Shown here: one piece after another, positions 1 to 64,000 of the stretch
Layout of the letters: each line of letters begins with the position of its first letter
Numbering within the stretch: position 1 is the stretch's first letter
Assembly (NCBI GenBank): GCA_001829155.1
Contig: MIAO01000116.1
Coordinates: forward strand, 4,182 to 68,181
Length of the DNA stretch: 64,000 nucleotides
Direction: 5' to 3'
Source of the DNA: Spirochaetes bacterium GWB1_36_13
Lineage (GTDB): Bacteria; Spirochaetota; GWB1-36-13
Made by a program: the position numbers and the translations under genes
Notes under the pieces: generated by a model
What the model was told of the DNA's origin: nothing
The model's input: only the letters and a program-made list of their open reading frames with translations
Databases searched by the model: none

Positions 1-1
1 T

Positions 2-421
2 GGAGTGATTCTGGCTTTCAAAATCCACGGGGAACCTTTCGGTTTTTTTGGAATGGTCGGCGCTGTCGGGCTTGCCGGGGTTGTGGTCAATGATTCGATT
101 GTTATGGTGGATTTTATGAACCGCCTGATTTCTTCCATGGGCGCTTTTTCTTTTGAAAAACTGAAAGAAAAAATCACAGAAGGAGCGGGTGAAAGACTGA
201 ACGCTGTCCTTCTTACTACAGTGACCACGATTGCGGGAGTCTTGCCCACTGTTTACGGTGTCGGGGGCTCAAACCCGATGGTCAGACCGCTGACTATGGC
301 TCTTGCCTATGGACTTTTATTCGGTACCACGATCACGCTTTTTCTTCTTCCCAATATCTTTTTGATTGAAAAAGATATCAAACAGCTGATTGGAAAATTG
401 AAGTCAAAAATAAGAAAATAA
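2..421 (+). CDS. RND (AcrB-type) efflux transporter permease, C-terminal fragment; 5' end lies outside the window
   Basis: ORF runs off the left edge. Hydrophobic C-terminal helices with VVNDSIVMVDF and LTTVTTIAGVLP strings are typical of RND permease C-termini. Confidence 0.8.
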   Translation, partial: GVILAFKIHGEPFGFFGMVGAVGLAGVVVNDSIVMVDFMNRLISSMGAFSFEKLKEKITEGAGERLNAVLLTTVTTIAGVLPTVYGVGGSNPMVRPLTMALAYGLLFGTTITLFLLPNIFLIEKDIKQLIGKLKSKIRK

Positions 422-440
422 TCATCAGTTTGCTAAAATT

Positions 441-471
441 CGAGGACACCCGGCATGCCGAAGTGTCCTCG
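441..471 (+). terminator. Long stem-loop 20 nt after the RND stop codon (possible terminator or RNA-stabilising hairpin; no T-tract)
   Basis: cgaggacac (441-449) pairs with gtgtcctcg (463-471). The inner segment cggcatgccg is self-complementary. Confidence 0.35.
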
Positions 472-504
472 AGTATCATGATTACTCAGAAATTATTTCA
501 ATTT

Positions 505-593
505 TTCAAGACTATTCCAGCGGGTTCAAATCCAACCCCATTATCCTTAAGTCTTTAAGGACGGGGGAAAAGAGCCTCGTGCAGGGTTAAAGA
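505..593 (+). repeat. Intergenic repeat family C, copy 1 (short form)
   Basis: Aligns by eye with 33357-33499: ttcaaatccaa-cccc, the hairpin tccttaa-gtct-ttaagga closed by cccc/gggg, and cgtgcagg-ttaaaga. Confidence 0.75.
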
Positions 594-660
594 AATAAAA
601 ATAATAAAAAACTTAGGTTATTTGCAATGATAGTTTTTAGGCTTTATATATACGCAAATG

Positions 661-763
661 AATATAAAATGCAAAACTGTCATTCCGGTTTTTGCTTGCA
701 AAAGACCGGAATCTAAATTTAAAACACTTATTGTCAATAGATTCCCGCCTTCGCGGGAATGAC
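661..763 (+). repeat. Intergenic repeat family A (MITE/REP-like), copy 1, full length
   Basis: gtcattccggtttttgcttgcaaaagaccggaat ... attcccgccttcgcgggaatgac. Reverse complement of the copies at 25092-25196 and 39860-39962. Contains two hairpins and GTCATTCC/GGAATGAC inverted ends. Confidence 0.85.
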
Positions 764-887
764 CGGAAGGGGGGCTTTTTTTTGCAATTTAAAATCATTT
801 CAGTATAAATATATTATTTTTCATAAGAGTAAAAGTATTTGCTTTGAATTAGCCTCGTTGATGGTTGTAAGGAGTTTTTTTTTGATA

Positions 888-1247
888 TTAAGATTGAGGA
901 TAGTGTTTCTGGAAAAATTGAAGGGAGAGCATGAGTAGGGCTTCAATATCTCCGAAGCAAAACTCGTTTGCAAGTTTTTTTAAATCATTGTTTTCGTTAA
1001 ATTTATCATAAAAATTGTAAATTTTTTCACTTTTATCGTTTTCAATCATTTCTTTAAAATTCTGATGCAGAAAACCGACATATCCGCTGAAACTACCGCC
1101 GCTGTAAATTTGGGCGTAGGTTTCGAGTTCAAAAAGTAAAGATTCTTCAAAAGAAAGGTTTTTCCGTTTGTATTTCTTTTTAAAGATTTTTTTCTGCTCC
1201 TGCAAGTTTTTACTGAAATCATCTTCTCTGACTTTTCTGATTTTCAT
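888..1247 (-). CDS. Hypothetical protein (119 aa), Lys-rich N-terminus, no recognised domain
   Basis: Clean ORF, divergent from the 1387-3199 cluster. Function unknown. Confidence 0.55.
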   Translation of the reverse strand: MKIRKVREDDFSKNLQEQKKIFKKKYKRKNLSFEESLLFELETYAQIYSGGSFSGYVGFLHQNFKEMIENDKSEKIYNFYDKFNENNDLKKLANEFCFGDIEALLMLSLQFFQKHYPQS

Positions 1248-1346
1248 AAGGTCTCCAAACTCTAAATACGCATTTATACATATAAAAAATAGTTTGATAA
1301 TAAAAATTTTGTACTAATGTATTTAAGTATTAAATTTTTTATCCGT

Positions 1347-1365
1347 GCGCATAAATGCGTATAAT
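1347..1365. promoter_or_regulatory. Operator-like dyad CGCATaaATGCG abutting a perfect TATAAT, in the divergent promoter region
   Basis: gcgcataaatgcgTATAAT at 1347-1365. The half-site tacgcatttata (1267-1278) is its inverted copy about 80 bp upstream. ATG of the lipoprotein gene is at 1387. Confidence 0.25.
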
Positions 1366-1386
1366 ATATTTTATAGGAGTCTTAAA

Positions 1387-2043
1387 ATGAAGACACTAAA
1401 ATCTCTATTTTCCTTCTTATTTATAATTGGCTTGATATCTGGATGTTCAGGTAATAGTGCAATTGTAAAAAAAGGCGAAGCTTTTAAAAATGAAAAGCAA
1501 AAAGTGATCACCTTTTCAGTATTTGATTTCACGGCTAAAAAAGCAATAACCGATGATCCAGTAATGGAAAAGTATGAAGGTCTGATTGCTTCAACAGTCG
1601 GAGATCTTTATGGGGAATTAATCTCAGGAGGAGCTGTTATTACTAAATTAGCCGATGAACTGGGGGTGAAAGATAAGCTTGATATGGTTATGGGGAAAAT
1701 TACCGAGTTTGTTTTAAATAGCGGAAATCAAGGATTGGGTGATTTAAGAGATGTATTAATTAAACTTGCTGAAAAAGCAGGCGTAGATGCTTTTGCTTTT
1801 CCTTTGGCTTCTGGAGGAAAAGGAAATTTAATTACAGGTCAAAAAATAGTGTTGTATCTTGTGATTTATGATTTGAAAACAGACAAACTTCAATTTGTTG
1901 CCCATAATGAAGCCGCTGTTTCTTCTATGGTAATCACAGGCGCTCAGGGAGATCAGGATAAACTGACAAAACTGGCTGAATCTCAAGTTTTGTCAGCTAC
2001 AAATGATATGATTGAAAAAATCAAAAAAGAATTGTTTCAATAA
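1387..2043 (+). CDS. Lipoprotein, unknown function
   Basis: Signal peptide plus lipobox LISGC (MKTLKSLFSFLFIIGLISGCSG). aggag RBS 8 nt upstream of this ATG. The track ORF start at 1345 is a GTG extension. Confidence 0.7.
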   Translation: MKTLKSLFSFLFIIGLISGCSGNSAIVKKGEAFKNEKQKVITFSVFDFTAKKAITDDPVMEKYEGLIASTVGDLYGELISGGAVITKLADELGVKDKLDMVMGKITEFVLNSGNQGLGDLRDVLIKLAEKAGVDAFAFPLASGGKGNLITGQKIVLYLVIYDLKTDKLQFVAHNEAAVSSMVITGAQGDQDKLTKLAESQVLSATNDMIEKIKKELFQ

Positions 2044-2099
2044 AAATTTAATTCCCCCAGAAAAGAAGTATATTCTCCGGGGGAATTTGGAGGGAAAAA

Positions 2100-2831
2100 A
2101 TGAAATTCAAACTACTATTATTAATTTTAATAATTATTGTTAATTTAACTAACGCTAAGTCAAAAAATGGAATCTACTCTCTTTCATCTAAAGAACGAAA
2201 TTTGGTTTATCCTAGTATTTGTGATCGTTTTGAGGGTCCTGTATGTCAAGGAAAATTTTCTCCTGAAGGAGCATATCTTTTATTGCATAAGTATTTAATG
2301 AATATGACTTACAGGTTTAAAGCTCGTTATAGTTTAAATATTGATTCTCCTAGCAATACGAGTAAAGAATATTTGGATTATGTCTTTAAATATTATACTT
2401 TTGAGATGTTTTTAACATATTTTTTAGAAATAAAAACTAAGTACGATTCATTATTAAAAAATGCTCCTCGGAAAGACATAGAAAATGTTAATTCAGTTAT
2501 AATTAATTTAAATGAAGATGATAACTACTCATTAAAAAAAATAACAAGAAGCGAGGTGGAAATGGTTTTGGAGAGTCTTTCAGAATTAAATTCAATAAAA
2601 TACAATATATCTTTTGAAGAATTAGAAAATATAGAAAATATTGCCAACTTATTTCAAACATGGGAAGATTTTTTTATAAATAATAAACCAAAAGATATGT
2701 TACTCGTTTTAAAAACAATAAACATAAAAGATTGGTTGACCTATAAAATAGAATACGAATTACCTGCAAATATGGTTAAAAAATACAAAGCTAAACTTAA
2801 GGTTTTTTTAACTAATTGGAAAATAGAGTAA
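2100..2831 (+). CDS. Secreted hypothetical protein (243 aa)
   Basis: N-terminal signal peptide MKFKLLLLILIIIVNLTNA. ggaggg RBS. Very AT-rich coding sequence. No recognised domain. Confidence 0.6.
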   Translation: MKFKLLLLILIIIVNLTNAKSKNGIYSLSSKERNLVYPSICDRFEGPVCQGKFSPEGAYLLLHKYLMNMTYRFKARYSLNIDSPSNTSKEYLDYVFKYYTFEMFLTYFLEIKTKYDSLLKNAPRKDIENVNSVIINLNEDDNYSLKKITRSEVEMVLESLSELNSIKYNISFEELENIENIANLFQTWEDFFINNKPKDMLLVLKTINIKDWLTYKIEYELPANMVKKYKAKLKVFLTNWKIE

Positions 2832-2848
2832 TATTAGGATATTTATAT

Positions 2849-3199
2849 ATGTTTATTCTTGGAGAAAACAAAAAAATCAGAGATGTAAAAGATTTAAATG
2901 AGGCTGATAAAATCAGAATCAAAGATTTTATTCAAGGTGCAGTATATTGTTGGTGTAAAAATAAGAAAGATGAATGGTTTTCTGTTCGAGATTTATTTGG
3001 AGGAGATAATTTTTATTGGAATGGAACTCCATTGTACTCTCTATATGACAAACAATTGCAAAAAAAGACAAAAGACCCTGTCGATGAGGCAGGAAAAGAT
3101 ATTGGTTGGTTGCTAAAAAAAGTTTTATTAGAGGACAAAAGAGTTTTTAATACAAAAAAAGAAAACATGATTCGTAAATATCTATGGATTTCAGACTAA
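2849..3199 (+). CDS. Hypothetical cytoplasmic protein (about 116 aa; alternative start 2816)
   Basis: ORF immediately follows or overlaps the previous gene. No recognised motif. Start is uncertain. Confidence 0.5.
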   Translation: MFILGENKKIRDVKDLNEADKIRIKDFIQGAVYCWCKNKKDEWFSVRDLFGGDNFYWNGTPLYSLYDKQLQKKTKDPVDEAGKDIGWLLKKVLLEDKRVFNTKKENMIRKYLWISD

Positions 3200-3380
3200 T
3201 TAAATGATCAAAATAAAGTTTTTGGTTTTGCCTATAGTTTTAGTTATTGAACAGACTTAAAAAGATTGAAAGACTTCGATTTTGCTACGCTTTATTCTGT
3301 TTTTTTTGGAGTCTGGAAAAAACTCTTCGTCTTTCAGATAGAGTTATGGTTTTAGGAAATTAATAAATGAGATCAGGAGA

Positions 3381-3408
3381 ACGGCAGAACCTTACTCTGC
3401 CGTTTTTT
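3381..3408 (+). terminator. Rho-independent terminator ending the 1387-3199 cluster
   Basis: acggcaga (3381-3388) pairs with tctgccgt (3396-3403), followed by a T-run to 3408. Confidence 0.7.
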
Positions 3409-3475
3409 AAATATGAGTTTTTTACAATCTTTCTATTTGGTTATATTTAATATTAAAAAGAACGGGAAGAAACTG

Positions 3476-4051
3476 ATGTCTCTTGCAGTCAAAGACGATC
3501 AAATTTACACTTATGCCGATTACCTTTCATGGAACGAGGAAAAACGGTTGGAATTGATTGAGGGAACTGTTTATGATATGAGCCCTGCTCCAAGTAGAAT
3601 TCACCAAACTATTCTGGGCGAACTGTTTTTTCAGATGAAGGGGGTTTTAAAAAATAAAGCCTGCAGTATTTTTCCGGCTCCTTTTGATGTCCGTCTGGGG
3701 AAAAGAAATACCCAGCGGGATGAAGAGATAGAAACCGTAGTTCAGCCGGATATTTCCATTGTTTGTGATTCTTCAAAACTCGATGACAGGGGTTGTGCAG
3801 GAGCACCGGATCTGATTGTGGAAATTACTTCTCCTTCTACAGCTATTAAGGATATGAGGGAAAAATACCGTATTTATGAGAAATACGGGGTCAGAGAATA
3901 CTGGGTAGTTTACCCTTCTGAAAAAATCATCATGGTTTTTCTTTTAGAAAACGGAAGCTATGGAAAAGCAAATGTCTTTTCAAGTGAAGAAACGCTTAAC
4001 TCCTCTGCCGTACAAGATTTAAAAATAGATTTGGCGAAAATTTTTATTTAA
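3476..4051 (+). CDS. Uma2-family (DUF820) PD-(D/E)xK putative restriction-endonuclease-like protein
   Basis: YTYADYLSW N-terminus and the APDLIVEITSPST...YEKYGVREYWVVYP signature typical of Uma2. The ATG at 3476 follows the terminator; 3413 is less likely. Confidence 0.8.
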   Translation: MSLAVKDDQIYTYADYLSWNEEKRLELIEGTVYDMSPAPSRIHQTILGELFFQMKGVLKNKACSIFPAPFDVRLGKRNTQRDEEIETVVQPDISIVCDSSKLDDRGCAGAPDLIVEITSPSTAIKDMREKYRIYEKYGVREYWVVYPSEKIIMVFLLENGSYGKANVFSSEETLNSSAVQDLKIDLAKIFI

Positions 4052-4062
4052 CTCAATTATTT

Positions 4063-5286
4063 CTACATCCTTGTCCCGATCATGATGCCGATGGCAAGGT
4101 TTTTATAGGGAATGCCGTAGCCTGCAAAGACTTCGACAGCGGGAATGAGGACTTCTTTCAGGTAAAAACGGAAAGCAATGCCTGTAGAGTAGTCCAGATG
4201 AAACTTTTTCGAATCGGGGGAAGAAAAAGAAGCGTCGAAAAAAGGAACGGCAAGAAAATCGGTTGAGAAAAGCTCAAAAAGAGGGAGGCGGTACTCAATG
4301 GTTGAAGTCATGGCGGTTTTTGCCTTGAGCTGCCCTTTCTCGTATCCGCGGAGGGGTGCAGCGTAGTCGGTGCCGTCTTGTCCTATTCTTTGTTCAAACG
4401 AATTTTTTATTTTAAGTGTATGAAAAGCATTGAAATTAAAATATACATTATGAAGCTGGTATGGGTTGAAAAACTGCTCCAGTTTAAACCCGAAGAGGTG
4501 GCGGGGATTTTTTTCTGAAAAAAGGTCATGGTCGTAATAAAGTCCCAGATAAGTACCCTGTCCAAAAAAATTCTGGTAATGGGTCCAGTCCAGTTCCAGA
4601 TAGACTTGAAAATATTCCGAAAATCCTTTTTCACGGTAAGAATCAAAATCGTTTTGATACTGGTAGTGATGAAAGGCAAGCATCAGATAATGCTCCCCGT
4701 AAAACTGGTATTTGGCAGTGGCTGATCCGCCGATTTCATCTTTAAAAAAGGAAGAAACCACAGTGTCTTTTTCATAGTCTTTCACCGGCTGATAGTTTCG
4801 GATCCCTTTCAGGACATAGGAAAACAACGAGCCCAGCACTCTGGGGTGGGAATAAAGCAGAGTGCCGTTTAAATGCTTGTATTCATATATCATAGACAAA
4901 AGAAAAATGTTCTGATATCCGAAAAGATTGCTTTCCAGAAAAATAAAGCCGTAAGACGAGCCGGAATCCCGGTAGGAGTAGTAGGGAGCCCCGATAATCG
5001 ACCATTTATCTTTCACATAGATAAAAAGAGAAACCTCTTTTTCATTTTCAATCTTGTAAGAAACAGCCACTTCTGAAAACTTTCTCTGATTCTCCAGATA
5101 CCGCTTGATCCGGTAAATGGTTTCTTCCGTAAAAGGATCTCCCGGCCGGGTGCGGATAATGGTCTGAATTACGGTTTCTTTTGTTTTTTCATTGCCGGAA
5201 ACAATAATATTTTTAATAACCAGAGAGTTTGAAAAAGCTAAATCGGCGGATAAAATCAAAAGAAGAGAAAGCAAGAGTTGTTTCAT
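4063..5286 (-). CDS. Omp85/BamA-superfamily outer-membrane protein with a single POTRA domain
   Basis: Signal peptide. POTRA-like IKNIIVSGNEKTKETVIQTIIRTRPGDPF. Beta-barrel-like alternating C-terminal part. Confidence 0.7.
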   Translation of the reverse strand: MKQLLLSLLLILSADLAFSNSLVIKNIIVSGNEKTKETVIQTIIRTRPGDPFTEETIYRIKRYLENQRKFSEVAVSYKIENEKEVSLFIYVKDKWSIIGAPYYSYRDSGSSYGFIFLESNLFGYQNIFLLSMIYEYKHLNGTLLYSHPRVLGSLFSYVLKGIRNYQPVKDYEKDTVVSSFFKDEIGGSATAKYQFYGEHYLMLAFHHYQYQNDFDSYREKGFSEYFQVYLELDWTHYQNFFGQGTYLGLYYDHDLFSEKNPRHLFGFKLEQFFNPYQLHNVYFNFNAFHTLKIKNSFEQRIGQDGTDYAAPLRGYEKGQLKAKTAMTSTIEYRLPLFELFSTDFLAVPFFDASFSSPDSKKFHLDYSTGIAFRFYLKEVLIPAVEVFAGYGIPYKNLAIGIMIGTRM

Positions 5287-5387
5287 TAAAAATTCCGTTT
5301 TTTGTTAAAAAATTTCGGAAACACCGGGATTAATATTTATTTTATTCTTCAATTTTGAAAAACAAGGGAAAGTTTATTGATTTAATA

Positions 5388-5419
5388 ATAAAAAACAGAG
5401 AGGGGATATCCCTCATCTG
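5388..5419 (-). terminator. Rho-independent terminator of ilvD
   Basis: On the minus strand: cagatgaggg-atat-cccctctctg followed by ttttttatt. Confidence 0.65.
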
Positions 5420-5432
5420 TTACAGATTGAAT

Positions 5433-7106
5433 TTATTTTGGGAAGACAGCGCCTTTATCCGCACTGGAAACCAGTTTGGAATACCGTGCAAGGTAGCCTG
5501 TTTTCTTTTTCGGTTCGAAAGGAGGAAGCGCTTTGAGGCGTTTTTCGATTTCTTCAGCCGAAAGCTTAACATTTAAAGTCCGGTTCGGGATGTCAATTTC
5601 AATGATATCGCCTTCTTGGACAGCCGCGATCGACCCTCCGGATGCAGCTTCTGGTGAAACATGTCCGATAGAGGCTCCCCGGGTTGCTCCCGAAAACCGT
5701 CCGTCCGTAATTAAAGCAACATCTTTATCAAGGCCTATTCCTGCAACCGCTGCAGTTGGAGAAAGCATTTCCCTCATTCCCGGTCCGCCTTGAGGACCTT
5801 CGTAACGGATTAAAACAACATCGCCTTTCTTGATTTTTCCGCTCATAATCGCTTCAAAAGCAGTTTCTTCAGAATGAAAAATTCGGGCAGGCCCTGAGTG
5901 TTTCAGCATTTCATCGGCTACTGCCGCCTGTTTGACAATCGCTCCATCCGGCGCTATGTTTCCAGTGAGTACTGCCAGTCCTCCGGTTGCATGAACTGGT
6001 TTATCAATCGGCCGGATAATATCATAGTTTTTAACAGATGCGTGAATACTGTCCAGTGTGTCGCCAAGAGTTTTTCCGGTCACAGTCATTTCTTTTTCAT
6101 AAATCAGTTTCTTTTTTCTGAGTTCCGATAAAACCCCTGGTACTCCTCCGGCAAAGAAAAGATCCACAATATGGTGAGGCCCGGCAGGCGCCATGGTGGT
6201 GAGGTGAGGAATAGTCTCTGTAAAGTGAGCAAAATCTTTTAGAGTAATATCCACATCGTTATAATATGCCAGTGCAGGGAGGTGGAGAGCTGTATTGGTA
6301 GAGCCTCCCAAAGCCATATCTAAGGCGATGGCGTTGTAAAAGGCGTTTTTCGTCATAATATCCCGCGGTTTAATATCTTTTTCAACCAGTTCCAGGATTT
6401 TATATCCTGTTTCTTTGGCAAGCCAGACTCTTTCGGCAAAAACAGCCGGAGCGCTTCCATTGAAAGGAAGGCTCATTCCAAGCGCCTCGGATAAATTACT
6501 CATTGTGTTGGCGGTAAACATTCCAGAGCAGGAACCCGCGCCAGGACAGGCAGAGCATTCAAATTCCTTGAGTTGTTTTTCATTGATTTTCCCGCTTTTA
6601 AAACTTCCAACCGCTTCAAAAACCTTATCCAGTCCTGTATTTTGTCCAAATACTTTTCCGGGAAGCATGGGTCCTCCGGAAACAAAAATAGAAGGAATAT
6701 TAAGCCGGGCAGCGGCAATCAGCATCCCGGGAATAATTTTATCACAGGAAGCCATCAGCACCAGTCCGTCAAAAGGGTGTGCTGTAGCCACCACTTCAAT
6801 AGAGTCAGCGATCAGCTCGCGGCTGGGGAGAGAGTATTTCATCCCTTCATGGTTCATGGCGATTCCGTCGCAGACACCGATTGTATTGAAAACCACAGGG
6901 GTTCCTCCGGCAGCGTAAATTCCTGCCTTCACCGCTTCTACCAATTTATCAAGGTGAATATGACCTGGAATCACTTCGTTAAACGAATTGGCTATCCCGA
7001 TGATCGGGCGTTCCAGTTCCCAGTCTGTAAATCCGTCAGCCCGTAAAAGTGAGCGGTGCGGCGCTCTCTCAGGACCTTTCAGCATTAAGTCGCTTCTTTT
7101 TTTCAT
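5433..7106 (-). CDS. ilvD: Dihydroxy-acid dehydratase
   Basis: Full-length match in character: [15 protein letters not shown] and the C-terminal GAVF. ATG at 7106 has an aggaga RBS. The track start at 7133 is a TTG extension. Confidence 0.95.
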
Positions 7107-7160
7107 GAGGGATTCTCCTGATTTATTTTTCAATTAAGTTATGTTGAATTATACTAAGCT

Positions 7161-7228
7161 GAATATTAAATTCAAAATTGTCATTCCTGTTTTTGCGTGC
7201 AAAAGACCGGAATCTGTAATTTAATTAT
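7161..7228 (+). repeat. Intergenic repeat family A, copy 2 (truncated left half only)
   Basis: gaatattaaattcaaaattgtcattcctgtttttgcgtgcaaaagaccggaatctgtaattta aligns with 661-727. The second hairpin arm is missing. Confidence 0.7.
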
Positions 7229-7233
7229 TTTAT

Positions 7234-8106
7234 TTAAATAATCTGATATTTCTGTAAAACACTTTTTAAAATTTCACGGTGTCTGTCTTCCATAGGACAA
7301 AGAGGCAGTCTGACTTCAGGGGTAATCAGCCCCATCATCGCCAGGGTCTCCTTGACAGGAATCGGGTTGGTTTCAATAAAAAGCGTGTTGTTCAATTCTA
7401 AAAGTTCCAGATGGAGTTTCTGAGCTTTTAGGAAATCTCCTTTCAAAGCGGCTTCAGTCAATGCAGCCATTCTGTCGGGAACCACATTTGCGGAAACAGA
7501 AATAACCCCTTGTACTCCCATTGCCATCATCGGGAAGGTCAGTGCGTCATCCCCGGATAAAACAACAAAGTTTTTATCCGCATCCCTTAAAATTTCAGAG
7601 ACCTGTACCAGATTTCCGCTGGCTTCCTTGATCCCTGCAATATTTTTCAGGTTGCTCAAAGCAACGGTTGTGGCTGAGTTCATGTTGCTGGAAGTTCTTC
7701 CCGGCACATTGTAGAGAATCATAGGAATATCCACATTGTCGTTTAAATATTTATAATGCTCAAAGATTCCTTTTTGAGTGGGTTTATTGTAATAGGGAGA
7801 AATCAAAAGAGCTGCATCCACACCCATTTTTTTGGCTGATTGGGTGAGAGTAAGGGCTTCTTCGGTCGAGTTTGATCCGGTTCCCGCAATGACGGGGACT
7901 CTTTTTTTTACGGTTTCAACGGTAAAGCGGATCACTTCCTGATGTTCGGCATGGCTCAAAGTAGCCGATTCACCCGTGGTGCCGCAGGGAATAATTCCAT
8001 TTGTGCCGTTTTTAATTTGAAATTCAATAATTTTTTCAAAACTTTCGTAGTCCACCTTTCCGTTTTTAAAAGGAGTGACAATTGCAACTAATGAACCTGA
8101 AAACAT
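7234..8106 (-). CDS. dapA: 4-hydroxy-tetrahydrodipicolinate synthase
   Basis: GTTGESATL motif and the Schiff-base lysine context GIKEASG. Length is 290 aa. Confidence 0.95.
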   Translation of the reverse strand: MFSGSLVAIVTPFKNGKVDYESFEKIIEFQIKNGTNGIIPCGTTGESATLSHAEHQEVIRFTVETVKKRVPVIAGTGSNSTEEALTLTQSAKKMGVDAALLISPYYNKPTQKGIFEHYKYLNDNVDIPMILYNVPGRTSSNMNSATTVALSNLKNIAGIKEASGNLVQVSEILRDADKNFVVLSGDDALTFPMMAMGVQGVISVSANVVPDRMAALTEAALKGDFLKAQKLHLELLELNNTLFIETNPIPVKETLAMMGLITPEVRLPLCPMEDRHREILKSVLQKYQII

Positions 8107-8451
8107 TCATATCTCCTGTACTTTTTGAATTAAGAGTATTAAAAATCTAATTAAAATTTGCATTTTTCTGAAACTTTTATATTATAATTTTGAAAGAAGG
8201 CAGCAATTTTTTTTATGGCAAGGATTAGGAATCTTTGTTCTATCAATCAGTATCTTTGTCAACCCTGAAAAACTCTATAAATGATAAGGATTGTAGAAAA
8301 GGTTTTCTTTCTAATATTAGAGAAAGGGAAATGGAAGATTGATCTTTCCAAACAGTTTCAAGATATGGAAATCAAAAAAGAAGAAATAGAAAAAAAAGTT
8401 AAAACTTTAGATGCGTTGAATGATTAAAAACTGAGGCAGCCTTGACCACGA

Positions 8452-9360
8452 TTATCTATTTTGAAAAAAGGGTTCAATATGAACATCGATAAAGGAATCT
8501 TCCCCATATTGAGCCCTGATTTTTTTCTCGATCACGGTTGAAATATCATGGGCTTGCGCCACATTCAGTGTTTCTTCTACCCGGATATGAACATTGACCG
8601 CTATCTGGTTTCCGATTTTACGGGTACGGAGGTTATGAGGCTCGAAAACGCCGTCGGTTGACTGAATCAATTCTATGATTTTGCTTTCTGTTTCTTCATC
8701 CAGTGATTCTTCAAGGAGTTCTTTAAAACTCCCAAGGGCTATCTGAAAAGCTGTTTTTAAAATAAATATGCTGACAATCACAGAGGCAATCGGGTCTAAA
8801 ATCCTCCATTTCTCGCCGAGAAAAATAGCTCCTCCGATCCCCGCCATGGCGCCGATAGATGAAAAAGCATCCGAACGGTGGTGCCATGCGTTGGCGACAA
8901 CTGCCTGACTGTTGATTTCCTTCCCGATTTTAGCGGTATAGCGGTAAAGTCCTTCTTTGACAACGATTGAAAGAATTGCTGCCCCTAAGGCGACCCATCC
9001 CGGTTCTCCGATGATTTGACCTGAAAGAGAAAGATAAATGTTTTTTCCTCCGCTCCACAGGATGCCGACTCCTACGGCTAAAAGAGATGTGCCGATTAAT
9101 GCGGTGGCTAAAGTCTCAAATTTTCCGTGTCCATAGTCATGGTTTTTATCAATAGGTTTTCGGGTGATGGAAAAACTCACCAGAACAACGATATCGGTTA
9201 TAAAATCGGATAAAGAGTGAATCGCATCTGCGATCATAGCGCCGCTTCGTCCTAAAATTCCAGCCAGAAGTTTTAAAGCGGTTAAAATTAAATTATAAAT
9301 AAAGCCGACCCAGGTTGCTTTATTTGCTTTTTGAGCCCTGATATCATTGCATAAAAGCAT
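8452..9360 (-). CDS. Cation diffusion facilitator (CDF) family metal efflux transporter
   Basis: Six TM helices. HSLSDFITD and HHRSDAFSS (HxxxD) metal-site motifs. C-terminal cytoplasmic domain. Confidence 0.88.
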   Translation of the reverse strand: MLLCNDIRAQKANKATWVGFIYNLILTALKLLAGILGRSGAMIADAIHSLSDFITDIVVLVSFSITRKPIDKNHDYGHGKFETLATALIGTSLLAVGVGILWSGGKNIYLSLSGQIIGEPGWVALGAAILSIVVKEGLYRYTAKIGKEINSQAVVANAWHHRSDAFSSIGAMAGIGGAIFLGEKWRILDPIASVIVSIFILKTAFQIALGSFKELLEESLDEETESKIIELIQSTDGVFEPHNLRTRKIGNQIAVNVHIRVEETLNVAQAHDISTVIEKKIRAQYGEDSFIDVHIEPFFQNR

Positions 9361-9490
9361 GAAACCTTCCTGTTTATTGTTTTTGGAAGGGGGCTGTCAA
9401 AAAAACGGCTCTTCCTGATATAAAAAATAAAGAAAAATAACTTCAAGATCAAATCTTTGATTCATCAAACATTATTTGAGAGAGGCAGCA

Positions 9491-9558
9491 AGCGGAGCCG
9501 GTCACTTCGGCTCCGCTCAGTGAGTTTAAGTCTGGATCGTTCGATTTCACTTGGTGAC
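9491..9558 (+). repeat. Intergenic repeat family B, copy 1
   Basis: 10-bp stem agcggagccg / cggctccgct around the core CACTTCGGCTCCGCTCAGTG. Lies just 3' of the TonB-dependent receptor gene. Confidence 0.75.
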
Positions 9559-9572
9559 CAAAATAAAGCTAT

Positions 9573-11969
9573 TTAAAATTTTGCTTTGACTCCCAGAATA
9601 ATCATAAAAGGAAGTCCCTGTTCTTCTTTTCGGATTGTGTAAGTTTCATCATAAAAATACCTCATGATTTTTTTTGCACCAAAAAGATAAAACACATTCA
9701 TTGCCTGAACAAAAGAAGAGCAGTTGTCCCAGAAAAACGGCATGGTGAGTTTTACATCCATGTTTGCGTAAAAAGGCATTCTGTCTGAATTATAGCTTCC
9801 GTAAATCGGGCTGTAGAGTTTTCGGGTTTCAGTGTTAGCATCGTTGATATTTGTTCTGGCGCTGTAAACATTGCGCCCGTCCAAAGGCGTATAGGGAAGT
9901 CCTGTAAAAAGTTTGGTTGTGGTGGAAAGCTGCCATTTTTCATCAAAATTATAGTTTAAGATAATGTTTAAACTGTGTTGGCGATCATAGGCTGGCGCGT
10001 ACCATTGATTGAAAGGAAGCTCATAGTCCCCTTTCATCTGGCTGGGCGCTACAGTTGTGTTGTAATCGTCTTTACTGATCCGGTCGGTGATTTTTCTTCT
10101 GGTCACGACAAAAGTATAAGAGATCCAGCCGTCCCAGTTGCCGATAATTTTTTTCTGCAGAAAAAGTTCAGCTCCGTATGAATAACCGATTCCGCCGTTT
10201 TTAAAATTATCACGGTAATCTTCGGTTACTAAATCTTTGTATTGTTTACCAAAAAAATCAAGTCTGAAAAAATAATCCGGCGTGTCTTTCTCAAAGCTTA
10301 AGACCAGGTGATAAGCTTTTTGAGGATCGAGATTCGGGTTTCCGTATTTTTTATCATAATACCTTCCGTCTGAAATCTGCTGGCTGTAAATTCCGCCCGC
10401 AACCTTTGCGGTCAAAAGGTCGTCAAAAACGAGTTTGATTCCGATTCTTGGGTCGGCGGTAAATTTTTTATTGATGTTAAACCACTCAGTCCTAAAACCA
10501 AGATTGAGAAAGAAAAAGTCTTTTGCCAGTTCAATATCATCCTGCACATAAAAATTGCCGATAAAAAAAAGCTTTGAAGTGTAATCCTGTGAATATTCAT
10601 AATAAGGGATATCGGTTGCCAAAATCGGGATTTCGCCGGTCGTGATGGGAGCAAAGCCTGCCGGAATCCGGTTGATGACAATATCCATATCCATGGAAAG
10701 AACATAGGCATAGGCGCCGAGACCGAATTTGAGAATATGGCTGTCATTGGGTTTCCAGGTAAGATCGTTTTGATAGAGAGAGTAGTTGTATGAGGTCTTG
10801 AAATGAACGGGGTTGTACTGATCGACATACTTAAAATTCCCATTTTCAAGACTAAAGCCGAGCGTGTTTTCCATAATGAGTTTATCTGAAAAAGCAGAAG
10901 TCAGACTCACACCCTGCATGTATTTAAAATCTTTATAATGAAACTCATTTCCTGATTTCCACCCTTCTTGCGTTTCTCCGTCAGGGTCAGCGTCAAAGGT
11001 AAAATCCATTCCCTCATAAACTAAAAGAGAATAAACCCTCAAAATATTCACAGGGTCGAGCTGAAACTTAAAATGAAGGTGGGCGTCGTAAAAGAAAGGG
11101 AACTGAACCCCTTCATAATTTCCCTTGATTACGCCTGTTTCAGTCATGAGCTTAATCGCAAGGTCGTAATGGGTTCTTCGTACTCCGATCATATAGGAAT
11201 CGTCTGTCTTCCCTTTTTCGCCGATAGGACCTTCAATGATTCCTGTGAGAGTGGTCAGGGATAAATCTAAAAAACCTTTCGTTTCTTCAGTCGTTCCGTC
11301 TTTCATCTTTGCGTCGAGAATTCCGCTCATAGCGTTCCCGTACTGGGCTGGAAAAGCGCCGGAATAAAAATCGATGGTTTTGACCAGATCAGGATTGAAA
11401 ACGCTCATCATACCGCCCCAGACATAGGCATCCACCATCAAAAGGCGGTCGTAATAGTTCATAATTTCATAAGCATCTCCGCCCCGCACATACATCAAGG
11501 CAGACATTTCTCCCATGGTTACGACTCCGGGGAGGGTCTGAATCACTTTGACCGAGTCGCCGAAGAGATTGGCGGTTGATCGTTCTATATTTTTTTGATC
11601 CACCTGCTGGCGGGAAATAATCACTTTTTTCTCATCCCGTTTCCCTTTAACCGTGATTTTCTGCCCCTCTACTTTTGTGGCAAGCTCAAGTTCTGCATAG
11701 ACTTCTTCCAGATTGGATTTTATTTTAATAGAATTATATCCGCTTTTCATGATTTGGAGAAACATCCCATCCTGTTTTTCCGCGGTCAAAGAAAAGTTTC
11801 CATTGGCTATTGTGATCGTTTTTTCTCCGGTAGGAAAAAAAATAACCGTAACTCCTTCAATTCCGGTTTTAGTGGTTTTATCCACTACTTTACCGTAGAT
11901 TTCTATTTTTTCCGCAAAAAGCGGGCTTGTCAACAACAAAAGAAAGCTTATCAAAAAAAGCTTTTTCAT
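9573..11969 (-). CDS. TonB-dependent outer-membrane receptor with N-terminal carboxypeptidase-regulatory-like domain
   Basis: Signal peptide. IEIYGKVVDKTTKTGIEGVTV (CarbopepD_reg-like). Plug motif VKVIQTLPGVV. Long beta-barrel ending in the aromatic ...GVKAKF. Confidence 0.88.
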   Translation of the reverse strand: MKKLFLISFLLLLTSPLFAEKIEIYGKVVDKTTKTGIEGVTVIFFPTGEKTITIANGNFSLTAEKQDGMFLQIMKSGYNSIKIKSNLEEVYAELELATKVEGQKITVKGKRDEKKVIISRQQVDQKNIERSTANLFGDSVKVIQTLPGVVTMGEMSALMYVRGGDAYEIMNYYDRLLMVDAYVWGGMMSVFNPDLVKTIDFYSGAFPAQYGNAMSGILDAKMKDGTTEETKGFLDLSLTTLTGIIEGPIGEKGKTDDSYMIGVRRTHYDLAIKLMTETGVIKGNYEGVQFPFFYDAHLHFKFQLDPVNILRVYSLLVYEGMDFTFDADPDGETQEGWKSGNEFHYKDFKYMQGVSLTSAFSDKLIMENTLGFSLENGNFKYVDQYNPVHFKTSYNYSLYQNDLTWKPNDSHILKFGLGAYAYVLSMDMDIVINRIPAGFAPITTGEIPILATDIPYYEYSQDYTSKLFFIGNFYVQDDIELAKDFFFLNLGFRTEWFNINKKFTADPRIGIKLVFDDLLTAKVAGGIYSQQISDGRYYDKKYGNPNLDPQKAYHLVLSFEKDTPDYFFRLDFFGKQYKDLVTEDYRDNFKNGGIGYSYGAELFLQKKIIGNWDGWISYTFVVTRRKITDRISKDDYNTTVAPSQMKGDYELPFNQWYAPAYDRQHSLNIILNYNFDEKWQLSTTTKLFTGLPYTPLDGRNVYSARTNINDANTETRKLYSPIYGSYNSDRMPFYANMDVKLTMPFFWDNCSSFVQAMNVFYLFGAKKIMRYFYDETYTIRKEEQGLPFMIILGVKAKF

Positions 11970-11980
11970 TTTTTTACCTC

Positions 11981-12568
11981 TTAGTTCAATTTAAATTCAA
12001 ATGTAATTTTTTGTCTGACTGCTACGGGTTTTCCATTCATTTTAGCAGGGATAAAGGAAGAGGATTCCACTTTTCGGACAGCCGCTTCATCGCATCCAAA
12101 CCCGATTCCTTTTAAAACAATGACCTTTCTGACTCTCCCATCCTCGTCAATATAAACTTCCAGAACGACCGTTCCTTCAATACCCGCATTCCGGGCCAGA
12201 TCGGGGTATTCAGGCTGGAGAGAAACCAGTGATTTTGCGATTTCATCCACACGGACAAAAGGCATAAAATTGGGTTCCTGATTGACCGACTGCTGGGTTG
12301 TCGTGTTTTGTATTTCTTCAGTTTGGTTTTCTTCCTGCGTGTCGGTTGCTTCTTCGGCTGAAACTTCCTGAATCACTTTTTTTTCCACTCTTGGTTTGAC
12401 TTCTTTCATGCTTTCAACATAAGGAAGAATGGTCATCGGGATATAGTTTTTAGTGGAGGAGCTGCCGGTGCCGAATTGAAAATAAAAAAGGACAATCAGC
12501 TGAATAAGAGCGGATATTCCGATCGCAAGAGACAGAAGATGTTCTTTCCACCAGATTGATTTTTTCAT
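11981..12568 (-). CDS. tonB: TonB family energy-transducer protein
   Basis: N-terminal TM anchor, Glu/Thr/Gln-rich linker, and a TonB_C signature PEYPDLARNAGIEGTVVLEVYIDEDGRV. Confidence 0.85.
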   Translation of the reverse strand: MKKSIWWKEHLLSLAIGISALIQLIVLFYFQFGTGSSSTKNYIPMTILPYVESMKEVKPRVEKKVIQEVSAEEATDTQEENQTEEIQNTTTQQSVNQEPNFMPFVRVDEIAKSLVSLQPEYPDLARNAGIEGTVVLEVYIDEDGRVRKVIVLKGIGFGCDEAAVRKVESSSFIPAKMNGKPVAVRQKITFEFKLN

Positions 12569-12984
12569 GACGGATTCTCTTTTTTAAGTTTTTCACAGAT
12601 AAAAAGCACCCGGTAGCATTTTGCATCTTGTAAAGCTTTGACGGCTGCATCAATATATTGATACTCAGTAGTAATATCTCCATTAATCTCGACAAAAAGA
12701 TCAGGATAAATCAAAATTCTTTCGCTGAAAACAGTGGTGAGGGAATCAAGCGTAACATAATTTCCCTCAAAAAAATAGCTGCCGTTTTTATCCACAATCA
12801 GTTCGTATTTTTGAGCTTCTTTCGGTGTCGAGATTTCTTTTGCCTGCGGAGTCTGAATCTTAGGGCCCTGTTTCATGTTTAAAATACTGGAAAGCATTAA
12901 AAAAATGAGAAGCAGAAAAGCTATGTCCGACATGGAGGAGACAGGAATTACATTCTGTATAGAAGTTTTTCTTTTCACCTTCAT
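12565..12984 (-). CDS. exbD: ExbD/TolR family biopolymer transport protein (paralog 2)
   Basis: [16 protein letters not shown] motif. 4-nt overlaps with both neighbouring genes. Confidence 0.85.
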
Positions 12985-13382
12985 TGGGATCCTCCCTCAA
13001 TTTTTTTCATGGAAAAATCAAGAATTTTCAGTTTGGCAAAAACATCCAAAACAAAAATAACTTCCTGATAAAGTGTTTTTTGGTCAATTTCAAGAACCAC
13101 GCTTTTTTTATCTTCTTTTTCCGTTTTAATTTCTTTAATCAGTTCTTTTTTATCTGTCTTCTTGTCTGAAACAAAAAAATCTTTTCCCACAATTTTTACT
13201 TTAAGAATATCATTGGAGGATTTTTTGATCGTTTTTTCGCTCTCAGGAGTTTTTATAATAAAACCTTCTTTGACGGTAAAAACAGCGATGACCATAAAAA
13301 AAACAATGAGAAGAAAAGCAATATCGCTCATGGCGGATGCTGGAGTTTCCGTCTCCTCTCTTTTTCTTCTGGCAATTTTCAT
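12981..13382 (-). CDS. exbD: ExbD/TolR family biopolymer transport protein (paralog 1)
   Basis: [17 protein letters not shown] motif. Size is 133 aa. Confidence 0.85.
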
Positions 13383-13391
13383 AAAAAACTC

Positions 13392-14189
13392 CTATCGGCA
13401 GGCTGCCTCTATCATGTTATCAGCGGCTTCTTCTATCTGATTCACAAAACCATCTACTTTATGGACAAAAATATTATTGGCTCCTGTAGCAATAATCGCA
13501 ATAATCAATCCAAAAGCAGTCGTGATCAATGCTTCATAAATCCCGCCTGCAACCAGTCTTGCGGTGACATTGTCGGAAAGGGCAATAGTTTTAAAAGCTG
13601 TGATCATGCCCGATACGGTGCCTAGAAATCCTGTGAGAGGGGCAATATTTCCCATGGCTGAGAGGATGTTTAAGTTTTTCTCAAAATAAATAATTTTGAT
13701 GCCCGTAGCGCTTTCAATCGCTTTTTCACATTCTTTATTCCCTTTTTTCAAGGCTTCAATCCCTTTCATAAAAATATCATAAGCAGCCGATCGTTTGTTT
13801 TTATCCAATACCTGAATTGCTTTATCAAAATCTCTTTCTTTGAGATAGGGAAGAATTTCTCTTGCCAGTTTTTTAATGTTAAACCTCTGTCCGCTGTAGA
13901 TAATGAGTCTCTCCAGTAAAACAGCGATGACAATAATGGAAAAAACGAGAAGAGGCCACATAAAATGCCCTCCGAGATGGAAAAGGTCAAAAAGAGTGCT
14001 TTCAGAAGAAGATTTTTTTGGTTCTTCCTGAGAAGTAGTTTGGTCGGAAGAAGTTTGATTTTTTGTTTCTTCCTGTTTTACACTTGAGTCTGTTGATGTG
14101 GTTTTCTCCTGCCCCATAGTGGAATAGGCGGCAAAAAACAGCGTGCCGATCAGGATTAAAAGCGTTATTCTTGATTTAATTTTTTTCAT
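13392..14189 (-). CDS. exbB: MotA/TolQ/ExbB proton-channel protein with extended Ser/Thr/Glu-rich periplasmic N-terminus
   Basis: GNIAPLTGFLGTVSGMITAF signature. Three TM helices. Confidence 0.88.
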   Translation of the reverse strand: MKKIKSRITLLILIGTLFFAAYSTMGQEKTTSTDSSVKQEETKNQTSSDQTTSQEEPKKSSSESTLFDLFHLGGHFMWPLLVFSIIVIAVLLERLIIYSGQRFNIKKLAREILPYLKERDFDKAIQVLDKNKRSAAYDIFMKGIEALKKGNKECEKAIESATGIKIIYFEKNLNILSAMGNIAPLTGFLGTVSGMITAFKTIALSDNVTARLVAGGIYEALITTAFGLIIAIIATGANNIFVHKVDGFVNQIEEAADNMIEAACR

Positions 14190-14204
14190 AAAATCTCCTT
14201 TCTT

Positions 14205-14297
14205 TTAAAATTTAACTAAAATAAACAACTGCAACGCAGCTGAAATAATAAGTGAGAATGTCAGCAGATGCTGTTTGATGAAATTTTCTTTTTTCAT
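14205..14297 (-). CDS. Candidate 30-aa single-TM small protein leading the exbB operon (below the ORF-track cut-off)
   Basis: Own translation: MKKENFIKQHLLTFSLIISAALQLFILVKF. ggagga RBS 5 nt upstream. The stop lies 15 nt before the exbB ATG. Confidence 0.4.
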   Translation of the reverse strand: MKKENFIKQHLLTFSLIISAALQLFILVKF

Positions 14298-14495
14298 AGT
14301 GTCCTCCAGTTTTTTTACTCTGAATAATAAAACACCGACAGGTTTAAAAAGTGTTACTTTTCAGTTTAAAAATATACTGAAGATTCTCAATAAAGGCGAG
14401 TTCTAAAAATTAATTTTCCCGCCATTTCGAACAAAGTGAGAAATCTTAAAATATTGATATTGTAAAATATTTCTCTTCGCTCATCGAAATGAGAA

Positions 14496-14546
14496 GGTGT
14501 GCACACTTCGACTCCGCTCAGTGTCCGTTTGAGTCTGCTCAATGAC
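14496..14546 (+). repeat. Intergenic repeat family B, copy 2 (partial)
   Basis: ggtgtgcacacttcgactccgctcagtgtccgt...tgctcaatgac aligns with 58618-58668. Lies just 3' of rsgA. Confidence 0.65.
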
Positions 14547-14567
14547 AAAAATAAAATATTAAAGATT

Positions 14568-15650
14568 TTATCTCTCATCATCCCGGTTTCTTTTCTTCAT
14601 CTCCTTGATCAGTTTGGAAATTTTTTTCTCTTTCTGTCTTTTTTCGACAAAAGGATTTCTTGTCATCCGTTTTTCAAGATATTCCAGTTCTTTCTGCATT
14701 TTAAGGTAGTTTTCATATCTTTCATAAGAGAGTAAATCATTTTCAACAGCATTTAAAACAGCGCATTTTTTTTCATGAAGGTGGGAGCAGTCTGAAAAGT
14801 GACAGTCTTGAGAGAGCTGGTCGATATCTGCGAATGTCTCTGAAAAACCGTCTTCCGTGTCCCAAAGCTGAAGTTCTTTCATCCCGGGAGTGTCTAAAAG
14901 GACTCCTTTTGAGGGGAAAAGAAAAAGTTCCCTTCTGGTTGTGGTGTGCCGTCCCTTTGAATCGGTGTCTCTGATCTCTCCTGTTTTCTGGAGTTCTTTT
15001 CCAAGCAGGCGGTTAATGAGTGTTGATTTTCCCACGCCTGAAATTCCGACAAAAGCAGCAGTCTGCCCTTGAAAAACAAAACTTGAAATTTGATCCATTC
15101 CGTCTCCCCGGAAAGCGCTGACAGGAATAACGGGCGTATCCAAGGCGATCTTTTGGATTTCATCAATATATTCATGAAAATCTTCAATTAAATCAATTTT
15201 ATTGATAAGAATAACAGGTTTTACGCCGCCTTCCCGGCTCATCACAAGAAAGCGTTCTATCCGGTTCAAGCTTAAGTTTTCGTCCAGACTTTGGACGATA
15301 AATAAAATATCAATATTGGATGCGATAATCTGTTCGTCTGTTTTTTTACCGTTCACTTTTCGGGAGAATTTGGTTTTCCTTTCCAGAATTTGATGAATCA
15401 TCGCTTTTTTTTCATTTTCCAGATAAGAAAGCATGACCCAGTCGCCTACTTTCGGGTAGTCGGCATTTGAGTCGGAGCGGTAGATCAGTTTTCCTGAAAT
15501 CTCTGCCTTCAGTTCCCCTTTTTCTGTATAAACCGTACAGCTGTTTCTGTTCTGAACAGCTACTCTTCCTGGAATCCAGTCTGTGTTTTTTAAAGATTCG
15601 GTCTGTTTTTGAAAAAACGAATTCCAGCCTAATTCTTCTTTTTGGTACAT
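14568..15650 (-). CDS. rsgA: Ribosome small-subunit-dependent GTPase A
   Basis: Circularly permuted GTPase: NKIDL (G4) precedes GISGVGKST (G1) and DTPG (G3). C-terminal Zn knuckle CHFSDCSHLHEKKC. ATG at 15650 has a ggag RBS. The track start at 15722 is a TTG. Confidence 0.9.
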   Translation of the reverse strand: MYQKEELGWNSFFQKQTESLKNTDWIPGRVAVQNRNSCTVYTEKGELKAEISGKLIYRSDSNADYPKVGDWVMLSYLENEKKAMIHQILERKTKFSRKVNGKKTDEQIIASNIDILFIVQSLDENLSLNRIERFLVMSREGGVKPVILINKIDLIEDFHEYIDEIQKIALDTPVIPVSAFRGDGMDQISSFVFQGQTAAFVGISGVGKSTLINRLLGKELQKTGEIRDTDSKGRHTTTRRELFLFPSKGVLLDTPGMKELQLWDTEDGFSETFADIDQLSQDCHFSDCSHLHEKKCAVLNAVENDLLSYERYENYLKMQKELEYLEKRMTRNPFVEKRQKEKKISKLIKEMKKRNRDDER

Positions 15651-15718
15651 AAAGACTCCAGAGATAAGGATTTGTTTTGAGATGTTAGATTGTTTTTTAG
15701 AAAAATAAGAGGTTTCAT

Positions 15719-16159
15719 TCAACCGATCAGATATTTTTTCATAACAAGAATATTTTTACATACTTGAAAATCATAAAGAAACCTGAGCTCGTCCATGAAT
15801 TCCTGCATGAGGTAGAGTCCAAGTCCGCCTTCTTCCAGTTTGTCGAAAGAAAATTTCTTTTTTTCTACAATGACAGGGGGCGTGAATTTAGGACCGAAAT
15901 TTTCAATTTGAATGGCAATTTCATCGTGTTTTTTAAAAAGATGAAGGAAAATCACTTTTTCAGGATCTGAGCTGTAGGCATACATGATAATATTGGTGAC
16001 CGCTTCATCCACAGCCACACCCATTTTATAAGCCTGCTCTTCGCTGATAAAACGGGAAGAAAAATCCATAATCAATTCCGTAATCATTTCAATGTTGGCG
16101 GTATCCGCATTCATTTCAATAAAAATAGAATCAGAGCTTTTTTCTTCTACTTTAAACAT
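15719..16159 (-). CDS. Anti-sigma regulatory factor, RsbW/SpoIIAB-like serine kinase (HATPase_c)
   Basis: AVDEAVTNIIMYAY (N-box-like) and EEGGLGLYLMQEFMDE (G-box). Size is 146 aa. Confidence 0.75.
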   Translation of the reverse strand: MFKVEEKSSDSIFIEMNADTANIEMITELIMDFSSRFISEEQAYKMGVAVDEAVTNIIMYAYSSDPEKVIFLHLFKKHDEIAIQIENFGPKFTPPVIVEKKKFSFDKLEEGGLGLYLMQEFMDELRFLYDFQVCKNILVMKKYLIG

Positions 16160-16550
16160 GGTAAAAACCTGCTTCCGGGTTGATATAGGTTGCGCATGAT
16201 TTCTCGCTTTCCCAAATATCGACTTTATAGACAGTAATTATTGAGCTTTTTTTAGAAAGAGCGGTTTTCATTTCCTCAAAAATATAACAGGCAATGTTTT
16301 CCGCAGAGGGGTTAATTTTGTCAAAAGGCTTAATTTCGTTTAAAAATCCATGATCCAGATATTCCATCACGGTTTTTAAAGCAGCTTTCAGGTCTTTGAA
16401 ATCAATGAGCATTCCTGCATGCCCCAGTTCTTTGCCCATCACAGTCAGTTTTACAAGCCAGTTGTGCCCATGAAGGTTTTCGCATTTCCCTTTATATTCA
16501 CGAAGCTGGTGGGCAGAAGAAAAATGGTTTTCTACTGAAAGAAAATACAT
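16152..16550 (-). CDS. queD: 6-carboxy-5,6,7,8-tetrahydropterin synthase (PTPS family)
   Basis: SAHQL...CENLHGHNW zinc/catalytic motif. Size is 132 aa. 8-nt overlap (ATGTTTAA) with the downstream kinase gene. Confidence 0.88.
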   Translation of the reverse strand: MYFLSVENHFSSAHQLREYKGKCENLHGHNWLVKLTVMGKELGHAGMLIDFKDLKAALKTVMEYLDHGFLNEIKPFDKINPSAENIACYIFEEMKTALSKKSSIITVYKVDIWESEKSCATYINPEAGFYHV

Positions 16551-16650
16551 GGATGATGACTTCCTCTATATTGAATGAATAAAAAATAATAAATTAAATA
16601 AAAAAAGAAAAAAGAAATTCAATTCATTTTCTTATTTTTATTTAAAATTT

Positions 16651-17460
16651 TTAGAAAACTTTAAAATCAAAGCTGATGTTTAAAATAAAGCTTCTCGTGA
16701 CCCATCCGCTGACAGTCCTTTCTATTAAAGGAGAGGTCGCATCAGGTTCGTAAATTTTTGTCAATCCGACAGAATATTTTGTAAAAAAAGTAAAGAAAAT
16801 AGTATTTTCGTCGTCTAAAGGAAAGTATAAGCCGAGTTCAAAGTAGATGCCTTTGTCATCTTTTATTCCTGAATTAGAATAATCGTTTGATTGTAATGAT
16901 CTTTTTGTCATATTCATGACATCGAAAAGCATAAGCTGGGAATACCATCCTTCATTTCTGTCCATGCGGGTCAGGTTAATTTCCATTGTATCGGGCGCCT
17001 TGCTGTAAAAAACTCCGCCGCCTAAAAAGATTTTTCCTGTAAAAAGATATTCCTGTAAAGTAGAAATGCGTACCCCAAAAGCAAAAGTAGTATAGCTTGC
17101 TTTCAGCGTGTATTCCATATACTGCTGCCAGCCTTCGGCGCTGGTGCCGTTGTAGGCATAAGCTACTCTCATTCTTTTCAGTTCCTTGGAAAGCCCGAAG
17201 ACAAAAGAAAGATTTTCAAGATCATCAGGAAGAGGGGTGTAAAAAATATTCATTCCATAATTATGAGAATAAGCTGAATCGCTTCTGGGTTCTTTGTCAG
17301 CATAATAAGATCCAGCCTGAAGCCCAGGAAGGGCTTGATAAACACCGCCGCCCCATCCGATTCCGCCGTAGAAACCGAATCCGTTGCCTTTCGCGAAAAG
17401 ACCGGCAGATAATAAAAGTAAAACAGATATCAGTATAAATTTATGATAAATCAATTTCAT
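16651..17460 (-). CDS. Putative outer-membrane beta-barrel protein (hypothetical)
   Basis: Signal peptide MKLIYHKFILISVLLLLSAGLFA after an aaggagg RBS. Gly/Tyr-rich alternating strands. C-terminal ...FDFKVF. Confidence 0.6.
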   Translation of the reverse strand: MKLIYHKFILISVLLLLSAGLFAKGNGFGFYGGIGWGGGVYQALPGLQAGSYYADKEPRSDSAYSHNYGMNIFYTPLPDDLENLSFVFGLSKELKRMRVAYAYNGTSAEGWQQYMEYTLKASYTTFAFGVRISTLQEYLFTGKIFLGGGVFYSKAPDTMEINLTRMDRNEGWYSQLMLFDVMNMTKRSLQSNDYSNSGIKDDKGIYFELGLYFPLDDENTIFFTFFTKYSVGLTKIYEPDATSPLIERTVSGWVTRSFILNISFDFKVF

Positions 17461-17482
17461 AGTTTGCCTCCTTATGGTTTTT

Positions 17483-18832
17483 TTAGAAAAAGATGTCCAG
17501 TTTTCCATAATAAAAAATCTCATCTTTATTGGGTCCGTCCAGCTGGGAAGGGTTTCTCATAATTCCTTCCTTGTCATGGTAGTGGGCTCCGATATGAAAC
17601 TGACACCAGATAGCATTGTCTTTCCAGACATCCCGATCGTACTGGTTCCCTATATCCATGATCAAAGCGCCTTCAAACGCCACCATAAACTGGGTCAGAT
17701 AAAACTCATAAACCTCGCCTGCGAAAATATAATACATAATAGCAATCGGAATTTCTGTTGCAACTGTCATCACGGTCAATGCGGCGCCCCCCGCGACTAA
17801 AACGCTGTCCATAAAAATTAAAAAAGGCATCTGAACGGAAATATCAATTCCCGCGGTATAAGGCTTATCAATTTTGTTTATAAAATAGTAGTCAATATCT
17901 AGGTCATTGGAAGGGTTGTAGTAGCCTCCAAATAATTTAAATCCGAATGCCCACGCGTATTTTTTAGAAAAATAGGCTGTTTCTCCTTTCGCGTCACCCT
18001 GAAAAAAGAAAAGGTGCTCAAGGGCGGCTGTACCATAAACCCATTTTTTTTCAGTATTGTATTTGCCTTCAAAAGACAGCCAGTCGAATAGCCCCTTGAG
18101 TTCGCCTGAGAAATTGTAAATTTTTTCACTTCTTTTTTCACCCATGATTTCCAGGTATTCAAAAATACCTTTAGTGCCTGCAAAACGGAAAGCAAGACCC
18201 ATGGTGTCTTTTCCCAGTTGGTCGATTTTGTAGAAAGAGCTTAAGTGGAGAATGGGGATATTGAATTCGTAATAGTATTTTTTTTCCTGATTATCAACAA
18301 TTTTTGTCTGATAGCTGGTTTTTTCAACCGGAGACATAAAAAGCAGGGGAGAATAATAAGAAGGGGCAATGTATCCCGCTGAAAATTCAAGCAGCGCATC
18401 GCCTTTCACAGCCGCCGCTTCATTTTGTTCGTAGTATTCCCAGTTTCCGATCGTTATCATTCCGCCCACCATGGACTCGGCGACATTGTCAAAACCGGCT
18501 TTTTTTGAATGAAGGAGAAAAACGCGGTATTGAGAAAAACTTTTTTCAATAACTTTATTGGGCAGAAGAGGAATGATTAATCCTCCCTGAAAAAGAGGTT
18601 TTTCAGCCGGATCATTTTGGTATTCGGCAAAAAAGTGGGTAACCGCATTATCCCGCCCCTCAAATTTATAGTTATCTCCGTCATGATACCAGATACTTCC
18701 GACCAAAAAATCCTGTTTCATCTTTTGGCGGTAAAGATCCACAATATTCCAGTTGTATGACCATAGTGAAGAAGCTGATAAAGAAAAGAATAAAATCAGA
18801 GCATTTAATAAAATTTTATTTTTCTTTCTCAT
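17483..18832 (-). CDS. Hypothetical exported protein (about 449 aa)
   Basis: Signal peptide MRKKNKILLNALILFFSLSASS, gagga RBS, aromatic C-terminus ...KLDIFF. A roughly 40-aa hydrophobic stretch lies near the C-terminus. No recognised domain. Confidence 0.55.
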   Translation of the reverse strand: MRKKNKILLNALILFFSLSASSLWSYNWNIVDLYRQKMKQDFLVGSIWYHDGDNYKFEGRDNAVTHFFAEYQNDPAEKPLFQGGLIIPLLPNKVIEKSFSQYRVFLLHSKKAGFDNVAESMVGGMITIGNWEYYEQNEAAAVKGDALLEFSAGYIAPSYYSPLLFMSPVEKTSYQTKIVDNQEKKYYYEFNIPILHLSSFYKIDQLGKDTMGLAFRFAGTKGIFEYLEIMGEKRSEKIYNFSGELKGLFDWLSFEGKYNTEKKWVYGTAALEHLFFFQGDAKGETAYFSKKYAWAFGFKLFGGYYNPSNDLDIDYYFINKIDKPYTAGIDISVQMPFLIFMDSVLVAGGAALTVMTVATEIPIAIMYYIFAGEVYEFYLTQFMVAFEGALIMDIGNQYDRDVWKDNAIWCQFHIGAHYHDKEGIMRNPSQLDGPNKDEIFYYGKLDIFF

Positions 18833-18938
18833 TTTTATCCTCATAATTAAAAATTTAATTTCGTTAAAAATAAACATAACAAAAATAAAAGAAAAATAAT
18901 ATTTTTTTTCTGAATTAAGTTATAATAATTTTTATAAA

Positions 18939-19439
18939 ATGAAAAGAAAACATTTATTTCCACTCAATAAAATCAGTTATCTGAAAGATAAAAAATTCAG
19001 GGAAGAAAACTGTATTTTATGTAAAATTATTGAAAAAGATTCTCAGGTATTCAATCTTCTCGTTTATGAAGGCAAAAAAGCAGCGGTCACTTTAAACCTT
19101 TATCCTTATAATGCGGGACATCTGATGATTTTTCCGATGCGGCATATTGAGGATATCCGTGAAATGAGCAAAGAAGAAGAGGATGAAATTTCAATTCTGA
19201 CAAAAATCAGCATGAATCTATTAGATAAAATATACAGTCCGGGGGGGTATAACCTAGGTTATAATATCGGAAAAGCATCGGGCGCCAGTATTGCGCATAT
19301 TCACCGTCATGTTGTGCCCCGCTTTCCCAATGAGCTGGGTTTTATCGATATTCTCTCAGGCTCGAAAATCATAGTGGAAGACCCGAAGCAGACCCTTTTA
19401 AAACTAAAAGAATTTTTTAGAATCAATTTAGAAGTATAG
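18939..19439 (+). CDS. HIT-family nucleotide hydrolase/transferase
   Basis: Histidine-triad motif HIHRHVVPRF. N-terminal CILC. Confidence 0.85.
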   Translation: MKRKHLFPLNKISYLKDKKFREENCILCKIIEKDSQVFNLLVYEGKKAAVTLNLYPYNAGHLMIFPMRHIEDIREMSKEEEDEISILTKISMNLLDKIYSPGGYNLGYNIGKASGASIAHIHRHVVPRFPNELGFIDILSGSKIIVEDPKQTLLKLKEFFRINLEV

Positions 19440-19572
19440 TTTTTTAAATCAGTTTGTTGTCATGCTCTTAAAGATCTTATCGTTCTTTTTTCTATCAATT
19501 CTTTTTGACAAAAAAACATTTTTAATTATTATTTAATCTATCTTAATTTTAGAGTCAACGAAGGAAAAAAGT

Positions 19573-21777
19573 ATGTTCTGGATGAATTCTATTAAAAAGA
19601 AACTGATTTTTTTTGTTTTACTCCCAGTTATTTTTCTTTTAATTTTTTTAACATTCTATATTTATAAAAATGTAAAAGAGATGTCTGAATCGATGATGCT
19701 GAAAAATCTGACGGCAGAGATTGAAAAAACAAGCGCTGAAATTCTGGTTGAATTGGAAAAACCTTTAAACAGTGCGAGGACAATGGCTCTTTTCCATAAA
19801 AATTTTATGACAGTGCCGCTTTTAGAAAGAAGAAATTATTTTTCGATCATACTAAAATATTTGATGGAAGAAAATCTGGATTATTTGGCAGTTTGGGCAG
19901 TTTGGGGGAAAAATGCTCTGGACGGAATGGATGCTAAGTTTGGTAAAACAGATGACAGTAATGAAATGGGGCGTTTTGTTCCTACATGGATCAGAGAAAA
20001 AGGCGTTGTAGTGAAAATGACGGAAGGGAGCGATGAAAAAGAGCTGGAAGAAAGTGATTATTACCAGCTGCCTTTGAAATCAAAAAAAGAAACGGTTCTT
20101 GACCCCTATCTTTATTCCTATACTTTAAAACCGGAAGATTCTATTCTTATGACCAGTGTGACCGTTCCGGTGGAAATAAATAAAGAGGTAGTCACGGTTG
20201 TCGGAATTGACATCAGTATGGAAGCGTATCAAAAAATCATTTCACGCCTTAAGCCTTTTGAAACTGCTGAAGCTTTTTTAATATCTAATAATGGAACTTA
20301 TGTGGTTCATCCTAAATCAGAATTGATTGGCAAGAATTTGGTTGAAACAGAGGAAGAGGATAATGAAAAATTTGGTATTTTGGAGAACATAAAGCAGGGA
20401 AAAAATTTTTATTTTTCGAAAGATAGAGATCAAGTTGAATATTTTTATGTATTCTCGCCTTTGAAAATCGGGAATACGGATGCTTTATGGGCATTGGGCG
20501 TAAAAGTTAAAAAAAATGAGATTTTAAAACTCTCTGCGCAAATTCTGACCCGTCTGGGCATTATCAGCGTTGTGATGATTGCGCTGGTTTTATTTATTCT
20601 TCTTTTTCTTTCGTATAAATTTTCTTTTTCAATATCCAGACTCACCCAAGGAATCAAAATATCGGCAAATGGTGATTTTTCGCATCAAATCATGCTTGAA
20701 CAAAAAGATGAGCTTGGAAGTATCGCGCTTGATTTAAATCAAATGAGTTCTAATTTTAATAAAATTATTAAAACTCTCAAAGCAAATGGAAATGAATTAA
20801 ATTCTTCGTCTTCAGATTTGGCAGTCAACTGTCAGCAGACCAGTGAGAATATTAACCGGATCTCTCTTTCGGCAGGAGAAATAGCGGAAAAAATTCAAAA
20901 TGAAAAAAAACTGATGGAAGAGTCTTCTCTTAAAATTGGAAAAATACTCGAAAAAATAGCTTCCATCAATTCAATGACTCTAACAATGCAAAATAAAATT
21001 TTGAGTTCTTCCTCAGCTATCGAGGAAAGTTCGGCCAGTATCCAGAATACGGTGAGTGTTGCGCTTCATGCCGATCAATCGGCAAAAAAACTCGAAGATG
21101 TATCGATGGAGGGAAATAAAGCGGTCAGGCGTTTAAATGAATCCATTGATACGATGGCTAAAAACTCTGAAGAAATTGTGGATATGGTTCAGCTGATTAT
21201 GGATATTTCAGAACAGACAAACCTTTTGGCAATGAATGCTGCGATTGAAGCGGCGCATGCGGGGGAATTTGGGAAAGGTTTTGCTGTTGTTGCGGAAGAA
21301 ATTAGAAAACTGGCTGATAAAAGCGGACAGAGCGCGAAAAATATACAAGCGGTGGTGAAGAAAATTTCAGAAAGCATTGAAGAAAATTTAAAATTATCCT
21401 CAGCGACAAATCAGGGATTTCTCACAATGGATAAAGAGATTAAAAATGTTTCTCAAATCAATCAGGAAATTTCAATGTCGATGCAGGAGCAAAAAATCGC
21501 TAATACGGATATTTTGAATTCGACCACTCTTTTAAACAGCTTGAGTAAAGAAATTGTTACCGCTCTTCAGGAACAGGTTGAATCCAGCAAGGGGATTTAT
21601 GCAATTTTTGAACAGCTTCAGAAGATGAGCGGGGAAATTAATCTTTCTGTAAGTGAACAGAGTCATGGATTAAAAGAAATTGAAGAAGCTTCTGTCTATA
21701 TTAGAAATGTATCCGGGCAGATTAAAAAAATAGCAAAACAGATAGAAATGGATTTCAGCCGTTTTACAACAGATTAA
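19573..21777 (+). CDS. Methyl-accepting chemotaxis protein with periplasmic Cache-like sensor and HAMP domain
   Basis: Two TM helices flanking a roughly 290-aa periplasmic domain. Conserved signalling hairpin [34 protein letters not shown]. Confidence 0.92.
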
Positions 21778-21963
21778 ATAAATCATTTTACGACCTTAAA
21801 GTTGTTTAGAAACAATTGCTAAGAATAATTTTTTTTTTAAAAACTCTTGATATTTTTTCAAATCTTTATTTATTAAATACAGAATTTTATGATTTTTTTC
21901 GAATTATGTTGACTTATTTCAGATATTTTAAGAAATTTGAAAAAAAAAAGAAGGAGAACTTAT

Positions 21964-23013
21964 ATGTCTCAAGAGTATGTCGGAATTGTCGGATATGGAA
22001 TTTATATTCCAGAAACTTTTATGACCGCCAAACAAGTATCGGAAGCAACCAAAGGGAAATGGAGCGAAGACGCGGTTATCCAAAAGCTTGGTTTTAAGAA
22101 GAAACCTGTGCCTGGAGCGAATGACGGAACTCAGGAAATGGGAGTGAAAGCAGGACTGGATGCTTTGAAAAGAACAGGGGTTGATCCGAAAGAAATTGAC
22201 CTGATTCTTTGTATCGGTGAAGAATGGAAAGAATATCCATTGACCACATCAGGAATTTATATTCAGGAAAAAATCGGAGCAGTAAACGCATGGTCGATTG
22301 ATATCCAGCAAAGGTGCAATACAACGGTCGCGGCGCTTAAAATAGCAAAAGATATGATGATAGCTGACCCTTCTATCAACACGGCTATGATAGTCGGAGG
22401 GTATCGAAACGGGGATTTTATTGATTATACGGATCCTGCGGTTTCTTTTATGTACAACCTGGCTGCCGGAGGGGGAGCGTTAATTCTGAAAAAAGGATAC
22501 AAAAAAAATGTAGTGCTCGGCACTCATATCATGACAGACGGATCTCTTGCCAGAGATGCGGGAGTGGAATACGGAGGAATTATTAAACCTCTTGAAAGCC
22601 TTCCAAAAGATGTTCTGGAGGATGTTTTAAAAAGAGGAAATAAATCTTTAAGAGTTTTTGATGATGAACATATGAAAAGCAGGCTGAACGAAGTCTCTAT
22701 GCCGAACTGGTTTCAATGTGTGGATAAAGCTTTGGAAAAAAGCGGTATGACCCGTAAAAACCTGTCTTTCTTAAATGTTCTTCATTTTAAATATTCTATG
22801 TATCAGTATATGCTGAAAGAACTGGGATTAAACGAAACTCAGTCTGTTTATCTGGATGAATACGGTCATGTAGGGCAGATTGATCAGTTTATTTCTATGT
22901 ATGAAGGTGAAAAACAAGGAAAATTAAAAGACGGATCTGTCATGGCAGTGATTGCAGCCGGTATCGGGTATGTTTGGGGCGCTACCATTATTCAATGGGG
23001 ACCTGTGAAATAA
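21964..23013 (+). CDS. Beta-ketoacyl synthase III (FabH)-like thiolase-fold condensing enzyme, atypical active site
   Basis: FabH-like layout: Cys in IDIQQRCNTTVAAL, His in LNVLHFKY. GHVGQ occupies the position of the FabH GNTSAAS motif. aaggaga RBS before the ATG at 21964. Confidence 0.7.
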   Translation: MSQEYVGIVGYGIYIPETFMTAKQVSEATKGKWSEDAVIQKLGFKKKPVPGANDGTQEMGVKAGLDALKRTGVDPKEIDLILCIGEEWKEYPLTTSGIYIQEKIGAVNAWSIDIQQRCNTTVAALKIAKDMMIADPSINTAMIVGGYRNGDFIDYTDPAVSFMYNLAAGGGALILKKGYKKNVVLGTHIMTDGSLARDAGVEYGGIIKPLESLPKDVLEDVLKRGNKSLRVFDDEHMKSRLNEVSMPNWFQCVDKALEKSGMTRKNLSFLNVLHFKYSMYQYMLKELGLNETQSVYLDEYGHVGQIDQFISMYEGEKQGKLKDGSVMAVIAAGIGYVWGATIIQWGPVK

Positions 23014-23031
23014 TAAATTTGGAGGATAAAG

Positions 23032-24357
23032 ATGGCGATGAGCGAGAAGATTAAGGAAATTTATAAAAAGAAAGTAATTTCGGTTGATGATGCCGTAAAA
23101 ATGGTAAAATCAGATACGGATGTGGTTTGCGCTCTTGCTGCTGCCGAACCGAAACTTTTTATGAGAAAACTCTATTCTGTAAAAGATAAAGTAAAAGATG
23201 TCAGTGTCCTGACCTGTCTTCCGATGGAAGCATATGATTTTTATACCAAAGAAGATGCTTTGGGGCATTTTTATCACGAAGGATGGTTTTATACTGGTCC
23301 GATGAGAAATGCTTCTCAATCCATTAATAGTTTTGTTACTAATCATCTTCATATGGCTGGAACAGATCGGTTAAGTTATAGAAAACCCCATATTTTTGCT
23401 GGAACTGCAACGCCTCCGGATAAAAACGGGTATATGTCTTTATCGCTTTCAGCTACTTATGAAGTAGATATGCTGGAAAATGCTGATATTGTTATTCTGG
23501 AAGTCAATGAAAAATTTCCAAGAACCTTTGGAGACACGATTATTCATATCAGTCAGGTTCATCATATTATTGAGGCAGACTACGATGTGCCTGAAATTCC
23601 AATACCTCCTGTTTCTGCTGAAGATAAGACGATTGCTGGATTTATTGCTCCTATGATTGAAAACGGAAGTACGGTTCAACTGGGAATTGGCGGTATCCCA
23701 AATGCGATCGGAGCCAATCTGACCACATTAAAAGATATTGGAATTCATACTGAAATGCTGACGGAAGGAATGGTAGATCTTTTTGAGGCAGGGGTACTTA
23801 ATGGAAAAAGAAAAACTCTTCTTCCCGGTAAAATGGTCTGTACTTTTGCTCTTGGAAATAAAAAACTCTATGATTTTATTGATAATAATCCAGGTGTTGT
23901 CATTAATAGAGGGAAATGGGTGAATGACCCTTATGTCATTGCTCAAAACTATAAACAGATTTCAATCAATACGGCTCTTGAAATCGATTTAAGCGGGCAG
24001 GTATGTTCCGAATCCATCGGTTCTGTTCAGTTTAGCGGGACAGGCGGTCAGGCTGATACGGCAATAGGAGCTCAAAGGTCAATCGGCGGAAAGTCTTTTA
24101 TTGCTTTGTATTCTACTGCCAGTGTTAAGGATGCGAAAGGGGTCAGAAAACCGATTTCTAAAATCGTTCCGATGCTCAAAGAAGGGGGAAGAGTGACTCT
24201 TCATCGGGCAAATGTTGAATATGTTGTAACTGAACATGGAATTGTGAGGTTAAAAGGTCTTTCGGTTCGAGAAAGAGCTAAAAAATTAATTACAATTGCG
24301 CATCCAGATTTCAGGGATATGCTGACAGAAGAAGCAAAGAAATTAAAATTTATTTAA
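23032..24357 (+). CDS. Acetyl-CoA hydrolase/transferase family protein (4-hydroxybutyrate CoA-transferase-like)
   Basis: Size is 441 aa. Strings GIGGIPNA and SGTGGQADT are typical of the family. Confidence 0.8.
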   Translation: MAMSEKIKEIYKKKVISVDDAVKMVKSDTDVVCALAAAEPKLFMRKLYSVKDKVKDVSVLTCLPMEAYDFYTKEDALGHFYHEGWFYTGPMRNASQSINSFVTNHLHMAGTDRLSYRKPHIFAGTATPPDKNGYMSLSLSATYEVDMLENADIVILEVNEKFPRTFGDTIIHISQVHHIIEADYDVPEIPIPPVSAEDKTIAGFIAPMIENGSTVQLGIGGIPNAIGANLTTLKDIGIHTEMLTEGMVDLFEAGVLNGKRKTLLPGKMVCTFALGNKKLYDFIDNNPGVVINRGKWVNDPYVIAQNYKQISINTALEIDLSGQVCSESIGSVQFSGTGGQADTAIGAQRSIGGKSFIALYSTASVKDAKGVRKPISKIVPMLKEGGRVTLHRANVEYVVTEHGIVRLKGLSVRERAKKLITIAHPDFRDMLTEEAKKLKFI

Positions 24358-24366
24358 GTTTATCAC

Positions 24367-24396
24367 TGTAGAAATCAGGCTTGCCTGATTTCTACA
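24367..24396. terminator. 13-bp perfect hairpin between convergent genes (bidirectional terminator candidate)
   Basis: tgtagaaatcagg-cttg-cctgatttctaca. Confidence 0.55.
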
Positions 24397-24406
24397 ACAA
24401 GCAAAA

Positions 24407-24961
24407 TTATTTTACTTTTCGATAGATTTGAGTTGAAGAATCATCAAATTCTTCTGGTCTGGGCACAAATTCCTTTTCATAAAAAACAGTGATCAATTTT
24501 CCATCTCCATTAAGCTCAAAAATTCCGGAATAAGGGATTTTAGCTGTTTTTCCTTTCGCATCTGTAACCCATTTTCCTTCATATTTTATATGGGATTGTT
24601 CGAAATCAATCTTAAAAGGAGTGGAAGATGTGTCTACTATAATGTATTTTCCTTTTGCAGCAGTAGATGCTCCGCTTCTGGCATATTCCCAGATATAGGT
24701 GCCGTCTGAGTTAAAAGTAAATTTTGCGGGAAGGCTATAACCGTATTGGCTCAAAATATCTCCCAGGGTTTCGGCTTCCCATTCTCCAATAATTTTTTTT
24801 GAAATCTCGTCTCCATCGGAAGCTTTGACAGTCGTTTTTTCATTATTGTTGGCAACCTGCTGTTTCCCGATTTCAGGCTTGACATCGTTCGTATTTCCTC
24901 CACCTGAACATCCTGTTATGAAAAAAACAGGCAAGATGAAGAAAAAAAATAATTTTTTCAT
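24407..24961 (-). CDS. Lipocalin-like lipoprotein, paralog A
   Basis: Lipobox FFITGCSGG after an aggagg RBS. Shares IIGEWEAETLG...YG...DGTY.W...KGKY.V.DTS..P.K.DF...GIFEL.GDGKL with the gene at 25296-25790. Confidence 0.75.
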   Translation of the reverse strand: MKKLFFFFILPVFFITGCSGGGNTNDVKPEIGKQQVANNNEKTTVKASDGDEISKKIIGEWEAETLGDILSQYGYSLPAKFTFNSDGTYIWEYARSGASTAAKGKYIIVDTSSTPFKIDFEQSHIKYEGKWVTDAKGKTAKIPYSGIFELNGDGKLITVFYEKEFVPRPEEFDDSSTQIYRKVK

Positions 24962-25091
24962 CGATTTTTCCTCCTGATAAATTAAAAAAAACTTATTTAA
25001 CAATATAGAAAAATAAAATTTAACAACTAATTGATCGATTAGTGCAATAAATTTTTATTTGATGTTTAGCACTGGCATTATATACTAATCT

Positions 25092-25196
25092 GTCATGCTT
25101 ACGAAGGCTGAAATCTATTGAAAGTAAGTGTTTTAAGTTATAGATTTCGGTATTTTTGCAAGCAAAAACCGGAATGACAATTTTGCATTTTATATT
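25092..25196 (-). repeat. Intergenic repeat family A, copy 3 (full length, diverged)
   Basis: gtcatgcttacgaaggctgaaatctattgaaagtaagtgttttaagt...tttgcaagcaaaaaccggaatgacaattttgcattttatatt. Confidence 0.8.
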
Positions 25197-25263
25197 GAGT
25201 TTTTATCAATAAAATTGAAAAAAAAGTGTAATTAAAGAATAATAAATGATTATTGTGTCGTGA

Positions 25264-25292
25264 AAACCGGAGAAGGTTTCTCCGGTTTTTTT
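25264..25292 (-). terminator. Terminator hairpin after lipoprotein paralog B
   Basis: aaaccggaga-aggtt-tctccggttt with flanking A/T runs, 4 nt from the stop codon. Confidence 0.55.
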
Positions 25293-25295
25293 AAT

Positions 25296-25790
25296 TTACT
25301 TTTTTGTGTAAACTTGTGCTGCTTCGTTCAATTCGTCTGGTCTTGGGTAGTTGATTGCATCTAAGAAAGCTGTAACCAATTTTCCGTCTGCACCGACTTC
25401 AAAGATTCCGTGAGCAGGTCTTGATTTTTCAACCCAAGCTCCGTCTGGTCCTTGAACATGTGTCTGCATGAAGTCAAATTTGTAAGGTTTAGCAGATGTG
25501 TCAGTTACTTTATAAGTTCCTTTCACTCCTACATATTTTCCACTTAATGTAAAATACCACTCATATTTTCCATCTTCAGTTAAAAGCAGTCTTGCTGGAG
25601 CTGTAAATCCGTATTGCTCAAGGAAAACTCCGAGAGTTTCTGCCTGCCAGTCTCCGATAATTGATTTTGCGATGTCAGCATCAGCTACTGTAGTTTGCCC
25701 AGCCCCAGTAGTTTCAGGTTTTGTTTCAGTTCCTCCGCAGCTTACAAGAAAAAGCGCGAGTACTGTTAAAAGTACCAGTAGTTTCTTCAT
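25296..25790 (-). CDS. Lipocalin-like lipoprotein, paralog B
   Basis: Lipobox FLVSCGG and a strong aaggagga RBS. Paralogous to 24407-24961. Confidence 0.8.
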   Translation of the reverse strand: MKKLLVLLTVLALFLVSCGGTETKPETTGAGQTTVADADIAKSIIGDWQAETLGVFLEQYGFTAPARLLLTEDGKYEWYFTLSGKYVGVKGTYKVTDTSAKPYKFDFMQTHVQGPDGAWVEKSRPAHGIFEVGADGKLVTAFLDAINYPRPDELNEAAQVYTKK

Positions 25791-26063
25791 AGAAAAATTC
25801 CTCCTTCTTTTAATAAAAACTTATAATTTGTTTCATTTAATAATGATAATTTTTTTAAAAAAAGTCAAGTTTAAAAAGAAAGTTTTAATTTTTTTTATTT
25901 CTTTAGCCGAATAATATTTTTTTTAAGTAAAAAAATGAGAGAGTATCTTTTATTTTAATAAAAGATATATTTTATGTTTTTGCGTAAGCTTCGATTATTT
26001 TTATATATATAATTTTTATATTTAAAAATTCTATTGGGATTTGGAAATTTAAAGACGAGGTTA

Positions 26064-28766
26064 ATGGCAATGGATGAAATGGAAGAATTAAAACAGGAAT
26101 TTTTAAGTGAAGCTTATGACCTTCTCAATTTGATGGAAGACGGAAGTCTGAAATTGGAGCAGAATCCTGAAGACAGCGAAGCCATTAATGGAATCTTCAG
26201 AGTTGCGCATACTTTAAAAGGCGGCGCCGCTTCTTTGGAGCTTTCCCGGATTGCCAATTTTACCCATGAACTGGAGAATCTATTCGATAAAGTCAGGGAT
26301 GGAATGATTCGAATTGATGATTCTATTATAGATATAATTTTAAAATCTCTGGATATTTTAAAAGCATTGGTAAATGCGGCTGCCAAAACAGTGGAAGCAG
26401 AGCCCGGCATTGAAGAGGACACTCTTAAAAAAATTATCAATGCTCAAAAAGACAATATTAAAGAAGTTCCGGCAGTTAAAAAACAAACGGTGAACACGAA
26501 AATGCAGGAGTCTGAAAAAGAACTTATTTTTCAGGATATCCTTTCAGATTATGAAAAAGAACAGATTCAAAAATTGATTTCCGAAAAGAAAAATATATAC
26601 ATTGTCTATATCCGCCTGAATCCTGATTATCCGATGAAAAGCGTCAGCGGGCTTCAAATCTACACAGTGATGAAAGACAGTGGAGAAATTATTTATTCTA
26701 ATCCCAGCATTGACAGTATTCTTGAAGAGGATTTTGTTCCTGAGATTTATTTTGTTTATGCATCGGGGCTGGATAAAGAAAGTCTTTATGATAAAGTTTA
26801 TACTTCTGATGTTACAAACAAGGTGCAGATTCAAAACTATACTCTCCCGAAAAATACAGAAGAGATGGACGATTCTTTTTTTTCAGAAAAGAAATCAGGA
26901 ATAAAAACGCTGACTCAGGAAGATAAAAATAACATCAACCGTTTTTTAAAAGAAGGCAAAAATGTTTTTAAAGTCAGTCTGGAAATAGAAAAAGACAACC
27001 CAATGAGAGAAGTAGATACTCTTTTGATGTATAATACAATCGAATCTTTGGGAGAGATTGTCGTGTCTGTCCCTGAAAAAGAGGAGTTGAAACAAGACAT
27101 TTTTTATCCTTTTCTGGAAATGATTGTTTCAACGCAAATGGATAAAGAAAAAATTAAAGAAAAATGCACGATTACCGGCACAACTAAAAATGTGAAAATA
27201 GCGGTCTTTAAATCGAAAAATGAAGAAGAGGCTGTCCCTGAAAAGAAACCGCCTTTAGAAATAAAAAAAGTTCAGATCCCTGAAAATCAGGAAGATGAAG
27301 CAGAGTCTTTCCAGAATGAGAAAAAGCAGGGTCTTTTAAATGTTTCTTCTCAGTCAGCAGTTCATAAGTCTTTTTTAAAGGTTGAAAGCAGCCGCGTGGA
27401 TATCTTGATGAATTTGGTCAGCGAGCTGGTGATCAGCAAAGCGGGACTGATTGAAACTGCCCAGCAGATTTTATACATGATTGAAAACTTAAGAAACTCA
27501 GGGTTAAATACAAAAAAAATTTTTGAAGGGCTTAATTTTGAAGCGCTGGCTCAGAATGAAGATGATAAAATGAAAAATATTTATCAGTTTTTTAACTCTG
27601 TTACAAGGTCTTCGTGGAATGAGCTGGATAGTTTTGAAAATATTATTAATATTATTTCACGGGTCATCAATGAACTTCAAGAAAGCGTTATGAAGATCCG
27701 AATGATTCCGATCAGCAGTATTTTTAACCGGTTCCCGAGAATTGTGCGGGATCTGGCTAAAAATTTAAATAAAAAAGTGACTCTGGATCTTTTTGGCGAA
27801 GAAACAGAACTGGATAAGTCGGTTATTGAAGAACTTTTGGATCCTATGGTGCATATGATCAGAAATTCAATTGATCATGGAATCGAGATCCCTGATTTAA
27901 GAAAACAAAGGGGAAAATCCGAGGAAGGTAAAATTACTTTAAGCGCCAGTCATGAAGGAAGTATGATCAAGATACAGGTTCAAGACGACGGAAACGGACT
28001 GGATACGGAACGAATTAAAGCAAAAGCAATTGAAAAAGGGCTGATTCCTGAGAATAAAGATTTAACAAAAGAAGAAATTTTAAATCTTATTTTTCAGCCG
28101 GGATTTTCTACAGCATTCGTTATTACAGAAGTTTCAGGGCGGGGTGTGGGAATGGATGTCGTGAAAAGAAAAATCGACAACCTCTCCGGTTCAATTTTTG
28201 TGGAAACAGAAAAACATAAAGGGACAAAGTTTATTATCAAGATTCCTTTGACTCTGGCTATTATTCAGGCGCTGATTGTAGAGATCAACAGTTTTTCTTA
28301 TTCGATCCCGATCAACAGTATTGTGGAGACATTATCTATTACCGAGGATCAGATAGAAAACTTTGAAAACAACGCTGTGATTCGTCTGAGAGATGAAATT
28401 ATTACTGTGATTAATATTAAAGATATTTTCAATTTTAAGGAAAAACAAAACTGGGAAAGTGAAAATCATGAACCCGAGAAAAAGAAACCTTCTCAAAATC
28501 AATCGGAGAATTTATCTGAAGAAGAAAATTCAAATGAAAGGTATGTGGTTATTGTTGAACTTTCAAATAAAAAAGCCGGACTTTTAGTGGATACGGTTAT
28601 TTCCGAGCAGGATATTGTTATTAAGCCGCTCCATAAAAAATATGCGATGACTAAGGGAATCAGCGGAGCCACAATACTGGGAGACGGACGGATCAGTTTG
28701 ATTATTGATATTTCTCAATTGATCGATATGTATGTGAAAAAAGAAGAATATATCCTGATTAAATAA
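26064..28766 (+). CDS. cheA: Chemotaxis histidine kinase CheA (long form, about 900 aa)
   Basis: Hpt with HTLKGGAAS. Kinase N-box HMIRNSIDHGIE, G1 DDGNGLD, G2 GRGVGMDVV. C-terminal CheW-like P5 domain. ATG at 26064 follows a gagg RBS. Confidence 0.93.
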   Translation: MAMDEMEELKQEFLSEAYDLLNLMEDGSLKLEQNPEDSEAINGIFRVAHTLKGGAASLELSRIANFTHELENLFDKVRDGMIRIDDSIIDIILKSLDILKALVNAAAKTVEAEPGIEEDTLKKIINAQKDNIKEVPAVKKQTVNTKMQESEKELIFQDILSDYEKEQIQKLISEKKNIYIVYIRLNPDYPMKSVSGLQIYTVMKDSGEIIYSNPSIDSILEEDFVPEIYFVYASGLDKESLYDKVYTSDVTNKVQIQNYTLPKNTEEMDDSFFSEKKSGIKTLTQEDKNNINRFLKEGKNVFKVSLEIEKDNPMREVDTLLMYNTIESLGEIVVSVPEKEELKQDIFYPFLEMIVSTQMDKEKIKEKCTITGTTKNVKIAVFKSKNEEEAVPEKKPPLEIKKVQIPENQEDEAESFQNEKKQGLLNVSSQSAVHKSFLKVESSRVDILMNLVSELVISKAGLIETAQQILYMIENLRNSGLNTKKIFEGLNFEALAQNEDDKMKNIYQFFNSVTRSSWNELDSFENIINIISRVINELQESVMKIRMIPISSIFNRFPRIVRDLAKNLNKKVTLDLFGEETELDKSVIEELLDPMVHMIRNSIDHGIEIPDLRKQRGKSEEGKITLSASHEGSMIKIQVQDDGNGLDTERIKAKAIEKGLIPENKDLTKEEILNLIFQPGFSTAFVITEVSGRGVGMDVVKRKIDNLSGSIFVETEKHKGTKFIIKIPLTLAIIQALIVEINSFSYSIPINSIVETLSITEDQIENFENNAVIRLRDEIITVINIKDIFNFKEKQNWESENHEPEKKKPSQNQSENLSEEENSNERYVVIVELSNKKAGLLVDTVISEQDIVIKPLHKKYAMTKGISGATILGDGRISLIIDISQLIDMYVKKEEYILIK

Positions 28767-28781
28767 AACGAGGACTGTAGT

Positions 28782-30038
28782 ATGCAGCGTCAGATATTGA
28801 TTATTAAGTTGGACGGGGATTTATACGGAATTGATGTCCGCCTGATTAAAGAAGTAATTAAAAAATATACTCTCCGGGAAATACCTGATGCCCCCAATTT
28901 TATTGAAGGTGTCATCAGTTTACGGGATGATATTGTTCCTCTGATTAAAATTAAAAGAATCTTGAATATGCCTATGTTTGACCTCTATAAGCATAAAAAA
29001 GTGATTATTCTTTATTTTGGAGAAGGAGTTAAAATAGGGATTGTGGTTGACGATGTATTGGGTATTCATTATTATGATGATCAGGAGATTCAGCCTGTCG
29101 ATACGGTTTCCCGTTCCGAAGTCATTAATTATGTCCTTGGAGTAATTAAAAATCAGAATAATCAGAAAATAGCTATTTTAGATGTTTTATCCATGTTTTT
29201 TACGAACAAAGGGGATTTTCTTTATAAAAATTTTCTCAAAAACGGAGATTCTAAAAGAGAAATAAAAATTTTGAAAAAAGATTATTTTTTCCTGAAAGAA
29301 AAAATTGAAAAGAACAAATTTCCATTTAATGCCATCACTCAAAATGAAATTATCAAATATGTCTCAAAAATTTCTACCCTGAAAGGGAAAAAAATAGAAG
29401 AAATTTTAAAAGATCCAAAGTTTTTTGAAACCAGTCATTTTGATCTGGAGCAAACCCGGACCGCATTTTTTGAAAATATTTCTGATATGTACATGATTAC
29501 GGAAGCGGTTGAAAATTTTATTAAAAGAAAAAAAGATATCCGTGTATGGCTTCTTGGTAATGCGACAGGAGAAGATGCTTATTCGATCGCCATGATTTTT
29601 CATTCTTTTGAAATTCCTTTTAAAAACATCCGGATTATCAGTTCAAATGATTCGCTTGAAAAGCTGGTTCAAGCCAGAAAAGGCGTTTATAAAAGAGAAG
29701 CTGTAGAGAAAATTCCTCAAGATCTGGTGGAAAATTATTTTTTACCAAAAGATAAAAAAGAATATTATATTATAAAAGATGAAATCAAAAAAAGTGTTGT
29801 TTTTGATTTTTTTAAGCCAAATTCAAAGTTTCAGCCTTATAATATAGATTTAATTTATGCTCCGAATTACCTTTCTAAAAATACAGAAAAAAGCGATCTT
29901 TTATTGAAAAATTTTTATAAAGCGCTGAATCCTGACGGAATTTTAGCCCTCGGGCTTTTTGAAAATATAGAAGGTTTTGCTAAAAAATTAAAAAAGTATT
30001 ATATTAAAAATAGATTAGTCTTTATTAAGGAGTCCTAG
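28782..30038 (+). CDS. CheW - CheR-like fusion protein
   Basis: N-terminal CheW domain (LIIKLDGDLYGIDVRLIKEV...PNFIEGVISLRDDIVPLI). C-terminal CheR-type methyltransferase-like fold (VWLLGNATGEDAYSIAMIF). Confidence 0.85.
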   Translation: MQRQILIIKLDGDLYGIDVRLIKEVIKKYTLREIPDAPNFIEGVISLRDDIVPLIKIKRILNMPMFDLYKHKKVIILYFGEGVKIGIVVDDVLGIHYYDDQEIQPVDTVSRSEVINYVLGVIKNQNNQKIAILDVLSMFFTNKGDFLYKNFLKNGDSKREIKILKKDYFFLKEKIEKNKFPFNAITQNEIIKYVSKISTLKGKKIEEILKDPKFFETSHFDLEQTRTAFFENISDMYMITEAVENFIKRKKDIRVWLLGNATGEDAYSIAMIFHSFEIPFKNIRIISSNDSLEKLVQARKGVYKREAVEKIPQDLVENYFLPKDKKEYYIIKDEIKKSVVFDFFKPNSKFQPYNIDLIYAPNYLSKNTEKSDLLLKNFYKALNPDGILALGLFENIEGFAKKLKKYYIKNRLVFIKES

Positions 30039-30500
30039 ATGAGAATAGATTTTATAACTCCTTTTCTGGAAGCAACAGAAGAGATTATTAATGAAGTTTT
30101 AGATATCCAGCCTCAGCGGGGAGAAATGGATTTAAAGGCAAATGAAACGATTCCTGATGTGGGGGTTCTGGTGGGGATCACCGGGCAGGCTGTGGGAAGA
30201 ATGCTGATTATTCTGGATAAAACACTGGCTGAAAAACTGGTGGAAATTATGAACGGAGAAGTCTATAAACTGGAAGAAGATATGGCTCAGGCAACGATTG
30301 GGGAAGTCGGTAATATGATCATGGGCAGGGCGATTACAAAGCTTTATGAGCTCGGGTTTCATTTTGAGATCACACCGCCTTCTGTGATTGTGGGAAGATC
30401 TGTTCGAATTTCTACTTTAGGAATTGAAACTTTAGCCGTTCCTTATACTTTTCCTTATGGTTCTATGGAGATAAATATTTCAATAAAAGAGAATGTGTAG
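30039..30500 (+). CDS. cheX: CheY-P phosphatase CheX
   Basis: Size is 153 aa. CheC/CheX active-site helix ATIGEVGNMIMGRA (E-x2-N). Confidence 0.85.
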   Translation: MRIDFITPFLEATEEIINEVLDIQPQRGEMDLKANETIPDVGVLVGITGQAVGRMLIILDKTLAEKLVEIMNGEVYKLEEDMAQATIGEVGNMIMGRAITKLYELGFHFEITPPSVIVGRSVRISTLGIETLAVPYTFPYGSMEINISIKENV

Positions 30501-30551
30501 TATTTAATTTTATAATTAAACTTTGTTAAATTTTGAATAGGGGGATATTTT

Positions 30552-30983
30552 ATGAATAGGGTGATCGAAGAACATATCAATCAGAAACGGCCGGAAGGTG
30601 TCAAAGTGGATGGGACGCCTTATAATATTTTAATAGTTGATGATTCTATGTTTATTGTCAAACAGCTGACGCAAATATTAGGTTCTGAAGCTTATAATAT
30701 TATTGATACCGCAACAGACGGCGAAGAAGGAATCCGAAAATATAAAGAGCTTTATCCAAAAGTGGATCTGGTAACTCTGGATATTACGATGCCGAAAAAA
30801 GACGGTCTTCAGGTTTTGAGAGAAGTGATTGAGTTTGACAAAGAAGCAAAAATTATTATGATCAGCGCGATTGGAAAGCAAGGTTTTGTGAAGGAAGCGC
30901 TGCTTCTGGGAGCAAAGAACTATATTGTTAAACCTTTGAATCGTGAGAAAGTTTTGGAAAGAATAAAAAAAGTTCTGTATTAA
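30552..30983 (+). CDS. cheY: Chemotaxis response regulator CheY
   Basis: Receiver residues ILIVDDS, LVTLDITMP, MISA and VKP are all present. Confidence 0.9.
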   Translation: MNRVIEEHINQKRPEGVKVDGTPYNILIVDDSMFIVKQLTQILGSEAYNIIDTATDGEEGIRKYKELYPKVDLVTLDITMPKKDGLQVLREVIEFDKEAKIIMISAIGKQGFVKEALLLGAKNYIVKPLNREKVLERIKKVLY

Positions 30984-30985
30984 GA

Positions 30986-31351
30986 ATGAAAAAAGTTACA
31001 ATAGTAGAAGACAATGCAGAAATTAACCATTTGATTAAAAGGATTTTAATTTCTGAGAATTATCAAGTAGAACAATATTTCAACGGTCTGGATGTTCTGG
31101 ATTCTTTAGATGAAATTTATCAAAGCGATATTATATTGCTGGATATTATGCTTCCGGGAACAGACGGCTTTCAGATCTATGAAGAATTAAAGAAAAATTA
31201 TCCCTCTTCTTTAAATAAAGTTGTTTTTCTCACAGCAATGTCAGATGATAAAGCAATTCAATTTTTTCAAAAAAATTATTGTCAATATATTATCAAACCT
31301 TTTGATCCTTTCAATCTTTTAAACATTCTGAAAAAAATGAATATTACTTAA
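30986..31351 (+). CDS. Stand-alone receiver-domain response regulator (second CheY-like protein)
   Basis: VEDN, LLDIMLPG, FLTA and IKPF receiver residues. 2-nt gap after cheY. Confidence 0.85.
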   Translation: MKKVTIVEDNAEINHLIKRILISENYQVEQYFNGLDVLDSLDEIYQSDIILLDIMLPGTDGFQIYEELKKNYPSSLNKVVFLTAMSDDKAIQFFQKNYCQYIIKPFDPFNLLNILKKMNIT

Positions 31352-31387
31352 TCTTTAACTCATTTCAACAATACTCAGGAATTTTAA

Positions 31388-32584
31388 ATGAAAAAATCGT
31401 TTCATGCGGCTGTCTTATCTGGTCAAGCTTTGACCGTCATGGCAGGCGCTAGTATAGCTCCCGCTTTAGGGGGGCTTAAAAATTTTTTTTCGTCCTACGA
31501 ATCTCATACTGTCCAGCTCATTATTAGTCTTCCGGCATTATTTATTCTTTTGACAACACTTTTTCAAGGATTTTTATTAGGGCACTGGTCAAAAAGGAAA
31601 CTTCTTTTAACTGGAATTGTTCTTTATATTCTAGGCGGGACGGCTGGAGGATTTGCTTCATATTTCCCTGAAATGCTTATTTACAGGGCGATTCTCGGAA
31701 TTGCGGTAGGTCTTATCATGCCGGCATCGCTTTCTTTGATTGCTGAATCGTATCAAAATGAAGAAAGAAAAAAAATGATGGGGCTTTCCAGTTCGGTTTC
31801 AAATATCGGGGGGCTGACAGGGACACTTTTTGCAGGTTTTCTGGCAGGATTTTGCTGGCGCTATGCGTTTGCCGTGTATCTTTTGGCTCTGCCGGTCTGG
31901 TACCTCATTTTTAAAAACATTCAAGATAAAGTTGTTCTTGCCTCTTCTTTGGAGACTGTTAAAAAGACCCTGTTTCCGAAAAAAGCCTATTTTTATGGGG
32001 TTTGTGCTATGGTCTTCATGGCTTCTTTCTACCTTTTGCCCACAAACATGGCGCTTCTTATACAAAAAGAAAATCTGGGTGAAGCAGGGATTACCGGGCT
32101 GATTTTGAGTCTTTTAACTTTTACAGTTTTTTTAAGCGGTTTCTATTTTCAAAAACTGAGCGCTAAAATACACCTGCTTCCTGTTTATGCTTTTATTTTT
32201 TTTATTGCCGGGTTTATTTTCTTTTCCTTTTCAAAAACTTTAGTGATGATTTTTGTCAGTGTCTCTTTGATTGGTATTGGAATGGGCTTTATTTTTCCTT
32301 TCATTTTTCATGAAGCCTCTCTTTTGGCGCATGGGAAAGAAGGACACAAAGTAATGAATTTGATCACAGGTTCTCTTTTTGCCGGGCAGTTCCTTTCGCC
32401 TGTTTTTTTTGGGGTTTTGAATCAGTTGTTTTTTAAAGAAAATACACGATTTTTGTTTCTTTCAGCCGGAATCGGGCTGGGGCTTTTTGGGCTTTTGATT
32501 TTTATGATGATCAGGATGAAGTTTTTTGGAAATCCTTTCAAATTGAAAATTGATGGAAATAGTTATTCATCAACGAAAGCCTGA
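31388..32584 (+). CDS. MFS transporter
   Basis: About 12 predicted TM helices in a 6+6 layout with a central loop. Gly-rich helices. Confidence 0.75.
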   Translation: MKKSFHAAVLSGQALTVMAGASIAPALGGLKNFFSSYESHTVQLIISLPALFILLTTLFQGFLLGHWSKRKLLLTGIVLYILGGTAGGFASYFPEMLIYRAILGIAVGLIMPASLSLIAESYQNEERKKMMGLSSSVSNIGGLTGTLFAGFLAGFCWRYAFAVYLLALPVWYLIFKNIQDKVVLASSLETVKKTLFPKKAYFYGVCAMVFMASFYLLPTNMALLIQKENLGEAGITGLILSLLTFTVFLSGFYFQKLSAKIHLLPVYAFIFFIAGFIFFSFSKTLVMIFVSVSLIGIGMGFIFPFIFHEASLLAHGKEGHKVMNLITGSLFAGQFLSPVFFGVLNQLFFKENTRFLFLSAGIGLGLFGLLIFMMIRMKFFGNPFKLKIDGNSYSSTKA

Positions 32585-32634
32585 TTAATTTTAAAATTCT
32601 TTTTATAAATCAGTTTTTTGAGACCGCAATAGAA

Positions 32635-32892
32635 TCATAAAGCCCTTTTTTTTAAACTGTTTAAAAAAGCCTCTGTATCGATTTTTTCACTTTCCAAACC
32701 TTCTTTTATTGCTATTGCAAGTCCGTAATCTTCATGGTATTCGTCGAGGTATTTTTTTACTGCGATCCTGATCACTTCTATATAAGCCGATAATCCCAAA
32801 TCCTGTGAAATGTTTTTTAGTTCATTAATCCATTCTTCTGGAAATCGGATCGGAACTGAAACTGTTTTTTTAGTGTTTAATGGGCGTGCCAT
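32635..32892 (-). CDS. Ribbon-helix-helix (CopG-like) antitoxin
   Basis: 85 aa. The N-terminal strand TVSVPIRF followed by two helices gives an RHH pattern. Lies 10 nt downstream of the toxin gene. Confidence 0.65.
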   Translation of the reverse strand: MARPLNTKKTVSVPIRFPEEWINELKNISQDLGLSAYIEVIRIAVKKYLDEYHEDYGLAIAIKEGLESEKIDTEAFLNSLKKRAL

Positions 32893-32902
32893 AAGTCCTC
32901 CT

Positions 32903-33175
32903 CTATGGGAAATATTTATAAATATCCTTTCTATGAAGAAAGCGGACTAAAACAACTCTGTTTTCTTCTGAAAAATATTGAATCCCCAATCTGTAATAAT
33001 TTAATTTTATTCTATAAAAATCTTTAAACCCTTCCATTTTTTTTATCTTTTTAAGACTGGATAAGTTTAGAGAAGTTTTTAATTCATCAATAATTCTGAT
33101 AATATCCTGTAAAACTTCTTTATCATTGATTTTATCAACATCTTTTTCAAATTTTTTAAGAATTTCTACAGTCAT
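32903..33175 (-). CDS. RelE/ParE-superfamily type II toxin (toxin-first, HigB-like gene order)
   Basis: FYRIKLNYYRLGIQYFSEENRVVLVRFLHRKDIYKYFP is a classic RelE/ParE C-terminal signature. ATG at 33175 has a ggaga RBS. The track start at 33229 is an extension. Confidence 0.8.
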   Translation of the reverse strand: MTVEILKKFEKDVDKINDKEVLQDIIRIIDELKTSLNLSSLKKIKKMEGFKDFYRIKLNYYRLGIQYFSEENRVVLVRFLHRKDIYKYFP

Positions 33176-33189
33176 GTTTTCTCCATTTC

Positions 33190-33218
33190 TGTATATTTTA
33201 AATATATAATAATATACA
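33190..33218. promoter_or_regulatory. AT-rich nested palindrome immediately upstream of the toxin RBS (candidate TA operator)
   Basis: tgtatatt...aatataca encloses the perfect dyad tatattt-t-aaatata. Confidence 0.4.
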
Positions 33219-33356
33219 GTGATAGGCAAATAATAAAAATCTGCTTTGTATAGTAAAACAAATTTATTAAATAATCAGAAAAATATGAGATATTTTGTCA
33301 ATAACCTGAAAAGGTGTTGTAAAGGTTTTTGTTTGGTCTGACTCGAATAATTCCTC

Positions 33357-33499
33357 TTGAAGATTTTGTCTGCGGTTTCAAATCCAAACCCCCTAACCCC
33401 CTTATCCTTAAGTCTTTAAGGACAAGGGGGGAGTCCTCCGTGATTTCATCCGTGAAATCAAGTCGGACGGGGAAATCCTGCATCGTGCAGGATTAAAGA
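33357..33499 (+). repeat. Intergenic repeat family C, copy 2 (long form with extra nested hairpins)
   Basis: Same ends as 505-593. Adds an insert containing tccg-tgatttca-tccg-tgaaatca-agt-cgga and aatcctgca-tcg-tgcaggatt. Confidence 0.75.
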
Positions 33500-33763
33500 G
33501 GAAAATTTAAATTTTAAAAAGAGATTTTGTTTCTGAAAGGTTTGTGTGTTATTTTTAATAAAATGAGGTATGAAAAAAAATCAACCTGCCGGGGAAGTGA
33601 TCAAGCAGGGTTTTTTATTGCGTAAAATATTCCAAATGGTATGGATAGATGCAATGGGGCTGTTATCCTAAAAACAGCATGTTTTACGCATTGCATATAA
33701 TGGAGTCATGCGCCATTAATTTGAGCAATTTTTTCTAGTGACAAAATATTTTAAAGAGAAACA

Positions 33764-34744
33764 ATGAGTAAAGGGAATTGGTCATTTATCCATGAATGGA
33801 CAATTTATGAATATATGATTCATAGATCAGAAGAAAACAATTTAAGATTGAAATGCATTTTAAGTGATTCAAAAATCATTAGAAAAGATTTATGGAAGAA
33901 AGTGGAAATTCTAAATCCAATATATAGTACTGATTTTCCTGATATAAAAGGTTTGAAATTTGAAAAAGAAAAAGATTTTAGACCTGCAGAAATTAAATTT
34001 ACAACATCGTTATTTTCATATCATATCGATTCCAAATATAAAGATAAATTTCAAGACTTTAAAAAGCAAAATGGTATTATTCTGGTTTTAAGTCATGATC
34101 AACTTCCGAAAAATTATGATGAAATAAAGGATTTAGATATTTATGAAATTGATAGATCAGATTTTACAGCATTTTGTCGCGAAAATTTTGATAGATTATT
34201 GAATAGACAGATAAAACAGCATGCTGAAACAAAAGTTTGGGTGATGTACGAAGGTCCAAATTTCAATGATTCAACAGAAAATATTAAATCCGCTCGAAAA
34301 TCAAACATTTGGTGTCCAACAGAAAATTTAACAAGTTTTGATTTAGCAATTGGGGATAGAATTTTATTCTTGAAAACAAAAGGTTCTTCATCACAAGATG
34401 TGCAAAATAATTTTGAAAAAGTTAAAGACAAATGGATTCTTACTGAATTAGTAATAACTGAAGTGAGATCAAAAATCAGAAGTCGTTTAGAATATCTTCA
34501 ATTAAATAATCTTAATCCAGATGCTCAATTATGGGTAACTGATCCGTTCGAAAATGGAATGTGGCGTTGGGATCGTGTCTTTGAATTTAAAATAATAAAA
34601 ACATATCAATCAGATATCATTATATCAAATTTTATTAATAAATCGAAAGGGTTTTTTGAAGCAATTCGTGAAGTTTACTGTTTTCGAAAATCAAGAGAAT
34701 TGAAATTGAATGAGTACAGAGATTTTCTTGAAAATTTACTTTAA
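33764..34744 (+). CDS. Orphan two-domain protein: N-terminal PD-(D/E)xK nuclease-like domain plus C-terminal PUA/EVE/ASCH-like beta-barrel (candidate modification-dependent restriction enzyme)
   Basis: FPD60-x15-E76-I-K78 followed by the hydrophobic strand GIILVLSHD. C-terminal pattern VWVMYEG / NIWCPTEN / IGDRILFLKTKG / WILTELVITEV / WDRVFEFKIIK. Very AT-rich. Confidence 0.5.
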   Translation: MSKGNWSFIHEWTIYEYMIHRSEENNLRLKCILSDSKIIRKDLWKKVEILNPIYSTDFPDIKGLKFEKEKDFRPAEIKFTTSLFSYHIDSKYKDKFQDFKKQNGIILVLSHDQLPKNYDEIKDLDIYEIDRSDFTAFCRENFDRLLNRQIKQHAETKVWVMYEGPNFNDSTENIKSARKSNIWCPTENLTSFDLAIGDRILFLKTKGSSSQDVQNNFEKVKDKWILTELVITEVRSKIRSRLEYLQLNNLNPDAQLWVTDPFENGMWRWDRVFEFKIIKTYQSDIIISNFINKSKGFFEAIREVYCFRKSRELKLNEYRDFLENLL

Positions 34745-34893
34745 AATTTTGTATAATTTAATTATTGTTACTATTCGGTATTCTGACCCTCTAAAAGAGT
34801 GTGTTCAATAAACTGTGTGTGGGTTGTTTTTTTATTTAAAATCTACTCTCAAAAATTATACAAAAGTAGATGTTAAACGCAAGTTAATCAATA

Positions 34894-34970
34894 ATTCAGG
34901 CTGTCGATTATTGTTTTAATTAACTCGGACTTCGGCTCCGCTCAGTGGTCGTGCAGCTTCGATTAATGAC
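34894..34970 (+). repeat. Intergenic repeat family B, copy 3 (lacks left hairpin arm)
   Basis: attcaggctgtcgattattgttttaattaactcggac|ttcggctccgctcagtg...cttcgattaatgac aligns with 58569-58668 apart from a roughly 23-nt deletion. Confidence 0.8.
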
Positions 34971-35261
34971 ACCATTGCTTGAACAACTAAATAGAAAATT
35001 TAAGCAATTCAGATAATCATCATTCTGAATTCCTCGTCTGAAATAAAATTTGACAATACTTTTAATCCCAGATCAGGGAAAAATCAAATTAAATCATGCA
35101 TCCGCCCAGATCAAAATCAAAAGAACCGTCTTTTTCTTCTACTCGAAATAATAATTTTGATTCTTTTTAGAAATCTGTTTTTTTTTTTAAGATTTTTCAC
35201 TAAATTTTCTTTTTAAACTTTGATTTTGAAGCTAAAAAAACGCAAAAAAGGATTCTTATTG

Positions 35262-37142
35262 ATGAAAAAGAATACAATGAAAGAAAAACTGAAATACCGT
35301 TTTGATAATCTTATGTCTAAAGGTACGGCAGCATTAATCGGCTGGCTTGGTTTTTTGACTGTGGTGTTAATTTTAGTCATTTCCACCATTGTTTGGCTTA
35401 CGGGACTGCTGCCGGATGATTTTCCAAAAATTCTCTGGAAAAGCTTTATGCATACGATAGACGGTGGAACTGTCGCAGGGGACGAAGGGGATTGGAGTTT
35501 CCTGTTTTTAATGCTGGTCATTACTCTTGGAGGAATTTTTATTTTAAGTATTCTGATTGGTATCCTGACCAGTGGAATTGAAGCCCGGCTTGATAAAATC
35601 AGAAAGGGGCGATCAAGGGTGATCGAAGAAGGGCATACGGTGATTTTAGGATGGTCAGAACAGGTTTTTACGATTATTAAAGAATTGTCTATTGCCAATT
35701 TAGTGAAAAAGAAAGCGTGTATTGTTGTTATGGCTTTGAAAGACAAGGTGGAGATGGAAGAAGAAATCCGTGAAAAAGTGGGAAAAACAGGAAAAACAAA
35801 AATTGTCTGCCGTTCGGGTGATCCGATTGATCTTACGGATCTGGAAATTGTCAGTCTGAATCAGTCAAAATCGGTTATTGTGCTTTCTTCTAAAGATGAA
35901 GATTCTGATTCAAGTGTGGTCAAAACCCTCCTTGCTATTACGAGCCATCCTTCCAGAAGAGAAGACTCTTTTCATATTGTAGCGGAAATCAGAGACCCTA
36001 AAAATTTGGAAATTGCTAAAATTGCTGGAAAAGGAGAAGCTGAACTCCTACTCGTAGGCGATCTGATTGCAAGAGTTGTGGCGCAAAGCTGCTTGAAAGA
36101 GGGGCTCTCTGTGGTGTATTCCGAGCTTCTGGATTTTGAAGGGGCAGAAATTTACTTTCATGCTGACCCTCTTTATAAAGGAAAAAAATTCAAAGAGATT
36201 CAATTTTATTACAAAGATTCTACTGTCATTGGGATTTTTAATAAAGAAGGAAAAACGCTCCTCAATCCTGATCCGGATACTGTTTTGGGAGAAAAAGAAG
36301 AAATTATCCTGATAGCCGAAGACAGTGAAAGTATTTTTCTTGCAAAGGAGAACCCTTATATTTACGAACAGGCTCTTGAAAAAAGCAAGTCAATCAATCC
36401 TTCAACTCAGAAAAATATTATATTGGGATGGAACTGGCGGCTTCCTATTATTGTCCGCGAACTGGATAAATATGTTCCTTCTTCATCTATTCTTCAATTG
36501 GTTTCAGATAAGGAAGACCCTGAAAAAGAAATCAAAAAATACTGTCCTGTTCTTACGAATCAGTCGGTTTCTTATACTGGAGCCGATATTACGGACAGAA
36601 GGGTTTTAGATGAATTAACGGAAGAAAGTTATGATAATTTTATCATTTTAAGCGATGATCGGATCGAGGCGCAGAAAGCAGATGCAAAAACTCTCATGAC
36701 GCTTCTTCATCTCAGGGAAATTTCAGAAAAACAGGGGAAGAATTTTTCAATTGTGACTGAAATGATGGATATCAAAAACAGAAATCTGGCTGCGGTTACC
36801 AAGGTCAATGATTTTATTATCAGCGATAAACTGATTAGTCTTTTGATTTCTCAGATTTCAGAAAACAAGGCGTTAAACCAGATTTTTGAAGAACTTTTTG
36901 ATGCTGAAGGCAATGAAATCTATATTAAGCCCGCAATTGATTATGTTCAAGCCGGCACTGAGGTGAATTTTTATACTGTGACCGAATCCGCTTCATTAAA
37001 AAGAGAAATCCCGATCGGCTATAAACTGAAAAAAGATTCTCAAAATGCTGATAAAGCTTACGGCATTGTGATTAATCCAGACAAGGCGCAAAAAATTGTA
37101 TTTGATATTAATGATAAAATTATCCTGATTGCAGAAGACTAA
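35262..37142 (+). CDS. CASTOR/POLLUX-like 2-TM ion channel with tandem RCK (TrkA-N-like) domains
   Basis: KYRFDNLMSKGT N-terminus. TM1, pore-like segment HTIDGGTVAG, TM2. Two Rossmann-like modules, HTVILGWSEQ and KNIILGWNWR. Start could be 35262 or 35277. Confidence 0.75.
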   Translation: MKKNTMKEKLKYRFDNLMSKGTAALIGWLGFLTVVLILVISTIVWLTGLLPDDFPKILWKSFMHTIDGGTVAGDEGDWSFLFLMLVITLGGIFILSILIGILTSGIEARLDKIRKGRSRVIEEGHTVILGWSEQVFTIIKELSIANLVKKKACIVVMALKDKVEMEEEIREKVGKTGKTKIVCRSGDPIDLTDLEIVSLNQSKSVIVLSSKDEDSDSSVVKTLLAITSHPSRREDSFHIVAEIRDPKNLEIAKIAGKGEAELLLVGDLIARVVAQSCLKEGLSVVYSELLDFEGAEIYFHADPLYKGKKFKEIQFYYKDSTVIGIFNKEGKTLLNPDPDTVLGEKEEIILIAEDSESIFLAKENPYIYEQALEKSKSINPSTQKNIILGWNWRLPIIVRELDKYVPSSSILQLVSDKEDPEKEIKKYCPVLTNQSVSYTGADITDRRVLDELTEESYDNFIILSDDRIEAQKADAKTLMTLLHLREISEKQGKNFSIVTEMMDIKNRNLAAVTKVNDFIISDKLISLLISQISENKALNQIFEELFDAEGNEIYIKPAIDYVQAGTEVNFYTVTESASLKREIPIGYKLKKDSQNADKAYGIVINPDKAQKIVFDINDKIILIAED

Positions 37143-37155
37143 AAAAGGAAACCTT

Positions 37156-37932
37156 ATGAAGCTGAAAATTCATCCAAAAGAAGAAATTTATTTTATCTTT
37201 TCAATTATGTGGAGTCTGATTTTTTACTACGGGCTGGTTCAATTTATTTATTCTTTGAACCAAATTTCTGACTCAGTCGCCACAAGAACCCTCATTCGGC
37301 TCTATGTTACTTATATAGGACTGATTATCATTTACATTGTTTTTTATAAAGGATTTTTAGTGGGTTATATCAGAAATAATGCAGTCAGGATTCACAGTGC
37401 GCAGCTGCCTGAAATTTATGAAATTTTCAAAGAGATAGCATCGAAAATGGGATTTCGAAAAGTGCCTGAACTTTATGTTCTTCAGTCAGGCGGAGTTTTG
37501 AATGCGTTTGCGGCCCGGTTTTGGGGAAAAAACATGGTGGTGATTTATTCTGATATTCTTGAAACGGCTTATGAAGACGGAAGGGAAACAACCGCTTTTA
37601 TCCTTGCCCATGAGCTGGCGCATTTAAAACGCTTTCACACCACTAAAATGCTTCTTCTTTTTCCCGCAAAATTTTTTCCGTTTTTAATGCCGGCTTATAA
37701 GAGAGGGTGTGAATATACCTGTGATAGGGCTGGTTTTGAAATTGAGCCTGTCGGCGCCAGAAAAGGGCTTTTGCTTCTTGCGGGAGGAAAAAAACTCTAT
37801 TCAAAAATCAAGGTGGATGAATTTGTAAAACAGTCAAAAGAGGCAAGAGGTTTTTGGTCGTGGTTTTCCAAATCAGCTTCAACTCATCCTCCTCTTCCGA
37901 AAAGATTGAGCAATCTGGGAATTGAAAATTAA
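37156..37932 (+). CDS. M48-family zinc metallopeptidase, membrane-anchored
   Basis: HELAHLKRFH (HExxH) and two N-terminal TM helices. The track start at 37129 is an extension. Confidence 0.8.
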   Translation: MKLKIHPKEEIYFIFSIMWSLIFYYGLVQFIYSLNQISDSVATRTLIRLYVTYIGLIIIYIVFYKGFLVGYIRNNAVRIHSAQLPEIYEIFKEIASKMGFRKVPELYVLQSGGVLNAFAARFWGKNMVVIYSDILETAYEDGRETTAFILAHELAHLKRFHTTKMLLLFPAKFFPFLMPAYKRGCEYTCDRAGFEIEPVGARKGLLLLAGGKKLYSKIKVDEFVKQSKEARGFWSWFSKSASTHPPLPKRLSNLGIEN

Positions 37933-37958
37933 AAAAGAAGTTTATACAAGGATGAATA

Positions 37959-39815
37959 ATGGGACTTAAAAGGGATTTAAAACTGATCGATGTATTTAGT
38001 ATCGCATCAGGCGCAATGATCAGCTCCGGTCTTTTTATTCTTCCCGGAATTGCTTTTGTGAAAGCCGGACCAGGAATGATTATTTCTTATTTTTTAGCAG
38101 GAATTCTTGCTTTGACGGGAGCTTTGAGCCAGTCTGAACTTGTGTCGGCAATGCCGAAAGCGGGGGGCGAGTATTTTTATACGGTGAGAAGCATGGGACC
38201 AGCGATTGGAACCATTAATGGAATGATTTCATGGTTTTCCATTACTTTAAAAAGTTCTTTTTCACTGATCGGTATGGCAGCGTTTGTCAATATTCTTTTT
38301 CATTTTAACATTGAAATCATAGCGGTTGTGCTGACCATTCTTTTTTTAATACTCAATATTATCGGCGTGAAAGAGGCGGGGCGTTTTCAGGTTGTTTTAG
38401 TGATCGGGCTGATCGGGCTTCTTGTTTTTTTTGTTTTAAATGGAATTAATCAGGTCAATGCGGATAATCTTATCCCTTTTGCCGCAAAAGGCTGGGGGGC
38501 TGTTTTTTCTACAGCCGGTTTTGTTTTCGTTTCATACGGCGGGCTTTTAAAAATCGGGAGCGTAGCAGAAGAAACCCAGAATCCGGGAAGAAATATTCCT
38601 CTGGGAATGTTTTTGGCTCTTTTGGTGGTAGGCGTTTTATATACGATGGTGGTTTTTGTGACAACGGGAGTTTTAGGGGTAAACTTAGTACCGGACGGGA
38701 TTCCGACACTCATGCCTATTTCGGATGCAGCGGAAGTCTTTTTAGGAAAACCTGGAAAAATCGCTTTAAGCATTGCTGCTGTGCTTGCTTTTGTGTCAAC
38801 GGCAAATGCGGGAATCATGGCTGCCTCGCGTTATCCGATGGCATTAAGCCGGGATAATCTTTTACCTCTTTTTTTTGGAAAAATCAGTAAAAAATTCGGA
38901 ACGCCTTTTTTATCAATTCTTTTAACAGGTGTGATTATGGCGCTTTCGTTTTTTCTTCAGCTTGAGTTTTTGGTAAAAGCGGCTTCAACTGTTATATTGT
39001 TTAATTTTATTCTTTCCTGTCTTTCCGTGATGATTCTCCGATTCAGTAAAATTCAGAATTACAGACCCAGTTTTAAATCTCCCCTTTTTCCATGGATTCA
39101 GATTGTCGGAATCGGCGGATTTGTCTTTTTAATCATTGAAATGGGAAAAGAGGCTCTTTTAATGAGCTTATTGATGGCTCTGGCAGGGCTTCTTGTTTAT
39201 CTGTTTTATGGAAGAAACAGATCAAAAAAAGAGTATGCCCTTCTTCATCTGATTGAAAGAATTACCAACAAGGCTTTTGTATCCAGAAAATTAGAGACTG
39301 AGCTGAAAGAAATTATCAGGGAAAGGGATAATATTATCCAGGACCGTTTTGATGAAATTATTGAAAACAGTCTTGTTTTGGATATTGAAAACCCTATGAC
39401 AGAAGAAGAGCTTTTCCAATTTTTGGCAGAGAAAATGTCTTCCCGTTTTCATATATCTCCAGAGGAATTTTACAGACTTTTAATAGAAAGGGAAAAGCAA
39501 AGCTCCACAGCGCTTACTCCTTATCTTGCTATTCCCCATATCGTAATTTCAGGGATTAAGCTTTTTGATATTATGATGGTCAGACTGAAAAAAGGAGTTG
39601 GTTTTTCGGCTGAGTGTCCGGATATCCGAGCTGTCTTTGTTTTAGCGGGAAGCCAGGATGAAAGAAATTTCCACTTAAGGGCAATTTCTGCAATAGCGCA
39701 GATTGTTCAGAATAAAGAATTTGAAAAACGGTGGGAAAAGGCAAAAAACATTGAAGAATTGAGAGATATTGTTCTTCTTGGCAAACGACACAGGCATTCC
39801 GGTTTAGAAAAATAG
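37959..39815 (+). CDS. APC-superfamily amino-acid permease fused to a C-terminal PTS EIIA type-2 (EIIA-Ntr-like) domain
   Basis: About 12 TM helices with MPKAGGEYFY. The C-terminal roughly 150 aa carry the EIIA-2 active-site context TPYLAIPHIV. Confidence 0.78.
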   Translation: MGLKRDLKLIDVFSIASGAMISSGLFILPGIAFVKAGPGMIISYFLAGILALTGALSQSELVSAMPKAGGEYFYTVRSMGPAIGTINGMISWFSITLKSSFSLIGMAAFVNILFHFNIEIIAVVLTILFLILNIIGVKEAGRFQVVLVIGLIGLLVFFVLNGINQVNADNLIPFAAKGWGAVFSTAGFVFVSYGGLLKIGSVAEETQNPGRNIPLGMFLALLVVGVLYTMVVFVTTGVLGVNLVPDGIPTLMPISDAAEVFLGKPGKIALSIAAVLAFVSTANAGIMAASRYPMALSRDNLLPLFFGKISKKFGTPFLSILLTGVIMALSFFLQLEFLVKAASTVILFNFILSCLSVMILRFSKIQNYRPSFKSPLFPWIQIVGIGGFVFLIIEMGKEALLMSLLMALAGLLVYLFYGRNRSKKEYALLHLIERITNKAFVSRKLETELKEIIRERDNIIQDRFDEIIENSLVLDIENPMTEEELFQFLAEKMSSRFHISPEEFYRLLIEREKQSSTALTPYLAIPHIVISGIKLFDIMMVRLKKGVGFSAECPDIRAVFVLAGSQDERNFHLRAISAIAQIVQNKEFEKRWEKAKNIEELRDIVLLGKRHRHSGLEK

Positions 39816-39859
39816 ATATACTAAACAAAATATAAATTGTCCGTTTTTATATTTACTTT

Positions 39860-39962
39860 GTCATTTCCGCGAAGGCTAGAATCTATTGACAATAAGTGTT
39901 TTAAGTAACAGATTCCGGTCTTTTGCAAGCAAAAACCGGAATGACAGGCGGTCATTTTATAA
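39860..39962 (-). repeat. Intergenic repeat family A, copy 4 (full length)
   Basis: gtcatttccgcgaaggctagaatctattgacaataagtgttttaagtaacagattccggtcttttgcaagcaaaaaccggaatgac. The right hairpin is identical to the reverse complement of copy 1. Confidence 0.85.
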
Positions 39963-40259
39963 TTAGATTACTATAGAACTCGTGTATCAGTAAAAAAAGT
40001 GAAAGAAAATATTTTTTTTGTTTTTTCATCTCAATAAGTTTAAATTTATTGGAGAAAACACGGAAAATTAAAGTTTTCAAAATTATTTTTTGTTCAATTT
40101 CGTTCAGTTTTTTAAAGCTTTCAGGATGATTTCAGGCTTGCTTGAAAGAAAGTGGGTATAAATCATATTTTTGTTTTGTTTTTTTATTTTGAAAGTATTA
40201 AATTTAAATAACTATTTTCTGCAAATTTTATTTTAAATAAATATAAAAGGATTGTGCGA

Positions 40260-40637
40260 ATGCCAACAATAAATCAGCTCATCAGAAAGGGCAGAGAGAA
40301 AGTCCAATGGAAAAGTAAATCTCCAGCCCTCACGAATTGTCCTCAAAGAAGAGGAGTATGTGTAAGGGTTATGACTCTGACTCCAAAAAAACCTAACTCG
40401 GCTTTAAGAAAAGCGGCGAGAGTTCGTCTTTCAAATGGTTATGAAATTACAGGATATATTCCTGGAGTAGGACATAATCTTCAGGAACACTCCGTTGTTT
40501 TAGTCAGAGGGGGACGGGTAAAGGACCTTCCGGGTGTTCGTTATCACATTGTCCGTGGTGCGTTGGATTCTGCGGGGGTTGAAGGCAGAAAGAGATCAAG
40601 ATCGAAGTATGGAACTAAAAAGCCTAAGAAGGCCTAG
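40260..40637 (+). CDS. rpsL: 30S ribosomal protein uS12
   Basis: [12 protein letters not shown]...[12 protein letters not shown] at 40260 (the track start is a GTG 6 nt upstream). Confidence 0.97.
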
Positions 40638-40643
40638 AGATAA

Positions 40644-41129
<486 letters not shown>

Positions 41130-41154
41130 GCTTTAAAACGAGGAGGAGAAGAGC

Positions 41155-43236
41155 GTGGCAGAGAATATGCCTTTAGACAGGGTTAGAAATATCGGGATTA
41201 TGGCTCATATTGACGCCGGCAAGACGACAACGACTGAAAGAGTCTTGTATTATACAGGTAAAATACATAAGATAGGCGAAGTTCATGAAGGCGCAGCTGA
41301 AATGGACTGGATGGAGCAGGAGAAAGAAAGAGGAATTACGATTACAAGTGCGGCGACGACTTGTTTCTGGAATGATCACCGGATTAATATTATTGATACT
41401 CCGGGTCACGTTGACTTTACGATTGAAGTAGAGAGATCTCTTCGGGTATTGGACGGGGCGGTTGGTGTATTTGACGCGGTAAACGGAGTTGAGCCTCAGT
41501 CTGAAACTGTCTGGAGACAGGCAGATAAATATCATGTTCCTAGAATTGCTTTTATGAATAAAATGGATAAGATCGGAGCAGACTTTTTATGGTCTGTGAA
41601 AACCATGCATGAACGACTTGGAGCTAATGCGGTTCCTATTCAGCTTCCAATTGGAGCGGAAGATAAATTAAAGGGAATTATTGATTTAGTAGAGATGAAA
41701 GCCTGGGTCTGGGGTGGTGAAGAACTTGGAGCAAAGTACGATATTGTAGATATTCCGGCTGATTTGTTGGATAGTGCGAAAGAGCAGAGAGAGAAACTTC
41801 TTGAAGCTTTATCAGATATCGATGAAGTAGTCATGGCTAAATTTTTGGATGGCGTAGAGCCTACTATTCCTGAAATTAAAAACGCAATTCGAAGCGGAGT
41901 TGTTGCATTTAAAATCTTTCCTGTACTCTGTGGAAGTTCTTTTAAAAATAAAGGTGTTCAGCCTCTTTTAAATGCTGTTGTTGACTATCTTCCTTCTCCT
42001 TTGGATATTGGTGGAAAAAAAGGAATTAATCTTGATACTCAGCAGGAAGAAATTAGAATGCCGAAAGCAGACGAGTCTTTTTCAGCGCTTGCTTTTAAAA
42101 TTATGACAGACCCTTATGTAGGAAAGCTTTGCTTTACTCGTATTTACTCAGGGGTTTTAGAATCTGGAAGTTATGTTTATAATGTGAGTAAGGGGCAGAG
42201 AGAGAGAATCGGACGGATTCTGATGATGCATGCCAATAAAAGAGAAGAAGTGAAATCCGCGAGCGCGGGTGACATTGTCGCGATTGTCGGTTTGAAAAAT
42301 ACCTTGACCGGTGATACGCTTTGTCAGGAAGGGAAACCTATTCTTCTTGAAAAAATTGATTTTCCTGAGCCGGTTATCTCGATTGCGGTCGAGCCGAAAA
42401 CAAAAAATGATCAGGAGAAATTGACCACTGCTCTTATTAAACTGGGAGAAGAAGATCCTTCTTTCAGAGTCAATGTAGATGAAGAAACCGGACAGACTAT
42501 TATCCGGGGAATGGGTGAGCTTCACCTTGAGATTATTGTTGACCGGATGAAAAGAGAGTTTAAGGTAGAAGTCAATCAGGGGAAACCTCAGGTTGCCTAT
42601 CGGGAAACAATCAAGCAAAAAGCAAAAGCAGAAGGAAAATATATCAAGCAAACGGGTGGACGGGGACAGTATGGGCATGTTCTTATTGAACTTGAACCGC
42701 TTGAGCCTGGAAAAGGTTTTGTTTTTGTGGATAAGATTTCCGGCGGTAGAATTCCTAAAGAATATATTGCTCCGGTTGGAAAAGGTATTGAAGAAGCGCT
42801 GCTTCGCGGTGTATTGGCAGGATATCCGGTTGTTGACATTCAGGCAACTCTTTATGACGGTTCCTATCATGATGTTGACTCATCGGAAATGGCTTTTAAA
42901 ATTGCGGGTTCTATGGCGTTTAAAGAAGCTGCTATGAAGGCTGGGATGGCAATCCTTGAACCGATTATGGGAATTGAAATTGTGACTCCTGAAGATTATA
43001 TGGGTGATGTTATCGGAGACTTAAACGCTCGAAGAGGAAGAACAAAAGAAGTGGTGGATCGTTTTGGTGCAAAAGTGATTCATGGTGAAGTTCCTCTTGC
43101 TGAGATGTTTGGTTATGCTACCACTCTTCGATCGAAAACGCAGGGTAGAGCAAACTACAGTATGCAGTTTGATCATTATGAAGAAGTTCCTCGAAATATT
43201 AGAGAAGAACTTGCGGCGAAAGCAGCTGGTAAATAA
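41155..43236 (+). CDS. fusA: Elongation factor G
   Basis: [17 protein letters not shown] and NKMD GTPase motifs. 693 aa. GTG start (alternative ATG at 41167). Confidence 0.97.
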
Positions 43237-43284
43237 TAAAATTTAAATAATTGAAAAAAAAGAAAGAACAATGGAGGCTATAAA

Positions 43285-44499
43285 ATGGCTAAAGAAAAGT
43301 TTCAGAGAACGAAACCTCACGTAAATGTCGGTACTATCGGACATGTAGACCACGGAAAAACAACTTTGACTGCGGCAATGACATTTGTTGCTGCAAAATT
43401 ATGGAATGCGGCGCTCGCAAAAGATTATAATGATATCGATAATGCGCCAGAGGAAAAAGAAAGAGGAATTACAATCAACACTGCCCATGTTGAGTATGAA
43501 ACAGCTTTAAGACACTATGCGCATGTTGACTGTCCAGGTCACGCCGACTATGTTAAAAACATGATTACTGGTGCCGCTCAAATGGATGGTGCGGTTCTGG
43601 TTGTATCTGCTCCAGACGGACCAATGCCTCAAACACGAGAGCACATCCTTCTTGCAAGACAGGTCGGGGTTCCTTATATCGTCGTTTTTATGAATAAAGT
43701 CGATATGGTGGATGAAGAAGAACTTCTTGAAGTTGCAGAAATGGAAATCAGAGAGCTTCTGAATAAATACGAATTCCCAGGTGATGATATCCCTATTATT
43801 AAAGGTTCTGCGTTAAAAGCTCTTGAAAAAGCAAAAGAGGGGACAATTTCAGTGGATGATCCTGTGATCAAACCTATGATTGAACTTTTTAACGCTCTTG
43901 ACAGCTATATTCCTGAGCCGAAAAGAGATACAGAAAAACCTTTCTTAATGCCTGTAGAAGATGTTTTCTCTATTACTGGTAGAGGAACTGTTGTAACAGG
44001 AAGAGTAGAAAGAGGAATTGTAAAAGTCGGTGAAGAGCTTGAATTGATCGGGTTAAGTCATGTTAACACTAAAACAATTGTTACTGGTGTTGAAATGTTT
44101 AGAAAAGAACTGGATCAAGGGATTGCTGGAGATAATGTTGGTCTTCTTTTAAGAGGAATTAAAAAAGAAGATGTTGAAAGAGGACAAGTTCTTGCGAAAC
44201 CAGGATCAATCACTCCTCATACTCAATTTACAGCTCAAGTCTATGTCTTGACAAAAGAAGAAGGCGGAAGACATAAACCTTTCGTAACTGGATACAGACC
44301 TCAGTTCTATTTCAGAACAACCGATGTAACCGGAAACATCACTTTAAAAGAAGGTCAGCAGGTTATTATGCCGGGTGACAACACTGAAATTAATGTAGAA
44401 CTTCTTTACCCTGTTGCGATGGAAGAAGGTCTCCGATTTGCGATCAGAGAAGGCGGAAGAACAATCGGTGCCGGTGTCGTTGCAAAAATTATTAAATAA
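43285..44499 (+). CDS. tuf: Elongation factor Tu
   Basis: [17 protein letters not shown] and NKVD motifs. 404 aa. Confidence 0.98.
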
Positions 44500-44513
44500 A
44501 AATTGAGGAAGAA

Positions 44514-44819
44514 ATGGTAGGAAATAGAATCCGTATTAAACTGAAGAGCTTTGATCATAACCTGATTGAAAGTTCGATTAAAAATATTTTGGAAGCCTTG
44601 TCTCGTGTAGGCGCAAAAACTTCGGGGCCGGTTCCCCTTCCTACTCAATTTAAGAAATATACTGTGACTCGATCTCCACATGTTGACAAGAGATCGAGAG
44701 AGCAGTTTGAAATCAGAGTTCATAAGAGACTGATTGATATCCTCGAACCTGATGAAAAAACAATTGAGGCTTTAAAAGAGTTGAAACTCCCTACAGGGGT
44801 TGAAGTAGAAATTAAGTAA
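44514..44819 (+). CDS. rpsJ: 30S ribosomal protein uS10
   Basis: IRIKLKSFDH...GPVPLPT. Confidence 0.97.
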   Translation: MVGNRIRIKLKSFDHNLIESSIKNILEALSRVGAKTSGPVPLPTQFKKYTVTRSPHVDKRSREQFEIRVHKRLIDILEPDEKTIEALKELKLPTGVEVEIK

Positions 44820-44857
44820 GCCGGAAAAAGAGAAATAAAAAATAAAGGAAGACGAGA

Positions 44858-45496
44858 ATGCCGCTGGGGATAATAGGTAAAAAAATAGGGATGACACAGG
44901 TTTACGGCGAAAATGGAAATGTTCTGCCTGTAACAGCAGTTTTGGTTGGACCTTGCCAGGTATTGGAAATTAAAACTTCTGAAAAAAATGGATACTCTGC
45001 AGTGAAGCTTGGATATCTCGAAAAGACAAAAAATGTCAATAAACCTGAAAACGGTTATTTTGAAGCGATATCTAAAGCAGCAGATAAAAAAATTACTCCC
45101 AAAAAGATGCTCAAAGAGTTTAGAACAGAAAATATATCCCTGAATATCGGCGATGTAATCAATGCTGATATGTTTCAAGAAGGCGAAAGCGTAGATGTAG
45201 TTGCGACCAGTAAAGGAAAAGGGTTCCAGGGTGTTATTAAAAGATATCACTTTGCTGGAGGACCGGCAGCGCATGGTTCTAAATTTCATAGAAAACCTGG
45301 ATCAATCGGTGCTCACACCTTTCCTGCAAAAGTCTGGAAAGGTCAGAAAATGCCTGGACATATGGGCTGTGAAACCGTTCAGATTAAAAATCTGAAAATT
45401 GTGAAAATAGATAATGAAAACAGCCTGATATTAGTAAAAGGCGCAATTCCAGGTCCTGCAAAAGGGATTGTATATCTTTATAAGAAAGAAAAATAA
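44858..45496 (+). CDS. rplC: 50S ribosomal protein uL3
   Basis: GIIGKKIGMTQV...KGKGFQGV. Confidence 0.97.
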   Translation: MPLGIIGKKIGMTQVYGENGNVLPVTAVLVGPCQVLEIKTSEKNGYSAVKLGYLEKTKNVNKPENGYFEAISKAADKKITPKKMLKEFRTENISLNIGDVINADMFQEGESVDVVATSKGKGFQGVIKRYHFAGGPAAHGSKFHRKPGSIGAHTFPAKVWKGQKMPGHMGCETVQIKNLKIVKIDNENSLILVKGAIPGPAKGIVYLYKKEK

Positions 45497-45513
45497 AAGA
45501 ACAGGTAGCTGTA

Positions 45514-46161
45514 ATGGAAAAAAAATTATATGATGCTGTAGGAAATGAAGCAGGCAACTTGACTGTGAGCGGTTCATTGTTTACTCAGGAAGTGAAAAAG
45601 TTCCTGATTTATGAAAAAATTAAAAATGAACTAGCAAATCAAAGACTTGGCACTGCTTGTACTAAAACAAAAGGCGAAGTCAGAGGCGGCGGAAAAAAAC
45701 CTTGGAAACAAAAAGGAACTGGTCGGGCAAGATCAGGAAGTACCCGTTCTCCAATCTGGGTCGGCGGTGGTATTGTATTTGGACCGAGACCGAGAGACTA
45801 CGGCTATCAATTGAACAAAAAAATGAAAAAATTGGCTCTGGTTCATACTCTTGCTTATAAATTGCAAGACAGCGAGTGCGTAAAAATCGTAAAAGATTTT
45901 ACCATCGAATCAGCAAAAACGAAAGACGCTTATGCGCTTATCAAAAAAGTCAATCAGAACAAAGAAGAGAGAACTCTTGTTATTTTTAATAACGAAGACG
46001 CCAATTTAAAAAGAGCTCTCAGAAACATACCTTGGGTAAAATATATGTCTGCAGACAGACTTGCAGCTCATGAAATGTTTTATGCGAAGCATATCATTAT
46101 CATGGAAGGCGCATTGAAAAAAATTGAAGAAAAATACGGCGCTTTTGCGCAAAGTAACTAA
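45514..46161 (+). CDS. rplD: 50S ribosomal protein uL4
   Basis: KPWKQKGTGRARSGS motif. Confidence 0.96.
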   Translation: MEKKLYDAVGNEAGNLTVSGSLFTQEVKKFLIYEKIKNELANQRLGTACTKTKGEVRGGGKKPWKQKGTGRARSGSTRSPIWVGGGIVFGPRPRDYGYQLNKKMKKLALVHTLAYKLQDSECVKIVKDFTIESAKTKDAYALIKKVNQNKEERTLVIFNNEDANLKRALRNIPWVKYMSADRLAAHEMFYAKHIIIMEGALKKIEEKYGAFAQSN

Positions 46162-46175
46162 TTAAGAGGCACAGT

Positions 46176-46469
46176 ATGAAGCTGGATTTAAACGACATCA
46201 TTAAAGAACCTGTGGTCAGCGAAAAAAGCACTGATTTAGCTTCCAAGCAGAAATTTGTATTTAAAGTACATAAATTTGCAAATAAGCCAATGGTAAAAAA
46301 AGCGCTTGAATCACTTTATGATGTGAAAGTAGATAAATGTAACATCATTAATCTCAAGGGAAAAGAAATTAGAACCAAGCAAGGTGGCTACTCGTATACT
46401 TATGGTTATAAAAAAGTTGTTGTGACCTTAAAAGAAGGACAATTTGACTTTTTCGAAACCAACCAATAA
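46176..46469 (+). CDS. rplW: 50S ribosomal protein uL23
   Basis: Size, position and sequence (IIKEPVVSEKS). Confidence 0.95.
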   Translation: MKLDLNDIIKEPVVSEKSTDLASKQKFVFKVHKFANKPMVKKALESLYDVKVDKCNIINLKGKEIRTKQGGYSYTYGYKKVVVTLKEGQFDFFETNQ

Positions 46470-46499
46470 ATTTAAAAACTCAAAAGTGAGAGAGGAAAA

Positions 46500-47333
46500 A
46501 TGGCGCTTAAGAAGTTTAAACCTATAACTCCGGGTTTAAGATTTAAAACTGTTGCTGATTTTTCAGTATTAACAACCAGTGAGCCGGAGAAAAACCTTAC
46601 AAAAGGTAAAAAAAGAATCAGCGGTAGAAATAACAGCGGTAGAATTACAGTCAGAAGACGAGGCGGAGGCCATAAGAAACTTTACCGAATTGTTGATTTC
46701 AAAAGAAAAAAAAGAGATATCGAAGCGTTTATCAAAACAATTGAGTACGATCCAAACAGAAGTGCTTATATTTCACTCATTGAATACACGGATGGTGAAA
46801 AAGCTTATATCTTAGCACCTGCAGGCGTTAAAATTGACCAGAAAATTATTGCTGGCGATAATGTCAGACCGGATTTAGGAAATTCTCTTCCATTGAAAAA
46901 CATACCTACAGGTATGGATATTCATAATCTTGAGCTTCAGATCGGAAAAGGCGGGCAGATTGTCCGGTCAGCCGGAACAGCGGCGCAGATTATGGGAAAA
47001 GAAGGAGAGTATTGCATTGTCAAGCTTCCTTCCGGAGAAATCAGACTGATCCATAAGGAATGCTATGCAACTATGGGAAGAATCAGCAATGTTGAGCATG
47101 CTGATGAAGTGATCGGTAAAGCGGGTAGAGCCAGATGGATGGGAAGAAAACCAAAAGTCCGCGGTACTGTCATGAACCCTGTGGATCACCCTCATGGTGG
47201 TGGTGAAGGTAGAACCAAAGGGAAGCACCCTGTTACTCCTTGGGGACAACCTACTAAAGGTTATAAGACAAGAAGAGGGAAAAGACCTTCTGATAAATTT
47301 ATTGTAGAAAGAAGAAATAGAAGAAAAAAATAA
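46500..47333 (+). CDS. rplB: 50S ribosomal protein uL2
   Basis: [15 protein letters not shown] motif. Confidence 0.98.
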
Positions 47334-47347
47334 CAAGGAGTTAGAAC

Positions 47348-47626
47348 GTGGGTCGATCACTGAAAAAAGGACCTTTCATTGTTAAAAAGCTCTATAAAAA
47401 AACGCTTGCCGCTAAGCAGGATGCAAAAAGAAAACCAATTAAAACCTGGAGTAGAGCATCTACTATTATTCCAGAAATGGTTGGGTTGACTTTTAATGTA
47501 TATAATGGAAAAACTTTTGTTCCTGTTCATGTCAGCGATGAAATGATTGGGCATAAATTAGGGGAATTCTCTCCTACCAGAACATACAGAGGACATGCCG
47601 CAGATAAGAAAGGCAAGAAAAAATAG
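47348..47626 (+). CDS. rpsS: 30S ribosomal protein uS19
   Basis: GRSLKKGPF...VYNGK.FVPV. GTG start. Confidence 0.97.
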
Positions 47627-47639
47627 AGAGGAAATGAAG

Positions 47640-47984
47640 ATGGAAGCAAGAGCGGAGTCAAAGTTTATTATAGTGTCTCCTAAAAAAGTCTGGCGAGTAA
47701 CCAGAGAATTAAGAGGCTTAACTTATAAAAACGCAATGGAATTCTTGAGAGAAATTACTCCAAAACCGGCTAGAATAATGGAAAAAATCTTAAAATCTGC
47801 ATTTTTTAATGCTATCCAAAAAGATTCAAACCTGACTGAAGATGATGTTGTCATTAAAACGGTTTTCGTTACAAAGGGTCCAAATTATAAAAGAATGAGA
47901 CCGAGAGCGCAGGGAAGAGCGGATATTATCAAAAAAAGAACATCCCATATCAATGTCGTTTTAGGAAAAAGGGAGGAGATTTAA
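47640..47984 (+). CDS. rplV: 50S ribosomal protein uL22
   Basis: MEARAESKFI... ATG at 47640 follows the rpsS stop and a gagagg RBS. The track start at 47595 overlaps rpsS. Confidence 0.95.
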   Translation: MEARAESKFIIVSPKKVWRVTRELRGLTYKNAMEFLREITPKPARIMEKILKSAFFNAIQKDSNLTEDDVVIKTVFVTKGPNYKRMRPRAQGRADIIKKRTSHINVVLGKREEI

Positions 47985-48761
47985 ATGGGTCAGAAAGTCA
48001 ATCCTATTGGTTTCAGAGTCGGTGTTACCCGTGTATGGGACTCAGTCTGGTGGAGTGGAAAAAACCTGGGCTCCTGGGTTGTTGAAGACTATAAGATCAG
48101 AAAGGTAATCGATAAAAAATTCAGACATGCTGAAATAGATAAAATTAAAATCGAAAGAACAGCAGGTTTTGTAAAAATCATTATCCGTACTGGAAAACCA
48201 GCACTTCTGATTGGTCAAAAAGGCGCTGAAATTGAACTCCTGAAAAAAGAAATTGTGAATGTCCTTCATGATAAAAAGAATACTAAGATTGATATCAAGA
48301 TTGAAGAAGTTAAAAAAATCAACCTTTCAGCTAGAATTCTTGCTACCAGTGTTGCATTGCAGATGGAAAGAAATGTTCCTTTTAAAAGAGCGATGAAAAA
48401 AGTTATGGGCGATGCAATGAGAGAAGGCGGAAAGGGAATTAAAGTGAAAGTTTCAGGCCGTTTAGGCGGATCTGAAATGGCTCGTGTCGAGTGGTATTCT
48501 GAGGGAAGAATCCCAAATCAGACACTCCGGGCGGAAATTGATTATGGAACAGCAGAAGCTCTGACGAAATATGGTTTAATCGGAGTCAAGGTTTGGCTTT
48601 ATAAAGGAGATATTTTAGGTAAAAAATCTCTTTTTGAAGAATCTGGAATGAATGACAATAGAGATAAAAAACCTTTTACCGGAAAAAAGAAACCAAATCA
48701 GCCTGAGAAAAAAGAAGATCTTTCTATAAAAAAGAAAAGAACAAAAAAAACAGCAGAATAG
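47985..48761 (+). CDS. rpsC: 30S ribosomal protein uS3 with Lys-rich C-terminal extension
   Basis: MGQKVNPIGFR..., KH domain, and a roughly 45-aa basic tail. Confidence 0.97.
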   Translation: MGQKVNPIGFRVGVTRVWDSVWWSGKNLGSWVVEDYKIRKVIDKKFRHAEIDKIKIERTAGFVKIIIRTGKPALLIGQKGAEIELLKKEIVNVLHDKKNTKIDIKIEEVKKINLSARILATSVALQMERNVPFKRAMKKVMGDAMREGGKGIKVKVSGRLGGSEMARVEWYSEGRIPNQTLRAEIDYGTAEALTKYGLIGVKVWLYKGDILGKKSLFEESGMNDNRDKKPFTGKKKPNQPEKKEDLSIKKKRTKKTAE

Positions 48762-48804
48762 AGTTCAGTGAATCTGCTCTAACTAAAGAAAAGGGGTAAA
48801 CAAT

Positions 48805-49221
48805 ATGTTAATGTCGCCAAGAAGGGTAAAACATAGAAAAATGCACCGCGGAAGAATGACAGGTATGGCAATGCGCGGAAATCAGGTTGCATTTGGTGAA
48901 TTCGGTTTAAAAGCAATGGAACCGGGAACCCTTAATTCAAGGCAGATGGAAGCTATCCGGATTGCAATTACAAGAACGGTTAAAAAAGGCGGAAAAATCT
49001 GGTTCAGAATTTTCCCTGATTTTCCTTACACTAAAAAACCTGCTGAAACCCGAATGGGAAAAGGAAAGGGTGAACCTGAAGAGTGGAGAGCAAGAATCCT
49101 TCCAGGTCGTGTAATTGTAGAGCTCGGAGGAGTAGATGCGGAGCTTGCTAAAGAAGCACTTGAAAAAGCTGCCTATAAAATCGGAATAAAGACCAAAATC
49201 GTAGAACGATTAAGTTTCTAA
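48805..49221 (+). CDS. rplP: 50S ribosomal protein uL16
   Basis: [17 protein letters not shown]. Confidence 0.97.
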
Positions 49222-49232
49222 AGGGGATTGAG

Positions 49233-49451
49233 ATGAAGGGTAAGACAAATTTTAGAGAACTTCCGGTCAAAGAACTTGATAAGATGCACAATGATATGAA
49301 AAAAAAGCAAAGAGAATCAAGAGTTGAAAAAGTAACAGGAAGTAACTTTAATCCGTCTGAATATAAAAAAGAAAGAAGAGATATCGCCAGAATTAAAACG
49401 ATCTTGAGAGAGAATGAACTGGGGATCAGACCGTTAAAGGGGGATAAATGA
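49233..49451 (+). CDS. rpmC: 50S ribosomal protein uL29
   Basis: Size and position. ATGA overlap with rpsQ. Confidence 0.93.
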   Translation: MKGKTNFRELPVKELDKMHNDMKKKQRESRVEKVTGSNFNPSEYKKERRDIARIKTILRENELGIRPLKGDK

Positions 49452-49729
49452 GTAAGAAGGTATTAACCGGAGTAGTCATTTCAAATAAAATGCAAAAAAG
49501 CATTGTGATTCGAATCGAACAAACCATTATGCACCCGATTTATAAAAAATTTTTTAAAAGACATAAAAAATTTATGGCTCATGATGAGCAGGAAGTTGCA
49601 AAAATTGGTGATGTTGTAAAGATAATTGAATCTAAACCGCTTTCAAAGAATAAAAAATGGGTTCTTCTTGATGTTGTTAAAAAAGCAGAAGAATTACCTT
49701 TAGATATTCCCGGCGAAAAAATTTCTTAA
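49448..49729 (+). CDS. rpsQ: 30S ribosomal protein uS17
   Basis: LTGVVISNKMQKSIVI...HDE. Confidence 0.95.
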   Translation: MSKKVLTGVVISNKMQKSIVIRIEQTIMHPIYKKFFKRHKKFMAHDEQEVAKIGDVVKIIESKPLSKNKKWVLLDVVKKAEELPLDIPGEKIS

Positions 49730-49753
49730 GAGAAATAATAGGAGTAGAAAAAG

Positions 49754-50122
49754 ATGATTCAGAAAGAAACCTATTTGAATGTAGCAGACAATAGTGGTGC
49801 AAAAAAAGTGGAATGTATTTCCATCTTAGGCAACAGTAAACAAAGATACGCTTCTGTCGGAGATGTAATCGTTGTCGCAGTGAAAGCGGCTATGCCTAAT
49901 TCACCCGTTAAAAAAAAGCTGGTTTCAAAAGCTATTATCGTAAGAACTAAAAAAGAGATTAGAAGAAAAGACGGATCTCATGTCGCATTTGGTGATAATG
50001 CGGTTGTTTTGGTTGACAATAACTTAAATCCACGAGGAACTCGTGTTTTTGGACCTGTTGCAAGAGAATTAAGAGAAAAAGATTATTTAAAAATCGTCTC
50101 TCTTGCACCTGAAGTAGTATAA
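49754..50122 (+). CDS. rplN: 50S ribosomal protein uL14
   Basis: [17 protein letters not shown]. Confidence 0.98.
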
Positions 50123-50138
50123 AAAAGAGGGTAATGAA

Positions 50139-50465
50139 ATGTTGAAAAAATTTAAAATCAAGAAAGGAGATAATGTTATTGTCATTGCCGGAAAAGAAAA
50201 AGGCAAGAAAGGGGAAGTAGCCCAAGTATTTTATAAAAGTGACAGAGTTCTTGTTAATGGCGTTAATATTGTAAAAAAACATAAAAAAAGCCAGTCTGAA
50301 AACAAGAAACCTAATATTACCGAAGAACCGGCTCCTATTCACATTTCAAATGTTCTTTATTTTTGCGATAAATGTAATAAAGGCGTTCGACTGCGTGTTG
50401 AAGAAAAAGATGGTCAGAAAGTAAGAGTCTGCAAAAATATAAAATGCGGCGCAATTATAAAATAA
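50139..50465 (+). CDS. rplX: 50S ribosomal protein uL24 (Cys4-containing variant)
   Basis: [20 protein letters not shown] (KOW). C-terminal CDKC-x17-CKNIKC. Confidence 0.95.
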
Positions 50466-50478
50466 GGGGTTGAAAAGA

Positions 50479-51018
50479 ATGGCTAGTCTCTACGAAACTT
50501 ATAAAAAAGAAATAGTCCCTGCTCTTAAAAACGAGTTCAACTATAAAAGTGTAATGGCAGTACCAAAAATTGCAAAGATTGTTGTGAATGTCGGATTGGG
50601 TCAGGCTGTTAATGAAAAAAACCTGATTAACACAGTAGAAAAAGAACTGGTTCAAATTGTAGGTCAAAAGCCTTTAAAAACAAGAGCAAAAAAATCAATT
50701 GCCGGATTTAAATTAAGAGAAGGGCAGGAAATCGGTCTTAAAGTGACCCTGAGGGGCAAAAAAATGTACGATTTTCTCACCAAGCTGACACAAGTAGCTC
50801 TTCCTCGTGTCAAAGACTTTGAAGGTATCCCGGCAAACAGCTTTGATGGAAGAGGGAACTATACTCTTGGATTAAAAGAGCATATTATTTTTCCTGAAAT
50901 CAACTATGAAAAAGTTGAGAAAATCATTGGGATGGATATCACTATCGTAACAAGTGCTGAAAAAGATGAAGAAGCTAAAAGACTTTTAGTACTTCTCGGA
51001 ATGCCTTTCAGAAAATAA
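50479..51018 (+). CDS. rplE: 50S ribosomal protein uL5
   Basis: Sequence character and position. ATG at 50479 follows an aagggg RBS. Confidence 0.96.
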
Positions 51019-51033
51019 AAAGGGGAGAGAAAG

Positions 51034-51219
51034 ATGGCTAAAAAATCAATGATCGTAAAGCAACAGAAAGAACCAAAATATAAAACAAGATTTTACAATC
51101 GCTGTGAAATATGCGGAAGACCGAGAGCCTATTTTAGAGATTTTCATATCTGCAGAATTTGTTTAAGGAAATTGGCATCTGAAGGTAAAATTCCTGGTCT
51201 CAAAAAGGCGAGTTGGTAA
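51034..51219 (+). CDS. rpsN: 30S ribosomal protein uS14, short zinc-binding (type Z) form
   Basis: 61 aa. CEICGRP...CRIC zinc ribbon. Confidence 0.96.
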
Positions 51220-51235
51220 TTTAGGAGGTTAAAAT

Positions 51236-51631
51236 ATGTCATCTCATGATGTAATCGGTGATATGCTGACAAAAATAAGAAACGCAAGCAATGCTGGACA
51301 TAAAAAAGTACTTTGTCCCTATTCAAATATTAAAATTGCTTTAGGCAAAATATTGATGGATCAAGGATTTGTCGAAAAAGCAGAAGTGATTGAAAATAAT
51401 AATAAGAAAGATATTGAAGTTGTTTTAAAATATTATAACAACAAACCCGTCATCAGCGGAATCAAAAGAATCAGCAAACCGGGAAGAAGAGTGTACTGCG
51501 GTGCAGATGAAATCCCAAGATTTTTAAACGGTTTAGCTTTAACAATTGTTTCTACTTCCCAAGGTGTTTTAACCGGGAAAGAAGCAAAAGAAAAAAATGC
51601 TGGCGGCGAAGTGCTTTGCTATGTTTGGTAA
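51236..51631 (+). CDS. rpsH: 30S ribosomal protein uS8
   Basis: DVIGDMLTKIRNA. Confidence 0.97.
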   Translation: MSSHDVIGDMLTKIRNASNAGHKKVLCPYSNIKIALGKILMDQGFVEKAEVIENNNKKDIEVVLKYYNNKPVISGIKRISKPGRRVYCGADEIPRFLNGLALTIVSTSQGVLTGKEAKEKNAGGEVLCYVW

Positions 51632-51654
51632 AAAACTTTTGAGAGGATGGAAGA

Positions 51655-52194
51655 ATGTCTAAAATAGGTAGAAAACCGATTGTAATTCCAAAAGGGGTTC
51701 AGGTTACGATAGAAAAAGATGTTGTAAAAGTAAAAGGTCCAAAAGGTGAATTATCTCAGGAAATTAAAGGGACAATCAAACTGAAAATAAACGAAAGCGA
51801 CCTTATTGTAGAACGAGGAAATGAAGAATCACAGGAAAAAGCTTATCATGGACTTTATAGAAGCTTATTGGCAAACATGATAACAGGAACTTCAACAGGT
51901 TTTTCAAAAATGTTAGTCCTTTCCGGAACAGGATACAGGGCTGCCCTTCAGGGTAAAAAACTATCGATGACTGTGGGATTTTCACATCCTGTTGAATTTG
52001 AGATTCCGAAAGATTTAGAGTGTAAGGTAGATGACCAGACTAAAATCACAATCAGCGGAATTGATAAACAAAAAGTTGGGCAGTTTGCTGCGAATATTCG
52101 AATAGTCAAACCTGCTGAACCTTATCAGGGAAAAGGAATCCGGTATAGTGATGAAAAAGTCAGAAGAAAAGCCGGAAAAACTGGTAAAAAATAA
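51655..52194 (+). CDS. rplF: 50S ribosomal protein uL6
   Basis: MSKIGRKPIVIPKGV. Confidence 0.97.
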   Translation: MSKIGRKPIVIPKGVQVTIEKDVVKVKGPKGELSQEIKGTIKLKINESDLIVERGNEESQEKAYHGLYRSLLANMITGTSTGFSKMLVLSGTGYRAALQGKKLSMTVGFSHPVEFEIPKDLECKVDDQTKITISGIDKQKVGQFAANIRIVKPAEPYQGKGIRYSDEKVRRKAGKTGKK

Positions 52195-52209
52195 GAGGGG
52201 TGATGGAAT

Positions 52210-52569
52210 ATGAATACAATCAATAAGAATAAAAGAAGACTGCGAAGAAAACTCTCTATCAAAAATAAAATCCGTGGAACTGAAGAAAAACCAAGACTGA
52301 CTATTTTCAGAAGCAATAAAAACATTTATGCTCAAATCATCAATGATACAAAGGGAATTACTCTTTGCGCGGCTTCTACAATGGAAAAAGAACTGGGAAT
52401 GATTGGAAAGTGTAATAAAGCGGCGGCAGCTAAAGTTGGTGAATCTTTAGGACAAAGAGCAATCGAAAAAGGTGTAAAAAAAGTTGTTTTCGACAGAAAC
52501 GGCTATCGCTATCATGGAATTGTTAAAGAATTAGCGGATGCTTGTAGAAAAAGCGGGCTGGAGTTTTAG
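52210..52569 (+). CDS. rplR: 50S ribosomal protein uL18
   Basis: RLTIFRSNKNIYAQII...FDRNGYRYHG. Confidence 0.96.
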   Translation: MNTINKNKRRLRRKLSIKNKIRGTEEKPRLTIFRSNKNIYAQIINDTKGITLCAASTMEKELGMIGKCNKAAAAKVGESLGQRAIEKGVKKVVFDRNGYRYHGIVKELADACRKSGLEF

Positions 52570-52577
52570 GAGGAAAA

Positions 52578-53102
52578 ATGGCAAAAAGTAAATTTGACCG
52601 GGAAAAAGAGAATGAAGCTTTAGAAAGCGGCTTACAGGAAGAACTGATTCATCTTAACAGAATTGTTAAAGTAACAAAAGGTGGAAGAAAATTCAGATTT
52701 GCTGCTCTTGTTGCTGTAGGCGATAATGAAGGAAAAGTAGGATTAGGATACGGAAAATCAAAAGAAGTTCCCGATGCGATAAAAAAAGCTGCAAATGATG
52801 CTAAAAAAAATATGGTCGGAGCCTATCTTAAAAACCAAACTGTTGGGCATCCTATTATAGGAAAATTTAGAAGTACAACTGTTCTTTTAAAGCCGGCAAG
52901 ACCTGGAACCGGGATTATTGCTGGAGGGATTGTCCGATCAATCGTATCAAAAATCGGGATTAACGACCTTTTATCAAAAGTTTACGGAAGAAAAAATCCT
53001 CTCAATGTAGCGAAAGCAACTTTAGAAGCATTAAAAAATCTCACTAATCCTCTGGATATTGCTAAGAAAAGAGGAAAAAGCGTTCGAGAAATTTTTCAAT
53101 AA
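52578..53102 (+). CDS. rpsE: 30S ribosomal protein uS5
   Basis: [19 protein letters not shown]. Confidence 0.97.
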
Positions 53103-53113
53103 GAGGATAGAAA

Positions 53114-53296
53114 ATGAGTAATACAGTGAAAATTCAACTGACTAAGGGTTTGGCAGGAAAAACTGAAAGAGAGAAAAAAATATTAATGGGTTTGGGCTTG
53201 AAAAGAAGCAACCAAATTGTAGAACAAAAAAACTCTCCCTCAATTATGGGAATGATTTCAAAAGTGGCCCATTTAGTTACAATCATTGAAAAGTAA
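53114..53296 (+). CDS. rpmD: 50S ribosomal protein uL30
   Basis: 60 aa. Position and sequence character. Confidence 0.93.
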   Translation: MSNTVKIQLTKGLAGKTEREKKILMGLGLKRSNQIVEQKNSPSIMGMISKVAHLVTIIEK

Positions 53297-53306
53297 GGAG
53301 AAGGGA

Positions 53307-53750
53307 ATGGATTTAACTTTAAAGCCTCAAGAAGGCTCACTCCAAAGAAAAACCAGAAGAGGCTGCGGGCATGGTTCTGGTTTAGGAAAAACTTGTGGTA
53401 AAGGAAATAAAGGACAAAGAGCAAGAAAAGGTCAAAAAAGACCCTATGTAGGATTTGAAGGGGGGCAGATGCCTCTTTACCGAAGAGTCCCAAAAAGAGG
53501 GTTTACACATGAATCTCTTGCTTATGAATTGGTGAATATTGATGTTTTAAATCAATTTGACGAGGCTTCATTGGTAAATGAAGAATCTTTACTGCAAAAA
53601 GGCTTTGTGAAAAAAGCCGGCAATAAAATCAAGATTCTCGGAAGAGGCGAATTGACAAAAAAACTGACGATTGAAGCGCACCTTTTTTCAGCAAGTGCAA
53701 AGGAAAAAATCGAAAAAATCGGTGGAACAGTTAAAATAATTGAAGGATAA
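53307..53750 (+). CDS. rplO: 50S ribosomal protein uL15
   Basis: GRGxGSGxGKT-like GCGHGSGLGKTCGKG. ATG at 53307 follows an aaggaga RBS. Confidence 0.95.
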   Translation: MDLTLKPQEGSLQRKTRRGCGHGSGLGKTCGKGNKGQRARKGQKRPYVGFEGGQMPLYRRVPKRGFTHESLAYELVNIDVLNQFDEASLVNEESLLQKGFVKKAGNKIKILGRGELTKKLTIEAHLFSASAKEKIEKIGGTVKIIEG

Positions 53751-53755
53751 AACCA

Positions 53756-55129
53756 ATGGTAGAAGCATTTAAAAATGTATTTAAAATACCTGAGCTCAGA
53801 ACCAGAATTTTTTTTACTCTTGGAGCATTAATTGTATTTAGAATTGGGGCGCATATTGCAGTTCCTGGTATTGATATGGTAGCTTTGCAGGATTTTTTTA
53901 AAGATCTGGTTTCTAAACAGCAGGGATCAGGCGGGAATGCTTTTATGGACTTCGTTTCTCTTTTTACAGGAGGAGCGTTGACCAGATTTGCGATTTTTGG
54001 TCTGGGTGTTATGCCTTATATCAGTTCTTCAATTATCATGCAGCTTCTTCAAGTGGTTCTTCCTCCTTTGGAAAAATTAGCAAAAGAAGGAGATTACGGA
54101 CGAAGAAAAATCAACCTTTATACCCGGTATCTTTCTATCGGACTTGCAGTGGTTGAAGGTATTGGGATGCTGATTTACTTTAATACAAGCGTTTGGAATC
54201 AGGCACATTATGTCGCGCCTTTAAAAGAAAGCAGTCCTTTTATGTTTTCTTTTCTTTTTATAGCGACTTTAACCAGCGGCACGATGTTTCTTCTCTGGCT
54301 GGGTGAGCAGATTACGGAAAGAGGAATCGGAAATGGTGTTTCTCTTTTGATTTTTGCCGGTATCGTAGCAAGAGTTCCTTCTGTTATTCAAGAATCGGTT
54401 GTTACAGGTACAGGAGAGCAGGGATATATTATCAAAATGATTTTGCTTGTGATTATTTTTATTGCATTGATTGCCTTGGTTACTTTCATTCAGCAGGGTG
54501 AAAGGCGGGTTACAGTGAAGTATGCCAAAAGAGTAGTCGGAAATAAAATGTATCAGGGACAAAATACATTTATTCCTTTTAAAGTAGATGGTTCAGGAGT
54601 TATTGCCATTATCTTTGCTTCATCGGTTGTTTTATTCCCATCTCAGCTTTTGGGAACATTTGGGGGAGACAGCGATCTGCTTCGAAAAATAGCAAATCTT
54701 CTTTCACCAGGTCCTTTACCGGGAAGTCTTTTGTATTATTTTATTTACCTTTTTCTGGTTGTCTTTTTCTGTTATTTTTATACAGCAGTTATTTATAACC
54801 CAAATGAAATAGCTGAGCATGTCAGAAAAAACGGCGGATTTATCCCTGGTATCAGACCCGGAGAGCAGACAGGTCTTTTCTTGCAGAAAATGCTGAATCG
54901 ATTGATTCTCCCAGGAGCTATCATTATGGGATTTATCGCGATTGTACCTTCTATCCTTGCTAATTTACTCGGGCTTTCGTTAAGTGTGGCAAATGTTTTG
55001 GGAGGGACGACTTTATTAATTATGGTCGGAGTAGCCCTTGATACTTTAAAACAACTTGAATCTCAGTTAAGAAGCAGAAATCTGGAAGGATTTATTAAAC
55101 ATGGAAAGATTCGTGGAAGAAATTATTAG
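53756..55129 (+). CDS. secY: Preprotein translocase subunit SecY
   Basis: 10 TM helices. [11 protein letters not shown]-type motif ([15 protein letters not shown]). Confidence 0.97.
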
Positions 55130-55146
55130 GAAGACCGGGGGAAAAA

Positions 55147-55362
55147 GTGTCTAAGGATGTAATTGAGGCTAATGGAGAAATTGTTGAGGCTCTTCCTAAC
55201 GCGACTTTTCGTGTTAAGTTAGAAAACGGACACATTATTTTAGGGCATATTTCAGGTAAAATGAGGATGCATTTTATAAAAATCCTTCCTGGAGACAAAG
55301 TTCTTGTAGAACTTTCCCCATATGATTTGACAAAGGGTCGAATAATTTATAGATTTAAATAG
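55147..55362 (+). CDS. infA: Translation initiation factor IF-1
   Basis: [23 protein letters not shown] start with a ggggga RBS. Confidence 0.96.
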
Positions 55363-55403
55363 TTAAAAATTCGGTTTTAATAGATAAACGAAGAGAGGTC
55401 TTT

Positions 55404-55532
55404 ATGAAAGTGAGAGTGAGTGTGAAGCCAATCTGCATGAAATGCAAGATTATCAAGAGAAAAGGTGTTTTAAGAGTGATTTGTGAAAATCCTAAACATA
55501 AACAGAGACAGAAACAAAATAAACAGGGGTAA
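55404..55532 (+). CDS. rpmJ: 50S ribosomal protein bL36 (zinc form), missed by the ORF track (42 aa)
   Basis: Own translation: [42 protein letters not shown]. agagagg RBS. C-x2-C-x12-C-x4-H. Confidence 0.93.
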
Positions 55533-55537
55533 AATAG

Positions 55538-55906
55538 ATGGCAAGAATAGCTGGAGTTGATTTACCTAATCATAAAGTTATAGGAATTGCGCTGACAAAA
55601 ATTTATGGAATCGGAATTGCGACATCCCGTAGCATATTGAAAGAATTAGGAATCGAGTTTCATACAAGAACAAAAGATGTAACTGAAGATCAGGTTGTAA
55701 AGCTCAGAGAAAAAGTTGAAAAAGAACATAAAGTGGAAGGGGAACTCAAAACTGAGATTTCCTTAAATGTAAAAAGACTGATCGGAATCGGATCTTACCG
55801 AGGTCTTCGCCACAGAATGGGACTCCCTGTCAGAGGACAAAGAACAAAATCAAATGCCAGAACCAGAAAAGGTAAAAAGAAAATGGCAGTTGCCGGTAAA
55901 AAATAA
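55538..55906 (+). CDS. rpsM: 30S ribosomal protein uS13
   Basis: [10 protein letters not shown]...[15 protein letters not shown]. Confidence 0.97.
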
Positions 55907-55942
55907 TAACCGCTGTTAAAAAGAGAAGAAGGAGGAAGGCGC

Positions 55943-56335
55943 TTGGCGAAAAAAACGAAAGCTGTAAAGAAGAAAGTTATCAGAAAAAATGTTGAGAGAG
56001 GAATTGCATTTATATACGCAAGTTTTAACAATACTATTGTTACGCTCACCGATATGAACGGCAATGCTTTAGCTTGGAGCAGTGCGGGCAGCAATAATTT
56101 TAAGGGAGCTCGGAAAAGTACTCCTTTTGCGGCTCAAGTAACGGCTGAAATTGCCGCTAAAAAAGCTAAAGACGGTGGACTGAAAGAAGTTCAGGTAAAA
56201 GTAAAAGGTCCTGGTGTTGGACGGGAATCTGCAATCAGAGCGTTGGAAGCGGCTGGATTAAAAGTACTCTCAATTGCAGATATTACTCCGATCCCTCACA
56301 ATGGATGCCGTCCTCCGAAAAGAAGAAGAGTTTAA
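55943..56335 (+). CDS. rpsK: 30S ribosomal protein uS11
   Basis: [17 protein letters not shown]...[18 protein letters not shown] start after ggaggaagg. Confidence 0.96.
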
Positions 56336-56348
56336 GGAGTAGAAAGAG

Positions 56349-56969
56349 ATGGGTAAATATATTGGACCTGTTTGCAGACTCTGCCGAAGAGAGGGTGTAA
56401 AGCTTTTGTTAAAAGGTGACCGGTGTTTGACTGGAAAGTGTGCACTGAGCCGAAAAAAGAAAGCTCCCGGTATGAGTAAAGGAAAAAAAGGAAAATTAAG
56501 TTATTATGGAATGCAGCTTCGTGAAAAGCAAAAAGTGAAAAGATTTTATGCTCTCTCTGAATCTCATTTTAAAAAATACTATTTAAGAGCGACTTCGACA
56601 GAAGGGAACACAGGAAATATCCTCTTCCAGCTTTTAGAAAGAAGAATGGATAATGTAGTTTACCGATTAGGATTGGCTGTTTCAAGAAGACAGGCAAGAT
56701 TTTTAATTAGTCATGGACATTTTACCTTAAATGACCGAAAAGTCAATATCTCTTCTATTATTGTAAGAAAAGGAGATATTATTAAAGTCGGTGAAAAAGG
56801 TAAAAACTTTGTTGTCTTTCAAGATAATGTAAAAAAAGAAGTTTCTGTTCCTACCTGGCTTGAAAAAACAGACGATTTTTCAGGTAAAGTGATGGAATTA
56901 CCTGGAAGAGAGAATGTAAATGACATTCCGATTAAAGAGCAAATGATTATAGAGTTGTATTCTAAGTAG
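56349..56969 (+). CDS. rpsD: 30S ribosomal protein uS4 (Cys4 N-terminal form)
   Basis: GPVCRLCRREG...GDRCLTGKC. Confidence 0.96.
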   Translation: MGKYIGPVCRLCRREGVKLLLKGDRCLTGKCALSRKKKAPGMSKGKKGKLSYYGMQLREKQKVKRFYALSESHFKKYYLRATSTEGNTGNILFQLLERRMDNVVYRLGLAVSRRQARFLISHGHFTLNDRKVNISSIIVRKGDIIKVGEKGKNFVVFQDNVKKEVSVPTWLEKTDDFSGKVMELPGRENVNDIPIKEQMIIELYSK

Positions 56970-56981
56970 GAGGAAATTTAA

Positions 56982-58130
56982 ATGCCTCATAAAAATTTAC
57001 TTCTTAACTTTAAGAGGCCGACACCACGCACGATCCACTATGAAGTATCAGAAGACGATCAATTTTACGGCAAGATTACGGCCTATCCTTTTGAAAGAGG
57101 ATATGGAACGACTGTTGCCAATTCATTGAGAAGAGTTCTTTTATCTTCTTTGCCTGGATATGCGATCAGCGGTTTAAGTATTAAATATTATGACAAAAAC
57201 GGTGATTTTAGAATTTTGAGCAGTGAATTTGAAAACATTCCTGGTGTTTTTGAAGATACAATTGAAATTGTTCAAAACTTGAAAAAAGTCCGATTGGTTC
57301 TTCACGATGATTCAATCGAGAGAAAGATTTTCATCGAACTGAAAGGAAAAAAAGAATTTAAAGCATCTGACCTTGCGGTAGATTCTAATATCCAGATATT
57401 TAATCAGGACGAACACATCGCAACTCTGAATGAAGATGCTTTTTTTACGATTGAAGTAACCATTACCCTTGGGAGAGGTTATGTTCCGGGAGAAGCTTTT
57501 TTAGAAGGAAACTCTGAGATTGGATTTATTCCGGTTGATGCTCTTTATTCTCCAATTCAAAAAGCTACTTTTCAAGTAGAAAATTATCGGATTGAACAAA
57601 GAACCGACTACGAGAAATTTTCAATAGAAGTGTGGAGCGATGGTTCTATCAGACCAGTCGATGCGGTAGCAGACGCTGCGAAAATATTGAAGGAACATTT
57701 CAATACTTTTATCAATTTTGATGAAGCCATGTTTGAAGTGGAAGAAAAAGGAATTGAAAAATCTACTGATATCAATCCGGACGATGAAGCGTTATTAAAA
57801 AAACTTCTGACTTCAATTGAAGAACTTGAACTCAATGCAAGAGCATCAAACTGTTTGAACTCTGCTGATGTCAAGTTTATTGGTGAACTGGTGATTAAAT
57901 CTGAAGAAGACCTGGCGAGAATTAAAAATCTTGGTCAAAAATCTTTAAAAGAGATAAAAGAAAAACTGTCATCATATCAATTAGAATTGGGAATGCCGAT
58001 TGATAAAAAATTGATTGAGAAGATAGATGAAGCTAAAATTAAAGGCGCCAATTTCTCCGATGATGATGAAAATATAGATAATGAAGATATCTATGAAGAA
58101 GAAGATGATGAAGAGGGAGATGACGAATGA
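56982..58130 (+). CDS. rpoA: DNA-directed RNA polymerase subunit alpha with acidic C-terminal tail
   Basis: NTD (GYGTTVANSLRRVLLSS), CTD (LELNARASNCL), and then a 27-aa Asp/Glu tail. Confidence 0.96.
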   Translation: MPHKNLLLNFKRPTPRTIHYEVSEDDQFYGKITAYPFERGYGTTVANSLRRVLLSSLPGYAISGLSIKYYDKNGDFRILSSEFENIPGVFEDTIEIVQNLKKVRLVLHDDSIERKIFIELKGKKEFKASDLAVDSNIQIFNQDEHIATLNEDAFFTIEVTITLGRGYVPGEAFLEGNSEIGFIPVDALYSPIQKATFQVENYRIEQRTDYEKFSIEVWSDGSIRPVDAVADAAKILKEHFNTFINFDEAMFEVEEKGIEKSTDINPDDEALLKKLLTSIEELELNARASNCLNSADVKFIGELVIKSEEDLARIKNLGQKSLKEIKEKLSSYQLELGMPIDKKLIEKIDEAKIKGANFSDDDENIDNEDIYEEEDDEEGDDE

Positions 58131-58507
58131 GACATTTAAAGAAAGTAAAAAAGCTTAAAAGAAATGCAAGTCATAGACAAGCCTTGCTGATGAATTTAGC
58201 TATTTCTTTAATCAATAAAGAAAAAATTATTACAACTACAGCAAAAGCAAAAGCTTTAAGATCATATATTGAAAAATTGATTACAAAAGCAAAAAATGGA
58301 GCCCTTCATCAAAGAAGAATTGTTGCATCTAAATTAAGAGATGCGGCATCTGTTCAAAAACTTTTTGAAGATATTGCGCTTCGGTATAAAACAAGAAACG
58401 GCGGATATACCAGAGTTTATAAAATGTATAATAGACCTGGCGATGCGGCAGAAATGGCAATGATCGAACTGGTTGAAGAACTTTTAGAAACAGAAAAAAA
58501 ATCTTAA
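58127..58507 (+). CDS. rplQ: 50S ribosomal protein bL17
   Basis: MRHLKKVKKLKRNASHRQALL. ATGA overlap with rpoA. Confidence 0.96.
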   Translation: MRHLKKVKKLKRNASHRQALLMNLAISLINKEKIITTTAKAKALRSYIEKLITKAKNGALHQRRIVASKLRDAASVQKLFEDIALRYKTRNGGYTRVYKMYNRPGDAAEMAMIELVEELLETEKKS

Positions 58508-58522
58508 GACAATGAATCTTTT

Positions 58523-58550
58523 AAGGAGGGAATTCTTTCCCTCCTTTTTT
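58523..58550 (+). terminator. Rho-independent terminator of the ribosomal superoperon
   Basis: aaggaggga-attctt-tccctcctt followed by tttt. Confidence 0.8.
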
Positions 58551-58568
58551 CAACTCATTTAATTTATT

Positions 58569-58668
58569 ATTCAGGCTGTCGATTATTGTTTAAATTAACT
58601 CGGACACCGAGCGGAGTCGAGGTGTCACTTCGGCTCCGCTCAGTGACCGTACTGCTCTGATTAATAAC
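58569..58668 (+). repeat. Intergenic repeat family B, copy 4 (longest copy)
   Basis: attcaggctgtcgattattgtttaaattaactcggacaccgagcggagtcgaggtgtcacttcggctccgctcagtgaccgtactgctctgattaataac. Confidence 0.85.
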
Positions 58669-58795
58669 TAAAAAAAGCTATGAAAGATTGCATAAGAAAA
58701 GACAACTACTTTGCATTTTATATTCAGTTATATATAGAATCTTTCATAGTTTTATTTTTTATATCAAATTAAAGACTGTATTTGAATCATTGAAC

Positions 58796-58841
58796 GAAAA
58801 AACACTGATCGAGACAAGAATACTATCCGTATCTCGATCAG
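58796..58841 (-). terminator. Rho-independent terminator of the VIT-vWA gene
   Basis: On the minus strand: ctgatcgaga-(17 nt)-tctcgatcag followed by tgttttttcg. Confidence 0.65.
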
Positions 58842-58850
58842 AAGATATTT

Positions 58851-61772
58851 CTACTTTAAACTATTTTCTTTGATTTCAAACTCTCCCGCTTTAATTACTT
58901 CTTGCTGATCCTTCAGTCTTAAGGTAATTTCTTTTTTTATCTGATTTTTACGGCCGTAATTCAGATAAAGCTCTATCTGAACAGTGGTTGTTCCCGCTAA
59001 GGTCTGTTGGTGGTTGCCATAATAGTTGATTTCAATCAGGTATTTTCCTTTTTTGGCTTTTTTAAGGACAAAAAATTCGGGACCATAACCGCCCGTGAAG
59101 TCATTGGACATTTTACCTCCCAGATAGGTAAGCTGGTGTGCGTAATAGCATTTTTCATTATTCGGGTCAGTAACCCAAAGATCCATATCAGTATTATCAG
59201 CGTCCCAGTTTAAAACAACCCTGATGTCCACAGGAAGAGATTGAATGAGGCGTTTATCGATTGAATCAGTTTTCAGGTTTGAATTGAGAGCAATAATCTG
59301 ATTCATCTCATGCAGCATGGTAATTTCAATATTTGGGAATCTTGAGTCCCATTCTTTTAAAAGAGCTTCATAGAGAATGTCAATTGCTTTCTGAGGAAGC
59401 TGGCTATTGGCATAAACCAGTGCGAGGTCGCGGTAAGACTGGGGTTCTTCAGGGCGCATTTTTAAAACTTCTTCAAATACGAAGGCTGACAGGCGGTAAT
59501 ACTTCAGTTGAGCCAGCCGATGAGCTAAAATCCTTAAAAGTTGAGGGTTTTCCAGTTCCATTTCAGCAATATTGGAAAGAATTCGAAGAGCAGTTTCAGG
59601 CTGTTTTTTTTCAAGAAAAAAATCAGAAACATCCAGAAAAAATGCAGAGCTTTCCGCATAACTTTTCTTGAGTTCGAGATAAACAGGATAGATATCTTTC
59701 ACGGTTGTTTTTTTCAATTTTTCAAGATAGGGTGTTTGAGGATCCCATTTTTGGAGAGTGATCAGTCCATCGGCGCCTTTTTCCTCACCTCCTTCAGGTT
59801 TTTTATCTTCTTTTTTTCCTAAAATCGATTCATCTTTTACTTCTTCTTCCTTTGAAAAATTATCCATATCCATACTTTTAGTAGAATCTGAAACACTTCT
59901 TTCCTCTGATCCTATTTCTCCTTCAGATTCCATCCTGGACATTTTTTTCATTCTTTCTTCGGATTGAGGAGGATCATTGAGAGAAAATTCAGTGTTCCAC
60001 CACTGGATGAATTCATGAAATTGACCTGCCAATCTATCCAGTTTGTCTTTTTGACGAAATTTAAATTCATTTTCCTGACGACCGATGATTTCGTAATACT
60101 GTTTTTTCATCTCTTCTTCAGGGGGAATGATTTTAAAACGGACATAATCATCCAGCAGATCTAAAACAATAAGAGAAGTGTTTCGTGTCACAATGGAAAA
60201 ATCTTTTCCGATTCGTAAAATATCTTTTTCATATTTTTTATATTCCATATCGAGCTGCTCAATTTTTTTCTGAGCCCAGATTCTTGGAATGATGCCTGAG
60301 TCACTTGTTTTTTTGATATCAAGTTTAAATGAATAAGTTTTCATCTTATTGCCGGGGATACCGAAATTGAGTTTAATTTCAGTCTGATTTTCTTTTAAAA
60401 TACCTGAAACCGAGAAATCAGTTTTGACAGCAGTGGGCATATTAGGATAAACTTCGCTGACAGCAGAAGAATCGCAATCAAAAGATAAATAGGAATAGGG
60501 AGAAAAAAGAATGAGTTTTTCTGCCTCTTCCAATGAAATTTCATTCAAATTTAAATAAACGCCGCCTGTTTTCTGGGAAATAAACTTAAGGTAGGAATGC
60601 TGGGCAGCGCTCTGAGAATTGATCGCAATCACGGGAGTATCAGAAAGACGGATTTCAGAGCTTCCGAAGTTGGAAATCCCATCAGAAAGAAAGATGATTT
60701 CATCAGCTGGAAAATTTTTGAAATCAAGGGCGCCTAGCTGGGTTCCGCCGTCAAAATCAGCTTTCAAAAGTTTTTCTTTTAATTTGTTCCAATCTCCATT
60801 TTGGATTTCAAAATAGGCGCTTTCATTGACTTGATTGCTGAAAAAAATAAGCTGAAGTGAAAAATTTCCTATTTTTTTAAAATACCGATCCAAAAGCTCT
60901 ATTTCTTTTTTCTGATTTCTTTTTTCAGAGGAAGAGGAAACATCCAGAAAAAGAGCAATTTTTTTCGGAATTTTTTTACTGGTTTGAATGATTTCAGGGT
61001 TTAAATGAATGTAGAAATAATTTTTCCCTGTCCGGGGATCTTTCTCAATAACAACATCTTGATAAGCAGCGGTTTTTGGCAGAAGAAAAGAAAGAGGTTT
61101 GTCTGCTGTATAGTTTTTCTCAGAAAATTCTGCTGTATAGTTTTCGTTCCATTTTTTAAATCGAAATCCTTCAAAATCTTTTAAATTTTCAAAAATAGGA
61201 GAAGTATCTTGTTTTAAAACATCGGCTTTAATTGAAAATTGGTCAATCGGGTCTTTGAACCCAAGAGGAAGAAAGTAAAGAAATCCTTTTCCCTTGTCTT
61301 TCAATTCCTGTTCATAGGCAATAATCAATTTTTTATATCCTTTAGAAGGGATAGGGTAAATTCTTGATTTAAAATTATTTCCTTTGGTCCATTCCAGAAG
61401 TCCCGGATCAATTTTTTTTCTGACTACAGTTTCAAAAACTTCCCGCCCCTTATCTTTTTCGACAACAACCCCTTCTCTCATGGCGCCATTGACTTCAAGG
61501 GCAAATCGCGAAACAGTCTGACCTTCGCCGAGAGGAAAATAAAAGCTTCCTTCCAGCACTCGGTTTAAATCATTGTAAAAAGTCATTTCCATTGTTGTAA
61601 CGGCAAGATTGCCGACCGTTTTGACAGTAATGGAAAGTTCTGACATTTTTAAAGGAACTTCTTTACCGCTTTCGTTTTTCACAAGGATGACAGGAACTGC
61701 CTGTGAATAAAGATGTGAAGCGGCAAATAAAGTTAAAAAAATAAAACTCAAAAGAAATTTGTTTTTTTTCAT
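58851..61772 (-). CDS. Large exported VIT - vWA - acidic linker - TPR - DUF2135-like multidomain protein
   Basis: Signal peptide after an aggag RBS (ATG at 61772). VIT-like N-terminus. vWA MIDAS motifs DVSSS...GGT...SDG. TPR-like helices. C-terminal WDADNTDMDLWVTDP...GGYGPE. Confidence 0.8.
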   Translation of the reverse strand: MKKNKFLLSFIFLTLFAASHLYSQAVPVILVKNESGKEVPLKMSELSITVKTVGNLAVTTMEMTFYNDLNRVLEGSFYFPLGEGQTVSRFALEVNGAMREGVVVEKDKGREVFETVVRKKIDPGLLEWTKGNNFKSRIYPIPSKGYKKLIIAYEQELKDKGKGFLYFLPLGFKDPIDQFSIKADVLKQDTSPIFENLKDFEGFRFKKWNENYTAEFSEKNYTADKPLSFLLPKTAAYQDVVIEKDPRTGKNYFYIHLNPEIIQTSKKIPKKIALFLDVSSSSEKRNQKKEIELLDRYFKKIGNFSLQLIFFSNQVNESAYFEIQNGDWNKLKEKLLKADFDGGTQLGALDFKNFPADEIIFLSDGISNFGSSEIRLSDTPVIAINSQSAAQHSYLKFISQKTGGVYLNLNEISLEEAEKLILFSPYSYLSFDCDSSAVSEVYPNMPTAVKTDFSVSGILKENQTEIKLNFGIPGNKMKTYSFKLDIKKTSDSGIIPRIWAQKKIEQLDMEYKKYEKDILRIGKDFSIVTRNTSLIVLDLLDDYVRFKIIPPEEEMKKQYYEIIGRQENEFKFRQKDKLDRLAGQFHEFIQWWNTEFSLNDPPQSEERMKKMSRMESEGEIGSEERSVSDSTKSMDMDNFSKEEEVKDESILGKKEDKKPEGGEEKGADGLITLQKWDPQTPYLEKLKKTTVKDIYPVYLELKKSYAESSAFFLDVSDFFLEKKQPETALRILSNIAEMELENPQLLRILAHRLAQLKYYRLSAFVFEEVLKMRPEEPQSYRDLALVYANSQLPQKAIDILYEALLKEWDSRFPNIEITMLHEMNQIIALNSNLKTDSIDKRLIQSLPVDIRVVLNWDADNTDMDLWVTDPNNEKCYYAHQLTYLGGKMSNDFTGGYGPEFFVLKKAKKGKYLIEINYYGNHQQTLAGTTTVQIELYLNYGRKNQIKKEITLRLKDQQEVIKAGEFEIKENSLK

Positions 61773-61934
61773 TTTGTATTCTCCTAAATTATCTATGATA
61801 AATAATAATAGAAATTTGAAAGAGTTCAAAAAATAATTAGAGAATCAGATTTTAAATAAGATAAGCACAGTTAAATTTGTTTTCTATTAATTTTTCACTA
61901 TCTTTATTTAATAACAAAGTTGTTGGAGTTGAAG

Positions 61935-62387
61935 ATGAAAAAATATTTTTTCATGCTTATCGCAGTTTTTTTCATAGCTGTAGGAACTTTATCTTATAGC
62001 AATGTAGAAGATCTTGGAATTCCTTTTGACAGGGAATATGCGGTTTTTAAAGGTGGAAATTTTACTTTTATTTTCCTGGATGTAGGCAAGGTAGTGGTAA
62101 TAGAAGCCGGAGCAAAGCCTTTTACGGCTGATTATGAGATAAAAGTGGAGAATAAAAAAGAAGCAAAAATCTATCTTTTGAAATCTGAACCGCAAAGTTT
62201 CCAGACCATTCATAAAAAGGTGAATAAAGTTTCTAAGACTAAATCTAAGATTTCTAAAAACAAGATGGTATTCAAAAATAACCAGCCGATGATTCTTCTC
62301 GTCGTCAATGAAGAAACACTGGAATATAATGATATTTCATTAATGCGTGAAAAGGGGTTGGATGAAAGTGAAGGGGAGGAAGAGTAA
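61935..62387 (+). CDS. Small secreted protein, tandem paralog 1 (acidic tail)
   Basis: Signal peptide. Shares FxxEY.(V/I)FK...(F/Y)(T/I)FIFLD...V...(A/S)...Y... with the next two genes. Confidence 0.6.
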   Translation: MKKYFFMLIAVFFIAVGTLSYSNVEDLGIPFDREYAVFKGGNFTFIFLDVGKVVVIEAGAKPFTADYEIKVENKKEAKIYLLKSEPQSFQTIHKKVNKVSKTKSKISKNKMVFKNNQPMILLVVNEETLEYNDISLMREKGLDESEGEEE

Positions 62388-62390
62388 ATC

Positions 62391-62723
62391 ATGAAAAAAG
62401 TATTGATTGTTTTATCGCTTTTTATTTTTTCAATTGCATTAAGCACAGGGCTTTCGGCTGAAAAAAAGAAAATAGCAAAGGTTCAGATTGAAATCTCGTT
62501 TAATAAAAACTATCTTTCTTACAAAGGAAGTAATTATACGATTTACTTTATGGAAAATAAAGCTTGTTTTCTGGTGGATAAGGCGAATCAGGTTTCAGCC
62601 GGATCTTATGATATCAATGGTTCAAAAATTATAGTCAGAACAAAAGAGAAAACAATTTCTTTTTATCTGATCGACAACAACAAAATCGAATATGAGGGTG
62701 AAAGCCTCATGATTGAAAAATAA
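62391..62723 (+). CDS. Small secreted protein, tandem paralog 2
   Basis: Signal peptide ...LSTGLSA. AKVQIEISFNKNY is similar to AKVEIEVSFNREY in paralog 3. Confidence 0.65.
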   Translation: MKKVLIVLSLFIFSIALSTGLSAEKKKIAKVQIEISFNKNYLSYKGSNYTIYFMENKACFLVDKANQVSAGSYDINGSKIIVRTKEKTISFYLIDNNKIEYEGESLMIEK

Positions 62724-62739
62724 TAAGGGAGTGAAAGAC

Positions 62740-63072
62740 ATGATAAGAATAAAAAGTTTATTAATTGCAGTATTAAGCATTGTTGTTTTTGCGATGCCTG
62801 TTTTTGCCGAGAAAAAATTTGCAAAAGTTGAAATTGAGGTATCGTTTAACCGTGAGTACAATATTTTTAAGAATGCAACTATTTCATTCATTTTTTTAGA
62901 CAACGATCAGGTGATTATTGTAGAAAAAAGCAATGCGGTTACAATTTCTACCTATCAGGTTAAAAACAACAAGATTAAAATTGCAAAAGGACTGGATGGA
63001 AAACAGCTGAATATTACGATTATTGATGAAATGAGCCTGAAATACGGCAAAGAAACTCTGGAAAGAGAATAA
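62740..63072 (+). CDS. Small secreted protein, tandem paralog 3
   Basis: Signal peptide ...AMPVFA. aagggag RBS before the ATG at 62740. Confidence 0.65.
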   Translation: MIRIKSLLIAVLSIVVFAMPVFAEKKFAKVEIEVSFNREYNIFKNATISFIFLDNDQVIIVEKSNAVTISTYQVKNNKIKIAKGLDGKQLNITIIDEMSLKYGKETLERE

Positions 63073-63201
63073 AAACTATGAATAGTGGACTGTCCGGAAA
63101 AAGATTTTAATTGCTCGATGAATTTATCGTGCTTTAATAATCCAGTATCTGGGCAGATTCGTTTTGATGATGGATTATAATTTTATTAATTAAGGTCTAG
63201 T

Positions 63202-63945
63202 ATGTTTTATTTATTTCCTTTGATTCAATCACTTCTTCTTTTTTTAATTTATATAACAATCTGGAGAATCCCGCTTGATTTTCTAAAATATAATAAATTG
63301 ATCCGGAGTTTAATAGGAATCTTTTTTGTTCTTTCTATGGGATGCTGGTTTTTTTATTTTCAACCGAAATTTTTAATCAAAAGCTATTCTTTGCTTGGTT
63401 CAGAAACCTTGATGATAATTCCCAGAACCGATATCTGGTTTTTAATTCTGACAGGACTTTTTTATGGGTTGTTTTGTATGATTCCAATCGGGCGCTGGGT
63501 GGAAATCGGAATGATTCGCCCGAAAAAAAATAAGAGAAAACAAAAAGGATTAATTGTTTTTGCATTTTTGTTTGTGTTTCTTCCCCATTATTTTTCTTTA
63601 TCGGCTTTCACAGCGGTTTCAGAAGAGAAGGTATTCTATTCTCCCTGGGTTTTGCCTTTCATTTATGAGGTGCAATTTGATGAAATTGAAGCTCTGGTGA
63701 TAGACAGCCAATATAGAAGTTCAGGGAAAAGAGCCTCTTATCAGGAGTTTCAGGCTTATATTCTTCTTAAAAATCAGGAAAAAATCATGATTTTCACCCT
63801 TGAGGATCCTGATAGAAAAATGGGAGAGCTTTTAGGGAAAGCAGCCATAATTTTGAAAAAACATGGTATTCAAATTGAAAATAAAGCCTATTCATCTGAT
63901 GCCTGGAAAGAAATTTTTGAAGAAACTTTAAACACAGGTGATTAA
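63202..63945 (+). CDS. Hypothetical integral membrane protein (about 5 TM helices plus a cytoplasmic C-terminal domain)
   Basis: Hydrophobic helices in the N-terminal 150 aa. No recognised motif. Confidence 0.55.
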   Translation: MFYLFPLIQSLLLFLIYITIWRIPLDFLKYNKLIRSLIGIFFVLSMGCWFFYFQPKFLIKSYSLLGSETLMIIPRTDIWFLILTGLFYGLFCMIPIGRWVEIGMIRPKKNKRKQKGLIVFAFLFVFLPHYFSLSAFTAVSEEKVFYSPWVLPFIYEVQFDEIEALVIDSQYRSSGKRASYQEFQAYILLKNQEKIMIFTLEDPDRKMGELLGKAAIILKKHGIQIENKAYSSDAWKEIFEETLNTGD

Positions 63946-64000
63946 AGATTTTCTTGATTTTTCCAATTCTGATAGCCGCCTGAAAGGTTATAAACTTTTT

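Follow-up and report, generated by a model that had tools for sequence, protein, structure and literature searches.

What does a solitary, AT-rich gene next to a toxin-antitoxin pair encode, and which DNA, if any, would its product cut? This question was raised by a gene in the 64-kb stretch of DNA analyzed here (termed the window), whose 326-aa product a preliminary description had interpreted as a PD-(D/E)xK nuclease fused to a PUA-like reader of modified bases, and as a candidate Type IV-like, modification-dependent restriction enzyme. Fusions of a reader with a nuclease are the chief source of enzymes whose cutting depends on the epigenetic state of the DNA. Such fusions are employed in mapping 5mC, 5hmC and m6A, and they constitute an anti-phage layer against phages with modified DNA. 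Our analysis supports a two-domain architecture of reader and nuclease. We consider it likely that the protein acts in defence as a reader-gated nuclease, with anti-phage restriction as its probable role, and we put forward its modification dependence tentatively, with confidence somewhat short of even.

A solitary gene within a low-GC islet

The open reading frame and every motif quoted in the preliminary description were recovered upon checking against the ORF list: E11, FPD (residues 58–60), EIK (76–78) and GIILVLSHD (104–112) in the N-terminal half, and VWVMYEG (158–164), NIWCPTEN (181–188), IGDRILFLKTKG (196–207), WILTELVITEV (224–234) and WDRVFEFKIIK (269–279) in the C-terminal half. In the AlphaFold model of the entire protein (pLDDT 88), five of the six segments claimed as strands indeed coincide with predicted β strands, whereas NIWCPTEN does so in part. 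The C-terminal tail carries three residues (S310, E312 and Y318) that are nearly invariant among 37 homologues.

As had been noticed before, the gene is AT-rich (GC 0.27 versus 0.364 for the window). It lies within a 2.6-kb islet (32590–35183, GC 0.293) that also harbors the toxin-antitoxin pair, the latter being identified by a clear ParE match and a weak RelB-like match; the position of the putative antitoxin gene directly downstream of the toxin gene fits such a pair. Both genes and the nuclease gene are bracketed by a 24-nt direct repeat (Table 1). The dispersed repeats thought to flank the nuclease gene could be confirmed on its downstream side, but the upstream element is a different, GC-rich hairpin with just a short match elsewhere. 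Rfam as well as promoter and terminator scans of the islet yielded nothing above chance.

The window copy is solitary. Its description as an orphan holds for the entire 64 kb, where no methyltransferase gene was found either adjacent to the nuclease gene or elsewhere, and tblastn searches with the cassette proteins of relatives (see below) gave no match in the window and hence no remnant of such partners. The identical protein is encoded on 6 contigs, which stem from three or more metagenome samples, with the same neighboring genes at the three loci shown.

Table 1. Coordinates of features in and around the islet (positions of the window; a dot marks features given without a strand).
Feature	Position	Strand	Basis and remarks
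24-nt direct repeat, left copy (islet border)	32596..32619	.	just past the stop codon of the MFS gene; 22/24 identity with 35160-35183
Putative antitoxin gene	32635..32892	-	Pfam RelB-like, E 0.0017, below the curated cut-off
ParE-family toxin gene	32903..33229	-	Pfam PF05016 ParE_toxin, E 8e-7
Complete gene of the reader-nuclease protein	33764..34744	+	ORF list; 326 aa, ATG start; 64 full-length homologue clusters; model pLDDT 88
N-terminal domain (aa 1-154), putative PD-(D/E)xK nuclease	33764..34225	+	predicted topology; pLDDT 87, pTM 0.82
Codon E11, start of helix 1	33794..33796	+	at least 90% conserved in the core-family and the core-plus-sister alignment
Codon D60 (D of FPD)	33941..33943	+	invariant in core and sister family (the latter at 17-19% identity)
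Codons E76-I77-K78 (ExK in strand 73-80)	33989..33997	+	E76 invariant at both depths
Codons H111-D112, after strand 105-110	34094..34099	+	H111 invariant in the core family, D112 in core and sister family
EVE/YTH-like PUA-superfamily reader (about aa 155-290)	34226..34633	+	Foldseek vs PDB, prob 1.0, E down to 1e-5
C-terminal helical tail (aa 291-326)	34634..34741	+	predicted helices 295-307 and 315-325
Dispersed intergenic repeat downstream of the nuclease gene	34884..34970	.	copies at 58559-58605, 58627-58668 and 14504-14567
24-nt direct repeat, right copy	35160..35183	.	just ahead of the channel gene start

The putative nuclease domain

In PD-(D/E)xK enzymes, the second core strand begins with the first aspartate and the third contains the ExK motif; helix 1 frequently contributes an acidic residue. 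The predicted N-terminal domain follows this rule. Its elements are arranged in the order helix 11–23, strands 28–34, 44–50, 61–66 and 73–80, helix 90–101 and strand 105–110, giving an α-β-β-β-α-β topology that fits the PD-(D/E)xK core; E11 opens the first helix, D60 immediately precedes strand 61–66, and E76-x-K78 is part of strand 73–80. The alignment of the core family (37 homologues, 38–68% identity) has 31 invariant columns out of 326, which include F58, P59, D60, E76 and K78. The probability that the three picked residues all fall into invariant columns by chance is about 9e-4 (about 2e-4 with E11 included), such that conservation of the candidate motif exceeds chance. K78, invariant in the core family, is replaced by E in the sister family, and H111-D112 may contribute to catalysis as well.

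Fold and profile searches were less conclusive here. Foldseek analysis of the N-terminal domain alone gave no significant fold match in PDB or BFVD; the best, non-significant matches had probabilities of 0.44 (NucS/EndoMS, PDB) and 0.38 (BFVD), and the weak match lists were enriched in restriction-type nucleases (Bax1, AvaII, BamHI, AgeI, PaqCI, RecB-family, Mrr). The window protein matched no nuclease model in Pfam, NCBIfam, PADLOC or PHROGs, and Pfam searches with all 37 members at E ≤ 1 returned no nuclease model either, merely scattered single-member noise. A PDB sequence profile search with the window protein was empty, and the family profile retrieved noise alone, e.g. xylanases. Thus, the nuclease assignment of the preliminary description stands on motif invariance and predicted topology, but found no significant fold or HMM match.

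The reader domain

For the C-terminal half, the assignment to the PUA superfamily was borne out and could be narrowed to its EVE/YTH branch. A Foldseek search of PDB with the confident AlphaFold model retrieved 2p5d (E 9.8e-6), 1wmm, 2hd9, YTHDF2 entries, 2eve and 2g2x. The top 28 matches are all EVE or YTH structures, 21 of them with E < 0.005; probabilities are 0.99–1.0 for the first 22 matches (TM-scores relative to the target of 0.50–0.66) and 0.98 for 2eve, decreasing to 0.69 for the lower-ranked Mmi1 and YTHDC1. EVE and YTH structures were the sole significant structural matches in PDB, and the model displays a PUA-like pseudobarrel resembling solved EVE/YTH domains. No SRA-domain structure appeared among the 50 listed matches. 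Hence, the parallel drawn earlier to PvuRts1I applies to the design logic, but not to the fold of the reader. At the sequence level the relationship escapes detection by Pfam: neither the window protein (E ≤ 10) nor any family member (37 searched, E ≤ 1) matched the EVE (PF01878) or YTH (PF04146) model. Residues conserved at superfamily depth are W159, W183, D198, F202, W224, W257, F273 and F275, of which W159, W183, W224, W257, F273 and F275 are candidates for lining an aromatic pocket.

A rare family outside current profile collections

The family is very rare, with 64 clusters in 5.8 billion proteins and presence in 7 of 185,579 species genomes. None of the collections Pfam, NCBIfam, PADLOC and PHROGs covers it, in line with the earlier guess that the protein might be an undescribed member. 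A profile search of 1.84 billion representatives returned, besides the family itself, fragments and a small sister family (P0127) of five clusters with 17–19% identity to the core family and no Pfam link to EVE or any nuclease family; no architecture of a new kind emerged. Two further candidates were dismissed: P0124 turned out to be a spurious RCC1-repeat match, and P0125, considered as a stand-alone nuclease domain, is a mere fragment on a 598-bp contig with relatives that lack annotation.

Some copies are degraded: L014 is frameshifted, L043 truncated, L012 contains one stop codon, and L041 carries a stop at W6. Reading the latter TGA codon as tryptophan was rejected, as the neighboring genes form long ORFs when read with the standard bacterial code. 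The window copy, in contrast to these, retains every invariant residue. A family as extremely rare and as patchily distributed as this one looks more like Type II enzymes, for which both traits are typical, than like typical Type IV families, which speaks against modification dependence.

Genomic contexts of relatives and the polarity of the reader

The surroundings of family members are those of defence or mobile DNA rather than of repair or RNA metabolism, with a toxin-antitoxin pair, HNH_2 plus RE_EcoO109I, GmrSD_N, a PARIS-like pair, a SIR2 cluster, Type I R-M and IS elements as neighbors, and with DNA methyltransferases and DNA-directed ATPases or helicases as linked partners. Thirteen of the 26 independent contexts are methyltransferase-linked. 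The enzymes belong to four families of amino-methyltransferases (N6/N4 or Dam-like), frequently in tight operons or two-gene pairs; their type follows the nuclease clades, and an adjacent methyltransferase occurs in relatives of three clades. Small N6_N4 methyltransferases are encoded 42–97 bp from the nuclease in L013, L015, L031 and L033-35, co-directionally in two lineages and convergently in two. A tight pair of a small TSPPY methyltransferase and the nuclease, found in four lineages and with no other nuclease candidate identified beside it, is classical Type II R-M anatomy and as such argues against modification dependence. Other relatives are part of translationally coupled operons comprising an HTH_3 controller-like gene, a methyltransferase, an HK-like paraMORC, a 413-aa protein and the nuclease, the latter occupying the nuclease slot of these paraMORC-type cassettes (L001, L010, L012, P0029). 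The cassette ATPase combines HATPase_c_3 and HATPase_c with a weak HEF_HK match, and the 413-aa protein showed no match to Response_reg_2. Partners of the GHKL ATPase plus methyltransferase type are present in L001, L008, L010, L012 and P0029, and none in the window. A second operon type includes Z1, and COG1743-type methyltransferase operons were observed as well. In clade III, an upstream 96-aa ORF (L033) was considered as an HTH_3 controller; by eye, it resembles an excisionase-type HTH instead.

All directly linked methyltransferases are amino-methyltransferases. The sole C5 enzymes seen are encoded 4–6 kb from the nuclease in L015 and seem to belong to a separate system. Intact nuclease copies were found within 10 kb of m6A (HsdM, COG1743-type), probable m4C and 5mC methyltransferases, which makes a general requirement for one of the common methyl marks unlikely. 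At the same time, at least six independent intact copies are solitary (the window, L002, L007, L023, L025 and L037), indicating that the nuclease is tolerated without an adjacent methyltransferase. The modification dependence proposed in the preliminary description is thus in keeping with the solitary window copy, but weakened by the contexts of the family: half of these are methyltransferase-linked, with clade-specific enzyme types, as opposed to <6% of the known PUA-nuclease Type IV enzymes being located near a methyltransferase (PMC6765204).

These contexts could alternatively reflect a conventional R-M system, in which the EVE/YTH-like domain would serve as a DNA-recognition module that probes the target base in its unmethylated state, cutting being blocked once the partner has methylated adenine at N6 or cytosine at N4; the window copy would then have lost its linked methyltransferase and rely on one elsewhere, and a cognate enzyme may be encoded elsewhere in the host genome. 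We regard this reading as possible, though rather doubtful. It would account for the closely spaced small N6_N4 methyltransferases, the coupled controller-like/methyltransferase/paraMORC operons, the Z1-containing and COG1743-type operons, the correlation of methyltransferase type with nuclease clade, and a rarity and patchiness as in Type II enzymes. The Dam-like methyltransferase adjoining the nonsense-mutated nuclease gene of L041 would likewise correspond to the usual order of decay in R-M pairs, and LlaJI illustrates that Type IV-like machinery can be turned to reading unmodified DNA (PMC12707154). The pocket-candidate residues, however, are invariant whether the partner resembles an m4C or an m6A enzyme, which is hard to reconcile with flipping of each partner's target base, and one nuclease family is combined with four unrelated methyltransferase families. 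Moreover, a classical R-M endonuclease without its methyltransferase is normally lethal, yet no methyltransferase is encoded near the window copy or near at least five further intact copies, and we know of no characterized Type II enzyme that uses an EVE/YTH domain.

Partner promiscuity, invariant pocket candidates and solitary copies could all be covered by a single scheme if the pocket bound any N-methylated exocyclic amine (m6A, m4C) on host DNA and thereby restrained the nuclease. Only unmarked incoming DNA would be cut, partner methyltransferases would be swappable, and solitary copies would lean on the host methylome. The exclusively amino-type character of the directly linked methyltransferases, with C5 enzymes just at a distance in L015, would be in line with such self-mark reading. 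Still, we judge it improbable: the sample of contexts is small, the sequence gives no sign of inhibition rather than activation, and we are aware of no case in which a PUA-family reader senses self and exerts inhibition.

Equally improbable, in our view, is that the gene encodes no working restriction enzyme at all, being instead a silent R-M remnant, a Vsr/MutH-like repair nickase or an RNA-directed nuclease acting on modified RNA. The degraded copies might be taken to point in this direction, as might the mismatch nuclease NucS/EndoMS as top, albeit non-significant, N-terminal fold match and the original description of EVE and YTH domains as RNA binders (PMC6765204). Against this stand the intactness of the window copy and its identity across at least three metagenome samples, an orientation relative to methyltransferase genes that varies, unlike that of Vsr, and the DNA-directed partners and defence or mobile contexts described above.

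A reader-gated, Type IV-like nuclease as tentative best explanation

The explanation we favor is a solitary restriction-type DNA endonuclease of a rare, unnamed family, which would have been acquired horizontally on the low-GC islet together with the ParE/RelB toxin-antitoxin pair. Its N-terminal domain is predicted to be a metal-dependent PD-(D/E)xK-type nuclease with E11, D60, E76-x-K78 and probably D112 in the active site. By analogy with solved EVE/YTH readers, the C-terminal module would flip one base into the aromatic pocket and sense its chemical state, and reader binding may then license the nuclease to cut nearby. The polarity of the window copy would most likely be Type IV-like, i.e. 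directed against DNA with a modified base absent from the host, because this copy is solitary and intact, and recurs without change on contigs of three or more metagenome samples. The ligand is more likely to be a phage-type hypermodification than plain m6A, m4C or 5mC, since intact relatives sit beside methyltransferases producing the latter marks. Such a polarity would also be in line with the characterized PUA-family nuclease fusions, VcaM4I/TspA15I and others, which are modification-dependent (PMC6765204, PMC7897488); the predicted Type IV class of EVE-PD(D/E)XK proteins (PMC7641849) offers a further precedent.

The family is invisible to the annotation and defence-finder profiles used here (Pfam, NCBIfam, PADLOC, PHROGs). 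Its domain order is reversed relative to the characterized EVE-HNH enzymes, from which it also differs by its integration into methyltransferase operons, including the uncharacterized paraMORC 'two-component-like' R-M cassettes. Knowing the polarity would reveal whether conventional R-M systems can employ EVE/YTH readers on their restriction side and could provide a first functional handle on the paraMORC cassettes. In the case of an ordinary Type IV enzyme, the gain would be one more specificity for the toolbox; self-mark reading, if true, would amount to a restriction enzyme that needs no sequence-matched methyltransferase, explaining its pairing with four unrelated amino-methyltransferase families as well as its survival alone.

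Comparison with known systems

PvuRts1I/AbaSI and MspJI-type enzymes combine an SRA-like reader with a PD-(D/E)xK-type nuclease, which is N-terminal in PvuRts1I. The present protein shares with them the logic of a base-flipping PUA-superfamily reader plus nuclease, and with PvuRts1I also the domain order; its reader is of the EVE/YTH instead of the SRA type, and no relation is detectable at the sequence level. The YTH-McrB fusion Tg-delta-185 of Thermococcus gammatolerans (cited in PMC12707154) demonstrates that m6A in DNA can be read for restriction by a YTH-like domain of prokaryotes. In that fusion, the reader is joined to a GTPase translocase with McrC as separate nuclease; here, the nuclease is part of the same chain and no NTPase is present.

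DUF3427-nuclease fusions (McaZI group) likewise join a putative sensor to a nuclease and, unlike PUA fusions, often reside in defence islands with DNA methyltransferases (PMC6765204), but their sensor differs and no sequence or fold relation is evident. The published R-M cassettes with paraMORC HK-like and RR-like proteins (Iyer et al. 2008, PMC2292703; Bellieny-Rabelo et al. 2021, PMC8011034) mostly contain C5 methyltransferases with HNH_2, Vsr or other nucleases. Relative to these, the cassettes of our family members differ in their N6_N4-type methyltransferase and in the lack of a Response_reg_2 match in the 413-aa protein, and the window copy has none of the cassette partners.

The EVE-HNH enzymes VcaM4I/TspA15I, experimentally modification-dependent with 5mC/5hmC as ligands (PMC6765204, PMC7897488), also represent an EVE-type reader fused to a nuclease. 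In these, an N-terminal reader precedes an HNH domain, as opposed to the reversed order with a PD-(D/E)xK-type domain seen here, and fewer than 6% are found near methyltransferases compared with 13 of 26 contexts in our family. Finally, EVE-PD(D/E)XK proteins are a recognized predicted class of Type IV enzymes with EVE at either end (Bell, Wolf & Koonin 2020, PMC7641849), with no characterized member apparent from the cited literature. Whereas the present family matches neither the Pfam EVE model nor any Pfam nuclease model (37 members, E ≤ 1) and is methyltransferase-linked in half of its contexts, it has in common with this class the defence contexts and the union of a PD-(D/E)xK nuclease and an EVE-type reader in a single polypeptide.

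Distribution of the family and the window islet

The window gene couples a conserved acidic/lysine site on a predicted restriction-like topology to a domain of predicted EVE/YTH fold, and it moves horizontally through defense contexts. Its ORF and every residue and segment quoted in the preliminary description were recovered in place, and the suspicion voiced there of an undescribed family proved well founded: the family is unannotated and undetected by the current profiles tested, the window protein matching no Pfam, NCBIfam, PADLOC or PHROGs model and no PDB sequence. A protein search among 5.8 billion protein clusters yielded 64 relatives, nearly all full length (about 326-397 aa), devoid of Pfam domains and, where named, invariably 'hypothetical'; when 1.84 billion representatives were searched exhaustively with an HMM, fragments and a very small sister family were the only additions. 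Relatives occur in 7 of 185,579 species genomes (Bacteroidota, Clostridia, Chloroflexia and Bathyarchaeota), with a further copy in Thermoplasmata seen in the protein search, and neither half was ever found as a stand-alone protein in these searches. The family is very small and closed. Members of the sister family (entries P0127 and P0130-P0133; 17-19% identity) carry both domains, with ExE instead of ExK. Their surroundings are of mobile-element type and contain DUF932, NOV_C, CcdA, NYN, DUF3427 and a large N6_N4 methyltransferase adjoining a UvrD/PDDEXK helicase-nuclease.

The gene is indeed AT-rich, with a GC content of 0.27 versus 0.364 for the window and 0.35-0.40 for the flanking MFS and channel genes, and the neighboring toxin-antitoxin pair was likewise confirmed as two short opposite-strand genes just upstream, encoding a ParE-family toxin (Pfam E 8e-7) and a weakly RelB-like antitoxin. 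This pair and the nuclease gene occupy a low-GC stretch (GC 0.293) lying exactly between the two copies of a 24-nt direct repeat, of which one follows the stop codon of the MFS gene by 12 nt and the other precedes the start of the channel gene by 37 nt. By a rough estimate, about 0.004 such repeats would be expected by chance over the 6.5 kb searched, and the repeat is probably an insertion scar. Six contigs, drawn from three or more metagenome samples, encode the identical protein, and the three loci shown share their neighboring genes. The absence of an adjacent methyltransferase extends to the whole 64-kb window: neither a tblastn search with the full set of partner proteins nor a scan for motif IV revealed a methyltransferase or any remnant of the relatives' cassettes there.

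Features of the window and of loci (L) and protein-search entries (P) carrying relatives
Feature	Location	Position (strand)	Remarks
Nuclease-reader gene	window	33764..34744 (+)	ATG start, 326 aa, from ORF list
24-nt direct repeat	window	32596-32619 and 35160-35183	22/24 identity; borders of low-GC islet
96-aa ORF inside nuclease gene	window	34141..34431 (opposite)	without support, taken as noise
GC-rich, hairpin-rich element	window	33380-33495	in otherwise AT-rich intergenic region upstream of nuclease gene; ~36 nt similar to 534-567; no match in Rfam scan
Dispersed intergenic repeat	window	34884-34970 (just downstream of nuclease gene), 58559-58668, 14504-14567	
Other dispersed intergenic repeat, ~115 nt	window	649-763, 7150-7240, 25086-25202, 39854-39969	four copies, two per orientation; 78-94% identity; internal hairpins; REP- or MITE-like in appearance
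Upstream chemotaxis cluster	window	26034-31351	CheA-like kinase, CheW-CheR fusion, CheX-like phosphatase, two receiver proteins (translations judged by eye)
rpsG as two ORFs	L004	8708-9144	probably an assembly frameshift
rpsG, intact	L005 (same organism as L004)	7298-7771	also intact in window
Sister family	L045, L046	7001-8086, 5886-6899	
Group (a) paraMORC cassettes, first version	L001/L009, P0029		tight, partly overlapping operons
Group (a), second version	L008, L012		includes Z1/ResIII and a 158-aa protein
Five- or six-gene operons	L001, L008, P0029 contig	3023-9017, 640-7755, 	methyltransferase, paraMORC protein (HATPase_c_3 plus HATPase_c; in L008 fused to FokI-like cleavage domain), Z1 or 413-aa protein, nuclease
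Group (b) two-gene pairs	L013, L015, L031, L033-35		small N6_N4 methyltransferase, 250-330 aa, 42-97 bp from nuclease
Group (c) COG1743/DUF1156-type operons	L024, L039		L024: methyltransferase, SNF2 helicase, NOV_C nuclease; L039: same methyltransferase type
Group (d) Dam-like neighbor	L041		D12-class methyltransferase, 310 bp away, divergent
TGG to TGA at invariant W6 codon	L041	7690-8001	copy adjoins four-gene SIR2_2 cluster; other three cluster proteins without family match
Two tandem C5-cytosine methyltransferase genes	L015	3805-5972	4-6 kb ahead of an intact family member, itself next to an N6_N4 methyltransferase of its own; IS605 OrfB gene downstream

Predicted nuclease and reader domains

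An alignment of 37 sequences of 38-68% identity has 31 invariant columns out of 326, among them F58-P59-D60, E76 and K78; H111 is invariant as well, D112 nearly so, and E11 is at least 90% conserved. The probability that three picked residues all fall into invariant columns by chance is about 9e-4. With the sister family added, only D60, E76, F84, H87, G104, D112, F134, W159 and W183 are invariant, and K78 is replaced by E ('EVEW'), the same D...ExE variant as found in BamHI. This pattern is the one expected for a metal-binding active site. The N-terminal half modelled alone (pLDDT 87, pTM 0.82) is predicted to comprise a helix (11-23), four strands (28-34, 44-50, 61-66, 73-80), a second helix (90-101) and a final strand (105-110), with D60 just ahead of one strand and E76-x-K78 within the next, a layout that would correspond to PD-(D/E)xK plus one extra hairpin strand. 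The PD-(D/E)xK claim of the preliminary description is thus backed by motif conservation and predicted layout, but not by a significant Foldseek match in PDB or BFVD, where NucS/EndoMS scored best (prob 0.44); the weak match lists were enriched in restriction-type nucleases (Bax1, AvaII, BamHI, AgeI, PaqCI, RecB-family, Mrr). On balance, we consider it likely that the N-terminal half folds as such a nuclease.

For the full protein, AlphaFold2 with the family alignment gave a confident model with a mean pLDDT of 88 and a pTM of 0.54, the latter as expected for two domains. In Foldseek comparisons, the C-terminal half meaningfully matched only EVE structures (2p5d MJECL36, PH1033 1wmm/2hd9, 2eve, 2g2x) and YTH m6A readers (YTHDF2, Mmi1, YTHDC1) in the PDB; the best 28 matches were all EVE or YTH, with E down to 1e-5, and the first 22 reached prob 0.99-1.0 and TM (target) 0.50-0.66. 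No SRA structure appeared among the 50 PDB matches listed. The PUA-like reader proposed in the preliminary description is thus upheld, in a form narrower than the original 'EVE/ASCH/SRA' list. The reader would flip a base into an aromatic pocket, for which W159, W183, W224, W257, F273 and F275, conserved to superfamily depth, are the candidate residues, and base binding may then gate cutting by the N-terminal domain.

Genomic neighborhoods of the relatives

To compare 26 independent contexts, we called ORFs, clustered them all against all and scanned for Pfam and PADLOC models. A DNA amino-methyltransferase is linked to the gene in 13 of these contexts, a lower bound because several 'orphan' contexts are short contigs; a fourteenth link was deduced from a truncated upstream partner (L022), and none was seen in the other 12. 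First-version group (a) operons run from an HTH_3 controller-like gene through an N6_N4 methyltransferase (~425 aa), a 740-755-aa HATPase_c_3 plus HATPase_c protein with a weak HEF_HK match and a 413-aa protein to the nuclease; L010 and L019 have the first three genes, followed by a 1.4-kb gap where the 413-aa gene would be. The group (a) operons match paraMORC 'HK-like/RR-like' R-M cassettes (PMC8011034), with the family protein in the nuclease slot, and the 413-aa protein in the 'RR-like' slot has no Response_reg_2 match. In the group (b) pairs, the two genes point the same way in L013 and L015 and toward each other in L031 and L033-35; in L018 a small N6_N4 methyltransferase lies 2.8 kb from the nuclease. 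Motif IV reads TSPPY in groups (a) and (b) and DPPY in (c) and (d). By the textbook rule, which has exceptions, TSPPY indicates m4C, and the motif points to m4C-type enzymes in the former groups and m6A-type enzymes in the latter.

Methyltransferase type tracks the nuclease clades of a neighbor-joining tree. The window protein's clade (60-68% identity) is essentially devoid of methyltransferases, the sole exception being L041, the copy nearest to it on the tree (67% identity) and the closest one of known context, where the nuclease gene is disrupted at codon 6. Four copies are degraded (L014 frameshifted, L012 with one stop, L043 truncated, L041 with TGA at W6), at least six methyltransferase-free contexts are robust and intact (window, L002, L007, L023, L025, L037), and housekeeping contexts are few (L007, L011). 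The contexts are mostly defense or mobile DNA, including HNH_2 plus RE_EcoO109I, GmrSD_N, an AAA_15/DUF4276 pair, the SIR2_2 cluster, Type I R-M, PLD-type nucleases, IS605 and IS1595 transposases and a plasmid ParM-like gene. On the P0029 contig, a GmrSD_N gene and an AAA_15/AAA_21 plus DUF4276 pair, which we take to be PARIS-like, directly flank the cassette in a dense defense island.

Polarity and comparison with known systems

Whether the enzyme cuts modified or unmodified DNA bears on several readings of the solitary window copy. We tentatively read it as Type IV-like, with somewhat less than even confidence, as characterized PUA-family nuclease fusions are all modification-dependent (PMC6765204, PMC7897488) and intact solitary copies are tolerated. 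Set against this are a methyltransferase linkage far higher than the <6% reported for PUA-family nuclease fusions (PMC6765204), the resemblance of the two-gene pairs to ordinary Type II systems, and a rarity such as Type II enzymes show. That the window copy is a methylation-blocked R-M nuclease dependent on an unlinked methyltransferase seems less likely to us than the Type IV-like reading. HsdM or COG1743-type m6A enzymes, TSPPY enzymes and two C5 methyltransferases occur at distances of no more than 10 kb from intact copies, so that the Type IV-like reading needs a ligand other than plain m6A, m4C or 5mC, probably a phage hypermodified base. A generic reader of host m6A or m4C marks that hold the fused nuclease off is improbable in our estimation, and equally so is a remnant or a role in repair or on RNA. 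Where an EVE gene accompanies an R-M system, Bell et al. (PMC7641849) proposed that the methyltransferase's mark is not read by the EVE domain and that such a system would cover unmodified as well as modified invaders, a model that fits groups (a) and (c) and suits (b) poorly.

Current ideas are not yet overturned by this family, and its polarity is a question of interest to specialists. Its architecture is of the same kind as that of the EVE-PD(D/E)XK predicted Type IV enzymes (PMC7641849), with the nuclease being N-terminal, and unlike the characterized members the family is coupled systematically, and in a clade-specific manner, to amino-methyltransferases and paraMORC cassettes.
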